Positions 1 to 64,000 of a stretch of 64,000 nt of DNA are shown piece after piece; within the stretch, counting starts at the first letter, position 1; each line of letters begins with the position of its first letter. The notes beneath the pieces were generated by a model, which saw only the letters and a program-made list of their open reading frames with translations, had not been told where the DNA came from and searched no databases. This DNA comes from Pseudomonadales bacterium (lineage in GTDB: Bacteria > Patescibacteriota > Microgenomatia > UBA1400 > PJMF01), in the NCBI GenBank assembly GCA_020632265.1, contig JACKFW010000001.1:75785-139784 (forward strand), given 5' to 3'. A program made the position numbers and the translations under genes.

Positions 1-98
1 TTCTTTAGATCTTTTACGGGACATAAGACACCATTCCGTTAAATAATATTTTTAAGAAACAAAATTTTTGAGCACGTCCAAATACTTACTGCAAATTC

Positions 99-3000
99 TT
101 ACTTCAAATTCTCAAAACTTACATTCGAATCATCATCAACGTCAAACTTAATATATGAAACAAAAGAGTCGTTGTCTGAAAGGTTAGCAAAATAATGCGT
201 TTTCTTGTCCTGATCATATTTGTATTGATATTTACTTTCTCGCGTTATCTCAGTTTCATCATTTTGATTTAATACAAGTTCTCTATTACTGGTAACAATA
301 TATTTATTTATATTCGGGAACTCAGCAAACTTTTTTTCAAGCTCATGTACGAAGTTACTCTCTTCTTCTGTATTTTGCCAGTTCAAATTAGTTGCAATCA
401 CAAATATGTTCTTAATATCTGGCAATTTCTCTATTTCGAGGAAAGAATTGTAGAGAAAGAGTTTTTGATTCGCATCAGCTTGGGAGTTTTCATCCAAGTC
501 TAAAAATATAAAATAATCCTTTTGAGTGAAAAAGTTATGATAGCTAGATTTATATAATTTGGTATTGAGTAGGTCGTAGTTTCCGGCGTTATACAGAATT
601 GGATAATCGACTAAGTTGCCAAAGTTTTGATCAAAATAAGCCATCCAGGAGGCTTCGGTAACATGAATTGGATCGCCGGTTAGAATTAAGAAGTCATTTG
701 TGCTTTTATTTAAACCTGCATTATTTAGATTTTTGATAAAGGATTTAGTCGTGTAAGGTAGTTTGGCTGGATCATTTTGAGGATTTTTAATTGGAGCGTA
801 TCGATTATTTAAAACTGAGAACGAGTAACCATTGGATAATTTACTTGGATCTAAAGTGTTGTTATTGATTGAAGGCGGCGTTTTTGAAACTCGCTCAGCA
901 AGACTGGAAACTTTAAAGAGGTTGCATTGATCATCGCAATCAATTACTTCATAAAAAATATCGAAAGATTTTTTGAAGTTTTCAAAGTTATTTTGAAAGG
1001 TTGAATTATTTTCAATGCCGTAATCTGTAATATATAGCTCGCTATCGTTTGATAGAATATTTTTATAGCTGGTTTCAAGATTTAGTCCCTGCGAATCAGT
1101 TGCCAAATCTGCCCAAACATTTTGAGTTTGATCAAAGTAAGTTTGTTCTGGTGACAGAGGTAAAAGATCATAACTTGGTGTTTTATATAAATCGTAAGAA
1201 AAAGGGTTTATAAGAGTGATTAAATAGTATTGTTTATTTGGATTGGCAAAATATTTATTATCAAATTGAGCATTAAACCTTTTTACTAGCCAGTTTTGAT
1301 ATGCTGGTTTGTTGTTTCTGAAGTTTGTCTTAATGTTTGCAATTAGATTCATTTGGAAAATTGTGCCTAATATGGCTACTAATAAAATCAAGTGAGCGAA
1401 AACTCGATTATTTTCTTTAAATTTTATTAAAATATATGAATAAATAATTGGTAAAGTTAGCGCCAATAAAATAATTTCTAAAAATATTGAATTGGTAAGA
1501 GGTTGGCTTGTAACTGAAAACAGGTTGAAAATAAGAAAGCTGATCATTAGTGAGAAAAATTTTAGGGAATTTTGATGACTGGATTTCTTTTCTGAAGCAA
1601 TTATTTTTGAAATAATAAGATATACGATCAAAATTATTAAAATTGCCAAAGAAATATTTAGATAATAATATGTGCCAGGATCTGAATAAATTTTATAAAA
1701 TGGAACAAGTAAGAAAGAATAAAAGTTTGGATTATTTTTCAAAACTAGACCATTGTCTCTACAAACAGAAAATGCATTGATTTTTAGATAACATTTTGCA
1801 GTGACGACATTTTCGATAGCTTCGGGAGTTGTATCAAAATTTTTCAAAAGACTATTAGTGGCGTATGGGTTTTTATGAAGAGTTAAAAACAGAAGCAAAA
1901 ATGCAAGATAAAAGGTGAAATGCTTTTTGAAGTGTTTGATAATATTAAAAGTGGCATGATGTGTTTTGGAAGGATTTGAGCTTAAGGCCTTAGAATTTTC
2001 TGATTTTAAATTAGCTTTTGTGGATATAGATCCAGCTTTTATAATGATTCCTGCAAAAGCCCAAAAGGTAAAGGCAACTTTGGAAGCAGCGAAGACATCG
2101 ATGTAAGTTGCGTTGATCAGCAAGCCAATAATTGAACCAACAAAACCAATATTTAGAGCAGAAATTAACAGATCTGATTTTTTGATATTTTTATTTGCTT
2201 CAATGAGGATAATTAAGATAAAGCCATAAAATGTAATGAAGCCTAAAAATCCAGTTTCTCCAAGTGTTCTTAGAAAATTATTATCCGTTCCATCTGCTTC
2301 CGAAAACACGCCATTTTCAAGTTGAGAAAGTGCTGCGTAGCCAGAACCAGACAAAGGATTATTTGCTAGGCCCTTTAGTGCTTGTGGCCACAACTCATCC
2401 AAGCGGATTGCCATCGAAATTCCATATTTCAGAGCGTTAGCAGACCAAACACTTTTTTGTGGGATTATTTCTTTGGTTTCAGTGCCATCTTCATTAATAG
2501 TGGTTTTAATATAAAATTCATGTCCCTCTCCGAATAAATCTTCGGGTACTGTTGGATCGGAAGTTTCTGGTGAGATTGAAATTCCTGGAATTTTGGAAAT
2601 AATTTTATTTGCAGTTTCATTTCTTTGAGCAATGGATAAAAGTGCGGATTCTGTTTGTGCGCCAAATAAAGTAATTAATAAAGTGAAGCCAATTAGCAAA
2701 ATTACTAATGCAATTCCACCCCAGCGAAGTTTTTGCCTAAAATTCTTTAATTTTCGTAAATTTAGATAAATTACTGCGAGTAACCCTACAAAATAGGCGA
2801 AAAGAGCCGTTTTTGAGCCACTAGTAATGAGCATCCAGGCGCCGAGCGCATGGGTTAGGTGCAAAATAAGTTTAAAAGCGACTGCTTTGCTAGTTAGAGC
2901 TTTTTGCTTTTTGAGTTTTTTGAGCGGCATTAAACTGATTGCAAAAATTAGTGGTAGAACGATTACGAGATAGGCTGCTAAATCATAGTGACCGGCAAAA

Positions 3001-3596
3001 GTGGATTGAGGTCGGGCATTTTCCTGTAGATAAAGTTTTTCACCTTTGGAATATTCTCTATTCATCGTTGAGTACAATGGAAAATGCATATATTTTTGAC
3101 CAAAGCCATAACCGACAATTCCTAGTAAGGTGATTAACAAAGTGACAACAATAATTTTTAAATGTTGTTTGGTTTTGACTGCAGAATATAAGAAAAAGAA
3201 TAAAGTGAAGTATTCAATATATCTGAAATAATGAAGAGCACTTTTTCCAATATGAATTAGTTCAAAAGGAATGGACTGCAAAAGTGTGGCGCTGATAAGT
3301 ATTGTAGTGAAACCAGCGAATAAATAAGTTAAAACTATCCAAAAATACGGCGTGTTCCAAGAAAACTTTTTTTGATAGGCATCTCTTAGCCAAACTAAAA
3401 GAGTTAGAAATATAAAGAAGTCCTCTGCTCTAACACGGACAATATATCCAGGTAAAATATCAAGGATGGGAATTTTAGGAAATAATGGAATGAAAGCTAG
3501 CAAAAAAGTGCTTGAAACAAACAAAAGATTTGTATTCAGCCAAACAAAGAATTGTTTAGATTTTGACCAAATTATGATATTTTTGATTTTTTTCAT
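99..3596 (-). CDS. Large membrane protein with an N-terminal O-antigen ligase (Wzy_C/WaaL-like) domain fused to a second TM block and a ~430 aa C-terminal soluble domain
   Basis: 1165 aa. N-terminal ~520 aa has >=10 predicted TM helices and O-antigen-ligase family motifs: 'ITSGSKTALFAYFVGL' (the conserved SRG/SKT loop) and 'DNNFLRTLGETGFLGFITF' (H/N-N-x-x-L-x-x-x-x-E-x-G-x-x-G). A second hydrophobic block follows (residues ~560-740), then a hydrophilic Asn/Asp-rich C-terminal domain. Confidence 0.6.
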   Translation of the reverse strand: MKKIKNIIIWSKSKQFFVWLNTNLLFVSSTFLLAFIPLFPKIPILDILPGYIVRVRAEDFFIFLTLLVWLRDAYQKKFSWNTPYFWIVLTYLFAGFTTILISATLLQSIPFELIHIGKSALHYFRYIEYFTLFFFLYSAVKTKQHLKIIVVTLLITLLGIVGYGFGQKYMHFPLYSTMNREYSKGEKLYLQENARPQSTFAGHYDLAAYLVIVLPLIFAISLMPLKKLKKQKALTSKAVAFKLILHLTHALGAWMLITSGSKTALFAYFVGLLAVIYLNLRKLKNFRQKLRWGGIALVILLIGFTLLITLFGAQTESALLSIAQRNETANKIISKIPGISISPETSDPTVPEDLFGEGHEFYIKTTINEDGTETKEIIPQKSVWSANALKYGISMAIRLDELWPQALKGLANNPLSGSGYAALSQLENGVFSEADGTDNNFLRTLGETGFLGFITFYGFILIILIEANKNIKKSDLLISALNIGFVGSIIGLLINATYIDVFAASKVAFTFWAFAGIIIKAGSISTKANLKSENSKALSSNPSKTHHATFNIIKHFKKHFTFYLAFLLLFLTLHKNPYATNSLLKNFDTTPEAIENVVTAKCYLKINAFSVCRDNGLVLKNNPNFYSFLLVPFYKIYSDPGTYYYLNISLAILIILIVYLIISKIIASEKKSSHQNSLKFFSLMISFLIFNLFSVTSQPLTNSIFLEIILLALTLPIIYSYILIKFKENNRVFAHLILLVAILGTIFQMNLIANIKTNFRNNKPAYQNWLVKRFNAQFDNKYFANPNKQYYLITLINPFSYDLYKTPSYDLLPLSPEQTYFDQTQNVWADLATDSQGLNLETSYKNILSNDSELYITDYGIENNSTFQNNFENFKKSFDIFYEVIDCDDQCNLFKVSSLAERVSKTPPSINNNTLDPSKLSNGYSFSVLNNRYAPIKNPQNDPAKLPYTTKSFIKNLNNAGLNKSTNDFLILTGDPIHVTEASWMAYFDQNFGNLVDYPILYNAGNYDLLNTKLYKSSYHNFFTQKDYFIFLDLDENSQADANQKLFLYNSFLEIEKLPDIKNIFVIATNLNWQNTEEESNFVHELEKKFAEFPNINKYIVTSNRELVLNQNDETEITRESKYQYKYDQDKKTHYFANLSDNDSFVSYIKFDVDDDSNVSFENLK

Positions 3597-3603
3597 TGCT
3601 AAT

Positions 3604-5337
3604 CTATTTTACAGCAGATTTGTGGGAATGTGGAAAGGCAATGAGTGAAGTTAAAAATAAAATACTTATAAGTGAAATAAGATCTGAAACTTTTTGAACA
3701 TTGGTTTTTTGAAGAATTAGTTTAATCGTGTGATTGCCCTTATCAACTTGGACAAGAATTGTGCCGTCATCAGCAATTTCTTTTTGAGTAATTTCATCAT
3801 CCACCGCAACAGCCCAAACTGGCAAATCCCAGACAGCTAGATTTATTTTTTGAGGTTTACTGAGAGTTAATTCAACAACCTTTTTTACATTGCCATAGGA
3901 TGGTTTGGAAGTGTGATTGATGATAACAGCGCTTCCCGTAGCATTGAGAATTATTGGACCCGGTAAGACTGGTATTTTTGTAGCAGTGATAGGCATTAGT
4001 TCCCAAGAAATATCGGTAGGACCATTAAAAGATTTTAAGTCTTGGGTGTAATCTAGATCTTGTTTCCAATCTAGAGGCCAAGGTTTTGTGTAGTTTCTAA
4101 TGTTATAAATCATTACCAATAAAATTAATGAAATAAATATCATTCTTTGTTTGCTCGCTAGCATTTGTGAAACTAGACCGATGGCAAATGAACCTACCAA
4201 TGAAGTGGCAGCTAATAATCTCCATGGAAATTGAATTAGTTGTAGCGGATAAATTATTTGCCAGACCGATCTTGAGTGTTCCGTCATTAAGAAAATGAGG
4301 ATGCAAAAAGTAATGAGGAAAATTACTAAAAGTTTTGCTTCTTTTCTTTTCTTTTTTTGGAATATTAAAATAAGGGAAATTAAAAATGAAATCAAAATTG
4401 CTAATCCCACCTGAAAAGAAACGTCATCAGTTTTAAATGATGTAGAACTGCCGTAGCCCCATGCTGAATAGATGATTTGTTTTATTGTAGACCAATGGTC
4501 GGTGTAATCGATTAATACTTCGTTGCCTATTTTTACCCAGGATTTTTCAAGCATAAATGGGAAAAAATAAAATGCTGATAGTAAAACGCCAAAAATTGTA
4601 GAGGATATTAGGGCCAAGACTTTTTGTTTTGAAAAGTTTTTGCTAAGTAAATAGAGCGCGTACGCAGACAGTGGAATAAAGAAAATGATAATTGAGAGAA
4701 GGTGCGAAGTAATAATGCCAGCAATTCCCAGAGTCAAAGGGGCGCTATTTTTGCTGAATATAGGCTGATTTTGTGATTTTCTTGCACGATCTTTCTTTGA
4801 ATCTTTAGCAGTAAATAGCTGATAAAGTCCTAAACCGATTAAGGGTGCAAACAATAAGCCATATGAACCACCGGTTTGACCCGTAACGTAAAGGGTTAGA
4901 AACCTAAAAGGGACAATTCCATATGATATTGTTGCCAGTAGAGCTGGAACTGTATCCAGATGTTTTTTCATCCATAAATAAAAGGTTTGAAGTGAGCAAA
5001 AAATCACCAAAAACTGCATTAGTTTCCAACTCAAGGTAGTGCTAAATCCTAGGCTTTGAAAAAAAGCTGAAACGTAATATGGCAGTGGATAAAAAAACTG
5101 AAAAGTTAAGTAGCCATATGAATAGGCAATTTCTGGTGTCATGCGAACCGGAAATTGGCCGCTTTTTAGTTCTGTGAAAAAATGGAATGACCTGATGAGA
5201 TGGTAATCACCGTCATGAGTGCGATACATGCCAGGTTGAGAAAATGAGTTAAATGTAATGAAGATTGAAAGAAATAGGATAATCAAGAAAGAGAGAAATT
5301 TGGCAGAATTAGTGTTTAAAAGTTTATTAATGCACAC
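3604..5337 (-). CDS. Polytopic membrane protein, candidate GT-C glycosyltransferase (YfhO-like architecture); paralog of 56990..58849
   Basis: 577 aa. N-terminal motif 'HDGDYHLIRSFHFF..GQFPVRMTPEIAYSYGYLTFQFFYPLPYYV' aligns with 'HDYTQGARIVEM...GHFPVRWSQNFGYGYGMPLFEFYAPLPYYV' of ORF 56990..58849. About 9 TM helices, an extracytoplasmic C-terminal domain, and a final C-terminal TM anchor. Confidence 0.45.
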   Translation of the reverse strand: MCINKLLNTNSAKFLSFLIILFLSIFITFNSFSQPGMYRTHDGDYHLIRSFHFFTELKSGQFPVRMTPEIAYSYGYLTFQFFYPLPYYVSAFFQSLGFSTTLSWKLMQFLVIFCSLQTFYLWMKKHLDTVPALLATISYGIVPFRFLTLYVTGQTGGSYGLLFAPLIGLGLYQLFTAKDSKKDRARKSQNQPIFSKNSAPLTLGIAGIITSHLLSIIIFFIPLSAYALYLLSKNFSKQKVLALISSTIFGVLLSAFYFFPFMLEKSWVKIGNEVLIDYTDHWSTIKQIIYSAWGYGSSTSFKTDDVSFQVGLAILISFLISLILIFQKKKRKEAKLLVIFLITFCILIFLMTEHSRSVWQIIYPLQLIQFPWRLLAATSLVGSFAIGLVSQMLASKQRMIFISLILLVMIYNIRNYTKPWPLDWKQDLDYTQDLKSFNGPTDISWELMPITATKIPVLPGPIILNATGSAVIINHTSKPSYGNVKKVVELTLSKPQKINLAVWDLPVWAVAVDDEITQKEIADDGTILVQVDKGNHTIKLILQKTNVQKVSDLISLISILFLTSLIAFPHSHKSAVK

Positions 5338-5424
5338 GTTTAAAAGTATACACTGAATTAAATGTTATTTGATACTTTCAGTAGTATTATTGAATTTTGC
5401 TGGTTGCTATACTAAATTTTAATA

Positions 5425-6867
5425 ATGAAAAAACTTTGGAAAATATTTGCACTTTTATACATTATTTCTTTTTTAACAAGAATATTCTATTTTATTAATC
5501 ATGTTCCTTTTGCTCAAGACCAAATAAGAGATGTGTTGTTTATTAGAGAAATAATTTCTAATGGAAAATATTTTATTCCTTTTGGCCCTTCTACTAGTGT
5601 AGGTAACTTTTTTCTCCCACCGCTTTATTATTATTTTCAATTATTGTCCCATATTATATTTTTTAATAAATTTTATGCTATGGATCTATTTGTAATTTTA
5701 ATAGAATCACTAACTCCTTTAATGATTTTTTTTGTAACTCACAAATTGACGAAAAAAATTATTCCCTCTATTTTTTCTGGTTTGATCTATATTTTTTCCC
5801 CTATGGTTTTAATTGCAAGTTATGCTTGGAATCCAAATTTAATTCCATTTTTTAGCACTTTATTTTTAGTTAGTGTTTTAGTTTATTTTATAGATAAAAA
5901 AAAGCATTATTTAGGATCAGCATTGATTAGTTTTGTTGTATTAATTAATCTTCATTTTCAATGGTTTGTTTTGTTGCCTCTTTTGTTAATTTTACTTTTT
6001 CATAGCTTGAAAAATTTAAAAATTACATGGAAAATTTTAGTTTTCTCTTCAATTTTTTGCATTATGTTAATGTCTCCATATTTATTTGTAGAATTTCAAT
6101 CAAAATTTGGTAATTCAACAACAGCTATGGAATTTTTAAACAACAAGGAGTTAGTTTTTGAAAGAGTAAGAATACCTGCCTATATATCTGTTTTTTTCCC
6201 CAACTTCTTTCATAGATTTTTGTTTAATAATTTGTTTATAAATAATTGGGAATTTCAATATGAAAATTTTGGAGGAACTTTAATAATTAACTCAATATTA
6301 TTTTGGTTGATAATTCTGATTTATTTTAAGTACGCATTGAAAGATTTGAAAAAAAAGAATTCATTATATCCAGCAATTTATATTACAATTTTTACCTTTA
6401 TGAGCTTATTTTTAAGATTATACAAGGGAGATAAACCCGATTACTATTTATATGTTTTTATGCAATTCATGCCGATACTATTAGTTTATTCAATTTCAAA
6501 CATTGTTAGGAAGCACATTGTTAGAAATTCAATATTCATTTTTATTATTTCTTTAGAAATTATATCTTTTTTAAAGATTCCATCCTACAACGCTTATAAT
6601 TTATTTAAAGATATTGCTGATGAAGTTAAACAGTTAGATTCTAAAGTTTATATCGAGACAACTAACCAAGAGCTTGATTTGTCTTTAAAATATTTTTTAT
6701 TAGATGATTTAACTAGTAGTAGTGACATAAATACTGCAGATTACTACGTTTTAGTATGCTATACAAATGAAAACTGCTCTACAAAAAGTGGTAAAAATGA
6801 TGAGATGAGCAACAAAGTAGTTTCTAATAAATTATATTCTGCCGTATTTATTCCAATTAATAAATAA
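5425..6867 (+). CDS. GT-C fold membrane glycosyltransferase candidate ('AWNP'-motif family; paralogs at 38658..40136 and 43642..45438)
   Basis: 480 aa, >=10 TM. Shared motifs with its paralogs: N-terminal 'QDQIRD...GP...G', 'PPLYYYF', and 'SYAWNPNLIPFF' (compare 'SRWAWNPHFVIFW' and 'DRIAWNPNLSFLA'). Confidence 0.5.
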   Translation: MKKLWKIFALLYIISFLTRIFYFINHVPFAQDQIRDVLFIREIISNGKYFIPFGPSTSVGNFFLPPLYYYFQLLSHIIFFNKFYAMDLFVILIESLTPLMIFFVTHKLTKKIIPSIFSGLIYIFSPMVLIASYAWNPNLIPFFSTLFLVSVLVYFIDKKKHYLGSALISFVVLINLHFQWFVLLPLLLILLFHSLKNLKITWKILVFSSIFCIMLMSPYLFVEFQSKFGNSTTAMEFLNNKELVFERVRIPAYISVFFPNFFHRFLFNNLFINNWEFQYENFGGTLIINSILFWLIILIYFKYALKDLKKKNSLYPAIYITIFTFMSLFLRLYKGDKPDYYLYVFMQFMPILLVYSISNIVRKHIVRNSIFIFIISLEIISFLKIPSYNAYNLFKDIADEVKQLDSKVYIETTNQELDLSLKYFLLDDLTSSSDINTADYYVLVCYTNENCSTKSGKNDEMSNKVVSNKLYSAVFIPINK

Positions 6868-6868
6868 T

Positions 6869-7972
6869 TTATTTTAATCCTACAATCTTTCTGAGTACTG
6901 GAATTTTTTGTATTAATAGAATTAAGATGAAGCTAGCGCCAAATGTAATAGATGCGTTCACCAACACATAGATCCACAAATTGGGCATGCTGGGACTATC
7001 GGCTGTAACTCCTTGGAACTTGTTTATGTAATCCATAACAATGGGATGAATAAGGTATATTCCAAAGCTTAATTGAGCTAATTTTTGAATTGATTTAGTA
7101 AATAGATTACTTTTCATTAAAGAATCTGGTATTTTAAATTTCATAATTAGAGTAAACAATGCTAAAGACATTACTACTACGCTAATAGACAGGTATTCTT
7201 CAGCATATGTTTGCCCTCCGATATAAAAAATATCATTTCCATTTATATGCCAAAAAGTATTCAAGTATCCAAAAATTGCTGTAAAAATAAAACCTCCGAT
7301 GAAGATAGATGTCAATTTTTTAAAACTTAGATCTACTCCATATTTCTTGTACCATTGACCAAATAAAAAATATCCTACCCATACAATCCAAAGTGTGAAT
7401 GTATGGAAGACGTCTCCTACCCTCAATGTAAGATAGCGGACAAATGTTCCAAGTATTGCATTGACAAAAAAGAAAATAATTGTGTATTTAATTACCTTTT
7501 TATTATTTGAATTAAATAAAGCTTGAAAAAGCGGGAGGAGGAAATATAAGAAAGCAAGAATTACCAAAAAGTATAGATAAGTATATGTATTTTTTGATAA
7601 ATTGACAAAATAATCTAAGTAGTCATAGGGTTCACTTCGTAATTGGGCTGCAAAGTAACTGTATATATGAAATATGGTGTAAAAAGAAAAAAGAGGAACT
7701 AGGATTCTGTCTCGAACTCTAACTAAATTTTGTTTGATGGAAGTTTCTTTTCCTAGCACTAGATATCCACTTAAAATTACAAAAAGTGGCACGCTCGTTC
7801 TGAAAAGAACATTGAGTATGTATGAAGCCCACCATAAACTTCCATTAAAGAAATCAGGTCTAGCATAAATGGGGCTTAGGATATGAATGCCCACCACAAA
7901 TATAATTGCAATTGATCTGACTAAATCTGCATTAAATGAATATCCTTGTTTAGTTGCTGGTGATGCGTTCAT
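6869..7972 (-). CDS. Acyltransferase family 3 (OatA/WecH-like) membrane O-acyltransferase
   Basis: 367 aa, ~10 TM. N-terminus 'DLVRSIAIIFVVGIHILSP...RTSVPLFVILSGYL' is the typical Acyl_transf_3 opening (R/H-containing first helix, 'SGY'). Confidence 0.7.
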   Translation of the reverse strand: MNASPATKQGYSFNADLVRSIAIIFVVGIHILSPIYARPDFFNGSLWWASYILNVLFRTSVPLFVILSGYLVLGKETSIKQNLVRVRDRILVPLFSFYTIFHIYSYFAAQLRSEPYDYLDYFVNLSKNTYTYLYFLVILAFLYFLLPLFQALFNSNNKKVIKYTIIFFFVNAILGTFVRYLTLRVGDVFHTFTLWIVWVGYFLFGQWYKKYGVDLSFKKLTSIFIGGFIFTAIFGYLNTFWHINGNDIFYIGGQTYAEEYLSISVVVMSLALFTLIMKFKIPDSLMKSNLFTKSIQKLAQLSFGIYLIHPIVMDYINKFQGVTADSPSMPNLWIYVLVNASITFGASFILILLIQKIPVLRKIVGLK

Positions 7973-8056
7973 AATGCTTAAATCTCAATTATTTTTATTT
8001 ATTATATCCGGGTATAATGTTAGAAATATATACCTTCAATTTTTAAAACCATAACT

Positions 8057-9331
8057 TTAAAGTTTTAATTTGTAAGTTTTCCTATATAAAATCATACTAG
8101 TAATCAGTGTAAACACTAACAGTACTACCCTACTGACTATCCTTGTCCAAGCAGCTGCTTCAAGTCCATATTCAGGTACAAAAATTGTATTTCCGATAAG
8201 TACGACAACGAGTTGTAGAATGCCACTAACTGAAAAATACCAGTTGGCTTTGAAACTAAAGAATAAAGCAATAAATGGTACTACTGCAACTGCGATGAAT
8301 GAAGATGCAGTTAACAGGTAAAGAATATTCAGGCCAGAAATATATTCCGAGCCTATGGTAAGTAATATTGATAATTTGCCAAAAGGTAAAAATAGGATAA
8401 ATCCAATTATTGAAAGAATTGCTATTGTGAAAGCTTTTTTAATAAAAGCATTAAGGTCTTCTTTGTTTTTATACTTCGCTACTCTTGGAAACAAAACATT
8501 TCCTAATGAATATGCAATTAAAGCAAACAACATGGCAATTCTAGAAACACCAGAATATAAACCCACTTCATAGGAACTTAGATATTTTTGCAAATATAGA
8601 ACATCAATATTATCGATGAAGCCAGTTGCGATTAAACCTACGGCAGAATGTTTAGCAAGCATTAAAATTTTACTTTGCAATTTAGAATTATGAATCTTAA
8701 AATTTATCCTAGTATCTTTTGTTACAAACTTTTTCCAAAAAAGTACTGGCACTAAAGGAGCGGCAATATACCAAGTAAAAGTAATAAGTGATGAGGTAAT
8801 TCCAGTTATTAAGAGCGCTAAAGCCCATACCAATTTAGTAATTGCCTGAATAATATTAATAAATATTGCTTGATTAAATCTTTGCAAAGATTGCAGGGTA
8901 TTTAATAAATGTTCGTAATAAACAGTCGAGATCCCAATTGTTAGAGCAACCAAAATAATTAAAGGATCAGAAAAATTGAAAACTTTACTGATTGCACCTG
9001 AAAAGAAAATTCCGATTAAGATGATAAAGAATGAAATCAATAATTTATATTTAAGAGTAAATGAATAGATAAAGTTCTTCTCTTCCGTTTTTTCATTCTC
9101 AGAGCCATATCTTAAAATGGCGTTATTGAATCCGAGATCGTTAATTTTAGTTAAAATCATCACAACTGCAAATCCCACTGAAAATTCACCAAATTTCTCT
9201 GGACCCAAAACTCTTGAATAAATCATTAAAGCAATGGCTGAGATACCAGTAGCAAAAGTACTGCCAAATAGGGTTTTGACTGATTGTAGAAGGCCGTCGG
9301 AGGCAAAGATGAGTTTTATTTTTTTATGCAT
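8057..9331 (-). CDS. wzx: Wzx-like oligosaccharide flippase (polysaccharide biosynthesis protein, MOP superfamily)
   Basis: 424 aa, ~12 TM. N-terminus 'TGISAIALMIYSRVLGPEKFGEFSVGFAVVMIL' matches the Polysacc_synt signature (R-x-L-G-P-E-x-F/Y-G). Confidence 0.7.
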   Translation of the reverse strand: MHKKIKLIFASDGLLQSVKTLFGSTFATGISAIALMIYSRVLGPEKFGEFSVGFAVVMILTKINDLGFNNAILRYGSENEKTEEKNFIYSFTLKYKLLISFFIILIGIFFSGAISKVFNFSDPLIILVALTIGISTVYYEHLLNTLQSLQRFNQAIFINIIQAITKLVWALALLITGITSSLITFTWYIAAPLVPVLFWKKFVTKDTRINFKIHNSKLQSKILMLAKHSAVGLIATGFIDNIDVLYLQKYLSSYEVGLYSGVSRIAMLFALIAYSLGNVLFPRVAKYKNKEDLNAFIKKAFTIAILSIIGFILFLPFGKLSILLTIGSEYISGLNILYLLTASSFIAVAVVPFIALFFSFKANWYFSVSGILQLVVVLIGNTIFVPEYGLEAAAWTRIVSRVVLLVFTLITSMILYRKTYKLKL

Positions 9332-9394
9332 TCAAATTAGTATATATTACTTTAAAGATTAATATTACTAAATTTTAGTGCTAGAATTACCCAA

Positions 9395-10159
9395 ATGATA
9401 TATAAATATAAAGAGTTGTTATCTGAATTGACTAAAAGAGAAATTAAAGCTCGTTATAAGCAATCCGTATTGGGTTATGCCTGGGTTATTCTAAATCCAT
9501 TCTTCCAAATGTTGGTGATGGCGTTTGTTTTTTCAAAAATTTTAAGAATTACCGATTTGGGTGTGCCCTATGCCCTTTTTCTATATGTAGGACTACTTCC
9601 TTGGAATTTGTTTGCTGCATCTATTACTAGTAGCATGAACTCTCTTGTTGGAAATGGCTCACTACTAACCAAAATTTATTTCCCTCGAGAAATTTTTGTA
9701 ATTAGCACTATTCTAGCCAAGATAGTTGATTTTTTATTGGCATCAATAGTTTTGGTAATATTCTTTATATTTTTCCATCAGCAAGTCACGTTAAATATTT
9801 TCTGGATACTTCCAATATTCCTGATTCAGCAACTATTTACTTTTGGTCTGTCGTTGGTTTTGTCGGCCTTTAATTTGTTCTATAGAGATATTCAGTACCT
9901 CTTTGGTTTGATTTTACTCACGTGGATGTATATTACGCCAGTCATTTATCCTACTGAAATGTTTCCAGAGCAGTATCGATGGATTTTCAAATTAAATCCG
10001 ATGGCAATATTTATCAATGCCTATCGTCAAGTTATGTTGGGCGGCGGCTTGCCAAACTTTACAAGTTTGGGAATAGCTTTGGGACTTTCTCTAGTTATGG
10101 TCGTTATAGGGTATAAAATATTTAAAAATCTAGAAGGGATGTTTGCCGATGTCGTCTGA
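9395..10159 (+). CDS. wzm: ABC-2 type polysaccharide/teichoic-acid exporter permease (Wzm/TagG-like)
   Basis: 254 aa, 6 TM. N-terminus 'LTKREIKARYKQSVLGYAWVILNPFFQMLV' is the hallmark of Wzm/KpsM/TagG permeases. Its 3' end overlaps the downstream ATPase gene. Confidence 0.8.
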   Translation: MIYKYKELLSELTKREIKARYKQSVLGYAWVILNPFFQMLVMAFVFSKILRITDLGVPYALFLYVGLLPWNLFAASITSSMNSLVGNGSLLTKIYFPREIFVISTILAKIVDFLLASIVLVIFFIFFHQQVTLNIFWILPIFLIQQLFTFGLSLVLSAFNLFYRDIQYLFGLILLTWMYITPVIYPTEMFPEQYRWIFKLNPMAIFINAYRQVMLGGGLPNFTSLGIALGLSLVMVVIGYKIFKNLEGMFADVV

Positions 10160-10880
10160 CGTAGCTATTTCCATCCAGCATGTTTCTAAGCTTTTTAGAA
10201 AGCAGAACCAGAGAACTTTTAAGGAATTAATTCCTGCTTTATTTGGTGGAAAAAAAGTAGCTGAGTCTTTTTGGGCTTTGAAAGATATTGATCTAGAAAT
10301 TAAAAAAGGTGAAACTATTGGAATAATTGGTGTGAATGGTTCGGGCAAGTCTACTTTGCTTAAGTTAATCGCAGGTGTCTCACAGCCCACAAAGGGCAAG
10401 ATAACTACTGTTGGCAGAATGGCACCCTTGATTGAATTAGGAGCTGGTTTTCATCCAGAGTTAACAGGCAGAGAGAATGTTTATTTAAACGGGATTATCT
10501 TGGGAATGACTAGAGCCGAAGTTGATGCCAAATTCAAAGAAATTGTTGATTTTGCAGAGATTTGGGATTTTATTGATCAGCCAGTAAAGCATTATAGCTC
10601 AGGGATGTACTTAAGATTAGCTTTTGCAGTCGCAATTCACACTGAACCAGAGATTTTATTGATTGATGAGATCTTGGCTGTCGGAGATACTGCTTTCCAA
10701 GCAAAGTGTTTTAAAAAGATGGATGAGTTTAAGAAAAATAAGGTTGCTATTATGTATGTGAGTCATAATATGGATTCGGTTAGAACTTTTTGTGATAAGG
10801 TGTTATATATTGATGATAATAAAATGGCTGAATTTGGTAAAAAAGATCTGGTGCTAGATCAATATCTTAGTAAAATATAA
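10143..10880 (+). CDS. wzt: ABC transporter ATP-binding protein (Wzt/TagH-like), short form without a C-terminal carbohydrate-binding domain
   Basis: 245 aa. Walker A 'GIIGVNGSGKSTLLKLIAG', ABC signature 'YSSGMYLRLAFA', Walker B 'LLIDEILAVGD'. The annotated start at 10143 is a TTG; an in-frame ATG lies at 10149. The gene overlaps the wzm stop, consistent with translational coupling. Confidence 0.9.
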   Translation: MPMSSDVAISIQHVSKLFRKQNQRTFKELIPALFGGKKVAESFWALKDIDLEIKKGETIGIIGVNGSGKSTLLKLIAGVSQPTKGKITTVGRMAPLIELGAGFHPELTGRENVYLNGIILGMTRAEVDAKFKEIVDFAEIWDFIDQPVKHYSSGMYLRLAFAVAIHTEPEILLIDEILAVGDTAFQAKCFKKMDEFKKNKVAIMYVSHNMDSVRTFCDKVLYIDDNKMAEFGKKDLVLDQYLSKI

Positions 10881-10889
10881 GGAATTATT

Positions 10890-11567
10890 ATGAATTTAGA
10901 AGATAAAATAAAAAAAGCTAAGGAAATAATTCTAGAAGCTAGTAAAAAATGGGATCACGATAAAATTGCAATTGCTTGGACCGGAGGTAAAGATTCTACA
11001 GTTATTCTTCATATTGTTAGAGAGATGTTTGATGGTAAAGTTCCGTTTAAGTTGATGTTTAATGATTCAACTTTAGAGTTTCCAGAAATATATGATTTTA
11101 TAAGAAAATATGAAAAAGAATGGGATTTGGATTTGTTGTGGATTAAGCATCTTCCAGAAGATCTTAAAATTTATGAGACTTCATCGAATAAAGAAGAGCA
11201 AATGGAGATTTTGAGAATTGCTAAAATTAATGCATTAAACTTCGCTCTTAAGGAATATGACCTCAAAGCATTTATGTCTGGAATTAGGTGGGATGAACAT
11301 GAGGCGAGAAGTGATGAAAAAGCATTTTCTAAAAGATCTTCTCATATGAGAGTTCATCCTATTTTGCAGTTCACAGTTGATGATATCTGGAATTATATTC
11401 GAATGTTTAATGTACCTTACGTAGATCTTTATGATAAGGGATATAAGTCATTGGGTGAAATGCCATTTACTAGTCCAGTTGATGATCCAAATGCTTCAGA
11501 AAGAGCTGGAAGAGATGCAACAAAAGAAAGAGTCATGAAAAGATTGAGGGATTTAGGATATTGGTAA
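10890..11567 (+). CDS. PAPS-reductase-family PP-loop ATP pyrophosphatase-like protein (no catalytic C-terminal Cys motif)
   Basis: 225 aa. PP-loop 'IAWTGGKDSTVILHIV' (SGGKDS). C-terminal family block 'GIRWDEHEARSDE...HPILQFTVDDIWNYI...YVDLYDKGYKSLGEMP'. Lacks the 'ECG(L/I)H' Cys of true CysH reductases. Confidence 0.7.
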   Translation: MNLEDKIKKAKEIILEASKKWDHDKIAIAWTGGKDSTVILHIVREMFDGKVPFKLMFNDSTLEFPEIYDFIRKYEKEWDLDLLWIKHLPEDLKIYETSSNKEEQMEILRIAKINALNFALKEYDLKAFMSGIRWDEHEARSDEKAFSKRSSHMRVHPILQFTVDDIWNYIRMFNVPYVDLYDKGYKSLGEMPFTSPVDDPNASERAGRDATKERVMKRLRDLGYW

Positions 11568-11571
11568 AGAT

Positions 11572-13140
11572 ATGACAAAACATGTCTATCTAGTCTCTAT
11601 TGATGCACTTCGATTTGATTGTGTGCCTTATCAACAAGATAAAAGCTTTTTAAAAAAACATCGTGTTCTAAAATATCTTAAAATACCAACTTTAGAAAAA
11701 TTAACAAAAAAAAGTCTAAATTTTGAACTTGCGACTACAACGGCACCCTATACATCTGCTTCGCACGCTAGTTTGTTTACTGGCCTATATCCTCCCAGAA
11801 CTAACGTTAGATCTTTTTTTAATCCATCTTCTAGTTCATTAAATAAAAATTTAATTACTTTAGCTGAAGTATTTAAGTCTGAGGGATATAAAACTGTTTT
11901 TGCAACCGATGAAGAGTCTGTGTTTAAACCTTTAGATCTACATAGGGGCTTTGATTACTTTTTTCCAATTAACGATGATAAATTAATTTCATTTATTAAA
12001 AAAAATAAAAATGAAAAAATCTTTGTTTTTAAACATTTTTTAGATGTTCACAATCCTTACCTATACACGAGATATAGTTATAAAAAGGATGTAAATAACG
12101 ACTATGAAAAGTTTATTAGTAAAAAAATTAATAAGAAAGTAAAACTAAAAACAAATTTAAATTATTATGATTCATGGAGAAAAGTTTACGGAGGAAAAAA
12201 TAATAACATTAAATCTTTATTCCCCTTGTATGTGAAAGGAATAACTAAGTTTGATCAAGGTAGATTTAAATATTTTATCGAAAATCTAGAGAAAATGGGA
12301 GAGTTTGAAGAATCTTTATTTGCTTTTTTTGCAGATCATGGCGAAGGTAGGACAGATAAAAATGGCTTTTTTGCTCATGGAGGTGATTTATATGATGATG
12401 CAGTGAGAATTCCTTTGTTTTTAATTCATAAAGATATTCATAAAGTAAAGAATGATAAGCGTCTTGTTTCTCTAATAGATATTTTTCCTACGATAACTAA
12501 TTTTGTTTTTGGGGATGATGTTTTCTTCTATCCTAAATATAATCTTGATGGCATTGATTTGCTTAATTTTACTAATACTCATAGATATACATACTCTGAA
12601 GTATGGAAATCAAATATAATAAATCCTTTGGAATATCCAGATAATAAAGATTGGTTACTTTCAGAGAGATGTATTAGAACAAAAAATAAAAAATTTATTT
12701 TGAAAGGAAAGCCAGAAGTGTTTTTGATTTCGAATGATGATGCTCGATTTAGTCAAGGTGATATCGGTAAATATATATTAACTGAATTTAGCAATAAAGG
12801 AGTCAACCTCTCTTTTAAAGATGGGTCGTTAATTCAAGCATTGAAAGACGCAATTAGAATCTTCAATGATCGAATGACCAAATATTATGATCTAAAAAAG
12901 GACAGATGGGAAGAGAATCCAGATAATATATTACGAAATAATTATGGCTTTAAGAATAAAATATTGGTTTGGTACTTTATTAAAGCAATATATAACATTG
13001 ATAAAACAATATTAATAAATGATGAAGCTATTGCTAAATTAATTAATGATCGATTATATAACATAATTATTCGTATAAACATGAATGAAATAAATTTAAA
13101 AAATAAATTTAAGGATTTGTTGGGAAAATATTTGGCATAA
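11572..13140 (+). CDS. Alkaline-phosphatase-superfamily enzyme, type I phosphodiesterase/nucleotide pyrophosphatase (NPP)-like, cytoplasmic
   Basis: 522 aa, no signal peptide or TM. 'VYLVSIDALRFD' (metal site 1, compare NPP 'iSfDGfRyD'). 'TTTAPYTSASHASLFTGLYPPRTNV' (T-nucleophile-x-P-x-x-T...H-x-S-x-x-T-G-x-Y-P, compare NPP 'TfPnhysivTGlyPesHG'). Distal 'FADHGEG...FAHGG' (DHG/HGG metal ligands). Confidence 0.65.
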   Translation: MTKHVYLVSIDALRFDCVPYQQDKSFLKKHRVLKYLKIPTLEKLTKKSLNFELATTTAPYTSASHASLFTGLYPPRTNVRSFFNPSSSSLNKNLITLAEVFKSEGYKTVFATDEESVFKPLDLHRGFDYFFPINDDKLISFIKKNKNEKIFVFKHFLDVHNPYLYTRYSYKKDVNNDYEKFISKKINKKVKLKTNLNYYDSWRKVYGGKNNNIKSLFPLYVKGITKFDQGRFKYFIENLEKMGEFEESLFAFFADHGEGRTDKNGFFAHGGDLYDDAVRIPLFLIHKDIHKVKNDKRLVSLIDIFPTITNFVFGDDVFFYPKYNLDGIDLLNFTNTHRYTYSEVWKSNIINPLEYPDNKDWLLSERCIRTKNKKFILKGKPEVFLISNDDARFSQGDIGKYILTEFSNKGVNLSFKDGSLIQALKDAIRIFNDRMTKYYDLKKDRWEENPDNILRNNYGFKNKILVWYFIKAIYNIDKTILINDEAIAKLINDRLYNIIIRINMNEINLKNKFKDLLGKYLA

Positions 13141-13141
13141 T

Positions 13142-14368
13142 ATGAAAATACTTTTAACGAACCACCATCTTAATGGTTTAACTGGCTCTGAAATATTTAC
13201 TTTTACAGTAGCTAATTTTTTATTAAAAAATAGTAATCAGGTTATACTTTATTCTAAATTCATAGATGAAACACTACCTTTCTTTGAGTCAAAAAATGTT
13301 GAAGTAATATCTGATTTAAATCTTATCAAAAATGAAAAAATTGATATAGCTCATGTTCATCATGTTACTTCTGCTTTAGAGGTAAGGTACTATTTTCCTG
13401 ATTTACCAATGGTTTATTTGTCTCATGGAATAATTCCAGACCTAGAACAAAATCCAGAACTCATTTCAAACCTAGACATTGCTAAGTTCTTAGCAGTCAG
13501 CGAAGAAGTCAAAGATAATTTAATTAAATCAGGAGTAAATAAGTCTAATGTTGAGATATTCAGAAATATTTTTAATACAGACTTATTTCATGAAAAAAGG
13601 AAAATTAACAAAAAGCTAAAAAACGTATTAGTAGTTTCTGCCAGAATCGATGAGAATAAAGAAAACAAAATAAAAAAGGCGTGTGCAGAATTAAATCTAA
13701 ACCTTAAATTTGTTGGTGGGAGATTTGGCTGGAAGAATCAAAAACAAATTTCAGAACTTATCCAGTGTTCAGACGTTGTTTTCTCTTTAGGAAGAGGTGT
13801 AATTGAAACTATGCTAAGTGGAAGAGTTCCTTTTGTTTTTGATTACTTAGGAGGTGATGGATTAATTACTCCGGAGAATTATAAAGAAAGCATGACTTGT
13901 AATTTTTCCGGTAGAAAAAATCAAAAAGATTATTCAGTAGCTGAATTAAAAAAGGAACTTTCTAAATATAATTATGAATATGGTGTTAGGCTGAAAGAAC
14001 TAGCATTAAAAGAATTTTCTGCAAATATTAAAATCAAGGAACTCATTGGTATTTATGATAAAATAATCAAGAAAAAATCCAGAGTAAAGTTGAGCAGTTT
14101 AGATAAAACAAAATTAAAGTTAATTAATTCAGTAATTTCATTAACTAAAGACTATCAGACCAACCTATTAAGTAAATATTTTGAAAAATCAATAATAAAT
14201 TATGAAGTGAATGATGAGCTTGATGGTTTAATAGTTGAATATGTTTCCTTAGAAGAGAAAAGCAAGCTGCTTTATTTTGAAAAAGATAGCTGTCAACGTC
14301 AGCTTAATAGCTTGTTAAATTCAAAGTTCTATAAATTGTCGCAATTTTTATTAAATCTAAAAAGGTAA
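13142..14368 (+). CDS. GT-B fold glycosyltransferase-like protein (GT4-like N-terminus) with a C-terminal coiled-coil extension
   Basis: 408 aa. N-terminus 'MKILLTNHHLNGLTGSEIFTFTVANFLLKN' parallels the downstream bona fide GT4 ('MKILLISHTFLPKYVGGTEVYTFELATEL'). The canonical EX7E is not obvious, so the call is tentative. Confidence 0.4.
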   Translation: MKILLTNHHLNGLTGSEIFTFTVANFLLKNSNQVILYSKFIDETLPFFESKNVEVISDLNLIKNEKIDIAHVHHVTSALEVRYYFPDLPMVYLSHGIIPDLEQNPELISNLDIAKFLAVSEEVKDNLIKSGVNKSNVEIFRNIFNTDLFHEKRKINKKLKNVLVVSARIDENKENKIKKACAELNLNLKFVGGRFGWKNQKQISELIQCSDVVFSLGRGVIETMLSGRVPFVFDYLGGDGLITPENYKESMTCNFSGRKNQKDYSVAELKKELSKYNYEYGVRLKELALKEFSANIKIKELIGIYDKIIKKKSRVKLSSLDKTKLKLINSVISLTKDYQTNLLSKYFEKSIINYEVNDELDGLIVEYVSLEEKSKLLYFEKDSCQRQLNSLLNSKFYKLSQFLLNLKR

Positions 14369-14375
14369 TAAGTGA

Positions 14376-15872
14376 ATGAATACAAAAAATAATGATTTTA
14401 ATTCCACAGAGTACTTAAAGAAGAAAATTTCTAAAAAGAAAAAAGAAGTTTCTAAGTTGGAGAAAGAAGTTAATGCTAAAAAAAAAGATATTGAAAAGAT
14501 CACCTCCTCTAAAGCCTTTTCTTATTGGGTTTTATTTAATAAAACTAAGTCAGATATTATGAGAAATATTTATCCAAAGTTACTTCTTGACAGAGGTAAA
14601 ACGTTATTAAGAAAAATAAAAGTGGATTTGAATGCAAAAAATTATATCACTCGCCTAGAAAATGTCAAAGTTTCAAAAAACTACAAAATATCAGTAGTTA
14701 TCCCCACTTATTATGCAGAAAGTTTTATGCCCTCTCTATTGAAGGCAATTTCTGCTCAAAAACACATTGAAGATTTAGATTTAATTATCATTGATTCTGA
14801 GTCTAAAGACAAAACTCAAGAATTTGCTAAAGACTTTGGGGCTAATGTTCTAACTATCAAACAAAATGATTTTACTCATAGTTTAGCTAGAAATATTGCA
14901 GCTAAACATGCCAAGCATGACTTGATTCTATTTACAGTCCAAGATGAACTTCCAGCCGAGAATACTACTTTTGCCAAAATGGCAGAATTACTTTATTTGG
15001 ATCAAAACATTGCAACAGTCTCCACTAGACAGATTGCAAGACCAGACGCTGATATTTTTGCAAGATGGCAAGTAGACAATCACAATCAGGCACTTGATTT
15101 GAATTATGATTCAATTAGTAAAATTAATGATTTTAATAAATTTAGTCAGGAATCATTTGTTTTACAAAGAAGAGTTTCTTTGCTAGATAATGTATGCGCA
15201 CTATACAGAAAAGATATTTTCACTGAGCTGAATGGCTTTACGGAGGTTATCTTTGGAGAAGATTTAGATTATGCATTTAAAGTCCTGAAAAAAGGCTATA
15301 AACTTGGCTTAGTTTGTTCGACCGGAGTAATTCATTCTCACAATCGACCAGCTCATTATTTCTTAAAAAGAACTTTTGTTAGTAGCATGCTTGATCTGGA
15401 TTTATTATCTGCTGTGGACGATAGTATAGTGATCAACCCTAGTTTAGATTTAATAGCAGGCCTAACTATTTCTGAATATTTATCAAGTAAACAGACTTTG
15501 TCAGAATTTTCTAAAGATGACCTTCGTGAATTTATGAATAAATTCAAGTTTAATGATTTTAAAAAAAGTGAAATACGTTCGGAGTTAAGCAAACTAATTT
15601 TATTCTCTCTAGAAAGTACAAATTTAGATAATAAATCTATCTCCGATGATGATATTCTTAAATATTATCAAAATTTATTAAATATGTTAGATAATTATTT
15701 GAAAAAACACCCTCAAATAATTGCCTCAATTAAGGACAGATTTGGTTTTCTGGAAAAAATGCTGGGCACTAAAATTGGAGATACTCTAGCAAAATATTGC
15801 CTGAGCAAACAGACTACTGAGGTCAAGATAAATACAAAAATATTAAAAAATATTTTGTTTGGATACGTATGA
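14376..15872 (+). CDS. Family 2 glycosyltransferase (GT-A) with an N-terminal Lys-rich coiled-coil segment
   Basis: 498 aa. 'KISVVIPTYYAESFMPSLLKAI...DLIIIDSESKDKTQEFAKDFGANVL' is the Glycos_transf_2 core. The first ~45 aa 'KKKISKKKKEVSKLEKEVNAKKKDIEKI' are coiled-coil-like. Confidence 0.75.
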   Translation: MNTKNNDFNSTEYLKKKISKKKKEVSKLEKEVNAKKKDIEKITSSKAFSYWVLFNKTKSDIMRNIYPKLLLDRGKTLLRKIKVDLNAKNYITRLENVKVSKNYKISVVIPTYYAESFMPSLLKAISAQKHIEDLDLIIIDSESKDKTQEFAKDFGANVLTIKQNDFTHSLARNIAAKHAKHDLILFTVQDELPAENTTFAKMAELLYLDQNIATVSTRQIARPDADIFARWQVDNHNQALDLNYDSISKINDFNKFSQESFVLQRRVSLLDNVCALYRKDIFTELNGFTEVIFGEDLDYAFKVLKKGYKLGLVCSTGVIHSHNRPAHYFLKRTFVSSMLDLDLLSAVDDSIVINPSLDLIAGLTISEYLSSKQTLSEFSKDDLREFMNKFKFNDFKKSEIRSELSKLILFSLESTNLDNKSISDDDILKYYQNLLNMLDNYLKKHPQIIASIKDRFGFLEKMLGTKIGDTLAKYCLSKQTTEVKINTKILKNILFGYV

Positions 15873-17227
15873 AAATATTACTAATTTCTCACACATTTCT
15901 GCCTAAATACGTAGGTGGTACTGAAGTATATACTTTTGAATTAGCAACAGAATTAAAGGCTCAGGGTCACGATGTAGAAATATTATGTACTGATCCTTTG
16001 AGTAAAAAGAAAGCCTATTCATTAACTAAGAAAAAATATAGAGGTTTAAATATTAGTGTAATTGAGAAAAATATTTTAAAATATGAAAATTTTGAACAAA
16101 CTTACTTTGATACAGACGTAGATGATATATTTATTAAATTTATTGATGATTTTAATCCAGATATCATCCACTACACTCATTTAATGCATCTTTCGTTGAA
16201 TCTGGTTTCAATAGCATCCCAACGCGGAATTAAACAGGTTGCTACTTTAAATGATTTTTGGATGCAAACTCATTTATTTAACAGGGTTACTTCTAAAGGG
16301 ACGCTTTATAAAGAATTCTCTAGGGAAGAGGATGCGAGAGAACTCTCAGATAAATTAAATTCAGGTCCAAGAAAAAGTACTCCTCTGAATTTTGCATATT
16401 TTCTGAAAAATAAAGATAAAGTTGAATATTTAAAAACAGTCTTCAAAAAGGTAAGTCGAAGAGTACTGGGCCATTCTACTGAGTTTTTAAATTTGAATAA
16501 ATATTTAAATCTTATTGATCATAGGTCTGACAAAGTTAGAGAGACTTTATCTCAACTTGATCTAGTAATTTTTCCAACTGTGTTTCTTTATCAGGAATTT
16601 TCTAAGTGGGGATTTCAATCAAAGCAAGTAATTATCTCTGAACATGGCATTGATACATCTCTATTTAAAAAGTTCACAAAGGAACCAAGTAAAAAAATAA
16701 GGTTTGCATTTATTGGTGCAATTATTCCAGCAAAAGGTCTGGATATTTTGCTAAAAGCTTGGAAAAAAATAGATTCAAGTAATGTTGAACTAAAAATATA
16801 TGGCAAGTTTGATCTTGATAAAAAGTATACTTCTTCTATCCAGTCGCTTATATCTCATTCTAAGAGTATTAAACTTGAAGGTACATTTAAACCTGAAGAA
16901 ATTGCTCAAGTTTTCTCTGAAGTTGATGTCTTAGTTTTGCCATCAAGATGGTTTGAGAATGGTCCTCTGGTATTGCGAAACTCTTTGTTGGGTAAAATTC
17001 CAGTGATAGCTACTAATTTGGGCAGTAATCCTGAGTATATAAATGATCCTCTTAATGGACTGTTATTTGAAAATGAAGACGAAAATGACCTGGCTAATAA
17101 GATCGAATTTCTAATTGAGAAGCCAGAAAAAATAAAGGAAATGTCTAAAAAAATTCTTAAACAAAAATCAATTAAACAAGATACTTTTAATTTATTATAT
17201 AATTATCAAAACTTATTAAAATCATGA
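15869..17227 (+). CDS. Family 4 (GT-B) glycosyltransferase
   Basis: 452 aa. N-terminus 'MKILLISHTFLPKYVGGTEVYTFELATELKAQGHDV'. C-terminal 'LPSRWFENGPLVLRNSLLGKIPVIATNLGSNPEYINDPLNGLLFE' carries the EX7E-type Glycos_transf_1 motif. 4-bp ATGA overlap with the upstream gene. Confidence 0.85.
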   Translation: MKILLISHTFLPKYVGGTEVYTFELATELKAQGHDVEILCTDPLSKKKAYSLTKKKYRGLNISVIEKNILKYENFEQTYFDTDVDDIFIKFIDDFNPDIIHYTHLMHLSLNLVSIASQRGIKQVATLNDFWMQTHLFNRVTSKGTLYKEFSREEDARELSDKLNSGPRKSTPLNFAYFLKNKDKVEYLKTVFKKVSRRVLGHSTEFLNLNKYLNLIDHRSDKVRETLSQLDLVIFPTVFLYQEFSKWGFQSKQVIISEHGIDTSLFKKFTKEPSKKIRFAFIGAIIPAKGLDILLKAWKKIDSSNVELKIYGKFDLDKKYTSSIQSLISHSKSIKLEGTFKPEEIAQVFSEVDVLVLPSRWFENGPLVLRNSLLGKIPVIATNLGSNPEYINDPLNGLLFENEDENDLANKIEFLIEKPEKIKEMSKKILKQKSIKQDTFNLLYNYQNLLKS

Positions 17228-18159
17228 AAAAAAATAGATGTGTAGTTTACGGGGCAACAGGATTTATTGGAGGATATTTAGTAAATGAATTAATTAGAAA
17301 TGAATATTATGTTGTTGCTGTCGGAAGAAATACTGAGAAATTACATAAAAAATTTGGAAATTTGACCAATTCATTAGAAATTAAAGCGTGTGATTTTAAA
17401 GATACAACTAAAAGTATTTCTTTTCTGAGAGAATATGATATTGTTTTTGATCTCGTTGCATCTTCAGTACCTGTAACTTCTGTAAAAATGCCTATTGAAG
17501 AAATTCAAAATAATATTGAGCCACAGGCTGACTTTTTTATGCGTGCTTGTGAAAAAAAGGTTAGTAAAATTATCTTTACCTCATCTGGAGGTAGTATTTA
17601 TGGTGATATGGGTGATAAGCCATTCTCGGAGACAGATTTGCCAAATCCTCAATCACCACATGCAATAGGAAAACTATCTACAGAATATTTTCTCAAATAT
17701 TTTTGCTCAATAGCTCATCTCCCATTTACAATTTTTAGGGTCAGTAATCCCTTTGGGATGGGTCAAGAAAAAACTGAAGGATTTGGAGTAATTCCAACAT
17801 TTTTGGAAGGGATAAGAACTAATACTCCTCCAACTCTGTTTGGGGAAGGAAATTTGGTGCGAGACTTTATTCATGTTCAAGATTTAGTTGAAGCAATTGT
17901 TTTATCATTATATAAAGATAATAATTACTTTATATATAATATTGGAAATGGATCTGGATTAAAAATAAGAGAAGTTTGGGATGTAATCAAAGAAGCCTCT
18001 GGGACTAATTTAGTTCCCATTTTGAAAGAAAGCAGATCTTTTGATATAAAAAAAATAGTTCTAGATATTTCTAGATTTTCAAATGAGTTTACTTGGAAGC
18101 CAAAGACAGATGTGAAGGAATCTATATCGAAGCTAGCTAGATCAATTAAAAACTATTAA
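17224..18159 (+). CDS. NAD-dependent epimerase/dehydratase (extended SDR)
   Basis: 311 aa. Rossmann 'CVVYGATGFIGGYLVNELI'. The catalytic YxxxK region ('HAIGKLSTEYF') is degenerate. Confidence 0.75.
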   Translation: MKKNRCVVYGATGFIGGYLVNELIRNEYYVVAVGRNTEKLHKKFGNLTNSLEIKACDFKDTTKSISFLREYDIVFDLVASSVPVTSVKMPIEEIQNNIEPQADFFMRACEKKVSKIIFTSSGGSIYGDMGDKPFSETDLPNPQSPHAIGKLSTEYFLKYFCSIAHLPFTIFRVSNPFGMGQEKTEGFGVIPTFLEGIRTNTPPTLFGEGNLVRDFIHVQDLVEAIVLSLYKDNNYFIYNIGNGSGLKIREVWDVIKEASGTNLVPILKESRSFDIKKIVLDISRFSNEFTWKPKTDVKESISKLARSIKNY

Positions 18160-18176
18160 TTTGCTGAATCTTATAA

Positions 18177-19232
18177 ATGAAAACAAAATTAAAGAAACCC
18201 AGATTAGTATTTATTGATTTAATCAGGGTAGTTGCTATCTTTTTTGTTATCTTTCATCATTTACATTTTCATTTTTTAGATATGGGATTATTTAGCAAAG
18301 ACGAACTTTGGTCTAATAGTTTTTTTGGTCTGAGTTATGGTGACATTGGTGTTTCACTCTTTATATTTATATCAGGACTTAGTTTAACAATCTCATCAAA
18401 TTATGGAAAATTTAATATAATAAAATTCTTTTCCAAAAGAATTAAAAATATATATCCTGAATTTTTTATTGCTTACTTTTTCTTTTTTTGTTGGTACGCA
18501 TATATGAAATATTTACCAAAAACAGTAGATTTTCCAGGACTTTTACTTTCATTAACTGGACTTGATACATATTTGATATCATTCTTTGATTTTAAATTTT
18601 ATTCATTATTTGATTGGTTTATTGGATTTATTTTAATTTTATATTTAATATTTCCTTTGATGTATTCGATCTACAAAAAAAATCAGTTTCTTTTGTTATT
18701 TACTGCCATTTCTTTGCTTTCTTTTACCTTATATATATCTAATAATCAAATAGATTCTAGGTTTATAACGCTAAGAATTTTAGAATTTTCATTGGGTATG
18801 TTGTATGCAAAAACTGCATTGAGTAAAAATAATGGCAATCATTTCTTGATATTAATGTTTAGTTTATTGGCCTTGTTTACTTTTTATACAACGTCAACAG
18901 TAATATTTTTCTTTATTCGTTTAATTATTGTTGATTATATTTTTATAGAAACAGCTTATTTTATCTGCAGTCATTTTAAAAAGAATAAAATTATTAATAA
19001 ATCAATAACTTATTTAGCTTCAATATCATATTTAATCTTTTTACTTCAACATCAGGTTATAATAAGAATTATGGGAGATATATTTTTACCAAATAAAGTT
19101 TTTTTTGCTCCAGCTTTCATCTCTTCATTGTTATTTCAATCTATATTTATTATTTTATTTATCATATTCTTTGCTGTAATGCTATCAAAAATTGGCAAAA
19201 TAATATTTAATAGATTTATGATTAGTAAATAA
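18177..19232 (+). CDS. Acyltransferase family 3 membrane O-acyltransferase
   Basis: 351 aa, ~10 TM. N-terminus 'RLVFIDLIRVVAIFFVIFHHLHFH' is the typical Acyl_transf_3 first helix with a conserved His. Confidence 0.6.
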   Translation: MKTKLKKPRLVFIDLIRVVAIFFVIFHHLHFHFLDMGLFSKDELWSNSFFGLSYGDIGVSLFIFISGLSLTISSNYGKFNIIKFFSKRIKNIYPEFFIAYFFFFCWYAYMKYLPKTVDFPGLLLSLTGLDTYLISFFDFKFYSLFDWFIGFILILYLIFPLMYSIYKKNQFLLLFTAISLLSFTLYISNNQIDSRFITLRILEFSLGMLYAKTALSKNNGNHFLILMFSLLALFTFYTTSTVIFFFIRLIIVDYIFIETAYFICSHFKKNKIINKSITYLASISYLIFLLQHQVIIRIMGDIFLPNKVFFAPAFISSLLFQSIFIILFIIFFAVMLSKIGKIIFNRFMISK

Positions 19233-19263
19233 TACATATTAGAATTTATAGTGATCAATAAAA

Positions 19264-22125
19264 TTATCCTTTATTTTTTTTAAATATAATTATTAAGCAT
19301 GTTCCTATTGAAATCAGTGAAATTATTTTACCAATATAAAATACTGTTGGTTCGTATTTCATTTCTACTTTAATATTGTGTCCAGCTGGCAAATTAAATC
19401 CTCTGAATGCTAGGTTTACTGGATCAATTTTACCCTTAACTCCATTCATATAGATATTCCAACCAGGGTAATATGCATCTGATAATACTCCATACTGTGG
19501 TTGAGAACTTGAATATTTAAAACTCAATTGATTATCTTCGAAAGAAGATTCTGAAATTATAACCTGAGTTGGGTCAAAATCTTGATTTTCATTATTAATT
19601 CCATCTACAATCGCAATATCTGTAATTTCTTTTCTATATTCATTCATCAACTTTATAATGTTTTCGTATTCAACATCAGAGTTATTTTTACCTATGAAAA
19701 TAGTCTTTTTTACAAAATGTAATCTTGGGACAGCTTGTTTATTCTCATAGATATTCATTAAATCACTATTAATTAATTGATATTTTTGATTAATTTGCAT
19801 TTGTTCATTGTCCCAGATAAATCCTCCCCACCCACTTTGATCATATGAGTTATCGCCGTTTGGATCTGTGATTAATTCCAAATCAAAAGAATATGATTCA
19901 TCTGACTGCGGAAAAGGTCCTAATTTCATCACAGACCATTTTTGATCATCTCGATTATTTGCTGGATCAATTCGAACAGTTTGAAAATCGATTATGTATT
20001 TATCATATATAACTTTAGCAGCAAAAGTAACACCATTTCCTTTGTTAATATTAAATATACCGGGAGAAATGGCTGGATATAAATATAAAAACTTTGCACC
20101 AATAGGTTTAATGATTTTGGCAGCGTCATCTCCAGGAGCGTGTTGAAATAATATATTTTTTGATTCATTTCCAATTTGGAAAGATGAAGCTACTATGTTA
20201 GAATCATTTTTTTTGTTTTTTAAAAAAGTTTCAATAATGTTATTATTGATTAATTTAGATTCTATATCTCCATATGAAATTATGTATTTTACTGACATTA
20301 GATCAAAATAAGGATTGTCAATTAAATTTGCTGATTTTGTGGCGTTGTGCTCTCTAATACCAGTTAATTGAAGAGAATTAGGTTCTGCAAAAAATTCTTT
20401 TATGTAATAGAAATATCTGTCTGGCCATATGGCATCCAATATTCTAATATCATTAAGATCATAAATTGTGGAAAGATTTGGGAACAAAATATGGTCTAAG
20501 CCAAAAATTCTAAATTCTTTATAGTTCTTATTTAGCAAATATGTAAAAGAGGGAGGCTCTCTAAAACTATCTCTTCTCATTTGATCTCCATCTTTAGGAA
20601 AATAAATATATGCTTCTATTAATGCAAGGCATAAAAGGATGTAAGCTATGTGTTTTTTATTTCTTAAAAATATTAATATTGATGTAATAATGAAAACAAT
20701 TATTAGAGCGTAAAATGCATTTGCGCTTATAAAACCAAAATATTTTTTAATATAATGACTTGATAAAATTACATCTTGATAATAATTATTAGCAAAAAAT
20801 ATTGCGTACGAAATAAATAATCCAGATAGTAGCAATACATAATTTCTTTTTTTAAATACCTGATTTAAAAAGATTACTACAGTAGATATCATGGAGAAAC
20901 CAATTAAACTTGAACTATATTTGGTAAAAATAGTTTGTTTGAAGACAGGTAATTTTTCAAAGAAGAAAAAATGAATAATTCCATATTGTTGTAATAGTAA
21001 AACTAACGACAATATCCAAAAGAATAACAGTATTAATATCTGGCTATTATTCTTAATTTTCTTAATCCAAAAAATAAAAGTGCTGCTACATATTATATAT
21101 AAATAAGAAATAATAACTCCAACATGATTTACTGATGCAATGTGAAAATCAATCTTTGTAAGATATTCAGACACATTTCTTAGAGCAAAAAATTCTGGCA
21201 TAGCTAGAAATATAACGTTTTTCCAACTAACAGATTTTGGATTTATTCCAGATACATGCGTGGTAACTCCATTAGAAAGAAATTCGAGTCCTGGCAAGTA
21301 AATAATTGCTCCAATTCCAAGACCAAGTAATAAAATAAATAATCCATATAGAAAATATTTTAAACTATTATTTTTCAAATAAAAAAATGATAAGAATGTT
21401 GAATATAAACCTACGAAAAAAAGTACAAATATACTAGATTCTGGCATACCCCCGAGCATTGATAAACCTAATAGTATTCCAGTTAAACCTATCCACTTTG
21501 GATTTTTATTGAAATATAATTTATTTATTCCCCAAGCAATAAAAGGAATTAGAATGTCAACATTGTGATGAGCGATATTTGGAAGATAAATAAAATATCC
21601 TATAGAAAAATATGATAGACCGGCAAACCATGACAATTCTTTAGATATTTTAAAACTTCTAATAAACAAAAACATACCAATAGAGGCAATAATATATCTA
21701 GTAACAAAAAAAAGATCTAAAAATAGTAAGTTCTTTGTTATTGAGAATAAAATTGAAAATGGCATCAGTGGCAAATAGAATACAGTTGACTGAAAATTAG
21801 CTACCAATGGAAAGCCAACGCCTATATTTTGGCTCCATTTTGGTATTTTTAAATCAAACATTTGCCTGGAACTTTCCATCCAATGAGGCGGGTGTTGCCA
21901 AACATATGCTCCTGGGTCAATCATTGTTTTGCAATACTCATTAAATTTAATGCCTTCTTGCTGAAAAGGCGTGTTCCCTCCCATTACACCATTGGCACAT
22001 TCAAATCCAAATGATTTTCCAAAAAATACATTGAAATAAAATATTAAAGGCAACAAAACAGCTACAATAATTTCTAAGAGAACAGTTTTTTTATGTTTAT
22101 TAAAAAATTTTGACATTATGCTCAA
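19264..22125 (-). CDS. Large (953 aa) polytopic membrane protein, YfhO-like GT-C glycosyltransferase candidate
   Basis: ~13 TM in the N-terminal 520 aa, then a ~380 aa extracytoplasmic domain and a single C-terminal TM anchor ('IISLISIGTCLIIIF'). This architecture matches YfhO-family lipid-linked glycosyl transferases; the family assignment is by architecture and weak motif memory only. Confidence 0.4.
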   Translation of the reverse strand: MSIMSKFFNKHKKTVLLEIIVAVLLPLIFYFNVFFGKSFGFECANGVMGGNTPFQQEGIKFNEYCKTMIDPGAYVWQHPPHWMESSRQMFDLKIPKWSQNIGVGFPLVANFQSTVFYLPLMPFSILFSITKNLLFLDLFFVTRYIIASIGMFLFIRSFKISKELSWFAGLSYFSIGYFIYLPNIAHHNVDILIPFIAWGINKLYFNKNPKWIGLTGILLGLSMLGGMPESSIFVLFFVGLYSTFLSFFYLKNNSLKYFLYGLFILLLGLGIGAIIYLPGLEFLSNGVTTHVSGINPKSVSWKNVIFLAMPEFFALRNVSEYLTKIDFHIASVNHVGVIISYLYIICSSTFIFWIKKIKNNSQILILLFFWILSLVLLLQQYGIIHFFFFEKLPVFKQTIFTKYSSSLIGFSMISTVVIFLNQVFKKRNYVLLLSGLFISYAIFFANNYYQDVILSSHYIKKYFGFISANAFYALIIVFIITSILIFLRNKKHIAYILLCLALIEAYIYFPKDGDQMRRDSFREPPSFTYLLNKNYKEFRIFGLDHILFPNLSTIYDLNDIRILDAIWPDRYFYYIKEFFAEPNSLQLTGIREHNATKSANLIDNPYFDLMSVKYIISYGDIESKLINNNIIETFLKNKKNDSNIVASSFQIGNESKNILFQHAPGDDAAKIIKPIGAKFLYLYPAISPGIFNINKGNGVTFAAKVIYDKYIIDFQTVRIDPANNRDDQKWSVMKLGPFPQSDESYSFDLELITDPNGDNSYDQSGWGGFIWDNEQMQINQKYQLINSDLMNIYENKQAVPRLHFVKKTIFIGKNNSDVEYENIIKLMNEYRKEITDIAIVDGINNENQDFDPTQVIISESSFEDNQLSFKYSSSQPQYGVLSDAYYPGWNIYMNGVKGKIDPVNLAFRGFNLPAGHNIKVEMKYEPTVFYIGKIISLISIGTCLIIIFKKNKG

Positions 22126-22145
22126 AAATATAAATGATAAAGGTA

Positions 22146-23714
22146 TTATTTCTTTAAATATATTATTGCACTACCAATAACATGTGGTGTATTATCAAAT
22201 TCGAAATAGTTTATTCTGTCATTAATAAACTTTGATTTTTCATCTTCATTAATAAATATAGAATTAGAATTAAGAACCATTAGTTTTACATTATTTTTTC
22301 CACTATATTTTAATGATTTTAAGAACCTTAAATCGTTTATAGGTATATAAAATTTATCCATTATCGCCATTCTTTCGGAATAGTATGGAATTGATGAATC
22401 CCAGTCATACCCGTAAATTAATGATATATCATTTTTATTTATACTGGTTTTGATAAATCTACTAATAATGTGAATGTCGGGGCTCATTGTTTTTTGAACT
22501 GGTAAAAAATAATTATAGTATCTTTGGTAAGATAGTATAATTATTAATTGAAATAAAATTATTCCAAGGAATTTTTTATAAGTATTTGATTCTTCTAAGT
22601 AATATAGTATGTTTAAGCTAAGACCAAGAATTAGAAAAAACAAATTTGCATAGAAGTAGTAGCTATGTGTAAAAAAAAGATTAGTAAAAAATATTGGGCC
22701 AATTAGAAAAAATAGATATAAAAATAAAGAATTATTTTTATATTTTGACTTTACCAATAAGGGGATTGTTAATAAAACAAAAACTAAAATTAATATGGTT
22801 ATATTTGAATATTCAAATAAGTTTGAAAAGGTGTGAATGCCTATTTGATTCCAAGTTGATAGAGAAAATTTTTGAGATAATGTACCAAAATTCCATTTTG
22901 TAAGAGCTCCGGAAGTTATAAAGTTAGCCGCCAATGGATTCATATTTTTAACTACATCTGTGTGTTTGATCCATGAGATACCTATTAGAAGTGGTGCTCC
23001 AAATATTATAATACCAGTTTTGATATATCTCCATATATTTTTTAAAAAAATCTGTCCTTTATATTTGTCTGAATAAGTTTTTAATAAATATACGAATGTT
23101 GGAAAGCAAAATATTATAAATGTGGTTATTTTTGTTAATGCTCCAAAAATTCCAGCCATTATTGTTAGAAATAAGATTCTTTTATCATTATTTTTTATAA
23201 AATAAATAGATCCGGTTAAAAATGAAATAGAGAAAAAGAACGCAGTAGATTCCATCATGAATGATCTTGACCAAAATATGTACATTGGATTAGCCAGAAA
23301 TAAAGAAATTGGAATTAGTATAAATATTTTCTTCTTTATAAAATTACTTAACAGGTAATAAATAATAAATATTGATGAATAAAAAAAGAAAATACTTACC
23401 AAGCGTCCTGATTGATCTAAGCCAATGCCAGTTGTATCTGCAAAAATAGCCACCAGTCCCTGATAGGTTGGGAACTCCAAGGGTATAGACCATGGAGCAC
23501 CTAAAACCGGTGTGATGTAATCGATCTTTAAGCCATCTTTCAACAAATAAAATGCTGATATTGCTGTCTGAGTTTGTCTAAACCCGTACATATTAATTAT
23601 GTCATTTTCAAATCCTGTAAATATCTGTACAAAACTTAAAGAAAGAATTACAATAAAGAATATTAAAATATATGAATCTATAAATTTTGATAAAATAGTA
23701 TTCTTTTCTTTCAT
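22146..23714 (-). CDS. Polytopic membrane protein, GT-C-like glycosyltransferase candidate
   Basis: 522 aa, ~11 TM. N-terminal loop 'YGFRQTQTAISAFYLLKDG...LGAPWSIPLEFPTYQG' resembles the conserved first periplasmic loop of GT-C enzymes; no specific family recognised. Confidence 0.35.
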   Translation of the reverse strand: MKEKNTILSKFIDSYILIFFIVILSLSFVQIFTGFENDIINMYGFRQTQTAISAFYLLKDGLKIDYITPVLGAPWSIPLEFPTYQGLVAIFADTTGIGLDQSGRLVSIFFFYSSIFIIYYLLSNFIKKKIFILIPISLFLANPMYIFWSRSFMMESTAFFFSISFLTGSIYFIKNNDKRILFLTIMAGIFGALTKITTFIIFCFPTFVYLLKTYSDKYKGQIFLKNIWRYIKTGIIIFGAPLLIGISWIKHTDVVKNMNPLAANFITSGALTKWNFGTLSQKFSLSTWNQIGIHTFSNLFEYSNITILILVFVLLTIPLLVKSKYKNNSLFLYLFFLIGPIFFTNLFFTHSYYFYANLFFLILGLSLNILYYLEESNTYKKFLGIILFQLIIILSYQRYYNYFLPVQKTMSPDIHIISRFIKTSINKNDISLIYGYDWDSSIPYYSERMAIMDKFYIPINDLRFLKSLKYSGKNNVKLMVLNSNSIFINEDEKSKFINDRINYFEFDNTPHVIGSAIIYLKK

Positions 23715-23723
23715 TTGTTTTTC

Positions 23724-24386
23724 TTAATTTAACTTTTTATAGACTAATAGACTTTGTGCTCCAAAAAATTTCCATAAAATAGGGATTTTAAGATACAATC
23801 TTATCATCCAATCTTTTTTTGGCAGTGTGCTTTTTGTTGTATATGGTAAAAATCTTACAATTTTTTCTACTGAATTAAAACCATTTATTTCAAATATTTC
23901 ATCCAAAGCTCTATCATCTATTGGAGTAATATGATCAAAAAACATCCAATAATCTTTAGAGCAAAATCTAATATTTGGTTGTAAGATGATAATTTTCCCA
24001 TTGTCTTTCAAAATTCTTTTAAATTCAATAATTGTTTTTTGAATTTCTTTTCTAGTTATATGTTCGAAAAAATTACTTACAAATATCTTATCAACTGATT
24101 TATTATTTAACGGTAAAGAATTTGATAATGCTTTATAAAATTTTACTCCCTTATTAAGAAATCTTTTTGAATCAGGATTAATATCAATTGCAATTTTATA
24201 TTTAACATTGATATTGTTAATAAATTCTCCATATCCACATGGTAAATCTAGCACAATATCTTTTTTATCAAAATATTTATAAAAAAAATCATTACATAAT
24301 ATTTTCCACATATTATTACGAAATTCTAAGCCAGTTTGGATAAATCTTTTTTCATACATTTTATCTAATTTTTGATATATTTTCAT
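23724..24386 (-). CDS. Class I SAM-dependent methyltransferase
   Basis: 220 aa. Motif I 'VLDLPCGYGEF'. Post-I acidic 'IAIDINPD'. Motif IV-like 'DKIFVSNFFEH'. Confidence 0.75.
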   Translation of the reverse strand: MKIYQKLDKMYEKRFIQTGLEFRNNMWKILCNDFFYKYFDKKDIVLDLPCGYGEFINNINVKYKIAIDINPDSKRFLNKGVKFYKALSNSLPLNNKSVDKIFVSNFFEHITRKEIQKTIIEFKRILKDNGKIIILQPNIRFCSKDYWMFFDHITPIDDRALDEIFEINGFNSVEKIVRFLPYTTKSTLPKKDWMIRLYLKIPILWKFFGAQSLLVYKKLN

Positions 24387-25126
24387 ATGGTTTTTTTATA
24401 ATCTCCCATTGCAAGTAATTTTTCCAAATAACAATATAATATTATAAAGAAATATCTTCCACCCATTTCTTTAATTTTTAGTTTTGATACGCCCTCTTTC
24501 CTATTCGTCCAATTAGTTGGCACTACAGCATATGAAAAACCTCTAACAATTGATTTTAAGGGAAGTTCCACTGTAATATTAAAATGATTGCTCAAAAAAG
24601 GTTTTAATCCATAAATTGTGTCCCTGGAATACATCTTAAAAGCATTTGTTGTATCATTATATTTAATTAAGAACAATATTTTTATAATATTGTTTGTAAT
24701 TCTATTTAAAATCATTTTATGAATCGGGTAATCTTTAATTTTTGCACCTTTTATAAATCTGCTTCCAAATACACAATCGTAGCCTTCTTTTGCTTTTTTG
24801 TACATTTTAATTAAATCAGAGGGATTATCTGAAAAATCCGCCATCACAATTGCCACATAATCTCCGGAGAAGTTTTCCAATCCTTTTCTTATTGCAAAAC
24901 CAAATCCATTTGGAGGAGTGTTATTTAAATATTTTACCTCTTTGATATTCTTAGTTAATTCTTTTAATTTTGATTCAGTAGAATCTGTGCTATTATCGTT
25001 AATTACTAATATTTCATGCTTTATATCATTATTTTTCAAAGCATTGCTAAATTTTTTAACAGTTTCTTCTATGCACTCTTCTTCGTTGTGAGCTGGAATT
25101 ACAAGAGATAGCATTTTTTTATTCAT
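24383..25126 (-). CDS. GT2 polyprenyl-phosphate sugar synthase (DPM1/GtrB/ArnC-like)
   Basis: 247 aa. 'LSLVIPAHNEEECIEETV...ILVINDNSTDSTESKL', 'AIVMADFSDNPSDL', 'CVFGSRF'. Soluble size and motifs typical of dolichol/undecaprenyl-phosphate glycosyltransferases. Confidence 0.8.
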   Translation of the reverse strand: MNKKMLSLVIPAHNEEECIEETVKKFSNALKNNDIKHEILVINDNSTDSTESKLKELTKNIKEVKYLNNTPPNGFGFAIRKGLENFSGDYVAIVMADFSDNPSDLIKMYKKAKEGYDCVFGSRFIKGAKIKDYPIHKMILNRITNNIIKILFLIKYNDTTNAFKMYSRDTIYGLKPFLSNHFNITVELPLKSIVRGFSYAVVPTNWTNRKEGVSKLKIKEMGGRYFFIILYCYLEKLLAMGDYKKTI

Positions 25127-25127
25127 A

Positions 25128-26198
25128 TTAGCCCAAAATATTATCTAGTAATGTTTGATTTTTTATCACCCATTCATGAGTGTCTTTAACAATATCCTCA
25201 ATATTTTTTTGAGGAATCCAATCAATAGTATTCTGAATAACACTGTTATCTGTGATGTAGACTTTTAAATCAGCTGGTCTATTTTTTTGTTCACTAGAGA
25301 TATTTATTTTATTTCCAGTGATTTTTTTACAAACTTCGGATAATTCTTTTAATGACACACTATTTTCTATTCCACCTCCAACATTGAAAGTTTTACCACT
25401 CAATTTATCAATATTTTCAATTTGTTTAATTAATACGTTAAAAACATCTTCAATATGGATAAAATCTCTCACCTGCTTTCCTAGTCCTCCATAACCAATA
25501 TATTTTAGTTCTTTTTTAAGAACATGTTTAATTACCCAAAGAGCCATTACACCTTGATCAATTTTGCCCATTTGCCATGGTCCCGCAATACATCCAAATC
25601 TATTAATAATTGTTTTGATTCCAAATGATTCTGCATATTCTCTTATAAATAACTCTGATGCTAATTTAGTAGCTCCATACAATGATCTAGCTCCCATTAA
25701 TGGGAATTTTTCATTAATTCCTTTGGTTGTGACTCCAGTAATTTCTTGATTTTCAGAAAAGTCAAATCTTTTTTCAGACTCAACATAATTGCACTTATTT
25801 AATACTTGATATGGATATACGCGACTAGTTGATAAAAAAATAATATCAGAGTTTTTTTTCACTGAATAATTAAGACAGTTGATTAAGCCACCTAAATTGG
25901 TATCAATTAAATAATCAGTATTACCGTTTAAACCAGCCATAACAGAAGGTTCTGCAGAACATTCAATTATTAAGTCAGTTTTATCAATAATATCTATATC
26001 AGAGCTATTTCTAACATCACCATGAATGAAAATAACACCTTCTCTTTTAAGTCTGGGCAAATTTAGTTCAGAACCTCTTCTTTTCAAGTTGTCTAAAGCT
26101 ATTACCTCAATATTGTTAAAATTTCTTTTAAAACTTATGGCCAAATTTGATCCTACGAAACCAGCTCCACCGGTAATTAAAATATTTTTATATTTCAT
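25128..26198 (-). CDS. NAD-dependent sugar-nucleotide epimerase/dehydratase (CDP-paratose-2-epimerase-like extended SDR)
   Basis: 356 aa. 'ILITGGAGFVGSNLAISF', 'ALDNLKRRGSELN', 'HGDVRN', 'STSRVYP', 'YGATKLASE'. Confidence 0.85.
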   Translation of the reverse strand: MKYKNILITGGAGFVGSNLAISFKRNFNNIEVIALDNLKRRGSELNLPRLKREGVIFIHGDVRNSSDIDIIDKTDLIIECSAEPSVMAGLNGNTDYLIDTNLGGLINCLNYSVKKNSDIIFLSTSRVYPYQVLNKCNYVESEKRFDFSENQEITGVTTKGINEKFPLMGARSLYGATKLASELFIREYAESFGIKTIINRFGCIAGPWQMGKIDQGVMALWVIKHVLKKELKYIGYGGLGKQVRDFIHIEDVFNVLIKQIENIDKLSGKTFNVGGGIENSVSLKELSEVCKKITGNKINISSEQKNRPADLKVYITDNSVIQNTIDWIPQKNIEDIVKDTHEWVIKNQTLLDNILG

Positions 26199-26203
26199 AT
26201 TAA

Positions 26204-27292
26204 TTAAAAGTGTCCATTCTTACAAATATCAGCAAATATTGCATCAATATTATATTTAAATTTCCAATTAGGATAATGATTTTTAAATTTTGATACGTCA
26301 CTTATATACCAAATATGATCTCCAATTCTATTATTATCACTGTACTCAATAATAGCTTTCTTTGATAATATTTTTTCAGCTTTTTCAATTGCTTCAAGCA
26401 TAGATATATTAGAATGTCTTCCTCCACCCATGTTATAAACCTCTCCTTTTCTTGGATTTAAGTAAACGTGGTAAAAAGCATTTACCAGATCTGAGGAATG
26501 AATATTATCCCTAACCTGCTTTCCCTTATACCCGAAAATTGTGTACTTTGTTTCAGTCGCAACACACTTTATTAAATACGCTAGAAAACCATGTAGTTTG
26601 GTACCGCTATGACCAGATCCTGTTAAGCAGCCGCCTCTGAAGATTGTTGTATTGAGGTCAAAATATTTACCATATTCCTGTACCATAATATCGGCAGCAA
26701 CTTTAGATGCACCAAACATACTATGCTTAGTGTTGTCTATGCTCATAGATTCATTAATTCCATGTTTGTAAAATGGATGTGATTTGTCAATTTCCCATCT
26801 TTGATCTAGTTCAATTAATGGCAATGAGTTTGGATTATCTCCATAAACTTTATTTGTAGAAGTAAAAATAAACGTTGCTTTTGGAGAATATTTTCTAAAA
26901 TTTTCCAACAAAACTAATGTTCCATTTGCATTGACTGTAAAATCTGTAATTGGTTCTTTAGCGGCCCAGTCATGAGATGGTTGTGCGGCAGTGTGGACAA
27001 TTAAATTAAAATCATGATTTTTAAATATTTCTTCAATATCTTCATTATTTCTAATATCACAATTGTATAGTTTAAATTTATCACCATATTTTTCTTTTAA
27101 AAGATCACCTTGCCATTTAGTACTAGCTTCTTTGCCAAAGAAGTACTTTCTCATATCATTATCTATTCCCACAACGTCAAAACCTTTTTTTATGAAAAAG
27201 TTCGTTGTTTCTGCACCAATTAATCCGCACGATCCGGTAACTAATATTTTTTTCGTATTGATACTTTTAGTCATTTCATCATTATGCCACAA
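26204..27292 (-). CDS. NAD-dependent sugar-nucleotide epimerase/dehydratase (extended SDR)
   Basis: 362 aa. '[18 protein letters not shown]', '[13 protein letters not shown]', 'NCDIRN', 'TSTNKVYG', 'FGASKVAAD'. Confidence 0.85.
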
Positions 27293-27430
27293 ACATTATA
27301 ATTGTGTACCACATGTCTAGTATTTTCTAAGTTTACACACAACATTCATCATTTGTTTATAAAAATTTGGGAATGATATTATAACTACACTACTTATATT
27401 AGCAAAAACTCTATATATAATATATTAATA

Positions 27431-28237
27431 ATGTTTAAAGTAATTTTACCTAAAATGAATAAGGATTTGACTTCAATTATTGTTCCAAATTTAAAATTAG
27501 ATCTACTCGAATCTTTTTTGAGGACAAATATTGAGTATTTTGACAACAAAACCGAGCTAATTATTGTTACTAGTGCTCTAAACGAAAAGTCAGTTTGGGA
27601 TTATCGCTCAAAATTTCCTAAAATCAAATTTATCCCAATTGAAGAGAATAAGGGATTTGCAAATACAGTAAATATTGGTTTTAAAGCTTCTACAGGAAAA
27701 TTTGTAGGAACTTGCAATGATGATGTAATTTTAACCAAAAATTGGATTTCTTACTTGTTGGAATCAACTGATGAAATGACTGGTTCTATTAATCCAATTA
27801 TTTTGAATTTAGATAAGTCAGTTGAGAGCGCTGGAATAAAAATTGATCTTAAAGGAAAAGCGTTTCCACTTCAAAAAGCTCCTAGTAATAAAATCGTTGA
27901 TGCTACTAATGCAGCGTGTGTAATTTATTCACGTGAAGCACTAAAGAAAGTGGGAGTTTTTGATGAGAGATTTGGCTCATATCTTGAAGATATAGATTTA
28001 TCTTTGCGTCTGTCAAAAGCGGGCTATCAAAATATAGTTAATAGTAGAGTAAAAGTTATTCATTTACAACATCAGACTTCTGGCACAATTAATTTTAATA
28101 AATCTTATTATGATTTTAAAAATTGGATTTTGATAATATTAAAAAACTGGACATTTGAGCAAATAATAAAAAACCTTCCGCAAATTTTACTGGAAAGGGC
28201 TAAAAATTTTTCCGGAATGCTAAAACAAATTTACTAA
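27431..28237 (+). CDS. Family 2 glycosyltransferase
   Basis: 268 aa. 'FVGTCNDDVILTKNW' (DxD region) and 'ACVIYSREALKKVGVFDERFGSYLEDIDLSLRLSKAGY' (typical GT2 C-terminal acceptor-site block). Confidence 0.7.
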   Translation: MFKVILPKMNKDLTSIIVPNLKLDLLESFLRTNIEYFDNKTELIIVTSALNEKSVWDYRSKFPKIKFIPIEENKGFANTVNIGFKASTGKFVGTCNDDVILTKNWISYLLESTDEMTGSINPIILNLDKSVESAGIKIDLKGKAFPLQKAPSNKIVDATNAACVIYSREALKKVGVFDERFGSYLEDIDLSLRLSKAGYQNIVNSRVKVIHLQHQTSGTINFNKSYYDFKNWILIILKNWTFEQIIKNLPQILLERAKNFSGMLKQIY

Positions 28238-28935
28238 CTCAACAAATTATACTTAAATATAGCCCAAACAGCTCTAAACGCATCCTTAAGTCCAATTTTT
28301 TTACCCTCTTCGTAGGTTCTGCCATGATAAGAAATACCCACTTCGTAAATTCTTAAATTCTTTTTAGCTATTTTAGCTGTTATTTCTGGTTCAATGCCAA
28401 ATGAATTTTCTTCGATCTTAATACTTTGAATTATGTCTGTCTTAAAAACTTTATAACAACTTTCCATATCTGTTAGATTTAAATTTGTAAAGATATTAGA
28501 CAATGTTGTAAGTAAGCTGTTTGCCACAAAGTGCCAATAATAGACCACTCTATGAGCTTCTGATCCAGTAAATCTGGAGCCGTAAACAACATCAGCTTTG
28601 CCATCAACAATTGGAGCTATTAGCTTTTGATATTCTTTTGGATTGTATTCTAGATCCGCATCTTGAATCACTAAGATTTCTCCAGTGGCTTTTTTTATTC
28701 CTTCTCTAAGCGCAGATCCTTTTCCTTCATTTTTGTTTTTGAGAATCAGTACGTCAATATTTTTACTTTGCTTCTTAAGCAATTTTCTAGTTTTGTCGGT
28801 AGATTTATCATCCACAACAATTAACTCTATTGATTTTATACCAGAATTTCTAACTTGAGAGATTATATCTTCGATAGTATTTTCTTCATTGAAGACCGGA
28901 ATTATGACAGATAGTAATTTTTGTTTTTTTTTCAT
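28234..28935 (-). CDS. GT2 polyprenyl-phosphate sugar synthase (DPM1/GtrB-like)
   Basis: 233 aa. 'LSVIIPVFNEENTIEDII...ELIVVDDKSTDKT', 'ILVIQDADLEYNPKEY', 'VVYGSRF'. Confidence 0.8.
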   Translation of the reverse strand: MKKKQKLLSVIIPVFNEENTIEDIISQVRNSGIKSIELIVVDDKSTDKTRKLLKKQSKNIDVLILKNKNEGKGSALREGIKKATGEILVIQDADLEYNPKEYQKLIAPIVDGKADVVYGSRFTGSEAHRVVYYWHFVANSLLTTLSNIFTNLNLTDMESCYKVFKTDIIQSIKIEENSFGIEPEITAKIAKKNLRIYEVGISYHGRTYEEGKKIGLKDAFRAVWAIFKYNLLS

Positions 28936-28966
28936 TTTTAAATATATCCTATTAACTTATTCTATA

Positions 28967-29638
28967 TCATTTTCTAAAATACCAAATAGGAATTTTAATT
29001 AAAACTTTGAAAGCATCAAGTAAGGTCATTCCCGATTTGTCATCTAAATAGGTGGTATTAATTTTAATTTCAGAAAAAGGAAGATCTAGTCTTCCAATCT
29101 TGGTGGCGATTTCGGTTTCTACTCCATAATTTGAAGCACTCCATTCCAATTGCTTATAAAGGCTTAAATTCATTCCAAAAAATCCACAAAGTAAATCATG
29201 TCTCTTGATACCAAAAAGAATATGGACTACTTTTCTAACAATAAAATTTCCAACTTTCCGGATTAGCGGAACATTTTCTTTTAATAATCTATACCCAAAG
29301 ACCAACTGGTCTTTTTTGAGAGCTTTTTCGAATTGAGGTAATAGCTTAGGGTCATGTTGTCCATCCGCATCAATGAAAATTACAGATTGAGAATTGTTCT
29401 TAAATGCCTTCTCAATTCCCGTTTTCATTGCCTTACCTTTTCCCATATTAATTTTGTGAAATACAAGTGAAATTTGAGAATTTTCAGAAAAATTATTGTT
29501 TAACAAATCTCTGCTCATTTGATTTGAACCATCATCAACCACGATTACAGGATTTTTTGAAAACTCAAGAATTTTATTTATAGTTTTTACTGCTCTATTA
29601 CCCTCATTATAAGTAGAGACGATGATGCTAATTTTCAT
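28967..29638 (-). CDS. GT2 glycosyltransferase, DPM1/GtrB-like
   Basis: 223 aa. 'KISIIVSTYNEGNRAVKTINKIL...IVVDDGSNQMS', 'VIFIDADGQHDP'. Confidence 0.75.
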   Translation of the reverse strand: MKISIIVSTYNEGNRAVKTINKILEFSKNPVIVVDDGSNQMSRDLLNNNFSENSQISLVFHKINMGKGKAMKTGIEKAFKNNSQSVIFIDADGQHDPKLLPQFEKALKKDQLVFGYRLLKENVPLIRKVGNFIVRKVVHILFGIKRHDLLCGFFGMNLSLYKQLEWSASNYGVETEIATKIGRLDLPFSEIKINTTYLDDKSGMTLLDAFKVLIKIPIWYFRK

Positions 29639-31232
29639 TTTTTATTGATAATTTATATAAGTTGCAACTTCCAAAACAACCTTCTGATACTAATTCAGTT
29701 TCGAAGATATCTTCAATATTTTGGTAGTCTTTTTTCCAAACATCAGTACTTGCGTAATAATTTGAGATATATATATTTTTACCATCATTCATTAAATTAA
29801 GGTATTCATCAATCAAGCTTTTATTATAAAAATATTTTAGAACATCTTTTTCACTCGATGAAAATTCTTGATAAAGACTAATGGGAAGATAATTGTATTT
29901 ACCAAATGAATTAATTTCAATATAAAAAGGTGGTAAAAAAGTAGCTAGATAAGAGTTAGATTCGTTGATATTATCATTAAAGTTTTGTACCGCCAAATAA
30001 TTCCAAGGGGTTTCTTGATATTTAAAGTTAATCATTATCTGATTTTTCAAAGAAATAAGATTATTAACATTAAGATGAGGTCCTTGCTTTGTAATTAGCA
30101 AGCTAAATAATATTATAAAAAATGCAATTGCAGAAGATTTGCCGGCAGATTTAATCTTAGCAAATTGATTTAAAAATAAGACAAATCCTAGTATTAGTGG
30201 AATAACCAAAGTCATAATGTATCTTGAATCTGCATAGTAAAAAAATGACATAAAGCCAATATTTAATGCAATAAAAATACCAAAATAACTTATTAAATTG
30301 CGTTTGTTATTATTTAAATATGACCATATTAAACCAATCACACCAGTTACTGCAAAAAATTTATTAAACAACAACTCTTGATACCACAAAAATCTGGCGT
30401 TTGAGCCCATCAAACCGTTTACATAAAAATTTAGATTTGTTTTAAACGATTCAATGTTAAAACTTGTTTCGCTGGATAGGTTTGCATGCCCAAATAAAAT
30501 ATTTGTCTTCAAAACAAAAAAGACAAATATCATTACTGAAATAATTGAATTTATCAAGTATGTTGATAGTACATTAACTTTGTTATTAAGGATAACTTTT
30601 ATCAAAAAGCTAAGATGAAATGCCAAAGCAAGTGGTAAATTTGAAAACTTAGTCAATAAGAGCAGTAGTCCCACATATCCAGAAAATATCGAGTTTATTT
30701 TAGAATTTTTTGTGGCTAATAAATAAAATGAAAGCATTACTAATGTGAGCGTTAAGTTTTCGGCCATTAATAAAGATGGCAAGTTATAAATATGGAAGGT
30801 GGTCGCATAAATCAAACCACCGGATAAAATATATAAAGATTTATTAATTCTTTTTTTTGAAAAAGTTGAAATAATTTTTATAAACAAAAATAAACTGAAA
30901 AATCCTAAAGCTTGGTTTGCAAAATAAAACATTCTGAAATCATTTTTAATAAAATAAAAAGGAATAAGAAAAATGGAATATAGGGGTGGCACCATACTTT
31001 TAATTTCATGACCATAAGTCATCATTTTAAACTCATTGCCTTTTATAAAATTAATTGCGGGAATAGAATAAAAAAGCGTATCAGGGAAAGGTTCTAAATT
31101 CGGTATTAGTGATCTAACAGAAAAAGGATCTTTAAAAGAAAGCGCAAAGTATACAATAAATACTATTATTGCTGCTATCTGAATGGAATACTTTTTTATA
31201 TATCGATACAACTTCAAAAGAACAGCTTTCAT
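29628..31232 (-). CDS. ArnT/PMT_2-like GT-C membrane glycosyltransferase (divergent; lacks the canonical DE dyad)
   Basis: 534 aa, >=11 TM. First loop 'PDTLFYSIPAINFIKGNEF...PPLYSIFLIPFYF' parallels the ArnT 'DEaryaeiA..ml..G.......kPPL.yW' region. Confidence 0.45.
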   Translation of the reverse strand: MKAVLLKLYRYIKKYSIQIAAIIVFIVYFALSFKDPFSVRSLIPNLEPFPDTLFYSIPAINFIKGNEFKMMTYGHEIKSMVPPLYSIFLIPFYFIKNDFRMFYFANQALGFFSLFLFIKIISTFSKKRINKSLYILSGGLIYATTFHIYNLPSLLMAENLTLTLVMLSFYLLATKNSKINSIFSGYVGLLLLLTKFSNLPLALAFHLSFLIKVILNNKVNVLSTYLINSIISVMIFVFFVLKTNILFGHANLSSETSFNIESFKTNLNFYVNGLMGSNARFLWYQELLFNKFFAVTGVIGLIWSYLNNNKRNLISYFGIFIALNIGFMSFFYYADSRYIMTLVIPLILGFVLFLNQFAKIKSAGKSSAIAFFIILFSLLITKQGPHLNVNNLISLKNQIMINFKYQETPWNYLAVQNFNDNINESNSYLATFLPPFYIEINSFGKYNYLPISLYQEFSSSEKDVLKYFYNKSLIDEYLNLMNDGKNIYISNYYASTDVWKKDYQNIEDIFETELVSEGCFGSCNLYKLSIKNEN

Positions 31233-31233
31233 C

Positions 31234-32154
31234 TTACTTTTCCCAATACTTCAAAAAATAGTCAACAGTTTCTTTGACTCCATCCTCTAGCGAAACTTGT
31301 GCTTGCCAACCCAAATATTGCCTTGCCTTTTGAGCATTGGCATACAATACCAAAGGATCGCCGGGACGCTCTGCTAAATAAGTGATTTTAGCCTGTTTAT
31401 TCATCGCCTTTTCAACCTCGCGAGCAATTTCAAGGACTGTAGATGGTTTTTCTGTTGAAAGGTTAAAATAATGATATTTCTCTGGATTTTTTATCGCATA
31501 ATCAAGAGCTTTGAAATGGGCTGACACAATGTCACGAATATGAATATAATCTCGTTTGTGTTCCCCATTTCCATAAACCGTTACTTCTTGATTGTTAAAA
31601 ATTTGTTTAATAAAGCGTGGCATGGCGTGAGATTCTGGCATATGATGCTCCTCAGGACCATAAAGATTGAAGTATCTTAGCGCCACTCCAGTAAACTTGT
31701 GAGCCTCCACATAACTTGAGATCAAACCTTCCATAGCTAATTTATTCATTCCATAAGGATTAATCGGAATAGTTCTATCATCTTCTTTAATTGGAATATT
31801 TAATGGCTCTCCATAAACTGCCGCAGATGATGAAAAGATTATTGTCTTTATGTTATTTACCCGCATTGCCTCCAGAACACTAATCGTACCTGAAATATTA
31901 GTATCTACATATTTTTGAGGAAATTTGACGGATTCTCCGGCTTCGATCAAGCCTGCAAAATGAAAAACAACTTCCGCGTCCTTTATATGCTGCTTCATTA
32001 GATCAGTATTTCTAATATCAGCAATAATGGTGTTAACATCATTATCTCTTGAAGGTCTTAAATCAATATTTTTAACTTCATGGCCCTCATTTTTAAGAGC
32101 CCTGATCATGTGAGTACCTAAAAATCCAGAACCTCCTGTAACAATTATTCTCAT
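31234..32154 (-). CDS. NAD-dependent epimerase (UDP-glucose 4-epimerase-like)
   Basis: 306 aa. 'MRIIVTGGSGFLGTHMIRAL', 'SSSAAVYG', 'YGMNKLAME'. Confidence 0.85.
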   Translation of the reverse strand: MRIIVTGGSGFLGTHMIRALKNEGHEVKNIDLRPSRDNDVNTIIADIRNTDLMKQHIKDAEVVFHFAGLIEAGESVKFPQKYVDTNISGTISVLEAMRVNNIKTIIFSSSAAVYGEPLNIPIKEDDRTIPINPYGMNKLAMEGLISSYVEAHKFTGVALRYFNLYGPEEHHMPESHAMPRFIKQIFNNQEVTVYGNGEHKRDYIHIRDIVSAHFKALDYAIKNPEKYHYFNLSTEKPSTVLEIAREVEKAMNKQAKITYLAERPGDPLVLYANAQKARQYLGWQAQVSLEDGVKETVDYFLKYWEK

Positions 32155-32155
32155 A

Positions 32156-33601
32156 TCATTCTTTCACAATCTTTTTAAATATTTTTTGCTCTCCTTGATC
32201 ATATATTATTTCATAATCAAGGTCATGAAGTAATTTAAATTTAAGATCGTAGAAATTTATTCCCAAAAATGTGTTAGGCTCTTGTCCCTCTCTGAAATCG
32301 ACCACGATGTAATCTGGTGAAAATTGGTCGTAGTTATCTCTGAGCATCAACACGTGTCTTCTGTATGCGATCTTTGCAGCAATATTTGTTTGAGCCATCA
32401 CTACTCCGTCTTTGGGAATATGGTCAATGAGTGTTGATAAAAATTTAAAGTTTTGAGAATGTTTATAAAATGCTGAATTACCAAATAACAAAATTGGCGA
32501 ATTCAAATAAACAACATTTATAAATGCTGTTAGTATCACTATCAAAAATAGCAGTACCTTTATGTATTGATATTTAAAAAATGGCATTACTTTATGAATA
32601 AACATTTTTAATCTTATCCAACCTATATTTGCCCCAAGTATCAAGGTTGGAGTTATTTCAGCATTGTAATGCATCCCCAAATCATGTCTTGTTGTAGCTA
32701 CGCTTGAAAACCTTGACCACCAATTGAAAAGTATTGGTGGCAGAGTCTCGGGAGCTAAAACTGGAAAAAATCCAAAATTAAGAAAACTATAAAAAATTGT
32801 TTTAATTCTTAGCTCGTCAAATTTTGGCAAAATGGCTTCAATACTTGTCGTTGCTTCACCCAAATAATAATTACCAGTTCCATTGAAAAATTTAAAAACA
32901 TAATTAATGACAAAATAGCCATAAGCAACAGAAAAAATAAGACTAAATATACCAATTTTGCGCCACTCGCCTTTATTTTTAAATAATATCAGGAGAGAAA
33001 ACCAAGCAGGGATAATAAAAGTAAGTTCTTTAGTTAATAAGACTGAAAATAGTCCCAGGAAATACCAAAACTTTTTCTTTTTTATCATGCCATAGAAGAA
33101 AAGTGAAAGAGGCAGTGGTAATAAAGTAATCGCATGGAATTCAGTAATGAGTGCGTTGTGCAATCCAATAAATGAAAAATATAGCATTAACATTGCGAAT
33201 GATTCGAATTTTGTTTTTTGATAGTGTTTAGAAATTAAATATATGAATAATCCACTCAAAGCCACAAAAAAAGTTTGAAAAACCAACAAAACTTCTCCTG
33301 TTTTAAAAATAGCCACAAAAGGACTGATCAAAAAGATGATGGGGTGAAAATGATCTCCCAAAATATTGGTATTTGTAAAAACAAAATGATCAATGATTGG
33401 TGCTTCAAGTCTTGAAACAGAAGAAATTGCAGTATAAAAAATTCCAAAATCATAATACCAGGCGGAATATTGCCAATAACGATGTAATGCCACTGTGGTA
33501 AAAATAATAAAAAATACTGAGATGATTAAAAATAATCTTCGGTACTCTTTGGTGTTATTTTTTTTGATAAAACTTGTGAGTGTATTCATAAAATTATGCA
33601 A
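32156..33601 (-). CDS. DUF2079-like polytopic membrane protein (candidate GT-C)
   Basis: 481 aa, ~12 TM. N-terminus 'ALHRYWQYSAWYYDFGIFYTAISS' resembles the DUF2079 signature (h-x-x-F-x-x-x-x-x-D-L-G-I-F-x-Q). Assignment from motif memory only. Confidence 0.4.
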   Translation of the reverse strand: MHNFMNTLTSFIKKNNTKEYRRLFLIISVFFIIFTTVALHRYWQYSAWYYDFGIFYTAISSVSRLEAPIIDHFVFTNTNILGDHFHPIIFLISPFVAIFKTGEVLLVFQTFFVALSGLFIYLISKHYQKTKFESFAMLMLYFSFIGLHNALITEFHAITLLPLPLSLFFYGMIKKKKFWYFLGLFSVLLTKELTFIIPAWFSLLILFKNKGEWRKIGIFSLIFSVAYGYFVINYVFKFFNGTGNYYLGEATTSIEAILPKFDELRIKTIFYSFLNFGFFPVLAPETLPPILFNWWSRFSSVATTRHDLGMHYNAEITPTLILGANIGWIRLKMFIHKVMPFFKYQYIKVLLFLIVILTAFINVVYLNSPILLFGNSAFYKHSQNFKFLSTLIDHIPKDGVVMAQTNIAAKIAYRRHVLMLRDNYDQFSPDYIVVDFREGQEPNTFLGINFYDLKFKLLHDLDYEIIYDQGEQKIFKKIVKE

Positions 33602-33605
33602 GCAA

Positions 33606-34871
33606 TTAGGCTACCCAGTATCCTTGTATAAACAGCAGTGTATTTACTATAAGCAAAATACTACTAATAGTAAACCAAACATATCTAAATCTTTTTGATT
33701 TTTCAGCCCAAATGGCTAATTGAATAAATATTGGGAAACAAACTAAGAGGTATCTTGGCATGCTAGAAAAAGTACCAGTTAATGTAGGAATAAGGAATGC
33801 TAGAAGTGCAAATAAAACATAACTTAAACGAACTTTTCTTGCACTTAAAAATAAAACAATTAGTGCCAAGGTGCCAGCTACCATTTCTTGGAAATAGGCA
33901 AAATATTTGAGGTCAAAAGGTCTTGCTGTAACTAATATTTTTATATATCTCCACAGAACTTGAGGATATGATATTAAAGATTCTTGTCTTACTCCCCCAC
34001 CAAATTCCGATTGAACATGAAAGAAATATAATGGGTCACCAAATTTTTTCCACAAATAAACCATGTATAGAACTAAGCCGATACTACCTAAAGATATAAT
34101 TGCAGTTGGTTTGAAATATTTTTTCCAATTACTAATTTTTTTAGTTAAAGTTGTTTTAAACTCAATAGCCAATTGCTCAAACTTCACACCAAATATATCT
34201 GGCAGTTTTTGATCGCTAAAAATTACCTCAAAAATCAATGCTGGTACCAAAGCGATGCCTATAATTTTTGTAGCACTTGCAATTGCAACAAATATTGCAG
34301 CCAGCCAATACTGTTTCTTCTGAGTAAAAATAAAGGCCAATAGAACGGTAAGTAAAAACAAGGACTCAGTATAAATGGCTCCAAAGAATAATGAAGTCGG
34401 AAATAATATTAAGGCGAGAACTGAATACCACGCAATTTTTTTTGCGTATTTTTTATCATTAGATTTTTCATAAACGTTCTTCACACCGATCTTGCCGGAA
34501 ATTAATTGGTGCCAAACAAAAAGTAAAATTAAAAATGAAACATTTGAAATTAATAGATGAGAGGCTAAAATATTCTCTATAAATATATTTAAGAATTTAG
34601 CAAAAAATGGATAAACTGGGAAAAAAGCTTGAATGTACTCAGCGCCTTTAAATCCAGACTTAGCAATGGTCAAATAATGGACGCCGTCGAAGTTTCCCCA
34701 AGAGTAAACCCATCTGGGAAATTTTAAAAAACTCAAGGTTCCGTCGGCATAAGGAAAACTAGGATCATACTTCAAAAATAAATCGGCAAAATATCCAACT
34801 ATAAATAATGCTACTCGCCAAACAAAGAATGTGGCTAATATTTTTTTAAATACTTTCATTTTACCTATCAA
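33606..34871 (-). CDS. PIG-V/Gpi18-like (Mannosyl_trans2, GT76-like) GT-C mannosyltransferase homolog
   Basis: 421 aa, ~10 TM. 'WGNFDGVHYLTIAKSGFKGAEYIQAFFPVYPFF' matches the PIG-V family block (W-D-a-e-H-F-l-x-I-A-e-x-G-Y ... A-F-F-P-l-y-P). Confidence 0.5.
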   Translation of the reverse strand: MIGKMKVFKKILATFFVWRVALFIVGYFADLFLKYDPSFPYADGTLSFLKFPRWVYSWGNFDGVHYLTIAKSGFKGAEYIQAFFPVYPFFAKFLNIFIENILASHLLISNVSFLILLFVWHQLISGKIGVKNVYEKSNDKKYAKKIAWYSVLALILFPTSLFFGAIYTESLFLLTVLLAFIFTQKKQYWLAAIFVAIASATKIIGIALVPALIFEVIFSDQKLPDIFGVKFEQLAIEFKTTLTKKISNWKKYFKPTAIISLGSIGLVLYMVYLWKKFGDPLYFFHVQSEFGGGVRQESLISYPQVLWRYIKILVTARPFDLKYFAYFQEMVAGTLALIVLFLSARKVRLSYVLFALLAFLIPTLTGTFSSMPRYLLVCFPIFIQLAIWAEKSKRFRYVWFTISSILLIVNTLLFIQGYWVA

Positions 34872-34914
34872 CTTTAATATTTCGGATCAATCTTAATATT
34901 TGGACTTCGAAAAA

Positions 34915-35970
34915 TTATTTTTCAATAATTTTTTTATATACTTCAACTGTTTGATTGGCGGTTTTTTCCCAAGTAAAAGTTTGTGACCATTTGTAGGCAT
35001 CTCTGATCCAATTAGTCCGTTTTGTTTTTGACCAATTAAGCACTGTTTGAACAGCTTGAGCCATATCTTCGGCAACCGGCTTGGTAAAAACTACGTTTTG
35101 ACCACCAACCTCGATTAATGAAGAATTTTCTGTTGAAATAACTGGAGTTTTGCATTGCATCGCTTCTAAAACAGGAAGCCCAAAACCCTCATATAAGGAT
35201 GGTTGAACATATCCAAGAGCTCCGCTGTAAATTGCTGCTAATTCTTCTACAGATTCTGTAAGGACATTATTTAAAAATATCACTCTATTAGCAACATCGC
35301 TCAGTGCCAGTTGAGTTTCAATCCATTTCCATTCGGGAATTTCTTGTGGAGTAAAATTGCGACCTAAACATACCAATTTAATTTCTTTGTCTTCTACAAA
35401 CTTCATCATTTTTATTAGTTGAGGAATATTTTTGTTATAGTTAATATCCCCAACATAAAGTAGATATTTTTTCGGCAAGTTATTCTGTTTCAATACTTTT
35501 CTCACTAATTTTTCATTTTGAAATTGCATTTCAGGATTCGCCGCCAAATATACGACATGCACTTTTTCTTCTGGAATCGATAGAAACTTAACTATGTCGG
35601 CTTTTGAAGCATGAGAATCTGTAATAATCGCGCTAACGGTTTTGAGAGCAAATTTTTGTTTTTCAAAACGCAACTTACCTTTTACGCCTGCTTTATAGAA
35701 ATCTGGAAATATCAATGGAATGACATCATGAATTGTTACAACATTATGTTCAAATGGACTAATTGGCAAAGTGCTAAAAAATAAATCAAAAAAAGGATAG
35801 TGAACTATATCAAATTTAACCTTTTCGTCTTGAGAATAGGTGCTAGATCTATAAACCTTAAGTTCATCATTTTTTTCAAACTCTGATAACAAAAGACGTG
35901 CGTAAGTACCAATGCCTCTAATAGCACTGCCACCACTTAAAACATTTGTGTCGAATAAAATATTAATCAT
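34915..35970 (-). CDS. Family 4 (GT-B) glycosyltransferase
   Basis: 351 aa. 'LSGGSAIRGIGTYARLL'. C-terminal 'QPSLYEGFGLPVLEAMQCKTPVISTENSSLIEVGG' is the classic Glycos_transf_1 E-x7-E block. Confidence 0.85.
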   Translation of the reverse strand: MINILFDTNVLSGGSAIRGIGTYARLLLSEFEKNDELKVYRSSTYSQDEKVKFDIVHYPFFDLFFSTLPISPFEHNVVTIHDVIPLIFPDFYKAGVKGKLRFEKQKFALKTVSAIITDSHASKADIVKFLSIPEEKVHVVYLAANPEMQFQNEKLVRKVLKQNNLPKKYLLYVGDINYNKNIPQLIKMMKFVEDKEIKLVCLGRNFTPQEIPEWKWIETQLALSDVANRVIFLNNVLTESVEELAAIYSGALGYVQPSLYEGFGLPVLEAMQCKTPVISTENSSLIEVGGQNVVFTKPVAEDMAQAVQTVLNWSKTKRTNWIRDAYKWSQTFTWEKTANQTVEVYKKIIEK

Positions 35971-36796
35971 TTTTTTTGTATTTCCTATTTTCCTTTATTT
36001 CCCAAAGCAATAAATATGCGATTGCATGATGCATCCCACTCATGATAGCAAATACAAAGCCGGGAATTCCATCAACAAAACCTTTGTGTCTTAAAAACAT
36101 CATTAAAAATGTTTTTAAAGGCAAATAAACCATATATTTCATTGTATTGAAAATATTTATTTGCAAACCTTTTTCGTTTAGTTGATGTGCTTTAAAATTT
36201 GTGTAAGTGCCAAATTTACGTAAATAATCTGAAAAAGTAGGATTTGCATAATGCAGTAAATGACCTTTTGCCCATCCCACAGTTCCATCAACTACCATTT
36301 GTTCATGAACATCTTTTTGAGGCAATTTTGCAAATCCATTGATATAAAGTCTAATGACAGGATCAGGATACTGACCTCCTTTTTTAAGCCAAGCCCCTAG
36401 AAACAAGTTTTTTCTGGGGATTTCCCAAGCGACTGGATTATTGGCTTTCCATTCAGTTTCCCAGCTCTCATTATTGTTTTTTATAACTTGAATTTTTTTA
36501 TTAAGTTTGTCAACAAATTTTACCAGATTTTTATCACAAACTTCATCGGCATCAAGTTGGAGCACTAAATCACCTTTAGCCATATCCAACCCCATCTGTT
36601 TGTTAATGTGAAAGTTTTTTTTATTGGTAGTCTTGATTACCTTCGCACTCAATTTTTCACAAACTTCTCTAGTTTGATCAGATGAATAGCCGTCAACAAC
36701 AATAATTTCATCAGCAATCTTCCTAATTGAATCAGAACTTAAATATTTAAGAATATTTTTTTCTTCGTTATATGTGGCTAAAACAACTGACAGCAT
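35963..36796 (-). CDS. Family 2 glycosyltransferase (paralog of 52580..53425 and 54552..55502)
   Basis: 277 aa. 'LSVVLATYNEEKNILKYL...DEIIVVDGYSSDQTREV', 'LVLQLDADEV'. Shares a 'G-A-W-l-x-k-G-G-x-x-P-D-x-v-x-R-L-f/y' block with two other GT2s in the window. C-terminal TM. Confidence 0.75.
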   Translation of the reverse strand: MLSVVLATYNEEKNILKYLSSDSIRKIADEIIVVDGYSSDQTREVCEKLSAKVIKTTNKKNFHINKQMGLDMAKGDLVLQLDADEVCDKNLVKFVDKLNKKIQVIKNNNESWETEWKANNPVAWEIPRKNLFLGAWLKKGGQYPDPVIRLYINGFAKLPQKDVHEQMVVDGTVGWAKGHLLHYANPTFSDYLRKFGTYTNFKAHQLNEKGLQINIFNTMKYMVYLPLKTFLMMFLRHKGFVDGIPGFVFAIMSGMHHAIAYLLLWEIKENRKYKKND

Positions 36797-36838
36797 TCAT
36801 TTATTGTACTATTAAGAACCATCTCTGGCTAGATCCCT

Positions 36839-38671
36839 CTAGTTGGTGCTAAAAAGATTTTCACAAAACTCTTGGTTTGAAAGCGATTCCACTGCCATGA
36901 CGTTCTTTTTGATGTTCGGATATGGATTCAGAGTATATTGGCTACAAAGTTTGTCATTATATATGGTAAATATTGTGCCACTGTCGGTGAGCGACTTGAT
37001 TTGGGTGGTTAAATTTGGATCGTGGTTTGGCACGCATGGATCTTTGGTAAAAAATACAAATACTGTAACGTCATTTAAATCAAGAACTGATTGAGAGCAA
37101 CCTCCTTCTATTTTTAAATTATTGATTTCAAACTCACGATCATTAATTGCTAAGCTAGCTTGTTCGCGATTAGATTGAGATAAAAGATGGTTATAATGAA
37201 TTTGATAATTAAAAGTGGCATCATCTCGGTCAGGAAGAATATAAACATCATCTTGGGAGTTAATTCTATCTATGTAGCTTGCCACCACTCTTTCGTAAAA
37301 ACCCACATTTTTAGTATGAGTAATTGGATATCTAAAAAAATAGATGAAAAAGAACGGCGTTGTAGTGATTAAGTATATTGCCACAAACAAAAATGTCATT
37401 CTTTTTGAAAACAGTTCTAAAAATGAAGCTGAGCCAATGCCCATTAATAAAACTATTCCCAGAAATACAAACGCACCTCTAAAATAAATCCATGGATCTC
37501 CGATGCGAATTGTATTTGGTATTGCCCCAATTACGATAAATGACAAAACAAAAAATAGAACTCTGTAGTCTTTTTTATTAGCAACGATAAATCCAAGTCC
37601 AATCACAATTACTAAAATATCAATTAAATGAAAATAGCCATAATCTAAAACTGAAAAAGTATCAACTCTAGCATCGCCTTCAATAAATAATCTTTTAAAA
37701 TCAAAAGAGTTCAGGAATTTATCAGTAAGTTCTGTTGCTAGTACAGAATATTTATTGATATACAAACTGTTTAAAGGAGTCGACAGACTCATTCTTCGCC
37801 AATCATTCACCTTACTACTTAGAGCTGTTGGATCAAAAATTTGAAATTCACCACTTCTTTGTGAAGAAGTTAAATTTGGTAATCTAACTAAGTAAATAAT
37901 TGTAAGCAAAATTGAAAATATAAATATAACTATTGTTGCAAGAATATTTTTGTTACTAATATTTTTCTTTAATTGTTTTAGAAAGTTTTTTATTTTGTAC
38001 TGATCTACTTTTTTATTTGCACTCTTTGAGTTATCTTCATCTTTTATACTAGTCTTTTCTAAAATCAAAAATATCAAACACAAAAAGATTAATGGAACTA
38101 ACAGAGGTTTATGACCCTGATATTGAAAAAAGCCCAAAAACAGCGGTGCAACTGACCATAATTTACGCCATTTTTTAAAATAGAGTAAAGAAACCATTCC
38201 CATCAAGTAAAATCCAATACTAAAAAGCGAATCATAGCCCATTCTGGTAAATTGAAATATCCAGGGATTTAGAGTTGCAATAACGGTTGTGGCTATAAAG
38301 ACTCTTTTTTCTTTTCTAAGTCTATATGCTAGCAATCCGAGTAACACTGGAATTAAACTACCTAATAATAGAGGCACGAATTTTCCAGCAAGAATTGGAT
38401 TATTGGGAAATAAAATAAAACCTGGAGTTAATACAGTGCTTGTTAATTCGGTGTAATAAGAATCAGATGGTTCTAAAAACCAAGGTTTCCAAGTACCTTT
38501 CAAATCGGTTCCATATTTAACAATACTTTGTGCTTCTGCCAAATAAATCACTTCATCATAGGTTGCTGCACTAGGAGTTGATTGAAAATGAAATAATCGA
38601 GCCAAAATATTTAATATAAAAAATATTAGCACTAAAAATTTCATCTTTGTGGTAATTTTATTCTGTGCCAT
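36839..38671 (-). CDS. ArnT/PMT-family GT-C membrane glycosyltransferase
   Basis: 610 aa, ~12 TM plus a C-terminal soluble domain. 'ATYDEVIYLAEAQSIVKYGTD' (DE dyad) and 'IATLNPWIFQFTRMGYDS' (compare ArnT 'spw.......r....D'). Confidence 0.6.
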   Translation of the reverse strand: MAQNKITTKMKFLVLIFFILNILARLFHFQSTPSAATYDEVIYLAEAQSIVKYGTDLKGTWKPWFLEPSDSYYTELTSTVLTPGFILFPNNPILAGKFVPLLLGSLIPVLLGLLAYRLRKEKRVFIATTVIATLNPWIFQFTRMGYDSLFSIGFYLMGMVSLLYFKKWRKLWSVAPLFLGFFQYQGHKPLLVPLIFLCLIFLILEKTSIKDEDNSKSANKKVDQYKIKNFLKQLKKNISNKNILATIVIFIFSILLTIIYLVRLPNLTSSQRSGEFQIFDPTALSSKVNDWRRMSLSTPLNSLYINKYSVLATELTDKFLNSFDFKRLFIEGDARVDTFSVLDYGYFHLIDILVIVIGLGFIVANKKDYRVLFFVLSFIVIGAIPNTIRIGDPWIYFRGAFVFLGIVLLMGIGSASFLELFSKRMTFLFVAIYLITTTPFFFIYFFRYPITHTKNVGFYERVVASYIDRINSQDDVYILPDRDDATFNYQIHYNHLLSQSNREQASLAINDREFEINNLKIEGGCSQSVLDLNDVTVFVFFTKDPCVPNHDPNLTTQIKSLTDSGTIFTIYNDKLCSQYTLNPYPNIKKNVMAVESLSNQEFCENLFSTN

Positions 38672-40136
38672 ACCAAAAAACTTTCCAATCTGAATCTACA
38701 TTAATAACCTTTCGCAATTTTTTATCTTTAAATGCCGTCATCGCATAGGACTTATCTTGCCTAAGAATTTCATCTGTTGCAGTGCTAATTACAAACAAGT
38801 GCTCACTAACATCATACTCGCTTGGTTCTCTAAGTCCTGTGTTTCTCATTCTAATGTAATCTCGGTAATCTGCGGCAAGCGGATCACTATCATGACTAGA
38901 GAGTGCCGCCACATTAGCATTATGCAACTTTTCATTATTAATGATGTCAATAATTATTTGACTAGCATTAGTTGTTATTTTCATGCTTGGTGGAACTTCA
39001 GATATTGTTAGTTGATTTTTGATAGTCAATAACGAACCGAGAATTAATATTAAAAATATAAATTTTGCTAAAAATATATTAAGCAATTCTTTGCGTGGCA
39101 AAAGTAGCCATATAAAGAAAAAAACAATGCTTGGATAAACATATCTCATTTGAAAATCATTTATAATCACACCTGCAAAAATAATTAATGTAGCTGGCAC
39201 TATCCATGTTAAAGTTTGATAAGTTTTCGTTTTAAGTTCTCTAATTATCAAGATTAATGAAGTAAATAATAATATAACTTGTAAAAATCCATTCTGTACA
39301 AATGTTTGTAAATAAATTGAAATATCTCTATATAAATGATCTTTAATTAAATCAATGCTATAAACTGTTTCAATTTGAGGAGTGTTACCTCCCAACAAAT
39401 ATTTCCCAAAAAATAATCCCGGTGGGTTTTTCAAATCAAACAAAATAAAAAGTGAGAATGGCAAAGCATATCCAATTAACATAAATAATACTTTTCTAAA
39501 TTGTTTCTTTTTAAAATACTGCAGTGAAATGAGAATTAAAAAAGATACTGTTGAAAAAATTGACACGTAATGATGATGAAACATTGCTCCGAAAGAAAGT
39601 CCCATTATTAAGTAGCTAATCAATCCGAGTGATTTTCTATAAAAAAATAATAGTAATCCTAGCGAAGCCCAAAATATCACAAAATGTGGATTCCAAGCCC
39701 AACGACTCACTAAAACCAGTGGATACCAAATCATAATTAACACACTACCTAAAAATAAAAATTTTGGGTTAACTTTATGAATAATTAATAATAAAAAAAT
39801 AGCAGTTATAAATCCATAAAATGCCATACCATAGACCGTTGACACTGGTGTGAAATTAAAAGCAATCGCAAATGGCATCACCATGTAATAGCTCAGAGAA
39901 CTGAAAACTTTATCTTGTTCACTGGAAATAGGACCCACTAATGATAATTGTTTATTTTGATAATATTGGTGCATGCGAGCGAGATCACTTGATTCATCTC
40001 TAGTAAATCTTGCCGTGCCATCCAGATTATAAAAACGGGTAAATATAACAACTAAAAAGAAAAAAGTCAGTAATAGTTTTGAGTTAAATGAAAGTTTTTG
40101 AAGTTTGTGAAAGTTTTTTGTAATAAATTGGTGCAT
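38658..40136 (-). CDS. GT-C fold membrane glycosyltransferase candidate ('AWNP'-motif family)
   Basis: 492 aa, >=11 TM. 'RFTRDESSDLARM...LVGPISS', 'VLVSRWAWNPHFVIFW'. Paralogous to 5425..6867 and 43642..45438. 14-bp overlap with the upstream gene. Confidence 0.5.
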   Translation of the reverse strand: MHQFITKNFHKLQKLSFNSKLLLTFFFLVVIFTRFYNLDGTARFTRDESSDLARMHQYYQNKQLSLVGPISSEQDKVFSSLSYYMVMPFAIAFNFTPVSTVYGMAFYGFITAIFLLLIIHKVNPKFLFLGSVLIMIWYPLVLVSRWAWNPHFVIFWASLGLLLFFYRKSLGLISYLIMGLSFGAMFHHHYVSIFSTVSFLILISLQYFKKKQFRKVLFMLIGYALPFSLFILFDLKNPPGLFFGKYLLGGNTPQIETVYSIDLIKDHLYRDISIYLQTFVQNGFLQVILLFTSLILIIRELKTKTYQTLTWIVPATLIIFAGVIINDFQMRYVYPSIVFFFIWLLLPRKELLNIFLAKFIFLILILGSLLTIKNQLTISEVPPSMKITTNASQIIIDIINNEKLHNANVAALSSHDSDPLAADYRDYIRMRNTGLREPSEYDVSEHLFVISTATDEILRQDKSYAMTAFKDKKLRKVINVDSDWKVFWYGTE

Positions 40137-40255
40137 TCAGACAATTATAGCCTAGCCAAAAGGAAATCGTCAAATCAATATATAAATTGTTTATATCATT
40201 GTAAATAAAACACTGGCAGTTAGATCTAATAAAGTGTATTATATAAAAATATCTC

Positions 40256-41977
40256 ATGAAACAAATTAATTCTAAAAATAAATTATTTGCTCCATTAATC
40301 TTAGTTGTTTTATTTTTTTTCGGTATGCTGATGAGATTTTGGCAAATCGACCAAGCTCCAAAAGGTGCGCTCATCGATGAACTTCACTTTGGTTATATTG
40401 CTCAATCCTTAATTAAAACTGGTGCTGATGAACATGGACAAAAATGGCCATTAATTTTTGAAGGATTTGGTGATCGCAAGTTGCCTGCAATGGCATATTT
40501 AGATATTCCCAGCGTTTATTTCTTTGGTCTCTCACTTTTAGCAATTAGAATTCCTTCTGCATTGGCTGGATCATTATTAATATTAGTTTCTTACTGGTTA
40601 GTTTTAGAAGCAACAAATAGAAAAAAGTGGGCATTATTAGGTGCATTGATTACTACAATTAGTCCTTGGACTTTTTTCTTGAGTAGATTCGGTTTTGAAT
40701 CCAATCTGGCTTTATTATTTTTAACCATGGGACTAGCAGGTTTATTTAGCGCAGAAAGAACAAAAAAAAATAAATGGTATATCATATCTGCAATTGGTTT
40801 TGGTCTAACTTGGTATAGCTATATCGCATATAGGCCAATAGTGGCTATATTACTTTTTGTTTTTGCATTTTTAAAATTAAAAACGAATTTTAAAGAAAAT
40901 AAGAAAGCAATTTTTATTTTGCTTTTGTCATTTGCTCTCGTTGTTGCTCCATTATTTGCACCGAGTATTATTAGTGTAAATAGCACTCGCTTCGATCAAG
41001 TGGGGATTGCTTCTGACCCAGGAACTGCTCAAGTAATTAATGAAAAACGTAATTTTTGTTCAATGCATTTCCCAAGATTTTTTTGTGATATTGCTTCGAA
41101 TAAATTTGTTTTCATTTTTAAAGAGCTTACTCATCGATATTTGTCTGCATTCTCGCCGCAATATTTAGTTACTAGAGGTGAACTAACTACAGATTTTTTA
41201 GCAGTCGATTCTTTTGGACAATTTTTTCCACCACTTTATCCACTATTGTTATTTGGTTTAATCGGTCTAATTACATTTAAAAATCATAATTTAACTAAAA
41301 ATCAAAAATGGCTTTTATTTATTGGGTTATTAATTTCTCCAATACCAACAGCTCTAGTCGGTGAACCACAAAAAGTTAGAATTTCCGCCCTATATACATT
41401 CATGTTGATATTTATTGTTTATGGCGCGATGGTAGTCGATAAATTATTGAAAAATAAAATATTTAAATCACTTTTCTTTTATGGATTAATTGTTGCTTTG
41501 CTTGGATACACTTTTCTGTTTCAAATAGAATATTTAGGAGTGCATACAACACAATATGAATATAAATATCAATCGTATCTTCCTGGATTAAACCAATATT
41601 TGGGAAATTTGCCAGAAGATACCTTAATTAATATCGTGCCGTTTTACTCCGATCCTTTGATGTTTTATGCATTCTACACAAATATGGATCCAGCTCTCTA
41701 TCAATCTCTGGCTGTCATTGACGATTTTGATGGCGCCAACTTTAGACATACTCTTGAACTTGGTAATGTTTTTGCACACAAATATTCCCCTGAATATGTA
41801 GCTTGTCTAGGAATGGAAAGAGGCGCAAAAGCTTACTTTGTAACTGATAAAAAACTTGAAAATCTATTTAAAATGTATGAAGAAAAATCTACAAATGGTG
41901 TTAACACATATGCATATGTTTATGATGTAACTGAATTAATGATCAAGGAAGACTGTGAAAATAAAGCAAATTTCTAA
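40256..41977 (+). CDS. ArnT/PMT-family GT-C membrane glycosyltransferase (first of a tandem pair)
   Basis: 573 aa. 'ALIDELHFGYIAQSLIKTGADEHGQKWPLIFEGFGDRKLPAMAYL', 'ITTISPWTFFLSRFGFES'. ~12 TM plus a C-terminal soluble domain. Confidence 0.7.
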   Translation: MKQINSKNKLFAPLILVVLFFFGMLMRFWQIDQAPKGALIDELHFGYIAQSLIKTGADEHGQKWPLIFEGFGDRKLPAMAYLDIPSVYFFGLSLLAIRIPSALAGSLLILVSYWLVLEATNRKKWALLGALITTISPWTFFLSRFGFESNLALLFLTMGLAGLFSAERTKKNKWYIISAIGFGLTWYSYIAYRPIVAILLFVFAFLKLKTNFKENKKAIFILLLSFALVVAPLFAPSIISVNSTRFDQVGIASDPGTAQVINEKRNFCSMHFPRFFCDIASNKFVFIFKELTHRYLSAFSPQYLVTRGELTTDFLAVDSFGQFFPPLYPLLLFGLIGLITFKNHNLTKNQKWLLFIGLLISPIPTALVGEPQKVRISALYTFMLIFIVYGAMVVDKLLKNKIFKSLFFYGLIVALLGYTFLFQIEYLGVHTTQYEYKYQSYLPGLNQYLGNLPEDTLINIVPFYSDPLMFYAFYTNMDPALYQSLAVIDDFDGANFRHTLELGNVFAHKYSPEYVACLGMERGAKAYFVTDKKLENLFKMYEEKSTNGVNTYAYVYDVTELMIKEDCENKANF

Positions 41978-43577
41978 TTACTTTTTAATCTTAATTGTTT
42001 TTCTTGCATTTGTTTTAAGGATAGTCTCACTTGGATCAGTACCTAAAGGCTTACAATCAGATGAAGCTTCTTTTTTGATCAACTCAGCAGCAATTTTAGA
42101 AACTGGAAAAGATGAAGATGGCCGGCAATTTCCAATCTATCTTAATTCATTGATCGATAGTAAGCCTGCGCTTTATTCATATTTACAAATTCCTTTTATA
42201 AAAATTTTTGGAACAACAACAGCTGCTTCTAGAATGCCATCAGCTTTGATCGGAACACTTAGCATTTATTTATTTTATCTATTAATTGTCACAGTTTTTA
42301 AAGACGAAAAGTTGGCAATATTTAGTGCATTGATTTTAGCGATTTCACCTTGGCATATTGTGAACTCTCGAGCTACTCAAGAGGTGATTTTAAGTCTAGC
42401 TTTTATAATCACCAACCTAATTTTTGCTTATAAAATATTTTATGATAAGTTTTCAATTAAGAATTTAGTTTTATTTTTCCTAACTGCAGTTGGAGGCATG
42501 TATGTTTATCATGCTGCTAAAATAGTTCTATTATTATTTTACCTAATTCTTGCCCTAGCTAGTTTCATCAATAAAAAAGGTGGAGTTTCACAACAAAAAT
42601 CAATGTTAATTATATCTCTGTTGATTGTATTTAGTTTTGTTATTACTGCACAATCAGCTCTAACAAGATTTTCTGCAATAGGTTTATTAAATGATGATCT
42701 TCCTAAAGCACTTATTTTTGAAAATACTACAAAATCAACTCCACACACACCTTTATTAGCAATTAGAGCTTTTTACAATAAACCAGTAATGTACTTTAAG
42801 TATTTTCTTGAAACATATCTAGCTCATTTTGATCTCAATTATTTATTTACTATCGGTGGTGCTACAAGAAGATTCATTGTGCCTCAGTACGGTTTATTCC
42901 ATATGTTTGAATTACTTCTTATTCCTTTAGGGCTGTTTACTTTAATAAAAAAACATACTAAGGAATTACTTCCCTGGATTTTACTAGTCCTCATATCACC
43001 AATTCCTGCCGCTCTAACAACTGAAGAAATTCCAAGTAGTATTCGAGCTTTCACATTAATCATTCCCTTGATCTTGGCATCAGCAATGGGATTTAATTAC
43101 CTATCTGAGCTATTTCATAAAAAAAGCAAATATTTGTTTTATTTTGTATCAGCTTTTGTGTTTGTATGGAGTATCACTGCATTTATTCAACAATTTTTTG
43201 TTATGATGCCAATTCAAAATACTCATTACCGAAGTCGATCGTACGAAGTTGTCAGTGAAATCATTGCCAATGAACATGAAAATTATAATTCTCTACAATT
43301 TACCAGTGATCTTAGGGAAATGTATATCTATTTGTGGCAACACAACCTGATTAGCATTAATGAAATCCAAATTAATCCAATGGCTCGATACTCACAAAGC
43401 TATACTTTGGGAAAATTTAGCTTCAATCAATATCAATGTAAATTTGAAAATGTTTTACCAAATAGTTTATTAATAGCTCCTGAAAGTTGTTCTGATTCGC
43501 TAAAAAATACTTATTCTGTTCTAAAAACTGCCAATTTTGATGATGGAACACCTGGATTTGTTCTTCTGACAAATTAA
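41955..43577 (+). CDS. ArnT/PMT-family GT-C membrane glycosyltransferase (second of a tandem pair)
   Basis: 540 aa. 'LQSDEASFLINSAAILETGKDEDGRQFPIYLNSLIDSKPALYSYL', 'ILAISPWHIVNSRATQE'. Overlaps the upstream paralog by 23 bp. Confidence 0.7.
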   Translation: MKIKQISNYFLILIVFLAFVLRIVSLGSVPKGLQSDEASFLINSAAILETGKDEDGRQFPIYLNSLIDSKPALYSYLQIPFIKIFGTTTAASRMPSALIGTLSIYLFYLLIVTVFKDEKLAIFSALILAISPWHIVNSRATQEVILSLAFIITNLIFAYKIFYDKFSIKNLVLFFLTAVGGMYVYHAAKIVLLLFYLILALASFINKKGGVSQQKSMLIISLLIVFSFVITAQSALTRFSAIGLLNDDLPKALIFENTTKSTPHTPLLAIRAFYNKPVMYFKYFLETYLAHFDLNYLFTIGGATRRFIVPQYGLFHMFELLLIPLGLFTLIKKHTKELLPWILLVLISPIPAALTTEEIPSSIRAFTLIIPLILASAMGFNYLSELFHKKSKYLFYFVSAFVFVWSITAFIQQFFVMMPIQNTHYRSRSYEVVSEIIANEHENYNSLQFTSDLREMYIYLWQHNLISINEIQINPMARYSQSYTLGKFSFNQYQCKFENVLPNSLLIAPESCSDSLKNTYSVLKTANFDDGTPGFVLLTN

Positions 43578-43641
43578 TCCATTGTTAATCTCCAACCACA
43601 ACATTTGAATTACCACTAACTTTCAAAAATACATTTCAAGA

Positions 43642-45438
43642 TTATAAAATTCCTGGCCGAATATTCAAGGCTTCAAAATCCTTGGAAATTAATGAAAATT
43701 CATCACCTAATTTGGTGGATATATAAACTAAACTGAATAGTTCATACTCTTTTAAATATCCTTTATATTCCTCATAGTTAATTGCTCTCCAATCATTTTC
43801 CAGTAGTTTTTCAGAAGCATTTTTATTCAAAATTTGAGTAGTATCATTCCCAGGTAAAAATGGATTGTCTATTTTTTTAACTAAAACTAATAAGTCCCCA
43901 GTAAATCCATTTTCAGAAACAATTCGGTAGGCTTCATGTGGTCCATATGCCCAACCCATATATTTGTCTTGATATAAGAGGAAATTAGAAGTAGTTCTAA
44001 GAACGACATCAGAATTAGTTACATAGTTGCTTTGTTCGTCCGTCCTTGGGTCAATCCAAAGCCCATAATTGCCGTATCTATCATTAGCTGATTCCGCATG
44101 AGCAACATGAATAACTCTCGCGTTCTGACTCGTTCTGTCTAGACTGTTGACATCAATCATTCTTTTAACAAAATAATTCATTCCATAACTATCAACACTG
44201 GAAATATCATATGATACTTCTTTGATTGGAGTTGTTTTGCTTATTCTTGCGATATCTAAAGCCATATTAAGTTGGTTGCTTATTTGTAAAGAACCACTAC
44301 CTGCAATTGCTTTAAAGTTTGAAACTGTCGAAAAAGCTAATAAAAAATATAGTAATAAGAATATTTCTTTTGGATACTTAATCTTATTAATGAGAGGTGA
44401 AATAAAATTTGAGGCAAAAACAAACATTGCTGGTAAAAGAATAAAAAAGTAATATTCAGGTGAATTGGAACGATAAAAACTGAATATTACAACAACTATG
44501 CTAATCCACAAAAAGGAAATTGAAGTATTAAGCCCATTATTTAAAATCTTTTTAAAATAAAACCAAGCTACAAAAATAAGAATAAATAAGCCTACATAAA
44601 CGCTAATATTTCTTTCTAGCTGATATGGAACCAAACTCCCTAAAATTTCAAGAGCAGCCTTGATAGAATGAATAAATCTAGAATAAAATAACGTACCTCC
44701 AACAGATTCTTTTTCTAATAAAAATGAAATAAATCCCCTAGAGTTTAACCATCCGTTTTTGGCATCAAAAATTATTGTAGGTAAAAGACTTGATGCAAAT
44801 CCTAAGGCTGAGGCGATAATTGGTTTAATGGAAAATTTTTTATATATAAGTAAAGTTAATACTAATAAAACAGGCAACAATAATCCTGAAAAATGAGCCT
44901 GAAAACCTAAGAAACTACCAATAAAAATTAAAAATAAATCAATTCGCTTAGATTTTTTTTCAGTAATTATTCCCAATAAAGGAAAAAATATAAAAGCACT
45001 TGCTAAGAATGATAAGTTGGGATTCCATGCAATTCGATCAAAATATATTAAGTATGGAGAAAATGTCCAAATTAAAAGTCCAATGATGGCACTTTTTTTA
45101 GAAACGTATTTTTTTAATAAGAAAAATATTGATAATCCAGTTACAGCTGAAATCAAAGTAGACATTCCAACAATTGACCAAGGAGAATCAAAAAAGAAGA
45201 AAAATACAGCGGTAATATAATAGACTAAAGGTCCTGTGAACATTTGGGCTGGTCCAGTTCTTGGACCTATCAAGGTTAAGTTTCCATTCTTAATGTCTTC
45301 GGCATTTGTTAAAATTTGTACTTGATCAAAGCCAAAGGGATAAAGTTGAGGCATGTATGCTCTATAAAATGTACCTGTTAATATTAAAATCACTACTAAC
45401 GTTGGTAAGTTGAAGAATTTTGAAATAAATGTTTTCAT
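43642..45438 (-). CDS. GT-C fold membrane glycosyltransferase candidate ('AWNP'-motif family)
   Basis: 598 aa. 'FGFDQVQILTNAEDIKNGNLTLIGPRTGPAQMFTGPLVYY', 'FDRIAWNPNLSFLASAF'. ~11 TM plus a ~200 aa C-terminal soluble domain. Confidence 0.5.
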   Translation of the reverse strand: MKTFISKFFNLPTLVVILILTGTFYRAYMPQLYPFGFDQVQILTNAEDIKNGNLTLIGPRTGPAQMFTGPLVYYITAVFFFFFDSPWSIVGMSTLISAVTGLSIFFLLKKYVSKKSAIIGLLIWTFSPYLIYFDRIAWNPNLSFLASAFIFFPLLGIITEKKSKRIDLFLIFIGSFLGFQAHFSGLLLPVLLVLTLLIYKKFSIKPIIASALGFASSLLPTIIFDAKNGWLNSRGFISFLLEKESVGGTLFYSRFIHSIKAALEILGSLVPYQLERNISVYVGLFILIFVAWFYFKKILNNGLNTSISFLWISIVVVIFSFYRSNSPEYYFFILLPAMFVFASNFISPLINKIKYPKEIFLLLYFLLAFSTVSNFKAIAGSGSLQISNQLNMALDIARISKTTPIKEVSYDISSVDSYGMNYFVKRMIDVNSLDRTSQNARVIHVAHAESANDRYGNYGLWIDPRTDEQSNYVTNSDVVLRTTSNFLLYQDKYMGWAYGPHEAYRIVSENGFTGDLLVLVKKIDNPFLPGNDTTQILNKNASEKLLENDWRAINYEEYKGYLKEYELFSLVYISTKLGDEFSLISKDFEALNIRPGIL

Positions 45439-45492
45439 ATTTAAAAAATTATAGCATCTAAATACTGTCTAGAAATGCCAGTAAATTCGCAT

Positions 45493-47460
45493 CTATAAAT
45501 TAATTACTTTCCAACTTCCAAATGGCTTTACTTCTAGATTATTTTCAGAATCTCCTAACATCTTTTGAAATACATTTGTAAGATGATCATCCTTGCATAA
45601 AAATATATTAATATTTTCAGACTCAATCAGTTTTTTTAAAGAAATATCATCGTTAGTTTTGATAATTTCATTTAGTTCGTCACTAATTTTTTTATCACTA
45701 CCTATTAACTCTAATTGGGATGGATTGGCCAGATATACTTTCGCAGGAGATAAAACAGAAACCAATGTGCTGTGATAAATATATGAATTTTCAGGACAAA
45801 TCATTATCTTATCGCTAGAACTTAAATTGGTAAGTTGATTGATGGTTTCGTTTTCTAGTAAAAACGGAGAGTTAGTTTTTTCAAAAAATGTTTTAATAGT
45901 TGTTGGAATAGCAATCAATAATAAAATTAGAACAATCAATATTTTTAAAAACTTTGGCTTTTTTTCCAAAATTTCAGCGATGAAAACTACAAACATGATA
46001 TTCGCAAAAACTAATGCATAATACCAAAATTGAATTGAGTTCCAAACTATTCCTTTTTGTAAATATAGTAATGGAAAAATTGAGCTAAATAAAAAACCTA
46101 CAAAAATATAGACAAATAGGTTCCAATTGACATTTTTTTTCAACTTTTTAAAAAATAGAAAAAGAGGTAGGCCAAAGAATAGTGATCTAATTCCCAAATT
46201 TCCAATATAAAAAACTATCAGTTTTTTTGTCTCTAGCAAAATCAATCTTAGCCAATTCTTTTTAAATAAGTAATGATCCTGAAGAAACTTCCACTCCAAG
46301 TAATTAACTCTATCAGGGCTTTCAATCATTGAATTTGTATACCACAAGGGCATATAGAAAAAAGAGTCTCCTTTAAATTTAGTGATCAACCATACAAAAG
46401 GTAATGAAAATAGCAAATATATTATTCCCAATAAAAATGGGTAAAAAGATTTATATTTAAATATTTCTCTTAATAATACGACTGCATAAACTACGCTTAA
46501 TATTACCCAGGCGTAACTCTTAAAACCAATGCTCGTTGCAATAAAAATAATAATGAGAAAATGTAGTGCAAAATATTGTCTAGTTTTATTGGTAATTTTT
46601 CCAGATATTAATTCTAGTTCTAAGATGAGTAAAATAACTACGTAAGTTATTATTAATGTAAATATAACCTGAGGATTAACAATCATCACAAATGTTTGGC
46701 TGACCCAAAAGCTTGATTCAGCCCAAGGTTGGTCGGGATGGAAAAAAACTGGAATTAAATAAGAAAGACTACCAAATAATGTAGTACTTAAAACTAAAAG
46801 ATATCCAGAAAATTTGTTCTTGAGTTTTTCACCTAAAATAAATGCGCTTAATACAAGTCCAATGCTTAAAAATATTACGGACACTTGATAATAAAGTATT
46901 AGGCTTGAAATCCCAGAAAATTTAACTAATCCGCCTAAAAATAAATCATAAAAATAATGATAATTTGTTAAAACAATAGTATCTGTAGAAGGATGAGCTG
47001 GTGGAATACTAACTTGCAAATTTTTAATTAATGCTAAGTGCCAAAAACTATCATGAACTTCTTGCAAAACTAGATCTCCAGCAAAGTTTATTCGACTGAA
47101 TATCAAAGTTGATGTAAATAGTAATGTGCAAGTTATTAATAGTATTGATCCAAAAAGATTCTCTTTTATGAAATTAACTAAACCAGAATATATTTTAAAT
47201 ATCTGTGGATACTGTAAAAATCCAGTAATAAAGATAGGAATCAAAAAATAATAAGCTGAGACACTTAAAAATTGCCCGACTATTGCAATAACAGAAGTTA
47301 CTAGGGATATACTCAAAAACATAGCAATTAAATATTTTTGAGCACCATCAAGTTTAATTTTAATTTTTTTTAGAATCCATAAACCAAATCCCATATATCC
47401 AAATATAATCATCAAAATTACAAGTATCAGTTTAATTATGGTGTATAGATATCCAATCAT
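45493..47460 (-). CDS. Polytopic membrane protein of unknown family (655 aa), candidate polymerase or GT-C
   Basis: ~14 TM. Conserved-looking loop 'HDSFWHLALIKNLQVSIPPAHPSTDTIVLTNYHYFYDLFLGG'. C-terminal ~120 aa soluble. No family confidently recognised. Confidence 0.3.
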   Translation of the reverse strand: MIGYLYTIIKLILVILMIIFGYMGFGLWILKKIKIKLDGAQKYLIAMFLSISLVTSVIAIVGQFLSVSAYYFLIPIFITGFLQYPQIFKIYSGLVNFIKENLFGSILLITCTLLFTSTLIFSRINFAGDLVLQEVHDSFWHLALIKNLQVSIPPAHPSTDTIVLTNYHYFYDLFLGGLVKFSGISSLILYYQVSVIFLSIGLVLSAFILGEKLKNKFSGYLLVLSTTLFGSLSYLIPVFFHPDQPWAESSFWVSQTFVMIVNPQVIFTLIITYVVILLILELELISGKITNKTRQYFALHFLIIIFIATSIGFKSYAWVILSVVYAVVLLREIFKYKSFYPFLLGIIYLLFSLPFVWLITKFKGDSFFYMPLWYTNSMIESPDRVNYLEWKFLQDHYLFKKNWLRLILLETKKLIVFYIGNLGIRSLFFGLPLFLFFKKLKKNVNWNLFVYIFVGFLFSSIFPLLYLQKGIVWNSIQFWYYALVFANIMFVVFIAEILEKKPKFLKILIVLILLLIAIPTTIKTFFEKTNSPFLLENETINQLTNLSSSDKIMICPENSYIYHSTLVSVLSPAKVYLANPSQLELIGSDKKISDELNEIIKTNDDISLKKLIESENINIFLCKDDHLTNVFQKMLGDSENNLEVKPFGSWKVINL

Positions 47461-49076
47461 TCTTTTTTTTCTTCAGTTAGATATATTTGAAATTTCATTT
47501 TTCCATCAGATCCATAAATTAGATGTTGGGCTTTTTCAATTGGAAGTTCATCTGAATTACTCCCCACAATTAAAGCATTATTTCTAATCAAGTCACCAAT
47601 ATTAATAGATGAATTAAATTCATATTTAATTAACGAACCGCCTTGATACCAAATTGGATTAGTTTTTCTGGAAAACAAGGCGTAAATGTATGGTTGACCA
47701 TATTTTGAAGTAAAAACGATCTTGTCCACTTCTCTATAGCCATCTAAACCCTTTTCATATTTTTCAGCAATATTAAACGCCTCTAAATATCCATCAGAAA
47801 AATCTTCTGCAGACTGACTTGCAAACTGTGTAAAATACTTATTCAAAAAGGTGATGGCTATCAAAATATGAATAGCTAAAAAAGTTCCTGCTACTGATTT
47901 GAGAATGATATTATTTTCACTTTTAGAGCCCAAGAATTTTTTATTCGATTTAGATTTTTCCAAAAATTGAAGTAGAAATTCAAAACCATATACTGCCATA
48001 AGTAAAAATCCAGGTAAAGCTAAAATAGCTCTGTTAGCATGAGGAACTTCTAAAGAAACTGCAGCGGGTAATAAACCAATAAATATTATTGAAAAAATCA
48101 ACAATTGTTCTCGGGATCTATTTTGATTTAAAATAATTGAAATTGCTCCAAACAAAACTAGAAGAAGAGTTGTGATATATAGAACTCCCATAAATCCTGG
48201 TCCATGTCTTAGAGTTGTAGTTTCTCCCAAAATCAAAAAGTTTGGAGATAGGTGAGTGGCAAAACTCACAAGAACATATTTAATTTTTTCAAGCAGAGAA
48301 ATATTAGATGAAAAAATAGTAACTCCAGCTCTTGTTAAGCCTTCGCCAAAAAAAGAATCTTTTATTAGTGGAAATAGTAGAATCGACATACCAAAAATTA
48401 ATGCCAAGATTTTTTTAAGATTGCTTTTTACAAGTGGGAAAAACAATACTGAAAATTCAAATAATAAAACTGGAACAAATACCTTTGCGCTATGATATGT
48501 GTAAAGAGCAGCAACAAAGCATAATCCTCCTAAAACTAATGACAAACGCTTGATAAAATTACTCCTAACTGCTGTCAAACTAAAATATAATCCCCAAATA
48601 ATAAATGTAAGTGCCATTCCCGATTCAAAACCTGCGCGAGAAAAGAATATATGCCAAGGTGATAGCGTTAATAAAAATCCAGCAAACAAACTTAAATACT
48701 TGCGATACTTATTTTTTTCAAATATAAGATCTGCCAGCAACATCATACCTAAAATTCCTAAAATTGAACTAATTGCAAAGGGCAAGCGAACCGCAAACAA
48801 ATTTAATCCAAAAACATTTGTAAATGGTCCATTTAGATAGATTGCTAAAGGTGCTTTGTAATCGCCAAAAGATTGAAAGCTGACTGGAAGTCGATGTAAC
48901 CACTCGTCTCGGCGAGTAGTGAAGATTGCAAAACCGTTGTAACCTATTGCAGCTTCATCCCAAGTCATTCCGTGAGGAATATTGCCAAGCTGATAAAAGC
49001 GCAAAGCAACTGCTAGGGATAATATTGCTAAAACCGACAATAAATACCATCTTTTTTTAAAAAGTTTAGCTATCAT
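47457..49076 (-). CDS. ArnT/PMT-family GT-C membrane glycosyltransferase
   Basis: 539 aa. 'MTWDEAAIGYNGFAIFTTRRDEWLHRLPVSFQSFGDYKAPLAIYL', 'LLTLSPWHIFFSRAGFES'. 4-bp overlap with the upstream gene. Confidence 0.7.
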   Translation of the reverse strand: MIAKLFKKRWYLLSVLAILSLAVALRFYQLGNIPHGMTWDEAAIGYNGFAIFTTRRDEWLHRLPVSFQSFGDYKAPLAIYLNGPFTNVFGLNLFAVRLPFAISSILGILGMMLLADLIFEKNKYRKYLSLFAGFLLTLSPWHIFFSRAGFESGMALTFIIWGLYFSLTAVRSNFIKRLSLVLGGLCFVAALYTYHSAKVFVPVLLFEFSVLFFPLVKSNLKKILALIFGMSILLFPLIKDSFFGEGLTRAGVTIFSSNISLLEKIKYVLVSFATHLSPNFLILGETTTLRHGPGFMGVLYITTLLLVLFGAISIILNQNRSREQLLIFSIIFIGLLPAAVSLEVPHANRAILALPGFLLMAVYGFEFLLQFLEKSKSNKKFLGSKSENNIILKSVAGTFLAIHILIAITFLNKYFTQFASQSAEDFSDGYLEAFNIAEKYEKGLDGYREVDKIVFTSKYGQPYIYALFSRKTNPIWYQGGSLIKYEFNSSINIGDLIRNNALIVGSNSDELPIEKAQHLIYGSDGKMKFQIYLTEEKKE

Positions 49077-49192
49077 AATTTTCTAATTATATACAAACCT
49101 ATCTTATCGTAATTGGGCTCACACACCAACTAGTACTTTGAAGTAATATTAAATGCTACAATTACATTACTATACTCAAAATATAGATTATT

Positions 49193-50353
49193 ATGAATTC
49201 TAAATGCATAAATTTTCTCGTTACTAATATAATTGCCTTAACAATTATCCTCTTATTAACTCTATTTCCAATTTATAAATATTGGAACATATTCTCAAAT
49301 CCTACTGATATGGAACGCTATGAACAATTATATGCAAACTCACAATACGTTTTAGGAGAGGCGTCAACTCATAAAATAGATGACAATGAAGTTTATATTT
49401 ATGCAGGTTATACCTATATTCGAGGAGATGATCCAACCCTGGTTAATTTTGAGCACACGCCATTGGCAAAATATTTTCTTGGTTTTTCATACTTATTAAC
49501 AGGTAATTCTGTACTACTAAATATTCCCTTATATTTTTCAATTTTGCTATTGTTCTATTTGCTTGCTAGTAAATTTATTAAAAATAAAATCATTTTGTAT
49601 GTTTTGATTGTTTTGATTGGTACGCAAAGACTTTTTTACTTTAATGTTTCTCAAGGAATGCTAGATTTACCAAACCTTTTCGCAACACTGTTATTTTTTA
49701 ACATACTTTTCTCAGAAAAGAAAAATCTTATTTTAAAATACTTGTTTCTCGGTTTATCACTTGGTATTTTTGCAGGCACAAGATATCCTTTTCCTTCAAT
49801 ATTTTTATTAATCATCCCATTATTAATTTGGGCATTTTATAAAAGTGAGTTTAAATATTTACTTGTCACTTTATTATCGTTAATTAGCACATACTTTGCA
49901 ACTTACGTGATTTATTTCAAACATCATTCATTGGCACAGTGGCCAAAATTTGAATGGTATAGATTTATTTGGTTTGCAGGCAATAGAACAATACCAAAAT
50001 TTTTAATATTTCAAACTATTTTTTTAGGAAGATTTTTAGGTTGGTGGAATAATGAATGGCAAACTATCTCAACTTGGTCAATTGTTTGGCCAATTACATT
50101 TGTTGGAAGCATCGTTGCTACTTACAAGAATAAATTTAATTTAAAAAACTTTGTCTTAATTTTATACACTTATGGATTAATTATATTCTATTCAATTGCA
50201 GCTGCCTCATATGATAGATTTTTAATTCCAATTATTCCATATTGGGTAATATTACTTGGAATCGGATTAGACAATATTGGAACAAAATCAAATTTTTTGG
50301 GCGAAATCAAAAGATCTTTAAGAAGTGCAAAATCTCTTAAAGATGTATTTTAA
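49193..50353 (+). CDS. PMT_2-like (GT39-like) membrane glycosyltransferase candidate
   Basis: 386 aa, ~9 TM. 'RGDDPTLVNFEHTPLAKYFLGFSYLLTGN' parallels the PMT family 'D-x...-E-H-P-P-L-a-K-y-l-i-a-l-s' loop. Confidence 0.45.
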   Translation: MNSKCINFLVTNIIALTIILLLTLFPIYKYWNIFSNPTDMERYEQLYANSQYVLGEASTHKIDDNEVYIYAGYTYIRGDDPTLVNFEHTPLAKYFLGFSYLLTGNSVLLNIPLYFSILLLFYLLASKFIKNKIILYVLIVLIGTQRLFYFNVSQGMLDLPNLFATLLFFNILFSEKKNLILKYLFLGLSLGIFAGTRYPFPSIFLLIIPLLIWAFYKSEFKYLLVTLLSLISTYFATYVIYFKHHSLAQWPKFEWYRFIWFAGNRTIPKFLIFQTIFLGRFLGWWNNEWQTISTWSIVWPITFVGSIVATYKNKFNLKNFVLILYTYGLIIFYSIAAASYDRFLIPIIPYWVILLGIGLDNIGTKSNFLGEIKRSLRSAKSLKDVF

Positions 50354-50381
50354 ATATATTAGGATTTTTCTAAATATATTT

Positions 50382-51422
50382 TTAGCGAGATCTTCGCAAC
50401 TTCCAAATTGGTTTAAATATCTGATGCAATATTTTTTGTAAGCAATTGCCATGTTTTAACACAAATTTTTGATTATTTTCCCAGCTCATTTGATCGATTT
50501 TATTTTTACCAAACTCATCAGAATTAGTAGACTCATGCACATGAAAAACAACTGCTTTCTCATCAAACAAAACTTTCCAACCTCTTTTTCGAGCTCTAAA
50601 CGACAGGTCTACATCTTCCCAGTAGGCAGGATAAAATAATTTATCAAATCCACCCAAGTGTAACCATTTTTTCCTTGAAAACATGCCAGAACCTCCACTA
50701 ACCCAAGCAGTTTCTCCCGAAATAAAATTATTTGCTTTTGAATGCATAAATATACCTTGCGAAAACCAAAGTTTATTTTTGCCCGACATCTCTCCAGAAT
50801 TATCTTTTTCGTATTCCAAACAACCAACTCCAAAAACATTTTCATTTGAGAAATTAGATAGCAATTGGCTAATTATATTTTTTGTTGGTTTTACGTCATT
50901 GTTTAATAATAAAACATGATCATTATTAGCTAATAAAACACCAACATTAGCAGTAGCGGCAAATCTTAAATTTAGCTGTTGAGAAATTAATTTTATTGAA
51001 AAAGTTTTTGAGCCTGAGTTTGAGACCTCCTTTAGCTTTTCAGATGAAAGAGTTTTCCTATTAGCATTTGGTGCCTCACTTAGTTTCTCACTTGAAATAT
51101 TAATTGATTTTCTAAATGAAATCTTATTTGAATATACCTTGAAATCAATTTGCTTTACGTTGGGATTATAATTTGGCGGAAAATCTTCAATATTAAGGGT
51201 TGTCTTTATCAAATTAAGTTTAAATTTTTTAATTAGCCAGCTCACTGTGTGATCATTGCTACAATCATCCACAATAATTAATTCGTCGCCGTTTCTTAAA
51301 GCAAGCAAGACATCTGGAAGAAAAGTTTTCAATAAATTTTGACCATTGAAGGTAGGAATTACAACTGAGACATGCTGATTGGTTTGTAATTTTTTTTCAA
51401 TTTTTTTATTCATCTTTCTCAC
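50382..51422 (-). CDS. Family 2 glycosyltransferase with a low-complexity Ser/Lys/Asn-rich insertion
   Basis: 346 aa. 'VSVVIPTFNGQNLLKTFLPDVLLAL...ELIIVDDCSNDHT' and 'HVLLLNNDV'. Residues ~70-150 ('...SSEKLSEAPNANRKTLSSEKLKEVSNSGSK...') interrupt the GT-A fold between the N-terminal DxD-bearing half and the C-terminal half. Confidence 0.7.
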   Translation of the reverse strand: MRKMNKKIEKKLQTNQHVSVVIPTFNGQNLLKTFLPDVLLALRNGDELIIVDDCSNDHTVSWLIKKFKLNLIKTTLNIEDFPPNYNPNVKQIDFKVYSNKISFRKSINISSEKLSEAPNANRKTLSSEKLKEVSNSGSKTFSIKLISQQLNLRFAATANVGVLLANNDHVLLLNNDVKPTKNIISQLLSNFSNENVFGVGCLEYEKDNSGEMSGKNKLWFSQGIFMHSKANNFISGETAWVSGGSGMFSRKKWLHLGGFDKLFYPAYWEDVDLSFRARKRGWKVLFDEKAVVFHVHESTNSDEFGKNKIDQMSWENNQKFVLKHGNCLQKILHQIFKPIWKLRRSR

Positions 51423-51503
51423 CCAAATTTTTTTTGATTTTTTGATTATTAATTCTTAACATATTTTTTTCATAGTTTCCCAGTGATAAATTGAGAACGT
51501 TCT

Positions 51504-52583
51504 CTAAAACATTTGCCAAACAATTTCTTCAAACTTACTTTCATCAAAATTTGTTGCGCGATCTAAAACCTTTGAAACATACTGATTATAATCAATATTA
51601 CCATTTATCACTTGCATAGTTTTGATAATACATTCGTCTTTTGTTTCCCACGATAGCTCGGATAATTGATTTCCCAATATTTCAACTTGGCCACCTTTAC
51701 CCAAAACAATCGGAATACATCCCGAAGCCATAGCTTCTAGAGTTGTGATTCCAAAATGCTCAACTTTTTCTGGTTCTTTTTTTTCATCAATGTCAAAACC
51801 GGTGGCGTGCCAATAAATTTTTGATTTTTCAAAGTACTCTATTAGTGTTTCACGTGAAACATCGTTATGAAACTCAATTGGTAATCCGCTCGCTGCCTCA
51901 ACTACTTCGTGAAAATATTCCTTATCTTCAATATTTCCAATAAATATTAACTTCCAGTCTTTAAGTTGATCTGGATACTGATCTATCATTTTTCTAAACA
52001 CTTCCACTAGAACATCTTGTCTTTTGCTATGCAATTGTTTAAAAAATCTACCAACATTTAAAATAATTTTTTCTTTATGTTTATTTGAATTAAATTCTCT
52101 TAAGTTGACTTTTGGATTATGCACAAAATCAATTGTGGTATGCCAGTTATTTTGAATAAATCTCTTAGTAAAAATGGAGTTTGTATTTTTAATATTCCAA
52201 TTTTTTAATTTTAGTCGATCAATTAAGGAATTTTTTCCTACTTTAAATGGAATCTGAATGTGTAAGTTATTTTTTTTAGCCAAACTAAAGAATAGACTCC
52301 CATCTGTTGCATAGTAAAAATAATCAAACTGCTTTGTCCACCACAATTTTTGAAAAAAATTTCCCTTAGGAATTGGAGAAGTAATAAAATTGATTTTTTC
52401 TAATGAATAATTTAAAAAACTCTCATAATCTTTTTTAATTTGAGCAAAGTTTTTGGACTCATTTTTATCAATAGAGATAAAAACATCATGTTTCGATGCA
52501 ACCAATGTTGCAATGTCAAAAAAATGCCTTTCTCCCCCACCAAAGTGCTTTGGAACGTAAGGGGAATAAAAACAAATCTTCAC
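51504..52583 (-). CDS. Family 4 (GT-B) glycosyltransferase
   Basis: 359 aa. 'MKICFYSPYVPKHFGGGERHFFDIA'. C-terminal 'HFGITTLEAMASGCIPIVLGKGGQVEIL' (E-x7-E block). Confidence 0.75.
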   Translation of the reverse strand: MKICFYSPYVPKHFGGGERHFFDIATLVASKHDVFISIDKNESKNFAQIKKDYESFLNYSLEKINFITSPIPKGNFFQKLWWTKQFDYFYYATDGSLFFSLAKKNNLHIQIPFKVGKNSLIDRLKLKNWNIKNTNSIFTKRFIQNNWHTTIDFVHNPKVNLREFNSNKHKEKIILNVGRFFKQLHSKRQDVLVEVFRKMIDQYPDQLKDWKLIFIGNIEDKEYFHEVVEAASGLPIEFHNDVSRETLIEYFEKSKIYWHATGFDIDEKKEPEKVEHFGITTLEAMASGCIPIVLGKGGQVEILGNQLSELSWETKDECIIKTMQVINGNIDYNQYVSKVLDRATNFDESKFEEIVWQMF

Positions 52584-53425
52584 TTTTTCCTTCCTAGATC
52601 ATGCTCGTTTTTCCAAAGAGCTGAGAGTTCTACTTCTTTCTCACTATATCTATCTTGAATTGTAGGATTTTGTTGAAATTCCCATACTTGAATGTAAACC
52701 AATATTCTATTAATTGCTTGAATAACAGCTTCAATTAAACCCTCCATCCCATCTCTATAACCCTTTTTCATAACTGCTCGTCTAAAAAATTCCATCCATC
52801 CTTTACGCACTAGAGTAAAAAATGTTACAGCTGGAATACTAGCTTTATATAATTCAATTGCTTCAACTGGAGTCCAGCTTGCAGTTTTATACAGACCACT
52901 TATAGTATCTCTATGAGTAAAATGAATCAGCTTAGTTTTTAAATCAATCAAATTACCTTTATAAATGGGAGTTTCATGAATATCGCCAGACCAACCCATC
53001 AAATTATCCTTTTTAAATACTCTCTCAAGAACGTCATCTTGCCAACCTCCCCATGATAATTTTTTACCAAAATATGTATTTTCTCGTTTCAATCTAAATA
53101 TTTGAGCGCTATTCGTTTCAATATTTACCATTATTTCTTTGGCCAAAATAGGACTGACTCTTTCATCAGAATCAACATAAATAACCCATTCAGATTTTGC
53201 TCTTTTTAATGCTTCCTCCCTTAATCTGGAAAATGATGAGTGTTTGAATGAAATTACTTTAGCACCATAGCTTTCGGCAATTTCTCTGGTGTCATCGATC
53301 GAACCATCATCAATTACAATTACTTCACTACACCATTTGAGTGAATTAATGCAATTGCCAATCATCTTCTCCTCATTTTTGGCAATAATTAAAGCTGATA
53401 TAGTTGGCTTGATCATATCTGTCAA
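52580..53425 (-). CDS. Family 2 glycosyltransferase (LPS-core-type GT2; paralog of 35963.. and 54552..)
   Basis: 281 aa. 'ISALIIAKNEEKMIGNCINSLKWCSEVIVIDDGSIDDTREIA', 'VIYVDSDERV', 'GGWQDDVLERVF'. Confidence 0.75.
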   Translation of the reverse strand: MTDMIKPTISALIIAKNEEKMIGNCINSLKWCSEVIVIDDGSIDDTREIAESYGAKVISFKHSSFSRLREEALKRAKSEWVIYVDSDERVSPILAKEIMVNIETNSAQIFRLKRENTYFGKKLSWGGWQDDVLERVFKKDNLMGWSGDIHETPIYKGNLIDLKTKLIHFTHRDTISGLYKTASWTPVEAIELYKASIPAVTFFTLVRKGWMEFFRRAVMKKGYRDGMEGLIEAVIQAINRILVYIQVWEFQQNPTIQDRYSEKEVELSALWKNEHDLGRKK

Positions 53426-53576
53426 ATTTATTATACCTTCAAAATGGTTAAAAAAGAAACTATGGAGATTTTAAAAAATCCTAAATTTTCACTAATCATT
53501 CTAAAATAATTTATGCAAAAAATTAGTTTACAATCTGACACATAAATTTATGAAAATATGAAAAAATTATATGAAA

Positions 53577-54509
53577 TTATAAAACTGGCTGTTTACCAAA
53601 TTGAGCAGTCAAAAAGTGAAAAATCCCAAGTCTCTGACGATTATTTCCAAACAGAATATAATTTAGACCCAATCTGAATCCAGCTAGTAGTTGATGCCAA
53701 CCACCATGCTTAAATATAAATATGAATCTATTTCTAGTTTGATAATATTCCTGGACTCCTGATCCAGATCCTCCACTCGAATTAGCATTTTTATGCCAAA
53801 CAATAGATTGAGGTACAAAATGTACTTCATATCCATTTTTTTGTGCTCTAACACTCAAATCAACATCTTCTAAATACAAAAAATATCTTTTATCAAGCGT
53901 ACCGACCTTCTCAAGTACTTCGCGTCTAATAAGCACACTACAACCAGTTGCAAAATCAGATTCCAATTGATTGTCGAAATGTCCTCGATCAACCTCATCA
54001 ACTCCACGATGAAAAGCCACTAAATGGTCCCAATCAATTGAACCACCCGCATACCAAAGTACGTTTCCAAGTTCTTGCTGTGAATACGAATCGACAAAAT
54101 ACTCGTGACCTTTGGCAAAATAAATTTTAGAGCTCATAAGACCTGCTTTTGGATATTTTTCTGCATGATCAATTAATGCTTTTAAAAATTTTGGATCAAC
54201 AATAGTGTCATTATTTAATAATAAAACAAAATCTGAATTATATTTCTCAACACAATAATGAATACCCATATTGTTCCCACCTGTATAACCTAAGTTTGAC
54301 TCGCTTCTAATTACCTCAATATCATTAGTTTTAAGTTTTTTTGGTAAAACAAATGCTTCTTTGGAGCCATTATCGACTATCAAGATCGAAAACTTGAAAC
54401 CACTAGATTTAACTTTCGACAAAGAATTCAGACATTCTAAGGTATCTGGTTGAGAATTATAATTAACAATTACGATTGATATATGTAACACGGTCTTATT
54501 ATACAACAT
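53577..54509 (-). CDS. Family 2 glycosyltransferase (rhamnosyl/galactosyl-transferase-like)
   Basis: 310 aa. 'ISIVIVNYNSQPDTLECLNSL...ILIVDNGSKE', 'VLLLNNDTIV', 'GCSVLIRREVLEKVGTLDKRYFLYLEDVDLSVRAQKNGY'. Confidence 0.85.
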   Translation of the reverse strand: MLYNKTVLHISIVIVNYNSQPDTLECLNSLSKVKSSGFKFSILIVDNGSKEAFVLPKKLKTNDIEVIRSESNLGYTGGNNMGIHYCVEKYNSDFVLLLNNDTIVDPKFLKALIDHAEKYPKAGLMSSKIYFAKGHEYFVDSYSQQELGNVLWYAGGSIDWDHLVAFHRGVDEVDRGHFDNQLESDFATGCSVLIRREVLEKVGTLDKRYFLYLEDVDLSVRAQKNGYEVHFVPQSIVWHKNANSSGGSGSGVQEYYQTRNRFIFIFKHGGWHQLLAGFRLGLNYILFGNNRQRLGIFHFLTAQFGKQPVL

Positions 54510-54551
54510 TAGAAAAATTTAAATATTTCTTCTAAAAAATTATAGCTTTCT

Positions 54552-55502
54552 TCAAAAATACAGTTTTCTTCTAATTTTCCAAAAAAGTTTAATAAAGCCA
54601 GTATTATTTTCCACCTTCCAGTCAGCAATCCAGTAAGCTAACTCTTTTTTAAATTGAGAAATTTCCTCAATTAACTCCTCTTCTTGAGCTTTGTCAGTTT
54701 CTGGAAATCCATTTAAATCCCAAACCTTCATAGCAACAGAAGCCTCAGAAATTGATTGAAGCAAAGACAAGCATAAACCATGACTACCGTCATTAATACC
54801 TCTCTGAGCAAATAGTCTGGATAGTAACTCACTATAAAATTTTTTAAATATAAATTTTGAGTCAATTTGAATATCTTTTGAATCATGAACAAACTCTTTA
54901 GCTTGAATACTACTATAATGATTCATTCTGGTTATATATTGATTAACATGTTGATAATTGTGATGAATAATTGCAATGTCCTTTTGAGCTGGTAATTCTT
55001 TCACTTCACCACTAGTGATAGGTATGGAATGAATATCATCGGACCATTCAACATGACCTTTTCTAAATAATCTCAAAACATGGTCGGGCCACCAACCAGT
55101 TTTTTCAATCCATTTGCCAAATATTAAATTTTGTCTTGGAATGTAATAACAGTCAGCAACTGCTTTTCCAATTTTGTTACCGGATTTTTCCCCACTTTCA
55201 GGGATTTCAGAAATTATATCTAAAATTGTTGTTGCGAGTTTTTTTGGAACTTCCTCGTCTGCATCTAAAATAAATACCCAATCTCCTTTTGCTTTTGAAA
55301 TTGCAAAGTTCCTAGCGGGTTCTACATAACCAACATCATCGTGGGTATATACTTTCTTGGTAAATTTATTTGCAATTAACACCGTATTATCGGTGCTTTT
55401 CATATCTACAACTACAATTTCATCTGCAAACTTTACTGATTGTAATGCTGCTTCAAGCGAAGTTTCTGCATTTTTTGTATTTATCACCACAGAAAGCTTC
55501 AT
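54552..55502 (-). CDS. Family 2 glycosyltransferase (LPS-core-type GT2 paralog)
   Basis: 316 aa. 'MKLSVVINTKNAETSLEAALQSVKFADEIVVVDMKSTDNTVLIA', 'VFILDADEEV', 'TGWWPDHVLRLF'. Confidence 0.75.
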   Translation of the reverse strand: MKLSVVINTKNAETSLEAALQSVKFADEIVVVDMKSTDNTVLIANKFTKKVYTHDDVGYVEPARNFAISKAKGDWVFILDADEEVPKKLATTILDIISEIPESGEKSGNKIGKAVADCYYIPRQNLIFGKWIEKTGWWPDHVLRLFRKGHVEWSDDIHSIPITSGEVKELPAQKDIAIIHHNYQHVNQYITRMNHYSSIQAKEFVHDSKDIQIDSKFIFKKFYSELLSRLFAQRGINDGSHGLCLSLLQSISEASVAMKVWDLNGFPETDKAQEEELIEEISQFKKELAYWIADWKVENNTGFIKLFWKIRRKLYF

Positions 55503-56956
55503 TTGAGACTCCTAACTTCTTGTAAAATTTTATTCCTACCTAATAATAATAAAGTAATTAAATAAACAAAACTAGTCAAGATTAAACCAAATCCAAAATT
55601 CACAAAACCCAATTTCCAGTAATTCATCCCCATCATTCCTACAAGCGACATCATTAAAGCTGCTACAAACTGCCTCCAAACCTGGTCAATAAACTCAATT
55701 GGAATAATTTTCTTCACAAGATAAACTGATAATACTGATGTAAATGAAATTAACAATGCGGCAATTGAAACACCATTAAATCCAAAGTAGTAAATTCCAA
55801 TTGGAGTCAAGATCCAAGTAAGTATGGTCCAAAAGATCATTAACTTTAGAGTTAAATTAATTTTACCAATGGCATTAAGAGTATTTGTTAATGGGGTTGA
55901 AATTGCTCCCCAGGCAATACTCAAACTAAATAAAATTAAACTAAATGCAGCAGGTTCCCACTTATTCCATTTTGGCACTAAACTGATAAATGGAAAAATA
56001 AAAACACTCATTCCTGCTAAAATTGGAAAGATTGCTAAGGTAATAAAAAATAATGATTTTTCAATTGCTTTTTTTAATGCTTCTGTATGCCCTTGCAACC
56101 TTGAAAATGCTGGAAAAGTTATCGCTAGCATATTTTGTACAGTAAGATTGTATGGATACATTGACCAATTTTTTGCCCACTGAATATAACCAAAGTCTCT
56201 TAGAGGTAAAATTAATCCTAAAAATAAGTAAAATAATTGATCTTTAATTCTAGCTAGAAAGTCATTGATTTGAAATTTTACTCCAAACCCAAGTAAAACC
56301 TTGAGGGAATTTTTATCTAGAGCTATGCCAAAAGACCATGGCTGTAAAATTGTCATGACTGCGACACCAACTATCGATCTAGCTACAATAGCATAAGCAT
56401 AAGCTATAGATCCAGAACCAGATAAAGCCATATATATTAGTATCCCGTGAAAAACAATTTGTTCAAAAATTTGTGGCAAAATTAATTTTGAAAAATCCAA
56501 TTTTCTTTCTAAAATAACTGATGGAATAGTTTTAAAAGTTGCAAGTGGGAACGAAATGCCCAGAGCTAATAAAATCCATTTTCCGGTTTCACCAGTTTTT
56601 GCTTGCACAAATCCAGTCAAAAGAATTATCAAAATTATTCCAAAAATAACCCAACTTAAAATTTGCTGAACTGTAAAAGCACTTCGGTAGTCATTCGCAG
56701 TAGGTTCAGAATTCTTTTGAATTAATGAGGCTGCCAAACCTACATCGGAAAAGAAAACTAGAATTCCAATAATTTGGATAACAAAACCATATATACCGAA
56801 ATCTTCAGGTGAAAAATATGAACTAAGGATGAAAATTGATACTAAACCAATTCCTTGAAGTATTAATGTTCTAATAAAATATGAGATCGCTCCTGTGACA
56901 GATTTTTTCTTAACATCTTGAAGATATTCAACTCTCTTAAGTTCTTTGGCGTTCAT
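55499..56956 (-). CDS. wzx: Wzx-like oligosaccharide flippase (MOP superfamily), second copy
   Basis: 485 aa, 12-14 TM. 'ISYFIRTLILQGIGLVSIFILSSYFSPEDFGIYGFV' is the Polysacc_synt N-terminal signature. Confidence 0.75.
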   Translation of the reverse strand: MNAKELKRVEYLQDVKKKSVTGAISYFIRTLILQGIGLVSIFILSSYFSPEDFGIYGFVIQIIGILVFFSDVGLAASLIQKNSEPTANDYRSAFTVQQILSWVIFGIILIILLTGFVQAKTGETGKWILLALGISFPLATFKTIPSVILERKLDFSKLILPQIFEQIVFHGILIYMALSGSGSIAYAYAIVARSIVGVAVMTILQPWSFGIALDKNSLKVLLGFGVKFQINDFLARIKDQLFYLFLGLILPLRDFGYIQWAKNWSMYPYNLTVQNMLAITFPAFSRLQGHTEALKKAIEKSLFFITLAIFPILAGMSVFIFPFISLVPKWNKWEPAAFSLILFSLSIAWGAISTPLTNTLNAIGKINLTLKLMIFWTILTWILTPIGIYYFGFNGVSIAALLISFTSVLSVYLVKKIIPIEFIDQVWRQFVAALMMSLVGMMGMNYWKLGFVNFGFGLILTSFVYLITLLLLGRNKILQEVRSLK

Positions 56957-56989
56957 AAGATCTATCTTCCTTATTATTAATATTCTGGA

Positions 56990-58849
56990 TTAATAATCTT
57001 TCTTAACAATTAAGCTCTCTAATTTTTTCTTTAATAATTTCCTATAATAGCAAATTAAGGTTAACAAAAAAATTATAAGTCCAAACAATGACAAGCGATC
57101 AGAAATGATTCTAATTTTGCTTCCCTTAAATTCTAAACCCACTAAATGATTGCCCGCCTCAACAGGCACAATAATAGTTCCCAATTCTCCAACCTGGTGA
57201 GGAATCACATTACCATCAATTTTAGCTGTCCATCCAGGAAAATCAGCTAGAGCAAATTCAACAAGAGTTAGTTCTTGTGTTTCAACTTCAACCAATTTTT
57301 TTTGTGTCATATCTGCAATGATGCTGAATTTAAAATTACAATTATCTTTAGGTATTACTAATTCATTGCCAGTAAGTGAAGATGAATCGACAGACTCAAA
57401 TTCACAAAGAAACATTTTTCCAACAGGAACATAAGTAAACATAGATTTTTCAGACAAAGGTTCTGATTTCGCTATCGCCATTTGAATTGGTATAAAATCT
57501 GGTAAAGTTTTACTCATTTCTGCTCTAATTCTTTGTGAATCATCATAATATCTTAGGTTGGTCTCTGATAAAAAACCAGCTGGCTGAAAAAATTTCCAGT
57601 TTGAAAAAATAATCACTAAAAGAATTGCTCCAGCAAAAAAGAAACGGTGGAATTTTCCTTTCAAAAATTTTGAATTATATCCAATTACGATTGCTAAAAA
57701 TATTATTGAAGCTGACAACCATCGCCACGGAAATTGAATATATGATAAAAAGCTTAATTGATCCCAAATAAATTTTGATTTATAAACTGACATAAACACA
57801 GAAAACAAAAGCAATCCAAGAAATAAGAAATACAAATTAAATTTCTGAGTTAAAAAAAGATATATTTTTTTAGGATGAATTTTCTTTAAATTACCAGTGT
57901 ATGAATAGAATGATTTAATTAGCAGAATCCCAGAAATCGCTAAACCCATTAATTGTCCAGTCCCTAAATAAAATGAAATGTCATCATTTGGACCAAATGA
58001 AGATCCGCCGTATTGCCAATTATCCTCAAAAAATTGTTTGATGGAAAGAAAATGCAAATTGTAATCAAAATAGGTTGCTAGAACAGTTTGATCAATTCTA
58101 GTAAAACTCTTTTCAGCCAAGGCAGGAATTATATAAAAAGTAGAAATTAAAATGGAAAGTAAATAAGTTCCAGTTAACACCAATAATCTGCTGAACAACA
58201 ATTTAAACCAATTTTTCTCTCCATAAAAACTTATCAGCAAATAAACTGCACTAAAAATAATACTCAAAGGTATAAATATTAGCGATGTTAAATTATGGCT
58301 CAAGAGTAAGGTTATCAATGAAAATAGTAAGGTAATCCAACCATTTTTTTTATTTTTAACGACTAAAATTATTCCATAAAGAATAAATGGTAATACCATG
58401 ACACCCCAAGATTCGCTTACAGCACCTCTTACAAATAAATTTAAAGCTCGATATGGTGCCAAAGTAATTGCGGCTGCAACCACAACTCCCCAAGAACTTC
58501 CAAATAATTCTTTACCTAACTTATAGCCTCCAATCACACTTATTAATGCGGAAATCAAAAACAATGCCTTAATAGAATTAATCAAGGAAAAGCCTAGTAA
58601 GTAAATCAAGCCACCAACATAATAGGGAAGCGGTGCATAAAATTCAAATAACGGCATTCCATAACCATAACCAAAATTTTGACTCCACCTAACTGGAAAA
58701 TGACCATCACTAAGAGCATTTTTCATCTCAACGATTCTAGCTCCCTGAGTATAATCATGAACATAAAAAAAATCATTTCTAAAGAGTGCCCAAGAAGAAC
58801 TCCAAAAAATAATAAGAAGTAATAAGAATATAGTGATTTTCTTAATCAT
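56990..58849 (-). CDS. Polytopic membrane protein, candidate GT-C (YfhO-like architecture); paralog of 3604..5337
   Basis: 619 aa. See the shared N-terminal block under 3604..5337. ~13 TM, a C-terminal extracytoplasmic domain and a terminal TM anchor ('LSLFGLIIFLLTLICYY'). Confidence 0.45.
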   Translation of the reverse strand: MIKKITIFLLLLIIFWSSSWALFRNDFFYVHDYTQGARIVEMKNALSDGHFPVRWSQNFGYGYGMPLFEFYAPLPYYVGGLIYLLGFSLINSIKALFLISALISVIGGYKLGKELFGSSWGVVVAAAITLAPYRALNLFVRGAVSESWGVMVLPFILYGIILVVKNKKNGWITLLFSLITLLLSHNLTSLIFIPLSIIFSAVYLLISFYGEKNWFKLLFSRLLVLTGTYLLSILISTFYIIPALAEKSFTRIDQTVLATYFDYNLHFLSIKQFFEDNWQYGGSSFGPNDDISFYLGTGQLMGLAISGILLIKSFYSYTGNLKKIHPKKIYLFLTQKFNLYFLFLGLLLFSVFMSVYKSKFIWDQLSFLSYIQFPWRWLSASIIFLAIVIGYNSKFLKGKFHRFFFAGAILLVIIFSNWKFFQPAGFLSETNLRYYDDSQRIRAEMSKTLPDFIPIQMAIAKSEPLSEKSMFTYVPVGKMFLCEFESVDSSSLTGNELVIPKDNCNFKFSIIADMTQKKLVEVETQELTLVEFALADFPGWTAKIDGNVIPHQVGELGTIIVPVEAGNHLVGLEFKGSKIRIISDRLSLFGLIIFLLTLICYYRKLLKKKLESLIVKKDY

Positions 58850-58901
58850 TAATTTAATTGTAACTCAAAATCAATAAAAAAACCCATTTTTGCACATTAA
58901 T

Positions 58902-58979
58902 GATAAAATATTCTTTGATAAGATGATAAAATGTTGCTAGATATGATGATAAAATATTGTTTGATAAGATGATAAAATG
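58902..58979. promoter_or_regulatory. 32-nt direct repeat (2 copies, 46-bp period, 1 mismatch) in the divergent promoter region upstream of the LCP gene
   Basis: Copy A 58902..58933 'gataaaatattctttgataagatgataaaatg' and copy B 58948..58979 'gataaaatattgtttgataagatgataaaatg'. Each copy contains 'gataaaat' twice. Copy B ends 10 nt before the LCP ATG at 58989. Confidence 0.5.
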
Positions 58980-58988
58980 GAACCCTAA

Positions 58989-60131
58989 ATGAAAGAAAGC
59001 ACTGATACAAAAAATAATCTTGGTCAGGAAATACCAAAACCCAAACCAAAAACCACACCCAAGGCTGTTCCAACTGCTGGATCGATCTTCATAAAAGCCA
59101 CTTTATTAAGCTTGTTTTTTGTGATGATAATGCTGATCATCACCGCTTTTGGATTTGGGATTTGGAGTTTAAATAAGCTGAATAATTTTGCAAGACTTTC
59201 TGGTACTTCGCTTACCGAGTTAAACACAATTTTTCAAGCTGGATGGAATTTGCCAATCACTCAATCTGAGGGACATAAAAATATTCTTCTACTAGGAGTC
59301 GATAGCCTGGAATCAAGACCAGGAAGTCCAGCTCTAACTGATACAATCATGATAATTTCCACTAATTTTAAAACTGGAGAAATTTCAACCATTTCCTTGC
59401 CAAGAGACTTGTGGAGTGATGAATATTTAACCAGAATAAATGCGCTCTACTTTTATGGTCAAGAAAAATATCCTTCTGAGCCTCAAAGATTTACCAAAGA
59501 AGTGGTGGAAAATCTTACTGGCGTTGAAATCCACCACACGATTGTGATTTCTATTAATTCAGTTGCCGAAATTATTGATATTTTGGATGGAGTTGACATT
59601 GATGTAGAACAAGGATTTACCGATACAGAATTTCCAAAAGGAAATGTAGACGTTACAATTGAAAGGGATCCTGCAAAACTTTATGAAACCATTACCTTTG
59701 AAAAAGGCTTACAACGTATGGATGGAGAAAGAGTCCTACAATATATTCGTAGTCGAAAATCTGGAGATGATCAAGGTGATGATATTTCAAGATCCAAGAG
59801 GCAGCAAATCGTGATCAATTCAATGATTGGCAAGTTGCAAAATTTTAACTTGCTGGCAGATGAAGTCGTACTTGCTAAATTATATAAATATTATAATCAA
59901 AATCTATCGAAACAATTTTCTATTGAAGAAGGAATTGCATCAATAAAAGCATTATATCCCTATAGAAATAAACTTACCTTCAATCCAAATAAGTTAAGCA
60001 TATTTCCTCAAGATCCAAACGGAGTAATTTCTAACCCTCCGGTCAATAAATATAAAGGAGAATGGGTTTACGAAATCAGAAACAGAGATCTTTTTAAAGA
60101 AGAAATTTTATCCAAACTTAATTTATTATAG
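58989..60131 (+). CDS. LytR-CpsA-Psr (LCP) family glycopolymer phosphotransferase, N-terminally membrane-anchored
   Basis: 380 aa. A single N-terminal TM follows a Pro/Lys-rich cytoplasmic tail. LCP core 'ILLLGVDSLESRPGSPALTDTIMIISTNFKTGEISTISLPRDLW' and 'VLQYIRSRK...DDISRSKRQQ'. Confidence 0.85.
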   Translation: MKESTDTKNNLGQEIPKPKPKTTPKAVPTAGSIFIKATLLSLFFVMIMLIITAFGFGIWSLNKLNNFARLSGTSLTELNTIFQAGWNLPITQSEGHKNILLLGVDSLESRPGSPALTDTIMIISTNFKTGEISTISLPRDLWSDEYLTRINALYFYGQEKYPSEPQRFTKEVVENLTGVEIHHTIVISINSVAEIIDILDGVDIDVEQGFTDTEFPKGNVDVTIERDPAKLYETITFEKGLQRMDGERVLQYIRSRKSGDDQGDDISRSKRQQIVINSMIGKLQNFNLLADEVVLAKLYKYYNQNLSKQFSIEEGIASIKALYPYRNKLTFNPNKLSIFPQDPNGVISNPPVNKYKGEWVYEIRNRDLFKEEILSKLNLL

Positions 60132-60142
60132 AAGAATTTAAA

Positions 60143-60376
60143 ATGAAATATATTTTAAAAATTGAAAAATCTAAACCAATATCGCAAAAAACTTTAACCA
60201 GGATCTTAGTTTTTATCATATTTATATTAAGTTTAATTGCTGGTTATTACCACAATGCTTTAATTTTAGAAAACCAAAAATATTTAAGACTGGAAGATAG
60301 ATATGTTAGAGTTAGAGGGGAATTAGGAATTGATGAAACTCAAAAACTTATTGATCAGTCCCGTCAAGAAAATTAA
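60143..60376 (+). CDS. Small single-pass membrane protein of unknown function
   Basis: 77 aa. One TM ('ILVFIIFILSLIAGYY') and a charged C-terminus. Tightly packed between the LCP gene and rmlB; no recognisable family. Confidence 0.3.
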   Translation: MKYILKIEKSKPISQKTLTRILVFIIFILSLIAGYYHNALILENQKYLRLEDRYVRVRGELGIDETQKLIDQSRQEN

Positions 60377-60414
60377 TTGATTATTATTTACAAACAATAA
60401 AGTATAAATAAATT

Positions 60415-61440
60415 ATGAAAAAAAACTCAACTCTCTTAGTAACCGGTGGTGCTGGATTTATCGGTGCCAATTTCGTTCATTATTGGTTGAATAATTATCC
60501 AGATACCAAAATTATTAACCTAGATTCCCTTACATATGCGGGTAATTTAACAAGTTTAACTGATATTAGTAGCAACCCCAACTACACCTTCATTGAAGGG
60601 AATATTACCAACAAAGAATTGGTTAATAAAATTATGGATGATGTTGATATTGTTGTTCATTTTGCTGCTGAATCGCATGTTGATCGTTCAATCCTAAATC
60701 CAGAAATTTTTCTAGAAACAAATGTAATGGGAACTCATGTTCTCCTAGAATCTGCTGTTAGAAATAAGATTGAGCGCTTCCACCATATATCAACTGATGA
60801 AGTTTTTGGCACTCTAAGTTTAGAAGATCTCAATTCAAAATTCAGTGAAAATACTCCTTATGACCCTAGAAGTCCATACTCTGCAAGCAAAGCCGCCTCA
60901 GACCATTTAGTTAGAGCATATGGAGAAACGTACAATCTTAAATACTCGATCACTAATTGTTCCAATAATTATGGCGAATTTCAACATCCAGAAAAATTAA
61001 TTCCACTAACAATAACCAATCTAATGGAAGATCTTGAAATTCCAGTTTATGGTGATGGAATGCAAGTTAGAGATTGGCTTTATGTCCAGGATCACTGCAA
61101 GGCAATAGACATGGTCTTAAATTCAGAAAATACGGACAAAACTTTTGTTGTTGGTGGTTTAAATGAAGATATACCCAACATTGAAATTATTAAAATGATC
61201 ATAAATTTAATGGGTAAAAGTGAAAATTTGATCAAATTTGTGAAAGATAGGGCTGGTCATGACAAGAGGTATAGTGTTGATTGGAGCAATATTAAAGAAA
61301 AATTAAATTGGACTCCCTCTGTCACTTTTGAAGAAGGATTGCAAAAAACAATTGATTGGTATAAAAATAATCAAAGCTGGTGGAAGCCTCTTAAAAACGA
61401 TAGTAAAGACTTCTTTTTAAAAAATTATCAAGGCCGCTAG
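60415..61440 (+). CDS. rmlB: dTDP-glucose 4,6-dehydratase
   Basis: 341 aa. 'LLVTGGAGFIGANFVHYWL', 'NLDSLTYAGNL', 'HFAAESHVDRSI', 'HISTDEVFG', 'YSASKAASDHLVRAY'. Confidence 0.9.
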   Translation: MKKNSTLLVTGGAGFIGANFVHYWLNNYPDTKIINLDSLTYAGNLTSLTDISSNPNYTFIEGNITNKELVNKIMDDVDIVVHFAAESHVDRSILNPEIFLETNVMGTHVLLESAVRNKIERFHHISTDEVFGTLSLEDLNSKFSENTPYDPRSPYSASKAASDHLVRAYGETYNLKYSITNCSNNYGEFQHPEKLIPLTITNLMEDLEIPVYGDGMQVRDWLYVQDHCKAIDMVLNSENTDKTFVVGGLNEDIPNIEIIKMIINLMGKSENLIKFVKDRAGHDKRYSVDWSNIKEKLNWTPSVTFEEGLQKTIDWYKNNQSWWKPLKNDSKDFFLKNYQGR

Positions 61441-61457
61441 GCATTAAAAGGAACTTA

Positions 61458-62063
61458 ATGATTGAAACAACATTTATACCAACTACTGAAAATAAAATTG
61501 GAGATTGTCTACACAAAACTTCGATAGAAGGTTTATATTATATTCCTCACAACTCTTTTCCAGACAAACGCGGATTTTATTCTGAATTAAGTATCATTCC
61601 AGAAATAGAAAAAGTAACTAATGAAAAATTTGTGATTAAACAAATGAATCAATCACGCTCTTACACCAATGTCGCAAGAGGCATTCATACAGAAAACTGG
61701 AACAAATTAATAAATGTCACTTCTGGACTTTGCTTTTGTGCTCTAATCGATTTAAGACCAGACTCTCCTACTTTTTCAAAATATGAAAGTTTTTATTTAG
61801 GAATTGATCAAAAAGCGCTTCAAGGATCACTTTATGTATCCAAAGGCATTGGTAATTCGATGTGCATTTTAAAAGGTCCAGTCGATTATATTTACGCAGT
61901 TGATGCAGTTTGGAAAGATCGTGATCCAAATGGTGATACTGCCATTGCTTTATTTGATCCTGACATTAACATTCAATGGCCAATTTCAAAAGATCAAATG
62001 ATTGTTTCTAAAAGAGATGTTGAAAGCATTCCTTTAAGAAATATGTTTCCTGATAAATTCTAA
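61458..62063 (+). CDS. rmlC: dTDP-4-dehydrorhamnose 3,5-epimerase (cupin)
   Basis: 201 aa. 'IEGLYYIPHNSFPDKRGFYSEL' (RmlC 'G.....p....D.RGfF.E' block) and 'RGIHTENW...KLINVTSG'. Confidence 0.75.
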   Translation: MIETTFIPTTENKIGDCLHKTSIEGLYYIPHNSFPDKRGFYSELSIIPEIEKVTNEKFVIKQMNQSRSYTNVARGIHTENWNKLINVTSGLCFCALIDLRPDSPTFSKYESFYLGIDQKALQGSLYVSKGIGNSMCILKGPVDYIYAVDAVWKDRDPNGDTAIALFDPDINIQWPISKDQMIVSKRDVESIPLRNMFPDKF

Positions 62064-62124
62064 ATTGACTAACAAAACTGGAAAAATTCTTACTGAATAT
62101 TTGAATATAAAAAGGTAACTCAAT

Positions 62125-63000
62125 ATGAAACAACCATTATTAGCTACGGGAATAAATGGACTAGTAGGTTCTAAAATCGACGAACTTCTCAGTGATAAAT
62201 ATTCTTTTGACTCTATGGATATATCAGATCCAGAATCTCCTGTGGATATAACTAATGAATCAGATGTCATGAATTCATTCAAGAATTCATCTGCAAATTT
62301 TGTAATTCATTTTGCTGCATACACTGATGTTACAGGAGCTTGGAACCAAAAAGACGATAAATCAGGAATTGCTTACAAAATTAATGTTATTGGCACAAAA
62401 AATATCATCAAAGCATGCAAACAATTCAATAAGCATTTGGTTCATATTTCAACCGCATATGTTTTTAATGGAGAAAACGAAGGATATTACACTGAAAATG
62501 ATCCCTTAAGTCCGATTGAGTGGTATGGTCAAACGAAAGCAGATGCGGAAATGGAAATTACCAATAGTGATATAAATTGGACAATACTTAGAATTGACCA
62601 ACCTTTTAGATCTGATAATTTTTCTAAACCAGATATTGTGAGAAGAATAGCTAGCGGACTTAAAAATAATAATTTATATCCACAATTTAGCAATCATTTT
62701 TTTGGTCCAACTTATATTGATGATTTCGCTTTAGTTATTGATTGGGTGATTAGAACTGGCTCAACAGGAATCTATAATTCTTCCTCTGGAGAAAAATGGA
62801 CTGATTTCGATTTTGCGAATTTGATCAATTCAACTTTTAATTTTAAAGGAGCCGTTACAGAAGGTGACTTAAATTCCTATTTAAAAACTTTAGATCGCCC
62901 ATATCAAATAAATACTGCTATGAATGTTGATAAATTGAAAAGCGAAATAGATTTTAAACTTAAGACAGTCGAAGAAGCAATTAAACTCGTCGATCTTTAA
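62125..63000 (+). CDS. rmlD: dTDP-4-dehydrorhamnose reductase
   Basis: 291 aa. 'LLATGINGLVGSKI', 'VIHFAAYTDVTGAW', 'HISTAYVFNG', 'YGQTKADAE' (the RmlD YxxxK region), 'ILRIDQPF'. Confidence 0.8.
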   Translation: MKQPLLATGINGLVGSKIDELLSDKYSFDSMDISDPESPVDITNESDVMNSFKNSSANFVIHFAAYTDVTGAWNQKDDKSGIAYKINVIGTKNIIKACKQFNKHLVHISTAYVFNGENEGYYTENDPLSPIEWYGQTKADAEMEITNSDINWTILRIDQPFRSDNFSKPDIVRRIASGLKNNNLYPQFSNHFFGPTYIDDFALVIDWVIRTGSTGIYNSSSGEKWTDFDFANLINSTFNFKGAVTEGDLNSYLKTLDRPYQINTAMNVDKLKSEIDFKLKTVEEAIKLVDL

Positions 63001-63061
63001 CTTTTTAGATTAACACCGGTATTCCATACTACTAATGATAGCTAATTTAACCCTGGACAGG

Positions 63062-63128
63062 GGCTTACTTTAGACTGATGGCATAATTTTAGTCTGATGA
63101 CTTAATTTTAGTCCGATGGCTTAATTTT
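63062..63128. repeat. 19-bp tandem repeat, ~3.5 copies, in the convergent intergenic region between rmlD and trmD
   Basis: 'agactgatggcataatttt' / 'agtctgatgacttaatttt' / 'agtccgatggcttaatttt' / 'agtccgatgg'. Preceded by a small GC-rich palindrome 'ccctggacagggg' (~63048..63060). The last partial unit overlaps the trmD stop codon region. Confidence 0.6.
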
Positions 63129-63807
63129 AGTCCGATGGTTTTTCTTGTATTTGCCGGCCTCTCCAATCTTCAACTTTCGTATGGTTTCCTCGCAATAAAA
63201 CTTCTGGGACTTCCCAACCGTTATAACTTCGTGGTCTCGTGTATTGAGCAAAGCCTAATTTTCCAGGAGTTGAATGTGACTCATTTAGAGTACTTTCTTG
63301 ATTGCCCAAAACATTTGGAAGCAATCTAATCACCGCGTCTGAAATAACCACTGCGGCAGCTTCGCCACCAGTCAAGACATAATCGCCGATTCTAATTTCT
63401 TCATCAATCAAATTTTCAGCAACACGTTCGTCAACACCTTCGTAATGACCACATATAATTGTTAGTTCGGTTAACTTAGAATAGTTTTTAGCGATATTCT
63501 GATCGAAAGGCTTGCCCTTAGCTGAGGTCAAAATTATTTTAGATTTTTTTGTTTTAATATTTGCACTCAGTGCTTTTGGTAAATATAAACTTTCAAGTGC
63601 CAAATGAATCGGTTCAACCTTCATAACCATACCAGGACCACCACCGAATGGACGATCATCAGTCAGTTTATGTTTATCTGTCGCAAAATTCCTAATATCA
63701 ACGATATTTATTTCAACCATAGCACCTTCGATTGCTCTTTTAATAATAGAAGTTGAAAAAGGAGACTTAAAATAGTCTGGAAAGATAGTCAAAATGTTTA
63801 CTTTCAT
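63127..63807 (-). CDS. trmD: tRNA (guanine37-N1)-methyltransferase
   Basis: 'MKVNILTIFPDYFKSPFSTSIIKRAIEGAMVEINIVDIRNFATDKHKLTDDRPFGGGPGMVMKVEPI' and 'IICGHYEGVDERV'. The ORF track extends 25 codons further upstream (to 63882), but conservation begins at the internal ATG at 63807. Confidence 0.9.
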   Translation of the reverse strand: MKVNILTIFPDYFKSPFSTSIIKRAIEGAMVEINIVDIRNFATDKHKLTDDRPFGGGPGMVMKVEPIHLALESLYLPKALSANIKTKKSKIILTSAKGKPFDQNIAKNYSKLTELTIICGHYEGVDERVAENLIDEEIRIGDYVLTGGEAAAVVISDAVIRLLPNVLGNQESTLNESHSTPGKLGFAQYTRPRSYNGWEVPEVLLRGNHTKVEDWRGRQIQEKPSD

Positions 63808-63881
63808 ACTAAACATTATACACTCTCCTAGTTCAAACAATTGAAAAATATTGATATCATTAAAGATATTATGGCTACTCA

Positions 63882-64000
63882 AGAAAATACAGGTCCAACT
63901 TTGACAAACTTTACTTACTTTAGTAGGCAGTTTGTTAAATATGGTTCAATCATCTTGGTTGTGTTAATGGTCGGAAGAGTATTGATTAATGGTTTTGTTG
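63882..64000 (+). CDS. Partial ORF (5' end only), hypothetical, possibly a membrane protein; truncated by the window edge
   Basis: ATG at 63882, reading 'MATQENTGPTLTNFTYFSRQFVKYGSIILVVLMVGRVLINGFV...' with no stop before the window end. Divergent from trmD. Confidence 0.2.

Follow-up and report, generated by a model that had tools for sequence, protein, structure and literature searches.

A CysD-like PP-loop protein paired with a sulfatase-fold protein carrying a threonine nucleophile in ABC-exported glycan loci: a candidate route of glycan sulfation

Background

In rhizobia, NodP and NodQ are dedicated copies of CysD and CysN encoded in glycan clusters. The members of the PF00884 family that use a threonine nucleophile, LtaS, EptA/MCR-1 and GacH, are group transferases that bind covalently the group they attach to envelope glycans or lipids; GacH adds glycerol phosphate to the streptococcal rhamnose polysaccharide, a wall polysaccharide that depends on an ABC transporter. 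WbdD, the kinase-methyltransferase that terminates the chains of the Escherichia coli O9a polysaccharide, is encoded right after wzt. A dedicated cysDN-cysC set is present in the glycan cluster of Campylobacter jejuni HS:19 (PMC8743553). A 2024 review (PMC11625862) distinguishes four classes of sulfotransferases, the PAPS-dependent polysaccharide, cytosolic and tyrosylprotein enzymes and the PAPS-independent aryl enzymes. None of these has a sulfatase fold or uses APS made in situ.

Here we analyze two adjacent genes, P1 and P2, located in a glycan locus directly downstream of wzm-wzt. We propose, at roughly even odds (a probability of about 0.5), that P1 makes APS and that P2 passes the sulfuryl group to a glycan in the cytoplasm before its export by the ABC transporter. 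The literature that we searched on this module, on APS-dependent or sulfatase-fold sulfotransferases, and on cysDN combined with sulfatases in polysaccharide clusters describes only canonical PAPS systems, and in it we found no description of this route of sugar sulfation.

Results

Gene organization of the glycan locus

The window, by which we mean the whole 64-kb stretch of DNA analyzed, contains a block of nine co-directional genes on the forward (+) strand, in which every junction is at most 17 nt long or overlapping. The block opens with wzm, encoding the ABC-2 permease of a glycan exporter (9395..10159; PF01061 ABC2_membrane, E 1.2e-21), which overlaps by 17 nt with wzt, encoding the ABC ATPase (10143..10880; PF00005, E 3.8e-24). 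These are followed by P1 (10890..11567), encoding a minimal CysD-like PP-loop protein of 225 aa with the PAPS_reduct fold, and P2 (11572..13140), encoding a soluble sulfatase-fold protein of 522 aa from the alkaline-phosphatase (AP) superfamily. Further downstream are genes for a GT4-like glycosyltransferase, starting 1 nt 3' of P2 (13142..14368; PF13439, E 2.9e-8), a GT2 glycosyltransferase with a Lys/Glu-rich N-terminal region (14376..15872; PF00535, E 1.6e-17), a GT1/GT4 glycosyltransferase (15869..17227; PF00534, E 5.2e-26), an NAD-dependent sugar epimerase/dehydratase (17224..18159; PF01370, E 8.3e-40) and, as the final gene of the block, a membrane O-acyltransferase (Acyl_transf_3; 18177..19232; PF01757, E 3.2e-22).

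The original prediction had located both ORFs correctly, in a tight operon with wzm-wzt and with glycosyltransferase (GT) genes following; its spacer of 4 nt between P1 and P2 is exact, while the spacer between wzt and P1 is 9 nt rather than 10. The terminator scan detected no terminator-like sites at the gene junctions, and the promoter scan was uninformative, with no enrichment of promoter-like sites (44 seen vs 58.8 expected). The same locus was recovered, in identical form, from independent samples. Two ORFs of the window, at 3604-5337 and 22146-23714, have no Pfam match.

The Wzt protein of the window (245 aa, or 243 aa from an alternative start) consists of the nucleotide-binding domain alone, with no Wzt_C match in Pfam. 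Because it lacks the C-terminal carbohydrate-binding module that reads a cap, the chain-terminating cap offered earlier as an example of the product is not supported for this locus. The 64-kb window has no cysN, cysC, sulfate transporter or other sulfur-metabolism gene, and no canonical sulfotransferase; by itself it is therefore neutral on sulfate chemistry.

The CysD-like protein P1

The assignment of P1 to the PAPS-reductase family stands (PF01507, E 7.7e-38). Its PP-loop is intact and of the ATP type, although it reads TGGKDS and not SGGKDS as first reported; the protein ends in ...LRDLGYW and has no cysteine at all, which bears out the predicted absence of a catalytic Cys. The best NCBIfam model is the CysD subfamily NF003587 (110.4 bits, below the cut-off of 195), the score against TIGR02039 (CysD) is 79 bits (below the cut-off of 397), and the cysH models give 86-97 bits (below cut-offs of 154-254). 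The best PDB match by sequence is CysD 1zun. In hhalign comparisons, P1 aligns with E. coli CysD over the full length (E 1.3e-25) and with CysH over the core only (E 2.3e-15). Residues aligned with CysD include TGGKDS, K112, R133-D135-E136...R140, E204-R205-G207-R208 and the terminal GYW. A CysH-type reductase was thus ruled out: P1 has no Cys, its PP-loop is intact, and it matches the CysH profile less well and over the core alone. Judging by these alignments, P1 is a trimmed CysD homologue, closer to CysD than to CysH, and the earlier view of an adenylyl-transferase-like protein rather than a reductase is borne out by the missing Cys, the ATP-type PP-loop and CysD as nearest relative. CysN is encoded in none of the 72 P1-family loci and is absent from the window; we propose that P1 may be a CysN-independent ATP sulfurylase yielding APS.

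The predicted structure of P1 (AF2 pLDDT 90.9) matches the PAPS/APS reductase fold, with a Foldseek TM of 0.78 to both 2oq2 and 2goy. The sequence of P1 has no hydrophobic segment (maximum 19-residue Kyte-Doolittle mean of 0.81, compared to 2.65 for Wzm). In the fold search, the CysD, CysH and FMNAT branches all fall at E 1e-14 to 1e-11, which does not discriminate among the three. Because the fold is equally near to FAD synthase/FMNAT, PAPS/APS reductases and CysD, the substrate of P1 could be a phosphate monoester instead of sulfate. Like FMNAT, P1 would then use ATP to adenylylate a phosphate monoester (e.g. a phospho-alcohol), yielding ADP-X as the donor, and P2 would decorate the glycan with a phospho-group in the manner of LtaS, EptA or GacH. 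This alternative, which we consider unlikely, draws on a fold and PP-loop that match FAD synthase/FMNAT as well as CysD; it is weakened by the end-to-end alignment of P1 with CysD, including a C-terminal tail not reached in the FMNAT/FAD synthase alignments obtained, and no conserved gene for phospho-alcohol synthesis lies beside the module.

The sulfatase-fold protein P2

In Pfam searches, P2 matches Sulfatase (PF00884, 98.1 bits, E 7.5e-28) far more strongly than Phosphodiest (PF01663, 27.3 bits, cut-off 23, E 3.6e-6), and PglZ gives no match. Its predicted structure (AF2 pLDDT 85, pTM 0.89) retrieves S1 sulfatases or PMH in all 50 PDB matches listed by Foldseek, and no NPP structure occurs among these 50 matches or among the 60 PDB profile matches listed. 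NPP, to which P2 had been assigned, was rejected as its family, as the sulfatase branch is favored by Pfam, by the PDB profile matches and by the fold search alike; the Thr nucleophile itself was correctly recognized. The nucleophile motif of NPPs is T-x-x-x-H...TGLYP, and the Thr...His part is the sole NPP-like trait of P2.

The nucleophile region of P2, YTSASHASLFTGLYPP, has T-S-A-S-H at the C/S-x-P-x-R site; in alignments with sulfatases of solved structure, Thr61 falls on the Cys/Ser that gives formylglycine, and His65 on the Arg. As a consequence of these two replacements, formylglycine cannot form. The Thr nucleophile is present in 129 of the 131 P2-family representatives, and the C/S-x-P-x-R formylglycine signature in none. 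Invariant in the family are D11, T61, R80, D158, H160, R231, D255, H256, E258 and H269, among them the metal ligands (D11, T61, D255, H256) and His160, which serves the leaving group. An approximate reading of the alignments indicates that several sulfate-binding residues of sulfatases are apparently lost or replaced, namely Lys/His in the GKWH region and Arg at the position of His65. This loss speaks for the phosphate-based alternative, as does the established knowledge that all characterized Thr-nucleophile members of PF00884 transfer phospho-alcohols; there, Thr61 would attack the distal phosphorus, and the resulting phospho-X-Thr intermediate would donate its group to the glycan. From its active-site sequence, and because the Thr-nucleophile members LtaS, EptA/MCR-1 and GacH are group transferases, we propose that P2 is suited to group transfer rather than to hydrolysis of sulfate esters.

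A hydrolytic role for P2 is central to another explanation, in which it would be an unusual cytoplasmic sulfatase acting on an imported organosulfate and P1 would re-activate the liberated sulfate, the position in a glycan operon being incidental. A sulfatase fold and a sulfate-activating enzyme would indeed make a logical salvage pair. We nevertheless regard salvage as very improbable: the formylglycine signature is missing from the entire family, transporter and reductive assimilation genes were not found nearby, the module lies repeatedly directly 3' of wzm-wzt among GT genes across phyla and includes GT fusions, and the host looks like a CPR bacterium, from a group of generally reduced biosynthetic capacity.

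P2 has no signal peptide or transmembrane segment (maximum 19-residue Kyte-Doolittle mean of 1.28, compared to 2.65 for Wzm), its N-terminus is not hydrophobic, and the catalytic beta-strand opens the protein from residue 4. Since it lacks any hydrophobic segment and begins at this strand, P2 fits the cytoplasmic location predicted for it. The C-terminal extension of about 200 aa described earlier is in part the normal C-terminal subdomain of sulfatases, with a conserved YDL..D..E motif (D444, E447); only residues from about 450 to 522, modeled with lower confidence, are extra to the sulfatase fold.

Fusions and co-occurrence of P1 and P2

More than 30 P2 homologues from several phyla are single chains composed of a P2 domain, an optional DUF4214 domain and a C-terminal P1-like domain, which spans P1 residues 2-225 at 40-48% identity; Desulfovirgula thermocuniculi DSM 16036 has one such natural fusion. 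Among 51 evaluable P1-family loci, 47 (92%) have an AP-superfamily partner, which is fused in 5 cases, within 300 bp in 33 and within 3 kb in 9. Reciprocally, a P1/CysD-family domain is found in 29 of the 44 evaluable P2 loci (66%), whereas for the other 15 neither a P1 nor a cys gene lies closer than 10 kb. The partner counts were made with a profile of the P2 catalytic domain, excluding the fused P1 domain. Owing to the gene fusions and the strong co-occurrence in both directions, P1 and P2 are a real functional module, as the original prediction had supposed in treating the two proteins as a pair. A coincidental adjacency of genes with unrelated functions is contradicted by the same fusions and by the 92% and 66% co-occurrence, and hardly deserves consideration. 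One fusion, P0180, sits between recR and ffh, a housekeeping context that is uninformative.

A bulk Pfam scan of 70 neighbors or fusion partners of P1 gave Phosphodiest (25) and Sulfatase (18) as the leading domains by a wide margin, and 18 of the 47 AP-superfamily partners of P1 are of the NPP type. The latter count agrees with a scheme in which P1 makes APS and P2 is an accessory hydrolase of PPi, AMP/PAP or stray APS, the sulfate being transferred by an unrecognized protein of the cluster or the APS going to enzymes encoded elsewhere. AP-superfamily enzymes typically hydrolyze phosphate or sulfate esters or nucleotide pyrophosphates, and ORFs without a Pfam match exist in the window (see above) and in one homologous locus, L010. 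It is P2, however, and no unknown ORF, that is conserved across the loci; fusing an APS synthase to a hydrolase that destroys APS or nucleotides would be futile; and general pyrophosphatases are known to be ubiquitous. P2 domains are also fused to GT2, GT1/GT4 and methyltransferase domains, which points to a glycan as the substrate of P2. On balance, an accessory hydrolase seems distinctly unlikely.

Directly 3' of wzm-wzt, the module is found again in 10 or more further loci of different phyla, in line with the recurrence that had been suggested as a check; the P2 proteins in this position are those of L005, L012, L017, L058, L063, L075, L086, L131, L137 and L010/11. As the module recurs in polysaccharide loci of many phyla, the earlier remark that such loci do not normally contain either gene was too strong. 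This context supports a probable role of the P1/P2 pair in glycan biosynthesis.

Sulfate-activation genes in homologous loci

Several homologous loci link the module to sulfate activation. In L026, which has no P1, canonical cysD-cysN lies immediately upstream of the P2 homologue, and in L010/L011, where P2 likewise occurs without P1, canonical cysD-cysN is in the same glycan cluster; the canonical CysDs of L010 and L026 do have CysN alongside. An APS kinase gene (PF01583, 191 bits) overlaps the start of a P2 homologue without P1 in L014. In L104 and L111, cysC adjoins the P1 homologue, and the gene order in L111 is wzc-capD-cysC-P1-wzx-sulfatase-like. Because cysDN and cysC replace or accompany P1, the sulfo option within the phospho- or sulfo-substituent that had been predicted gains specific support, and the phospho option keeps the low probability given above, since it leaves these replacements unexplained. 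A canonical sulfotransferase domain was detected neither among the scanned neighbors nor in the 25 commonest families of the bulk neighbor scan. L010 also carries a 716-aa ORF without a Pfam match.

Methyltransferases adjoin or are fused to P2 homologues in several loci. They would fit a methyl-phosphate cap better than sulfate: in the phosphate-based alternative, methylation of a simple phosphate could follow where such an enzyme is adjacent, on the model of the E. coli O9a cap. Most of the Wzt proteins beside the module have 233-267 aa and no cap-reading module; among the Wzt proteins checked, a set without the long ORFs resembling Wzt in L051 and L056, Wzt_C was seen solely in L010/L011. 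CysC-like phosphorylation of a nucleotide conjugate is part of the Campylobacter phosphoramidate pathway, and by analogy the substrate of the cysC homologues might in principle be some other nucleotide conjugate.

Discussion

Proposed mechanism

The gene anatomy, the family and fold assignments, the Thr nucleophile, the fusions, the co-occurrence and the glycan setting are direct observations, whereas the transferred group, its donor and acceptor and the order of the steps are those that we infer for the sulfuryl route. P1, without the CysN GTPase, would react ATP with sulfate through its PP-loop to give APS and PPi. P2 would receive APS straight from P1, within a complex of the two in this bacterium and within one chain in many other organisms. 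The acceptor would be a hydroxyl group, carried either by the undecaprenyl-linked glycan or by its nucleotide-sugar precursor at the cytoplasmic face; P2 would move the sulfuryl group to it via a sulfo-Thr intermediate or directly, with release of AMP. Finally, as the operon and the established knowledge of such exporters suggest, Wzm/Wzt would export the finished, decorated polymer. Immediate use of APS would pull the unfavorable P1 reaction, which would account both for a reaction that can do without a GTPase and for the frequent fusion of the two proteins.

Counting against sulfate are the scores of P1 below the CysD cut-offs and its equal closeness in fold to FAD synthase/FMNAT and reductases, the apparent loss of sulfate-binding residues in P2, the methyltransferases of homologous loci, the lack of sulfur-metabolism genes in the window, and the 15 P2 loci that have neither P1 nor cys genes nearby. 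To our knowledge, there is no precedent for sulfuryl transfer by a Thr enzyme of the AP superfamily. Cys-to-Ser mutants of sulfatases trap a seryl sulfate that reacts no further, which may make a sulfo-Thr intermediate chemically difficult.

We further advance, as a tentative though plausible proposal, that P2 represents a new class of carbohydrate sulfotransferase, in which Thr takes the position of formylglycine and the sulfatase scaffold works in the synthetic direction, independently of PAPS and on APS channeled from the GTPase-independent P1, thereby converting ATP and sulfate to sulfated glycan on one polypeptide in many bacteria. If true, this would be a fifth mechanistic class of sulfotransferase, and it would mean that a sulfatase scaffold was recruited for synthesis through a Cys-to-Thr and Arg-to-His switch, and that a CysD-type sulfurylase dispenses with the GTPase when its product is used on the spot. 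A single-chain enzyme making sulfated sugar from ATP and sulfate would spare costly PAPS in the production of sulfated polysaccharides. The prediction would also be that CPR bacteria, Nitrospirota, Thermodesulfobacteriota, some Bacillota and a Nitrosopumilus archaeon bear sulfated surface glycans, to which the presence of a canonical sulfotransferase would not have drawn attention. Even if the chemistry is phosphate-based, the module is a conserved and undescribed decoration system of ABC-exported glycans.

Comparison with known systems

BREX type 4 likewise pairs the two folds, in BrxP (PAPS_reduct) and PglZ (AP superfamily). The similarity of P1 to BrxP is at the family level only (46 bits, positions 120-310 of a 779-position model), PglZ models do not match P2, and no other BREX genes (brxA/B/C/L) lie nearby, the neighbors being glycan genes. 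A BREX-4 or Dnd-like DNA-modification system was ruled out by the partial BrxP match, the lack of PglZ and the glycan context.

Eukaryotic-type FMN adenylyltransferase (FMNAT), the PAPS-reductase-like domain of FAD synthase (PDB 8ron, 3fwk), has in common with P1 the fold, a GGKD[SC] PP-loop and the transfer of AMP from ATP to an oxyanion. The alignments obtained end before the C-terminal ER-GR tail of P1, and the genomic context of P1 ties it to cysC and cysDN, unlike the flavin metabolism of FMNAT.

The module resembles WbdD in its position directly 3' of wzt, seen in the window and at least 10 other loci, in that an anionic group would be added, and, in homologous loci, in the adjacent or fused methyltransferases and the Wzt_C-containing Wzt of L010/L011. 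In contrast to WbdD, neither P1 nor P2 has a kinase or methyltransferase domain, and the Wzt of the window, as well as most of those adjacent to the module, is without a cap-reading module.

LtaS, EptA/MCR-1 and GacH are known to possess a PF00884 domain with a Thr nucleophile and metal site, as P2 does. They are membrane-anchored, with an extracytoplasmic catalytic domain and phospholipid donors, whereas P2 is soluble and coupled to a nucleotide-activating enzyme; these proteins are absent among the 50 fold and 60 PDB profile matches listed for P2.

The formylglycine-dependent S1 sulfatases (SulfAtlas S1; e.g. PDB 8di0, 9bb9, 6fny) share with P2 the two-subdomain fold (Foldseek E ~1e-20, TM 0.55-0.6), the metal-binding Asp/Asp-His, the leaving-group His of H-x-P and the C-terminal YDL..D..E motif. 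P2 differs from them by Thr61/His65 at the C/S-x-P-x-R site, the lack of a signal peptide, its biosynthetic context, and its fusion to or pairing with an ATP-dependent activating enzyme.

P1 has the fold and PP-loop of CysD, the small subunit of the ATP sulfurylase CysD/CysN (EC 2.7.7.4), together with its GxRxDE..R block and C-terminal ER-GR...GY[FMW] tail; sequence identity is 41% with the CysDs found next to P2 homologues and 31% with that of E. coli. Some 75 residues shorter than CysD, P1 lacks three CysD-specific insertions and has an AP-superfamily enzyme as its constant partner, with no CysN in 72 loci. The known glycan systems with CysD/CysN hand PAPS to a canonical sulfotransferase, and none was found with P1/P2. 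Like NodPQ, P1 is a putative sulfate-activation protein encoded within a glycan-modification locus.

Organization of the operon and its surroundings

Nine co-directional ORFs occupy positions 9395-19232, and every junction between them either overlaps or spans at most 17 nt. According to their Pfam matches, they encode the ABC glycan exporter pair wzm-wzt, the 225-aa PAPS_reduct protein P1 (10890-11567, PF01507), the 522-aa sulfatase-fold protein P2 (11572-13140, PF00884), three glycosyltransferases, a sugar epimerase/dehydratase, and a membrane acyltransferase. The original prediction gave the P1-P2 spacer correctly as 4 nt, but wzt and P1 are separated by 9 nt, not 10. A promoter/terminator scan found no terminator-like site at the gene junctions of the operon, and promoter-like matches in the same scan were rarer than expected by chance. 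The identical locus was recovered in independent sequencing runs, and its closest homologues belong to Roizmanbacteria/Microgenomates. Given these homologues, the GC content of about 30%, and a source contig of 1.08 Mb, the host is most likely a CPR bacterium, and the Pseudomonadales label of the record is probably wrong.

The window is AT-rich (GC about 30%). Antisense within the GT2 gene, on the minus strand at 14641-14668, lies a perfect sigma-70 consensus (TTGACA-16 nt-TATAAT with an upstream TG). It could be a chance match, given how AT-rich the genome is, or could act as an internal or antisense promoter. The translations of 13142-15872 include a GT4-like protein with a long C-terminal non-GT region and a GT2 protein that begins with a Lys/Glu-rich, coiled-coil-looking segment; by analogy with ABC-dependent O-antigen enzymes, these may be 'ruler'-type elements.

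The whole window is a single large island of envelope-glycan genes, with a 1165-aa Wzy_C protein (99-3596, minus strand), two Wzx-type flippases, a single Wzm/Wzt pair, an LCP (LytR_cpsA_psr) ligase, rhamnose genes, GT2 matches in 8 ORFs, and at least five PMT_2/PMT/YfhO/DUF2079 membrane proteins. The island takes up a very large share of a genome of about 1 Mb.

P1 resembles the adenylyltransferase CysD

P1 matches PF01507 with an E-value of 7.7e-38. The expected lack of a catalytic cysteine was confirmed, as the protein has no cysteine at all, and the thiol mechanism of CysH is thus impossible for it. The PP-loop is intact, as had been noted, but reads TGGKDS rather than SGGKDS. In a joint alignment it has the ATP-pyrophosphatase form that CysD and FMN adenylyltransferase (FMNAT) also have, in contrast to the degenerate loop of E. 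coli CysH. In that alignment P1 is closer to CysD (41% identity with bona fide CysDs of related loci and 31% with the E. coli protein) than to E. coli CysH (21%). P1 also ends in the same C-terminal tail as CysD, ER-GR...KE..M..LR.LGY[WFM], although three insertions specific to CysD are missing from P1. A comparison of profiles aligned P1 end to end with E. coli CysD (E 1.3e-25) and over the core only with CysH (E 2.3e-15). The top PDB sequence match was CysD (1zun), and the top NCBIfam match was the CysD subfamily, at 110 bits below the 195-bit cut-off. A fold search with the confident AF2 model (pLDDT 90.9) did not separate the branches, since FAD synthase, PAPS/APS reductases, CysD, and FMNAT were all retrieved with E-values of 1e-14 to 1e-11. 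Based on the missing cysteine, the intact PP-loop, and the profile and sequence matches favouring CysD, P1 is best described as a putative minimal CysD-like adenylyltransferase outside the curated CysD family.

P2 is a sulfatase-fold protein with a threonine nucleophile

The proposed assignment of P2 to the nucleotide pyrophosphatase/phosphodiesterase (NPP) type was not borne out. The Pfam Sulfatase match (PF00884, E 7.5e-28) is far better than the Phosphodiest match (3.6e-6). With the AF2 model (pLDDT 85, pTM 0.89), all 50 Foldseek matches listed from the PDB were formylglycine (S1) sulfatases or phosphonate monoester hydrolases, and only these two types appeared among the listed matches of the P2 family profile to PDB sequences. 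The C-terminal extension ascribed to P2 is in part the ordinary C-terminal subdomain of sulfatases, including the YDL..D..E motif. As had been anticipated, P2 is expected to be cytoplasmic, because it lacks hydrophobic segments and its chain opens with the catalytic strand.

The active site differs from that of S1 sulfatases, in which the formylglycine Cys/Ser aligns with Thr61 of P2 and the signature Arg with His65. An exhaustive search of 1.84 billion representatives (E <= 1e-30) defined a close P2 family of 131 clusters. A motif was detectable in 131 representatives; the nucleophile position was Thr in 129 of them, and none had the C/S...R signature. The motif Y-T-x-x-x-H-A-S-x-x-T-G-L-Y-P-P is near-invariant among P2 homologues, while D11, T61, D255, H256, D158/H160, and H269 are invariant in the family and fit a metal-dependent site of the alkaline phosphatase (AP) superfamily. 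In a second clade of cytoplasmic partners the motif reads W-T-x-P-S-H-x-S-x-F-T-G-L-Y-P; this is the C-x-P-S-R signature of sulfatases after a paired substitution of C by T and of R by H. The PF00884 members that have Thr in place of formylglycine (LtaS, EptA/MCR-1, and GacH) are transferases acting via a covalent Thr intermediate, and by analogy with them we read P2 as a predicted transferase. That P2 is instead an 'accessory hydrolase' is improbable.

Fusion and co-occurrence of P1 and P2

Recurrence of the gene pair near wzm/wzt in related genomes had been proposed as a check, and it was found at many loci across phyla. More than 30 P2 homologues combine PF00884 and PF01507 in a single chain, in hosts that include Deltaproteobacteria-type, Nitrospirota, Bacillota, and other MAGs. 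The C-terminal domain of these fusions spans P1 residues 2-225 at 40-48% identity and has the same GY[WF] end. Scanning species-representative genomes for the P2 family yielded 51 distinct close loci, 44 of them evaluable: P1 was fused in 18/44, a P1-type domain lay within 300 bp in 9/44 (free-standing or within a neighbouring fused paralogue), and a P1/CysD-family gene was nearby in 2/44. The reciprocal metagenome scan for the P1 family gave 72 distinct loci. An AP-superfamily protein accompanied P1 at 47 of the 51 evaluable loci: it was fused to P1 at 5, encoded no more than 300 bp away at 33, and encoded within 3 kb at another 9. Of these partners, 29 are of sulfatase type and 18 of NPP type. 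A bulk Pfam scan of 70 P1 neighbours and fusion partners returned Phosphodiest (25) and Sulfatase (18) as by far the commonest families, followed by flippases, methyltransferases, epimerases, and Wzy_C; no sulfotransferase family was among the top 25. The fusions and the co-occurrence in both directions show that P1 and P2 form a module.

BREX type 4, in which a PAPS_reduct protein is likewise known to pair with an AP-superfamily protein, was excluded. NPP-type proteins (PF01663) are about a third of P1-family partners (18/47; L083, L085, L087, L091, L092, L094, L095, and other loci); several are encoded on the strand opposite P1, and some AP-superfamily proteins at these loci have N-terminal hydrophobic segments. 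Tandem P2-family paralogues or two P2 domains per chain are frequent (loci L015, L016, L017, L030, L039, L044, and L053; proteins P0241 and P0243), which suggests several specificities per locus. In L044, from a Nitrosopumilus archaeon, two P2 genes lie beside wzm-wzt and P1 is absent.

Association with glycan assembly

The module directly follows wzm-wzt in the window and at nine homologous loci (L005, L012, L017, L058, L063, L075, L086, L131, and L137), as does P2 alone in L010/L011; in L013, L016, L022, L042, and L044, wzm-wzt is within 10 kb. The sole cultured carrier found is Desulfovirgula thermocuniculi DSM 16036 (L022), with the order wzm, wzt, TnpB-like insertion, gmd, GDP-sugar reductase/epimerase, P2-P1 fusion, methyltransferase, and three GT1 genes, an order that L005 resembles. 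The insertion between wzt and gmd is a Cas12f/TnpB-like ORF (5830-7263 of L022). P2 domains are also fused to GT2+GT1, GT4/GT1, methyltransferase, radical-SAM, and C-methyltransferase C-terminal-type domains. Context and fusions thus indicate that P2 would act during glycan assembly on the cytoplasmic face, with a growing lipid-linked polymer or a nucleotide sugar as its predicted substrate. The suggested chain-terminating cap finds no support in the window, where the 245-aa Wzt has no cap-reading domain. Most Wzt proteins adjoining the module (233-267 aa) likewise lack it, and L010/L011 were the only loci where Wzt_C was observed. The module may conceivably act in chain termination by a route in which no cap gates export.

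Sulfate activation and the proposed function

The strongest clue to the transferred group comes from cys genes that replace an absent P1. In L026, where P1 is absent, the P2 homologue comes immediately after a canonical cysD (303 aa) and cysN (GTP_EFTU), and the glycan cluster of L010/L011 opens with wzm, wzt, and P2 and closes with cysD-cysN. In addition, the P2 homologue of L014 starts inside an overlapping APS kinase gene (PF01583, 191 bits), and cysC follows P1 in L104 and precedes it in the Wzx/Wzy-type locus L111 (wzc-capD-cysC-P1-wzx-sulfatase-like(T-I-P-S-H)-PMT_2). No canonical sulfotransferase domain was present among the neighbours scanned in L010, L014, L026, and L111. Neither cysN nor cysC was detected in a search of the 64-kb window, and neither was a sulfate transporter or a canonical sulfotransferase. 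Sulfate salvage by the pair is very improbable.

L026 (notably 1565-2950 and 5107-6954) is a Planctomycetia cluster with an NPP-type enzyme, cysD-cysN, and the P2 homologue, which has a C-methyltransferase-type C-terminal domain. It also holds two methyltransferases, a split transketolase, a B12-radical-SAM enzyme, and an SDR; its product may be an uncommon sugar that is sulfated or methylated.

We propose, with a probability of about one half, that P1 would make APS and P2 would use it at once, sulfating the glycan. According to PMC4373884, CysD normally needs GTPase energy from CysN to form APS, and no CysN was found at the 72 P1-family loci. If P2 consumed APS immediately, it would be understandable that the GTPase is missing and that P1 and P2 are so often fused. 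However, we found no precedent for sulfuryl transfer by an AP-superfamily Thr enzyme. In sulfatase mutants seryl sulfate is a dead end, so a sulfo-Thr intermediate may be sluggish, and in an approximate alignment P2 seems to lack some sulfate-binding residues of true sulfatases. Because of these caveats we retained the hydrolase and salvage readings, as well as decoration of the glycan with a phospho group. The P1 fold equally fits FMNAT-like adenylylation of a phosphate monoester, and the methyltransferases beside or fused to P2 homologues recall the methyl-phosphate cap reportedly made by E. coli O9a WbdD, which is encoded right after wzt. Set beside the cys genes, a phospho group is nevertheless unlikely.

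Comparison with known systems

Public annotations of the two proteins are generic ('PAPS reductase family protein' and 'sulfatase-like hydrolase/transferase'). Full-text literature searches returned no description of the module, nor of a sulfatase-fold or APS-dependent glycan sulfotransferase, and none of the four sulfotransferase classes in a 2024 review matches the type proposed here. There is a considerable chance, though below one half, that the module hides a new sulfotransferase class. Glycan clusters with their own sulfate-activation genes have precedents in C. jejuni HS:19 (PMC8743553) and saccharomicin (PMC13291958), but in every case with PAPS and a canonical sulfotransferase. We regard the module as a new variant of known glycan-decoration and sulfate-activation systems.

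Follow-up and report, generated by a model that had tools for sequence, protein, structure and literature searches.

Tandem copies of a putative extended -10 promoter element upstream of an LCP gene in a Pacebacteria envelope glycan island

The LCP locus and its setting

The window considered here, i.e. the whole 64-kb stretch of DNA that was analysed, is of ~30% GC and contains at 58989-60131 on the plus strand an LCP (LytR-CpsA-Psr) gene, the 380-aa product of which matches Pfam LytR_cpsA_psr with E = 1e-28. A tandem repeat array sits in the 139-bp region that separates this gene from a divergent 619-aa ORF at 56990-58849 on the minus strand (start 58849). The 619-aa product is a polytopic membrane protein and a GT-C candidate; its sole Pfam match is sub-threshold (PF10131 PTPS_related, E = 0.067), and its homologue in the relative L008 carries the PF10131 PTPS_related family. 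The LCP gene heads an operon that extends to 63000 on the plus strand in the order LCP, a 77-aa ORF, rmlB, rmlC and an rmlD-like gene. The small ORF at 60143-60376, for which no significant Pfam match was found, and its counterparts in L001, L004 and L007-L010 are 54-82 aa long and lie directly 3' of LCP; an ORF is present at this place in every syntenic relative, and a hydrophobic stretch suggests one transmembrane segment. In this LCP clade the small ORF is a conserved, as yet uncharacterised partner gene.

Pfam scans of 51 ORFs identify the whole 64 kb as a cell-envelope glycan island, with TrmD at the right edge. The families found are GT2, GT4, PMT-like GT-C, Wzx, Wzy, an ABC-2 exporter, acyltransferases, epimerases, RmlB/C/D and LCP. 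The gene content includes many GT2 and several GT1/GT4 genes, four ORFs with PMT/PMT_2-type GT-C matches, two Wzx-type flippases, a 1165-aa Wzy_C protein, YfhO, DUF2079, the ABC-2 exporter, a PAPS reductase together with a sulfatase-like enzyme, five NAD-dependent epimerase/dehydratase genes besides RmlB/C/D, and several large membrane proteins without a significant Pfam match. At 64 kb the island occupies a very large fraction of a ~1.08-Mb genome. The LCP homologues place the host in the CPR / Patescibacteria, among Candidatus Pacebacteria genomes. A protein identical to the LCP product of 58989-60131 is named by NCBI 'LCP family protein [Pseudomonadales bacterium]'; since all LCP relatives belong to the CPR / Patescibacteria, and since GC and gene content are CPR-like, the Pseudomonadales label is probably wrong. 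The cumulative GC skew has a peak at ~18000-24000 that looks like a replication terminus, and gene orientation flips from plus to minus (convergent) at ~19.2 kb.

Read from the divergent gene towards LCP, the intergenic region holds a -10-like hexamer TACAAT of the 619-aa gene on the minus strand (58857-58862, 7 nt before its ATG at 58849), a non-repetitive AT-rich spacer of 37 bp (58863-58899), the array, and, between the array and the LCP ATG, the sequence gaaccctaa at 58980-58988 on the plus strand, which is the discriminator and predicted transcription start zone. Nothing in the 42-bp intergenic region of the relatives corresponds to this spacer, the similarity of which to the repeat unit is not significant. 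The LCP start codon is an AUG whose position fits the N-termini of the relatives (M-K/N/T-E...), and gaaccctaaATG upstream of it is without a GGAG, GAGG, AGGA or AAGG Shine-Dalgarno 4-mer. A structured RNA leader or riboswitch was considered and rejected: folding at the array gives an MFE of -7 kcal/mol with z = +0.71 versus shuffles, i.e. no stable structure, an Rfam search of the window gave no family at gathering score, and there are no tRNAs.

Structure and authenticity of the array

A repeat finder and Tandem Repeats Finder (TRF) both delimit at 58900-58978 a tandem array with a period of 23 bp and 3.4 units; the TRF score of 123, with 83% matches and zero indels, is the highest in the window. 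The units start at 58900, 58923, 58946 and 58969, each opens with ATGATAAAAT, and there are exactly four TGATAAAAT sites, at 58901, 58924, 58947 and 58970. Unit 1 (ATGATAAAATATTCTTTGATAAG, 58900-58922, plus strand like the others) carries TGATAAAAT at 58901-58909 with the hexamer TAAAAT at 58904-58909; unit 2 (ATGATAAAATGTTGCTAGATATG, 58923-58945), the most diverged, carries it at 58924-58932; and unit 3 (ATGATAAAATATTGTTTGATAAG, 58946-58968) at 58947-58955. In the promoter-proximal partial unit 4 (ATGATAAAATG, 58969-58979), presumably the ancestral copy, the site lies at 58970-58978 and its hexamer TAAAAT at 58973-58978, 10 nt before the LCP ATG. The 10-mer is the same in each of the four units, while the spacers in between have diverged: units 1 and 3 agree at 22/23 positions, unit 2 agrees with these two at 18-19/23, and unit 4 agrees with unit 2 at 16/23. 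A secondary, overlapping -10-like sequence, TGATAAGAT, is found on the plus strand at 58916-58924 in unit 1 and again at 58962-58970 in unit 3, and together with TGATAAAAT it accounts for an 8-bp sub-periodicity of the array.

The initial annotation of this locus had reported a near-perfect direct repeat of two 32-nt copies with a 46-bp period upstream of LCP in the divergent promoter region. The repeat is real, and in full is 34 nt long: 58900-58933 and 58946-58979, offset by 46 bp and lying between the two start codons at 58849 and 58989, are identical at 33/34 positions. The true period, though, is 23 bp, 46 bp being the distance to every second unit, and the two 32-mers (units 1+2 and 3+4) look near-perfect because units 1 and 3 match so closely and unit 2 matches them so much less. 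The further half-site placed by the same annotation at ~58901 is the start of the first copy, which leaves four TGATAAAAT sites and not five. A clean-edged duplication of 46 bp was rejected, the last 12 nt of the two 46-mers matching only 5/12 and unit 4 matching unit 2 only 16/23, and older degenerate units in 58850-58899 were likewise rejected (local alignment score 12 versus 13.6-14.3 in shuffles).

Several mini-ORFs overlap in 58900-58992, namely 58900-58926 (MIKYSLIR), 58943/58946-58972 ((M)MIKYCLIR) and 58969-58992 (MIKWNPK), and the TGA stop of the last overlaps the LCP ATG (ATGA). The overlapping chain arises because there is an ATGA in each unit and the period is 23 (2 mod 3). It is not conserved in the relatives and is probably a by-product of the array periodicity.

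Chance was assessed with 60 dinucleotide-preserving shuffles of the window, from each of which the best tandem-repeat score at a period of at least 10 was taken; these scores average 57 +/- 8 with a maximum of 76, versus 123 for the array, which is therefore not due to chance. Nor is the array an assembly artefact, since it is base-for-base identical in three independent Logan assemblies (L004-L006) from the three sequencing runs SRR12358676, SRR28385529 and SRR28385526. The same three assemblies are 100% identical to the window across 3.6-11 kb and thus represent one clone re-sampled, not evolutionary conservation.

Only one other array in the window exceeds chance. It lies at 63069-63138 and consists of 3.7 units of 19 bp, with a TRF score of 105 versus the shuffle maximum of 76, so that the statement of the initial annotation that no such repeat occurs in other intergenic regions does not hold. 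In the minus-strand reading this array contains four times the last 12 nt of trmD (CCATCGGACTAA = Pro-Ser-Asp-stop) followed by a 7-nt spacer; it lies downstream of the intact trmD stop codon and is a boundary-preserving duplication, absent from the relative L001 and identical in L004/L005. The genome therefore tolerates slippage products where an intact copy remains beside the gene. The two arrays bracket the LCP-rmlBCD operon. Weaker tandem duplications at 53544-53584, 54526-54574 and 79-112 (periods 21, 18 and 13) score 54-61, within the shuffle range, and are individually not significant; like the two strong arrays they are found at gene 3' ends or intergenic junctions.

The repeated core and the orthologous promoters

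The motif TGnTAAAAT, which occurs four times in the array, has a TG one base upstream of a TAnnnT hexamer, and TAAAAT agrees with TATAAT at 5/6 positions with A2 and T6 kept. The repeated core is best identified, from sequence comparison, as the putative extended -10 promoter element of the LCP gene, because of its conserved position in the orthologs and because of the -10-like hexamers at the start codons of the window.

The nearest relatives (L001, L007-L016) have LCP proteins of 62-70% identity and are fully syntenic. Among 5.8 billion proteins there is none with LCP identity between 70% and 100%, and genome and metagenome scans yielded relatives at 70% identity or below only. The LCP intergenic region of the relatives measures only 42 bp and reads cat-tacatttaattgtaaactatttagATG(T/C)TAAAATaaaacttg-ATG; its only AGATGnTAAAAT (AGATG(T/C)TAAAAT) is placed 8 nt upstream of the LCP start codon. 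The multiple alignment shows this 12-mer to be invariant except for n, as seen in L001, L007, L008 and L011, and pairs it with the last unit of the array. On the opposite strand the divergent gene of the relatives is preceded, at 8 nt from its ATG, by TACAAT, a hexamer that the window shares. The divergent -10 boxes are 14 bp apart in the relatives versus 42-110 bp here. Tandem Repeats Finder detected no array upstream of LCP in the other loci (~315 kb of related DNA); since the relatives keep the element as a single copy and lack the array, the array was gained in this lineage. Further afield in the CPR, reading by eye finds a -10-like hexamer 5-9 nt upstream of the LCP start in ~11/19 lineages, e.g. 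TATAAT 6 nt before GTG/ATG in L026-L031 and TATACT 8 nt before ATG in L002/L003.

The same layout was sought across the window, a -10-like hexamer being defined by A2, T6, at least 5/6 matches to TATAAT and a position 5-11 nt before the start codon. Such a hexamer precedes 14/49 long ORFs, versus 3.6 expected from all ATGs of the window, and is found at 12/24 operon-first genes versus 2/26 internal genes; the expectation for operon-first genes is ~1.7 (7.3% per gene), giving a binomial P of 2.5e-8. The operon-first genes concerned have starts at, e.g., 5337(-), 5425(+), 9331(-), 9395(+) and 27431(+), and further at 40136(-), 45438(-), 49076(-) and 58849(-). A TGn extension is carried by 4/14 of the hexamers, and just 13 genes of the window have even a 4-mer Shine-Dalgarno match. 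For LCP the hexamer lies 10 nt from the start, farther than the 8 nt of the relatives and the 7-9 nt that are most common in the window. A scan with the sigma-70 -35/-10 consensus gave at the array only three minus-strand TTATCA-N18-TATCAT matches, which are produced by the periodicity itself and were rejected as promoters; the count of 4 versus 2.4 +/- 1.7 expected is not significant.

Leaderless genes have as their published signature a TANNNT signal ~12 bp upstream of the translation start, or ~10 bp upstream of the transcription start; in low-GC genomes a TG is added to the signal and takes the place of the -35 box (Zheng et al. 2011, PMC3160421). The presence of the hexamer at half of the operon-first genes suggests that leaderless promoters are the local rule, and the prevailing promoter-proximal architecture of this Pacebacteria genome appears to be the leaderless mRNA. 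LCP itself is best read as a putative leaderless gene or one with a 2-4-nt leader, both ends being equally likely. The literature search found no paper on leaderless usage in Pacebacteria and nothing specific for the CPR; in the 49-species start-site table of PMC12641261, Nanosynbacter lyticus is the only CPR entry.

Origin of the array and comparison with known systems

The array probably arose in this lineage by tandem duplication of the LCP core promoter, which added three units of 23 bp; from this promoter an mRNA with no leader or almost none would be made. The primary sigma factor would direct RNA polymerase to TG-n-TAAAAT without a -35 box; from the proximal copy at 58970-58978 transcription would start at ~58984-58988, ~7 nt after the hexamer, leaving a predicted leader of 0-4 nt, and ribosomes would begin translation directly at the 5'-terminal AUG of the LCP mRNA. 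The three upstream copies, with their identical 10-mer, are potential extra promoters and are likely competent in a -10-driven system, where the leaders of their transcripts would be longer by ~26, 49 and 72 nt, unstructured and free of a Shine-Dalgarno sequence. Together, the duplication and the 37-bp spacer at 58863-58899 would have set the LCP promoter apart from the divergent gene's -10 box. The fitness effect of the array is most likely small, the array being a near-neutral slippage product; such an origin is favoured because the trmD array exemplifies slippage duplications kept beside an intact copy. Two caveats attach to this explanation: a single simple event does not explain the near-identity of units 1 and 3 with unit 2 diverged, and the conservation of AGATGnTAAAAT could also reflect a factor site that overlaps the promoter.

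Selection may instead have acted on the copies. Adaptive promoter amplification, which is a sub-case of the duplicated core promoter and appears unlikely, would have all of the extra -10 boxes active and selected to raise LCP-rml transcription or to decouple it from the divergent promoter. The four 10-mers have stayed identical despite diverged spacers, as purifying selection on the boxes would give, but recent duplication or gene conversion explains identical cores equally well. The relatives' divergent boxes are so close, at 14 bp, that polymerases must compete, and here they are 42-110 bp apart; other divergent intergenic regions of this genome span 63-138 bp. Initiation at the upstream copies, on the other hand, would burden an otherwise leaderless gene with leaders that lack a ribosome-binding site, and might block the proximal promoter. 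It is also rather doubtful, judging from the sequence, that the four boxes form a selected multi-start cassette, all firing, with upstream transcripts translated by way of the overlapping mini-ORFs, the last TGA of which overlaps the LCP ATG. If true, such a cassette would raise LCP-rml transcription or insulate the operon from the back-to-back divergent promoter, and would show a promoter evolving through duplicated units in a CPR transcription system that is leaderless and relies on the -10 box only. Least probable is a contingency repeat, in which slippage of 23- or 46-bp units alters promoter number and divergent spacing and so tunes glycan attachment. That the tandem repeat occupies a surface-glycan gene's promoter, inside a 64-kb envelope glycan island, invites this proposal, and the 34-nt repeats 46 bp apart are a plausible substrate for deletion and duplication; yet the units are imperfect (18-22/23), few and long, unlike high-frequency slippage tracts, and the same array is found in the window and in three assemblies, a weak test since these are one clone.

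The initial annotation favoured a binding array for a response regulator or other dimeric factor, with sites at helical-phase-compatible spacing. A factor bound cooperatively at the four ATGATAAAAT sites would regulate both the LCP and the membrane-protein gene, and a divergent promoter region in which the same 10-mer recurs four times, every 23 bp, is what such a factor might use; the core is also kept as a single copy in relatives, and a 10-bp core with a 13-bp spacer recalls LytTR-type sites. The reading is nonetheless improbable. Orthologous promoters have the single copy only, at the position demanded of a -10 box, and the repeated sites are not conserved. The composite 17-mer TGATAAGATGATAAAAT occurs nowhere else within the 64-kb window, ATGATAAAAT with at most one mismatch is not enriched there (33 matches versus 40 expected), and TGNTAAAAT has 16 matches versus 15.7 expected. 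The spacing is off helical phase, 23 bp being 2.19 turns and 46 bp 4.38 turns at 10.5 bp/turn, so that successive sites face different sides of the helix; the TGATAA half-sites are 8 bp apart, versus 10-11 bp for regulator half-sites. The Pfam scan of the 51 window ORFs revealed no HTH, receiver, LytTR or other DNA-binding domain, and a sigma-factor target would fully account for the motif. These results give the regulator array no support, and the local promoter duplication that the annotation had offered as its alternative is borne out to the extent that the repeated core coincides with the conserved putative extended -10 element of the LCP gene.

Other candidates were tried and rejected. 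A mobile-element or phage origin was sought in 2.9 million viral contigs, which gave five single exact matches to an 18-mer (the 17-mer plus R), none tandem, taken as chance. Replication-origin iterons are at odds with the ORFs scanned, which include no replication-initiator family, and with the sole skew turning point, which is terminus-like. Fur, DnaA and IHF boxes, judged by eye against consensus sequences, gave poor matches.

Because the array is best read as a core-promoter duplication, and a strain-specific one, a regulator-binding-site annotation is unwarranted and should not be carried by it. It is a further instance of a known event, tandem duplication in a promoter region, and no new kind of system. 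Set beside the relatives, the array nevertheless offers a natural comparison of one copy with four for the effects that promoter number and the spacing of divergent promoters have on expression in a minimal transcription system, and the evidence for -10-only, leaderless promoters bears on gene-start calling and promoter prediction in CPR genomes.

Among known arrangements of direct repeats, the LytTR-type regulators AgrA and ComE bind 9-bp repeats with 12-13-bp spacers, and OmpR/PhoB-type sites are direct repeats with a 10-11-bp period. The array resembles the LytTR sites in its direct repeats, ~10-bp core, ~13-bp spacer and location in a divergent promoter region. Unlike the sites of either family, its core is a putative -10 box ending 10 nt from the ATG and does not lie upstream of a -35 box, no pair is conserved in relatives, no such regulator is encoded in the window, and the period does not fit the helical phase. 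Contingency promoter repeats, e.g. the 7-bp repeats of Haemophilus influenzae hmw and the TAAA tract of Neisseria meningitidis nadA, share with the array a tandem repeat placed among the promoter elements of a surface-structure gene, where copy number could tune expression. The array units differ in being long (23 bp), few (3.4) and imperfect, and there is no copy-number polymorphism among four assemblies, all clonal (100% identity up to 11 kb).

Tandem promoters such as E. coli rrn P1/P2 and gal P1/P2 are non-repetitive and differentially regulated. As in these, core promoters would stand in series before one gene and nested 5' ends would be expected; unlike these, the copies in the array are a recent sequence duplication with identical -10 boxes. 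The closest likeness is to the extended -10 (TGn-TATAAT) promoters of leaderless genes in low-GC bacteria (PMC3160421), from which the present case differs in having the element four times in tandem. The shared features are a TG-n-TAAAAT without a recognisable -35 box, an element 10 nt before the ATG and no Shine-Dalgarno sequence, and the leaderless-type layout is seen again at the orthologous LCP genes and, within the window, at one operon-first gene in two.
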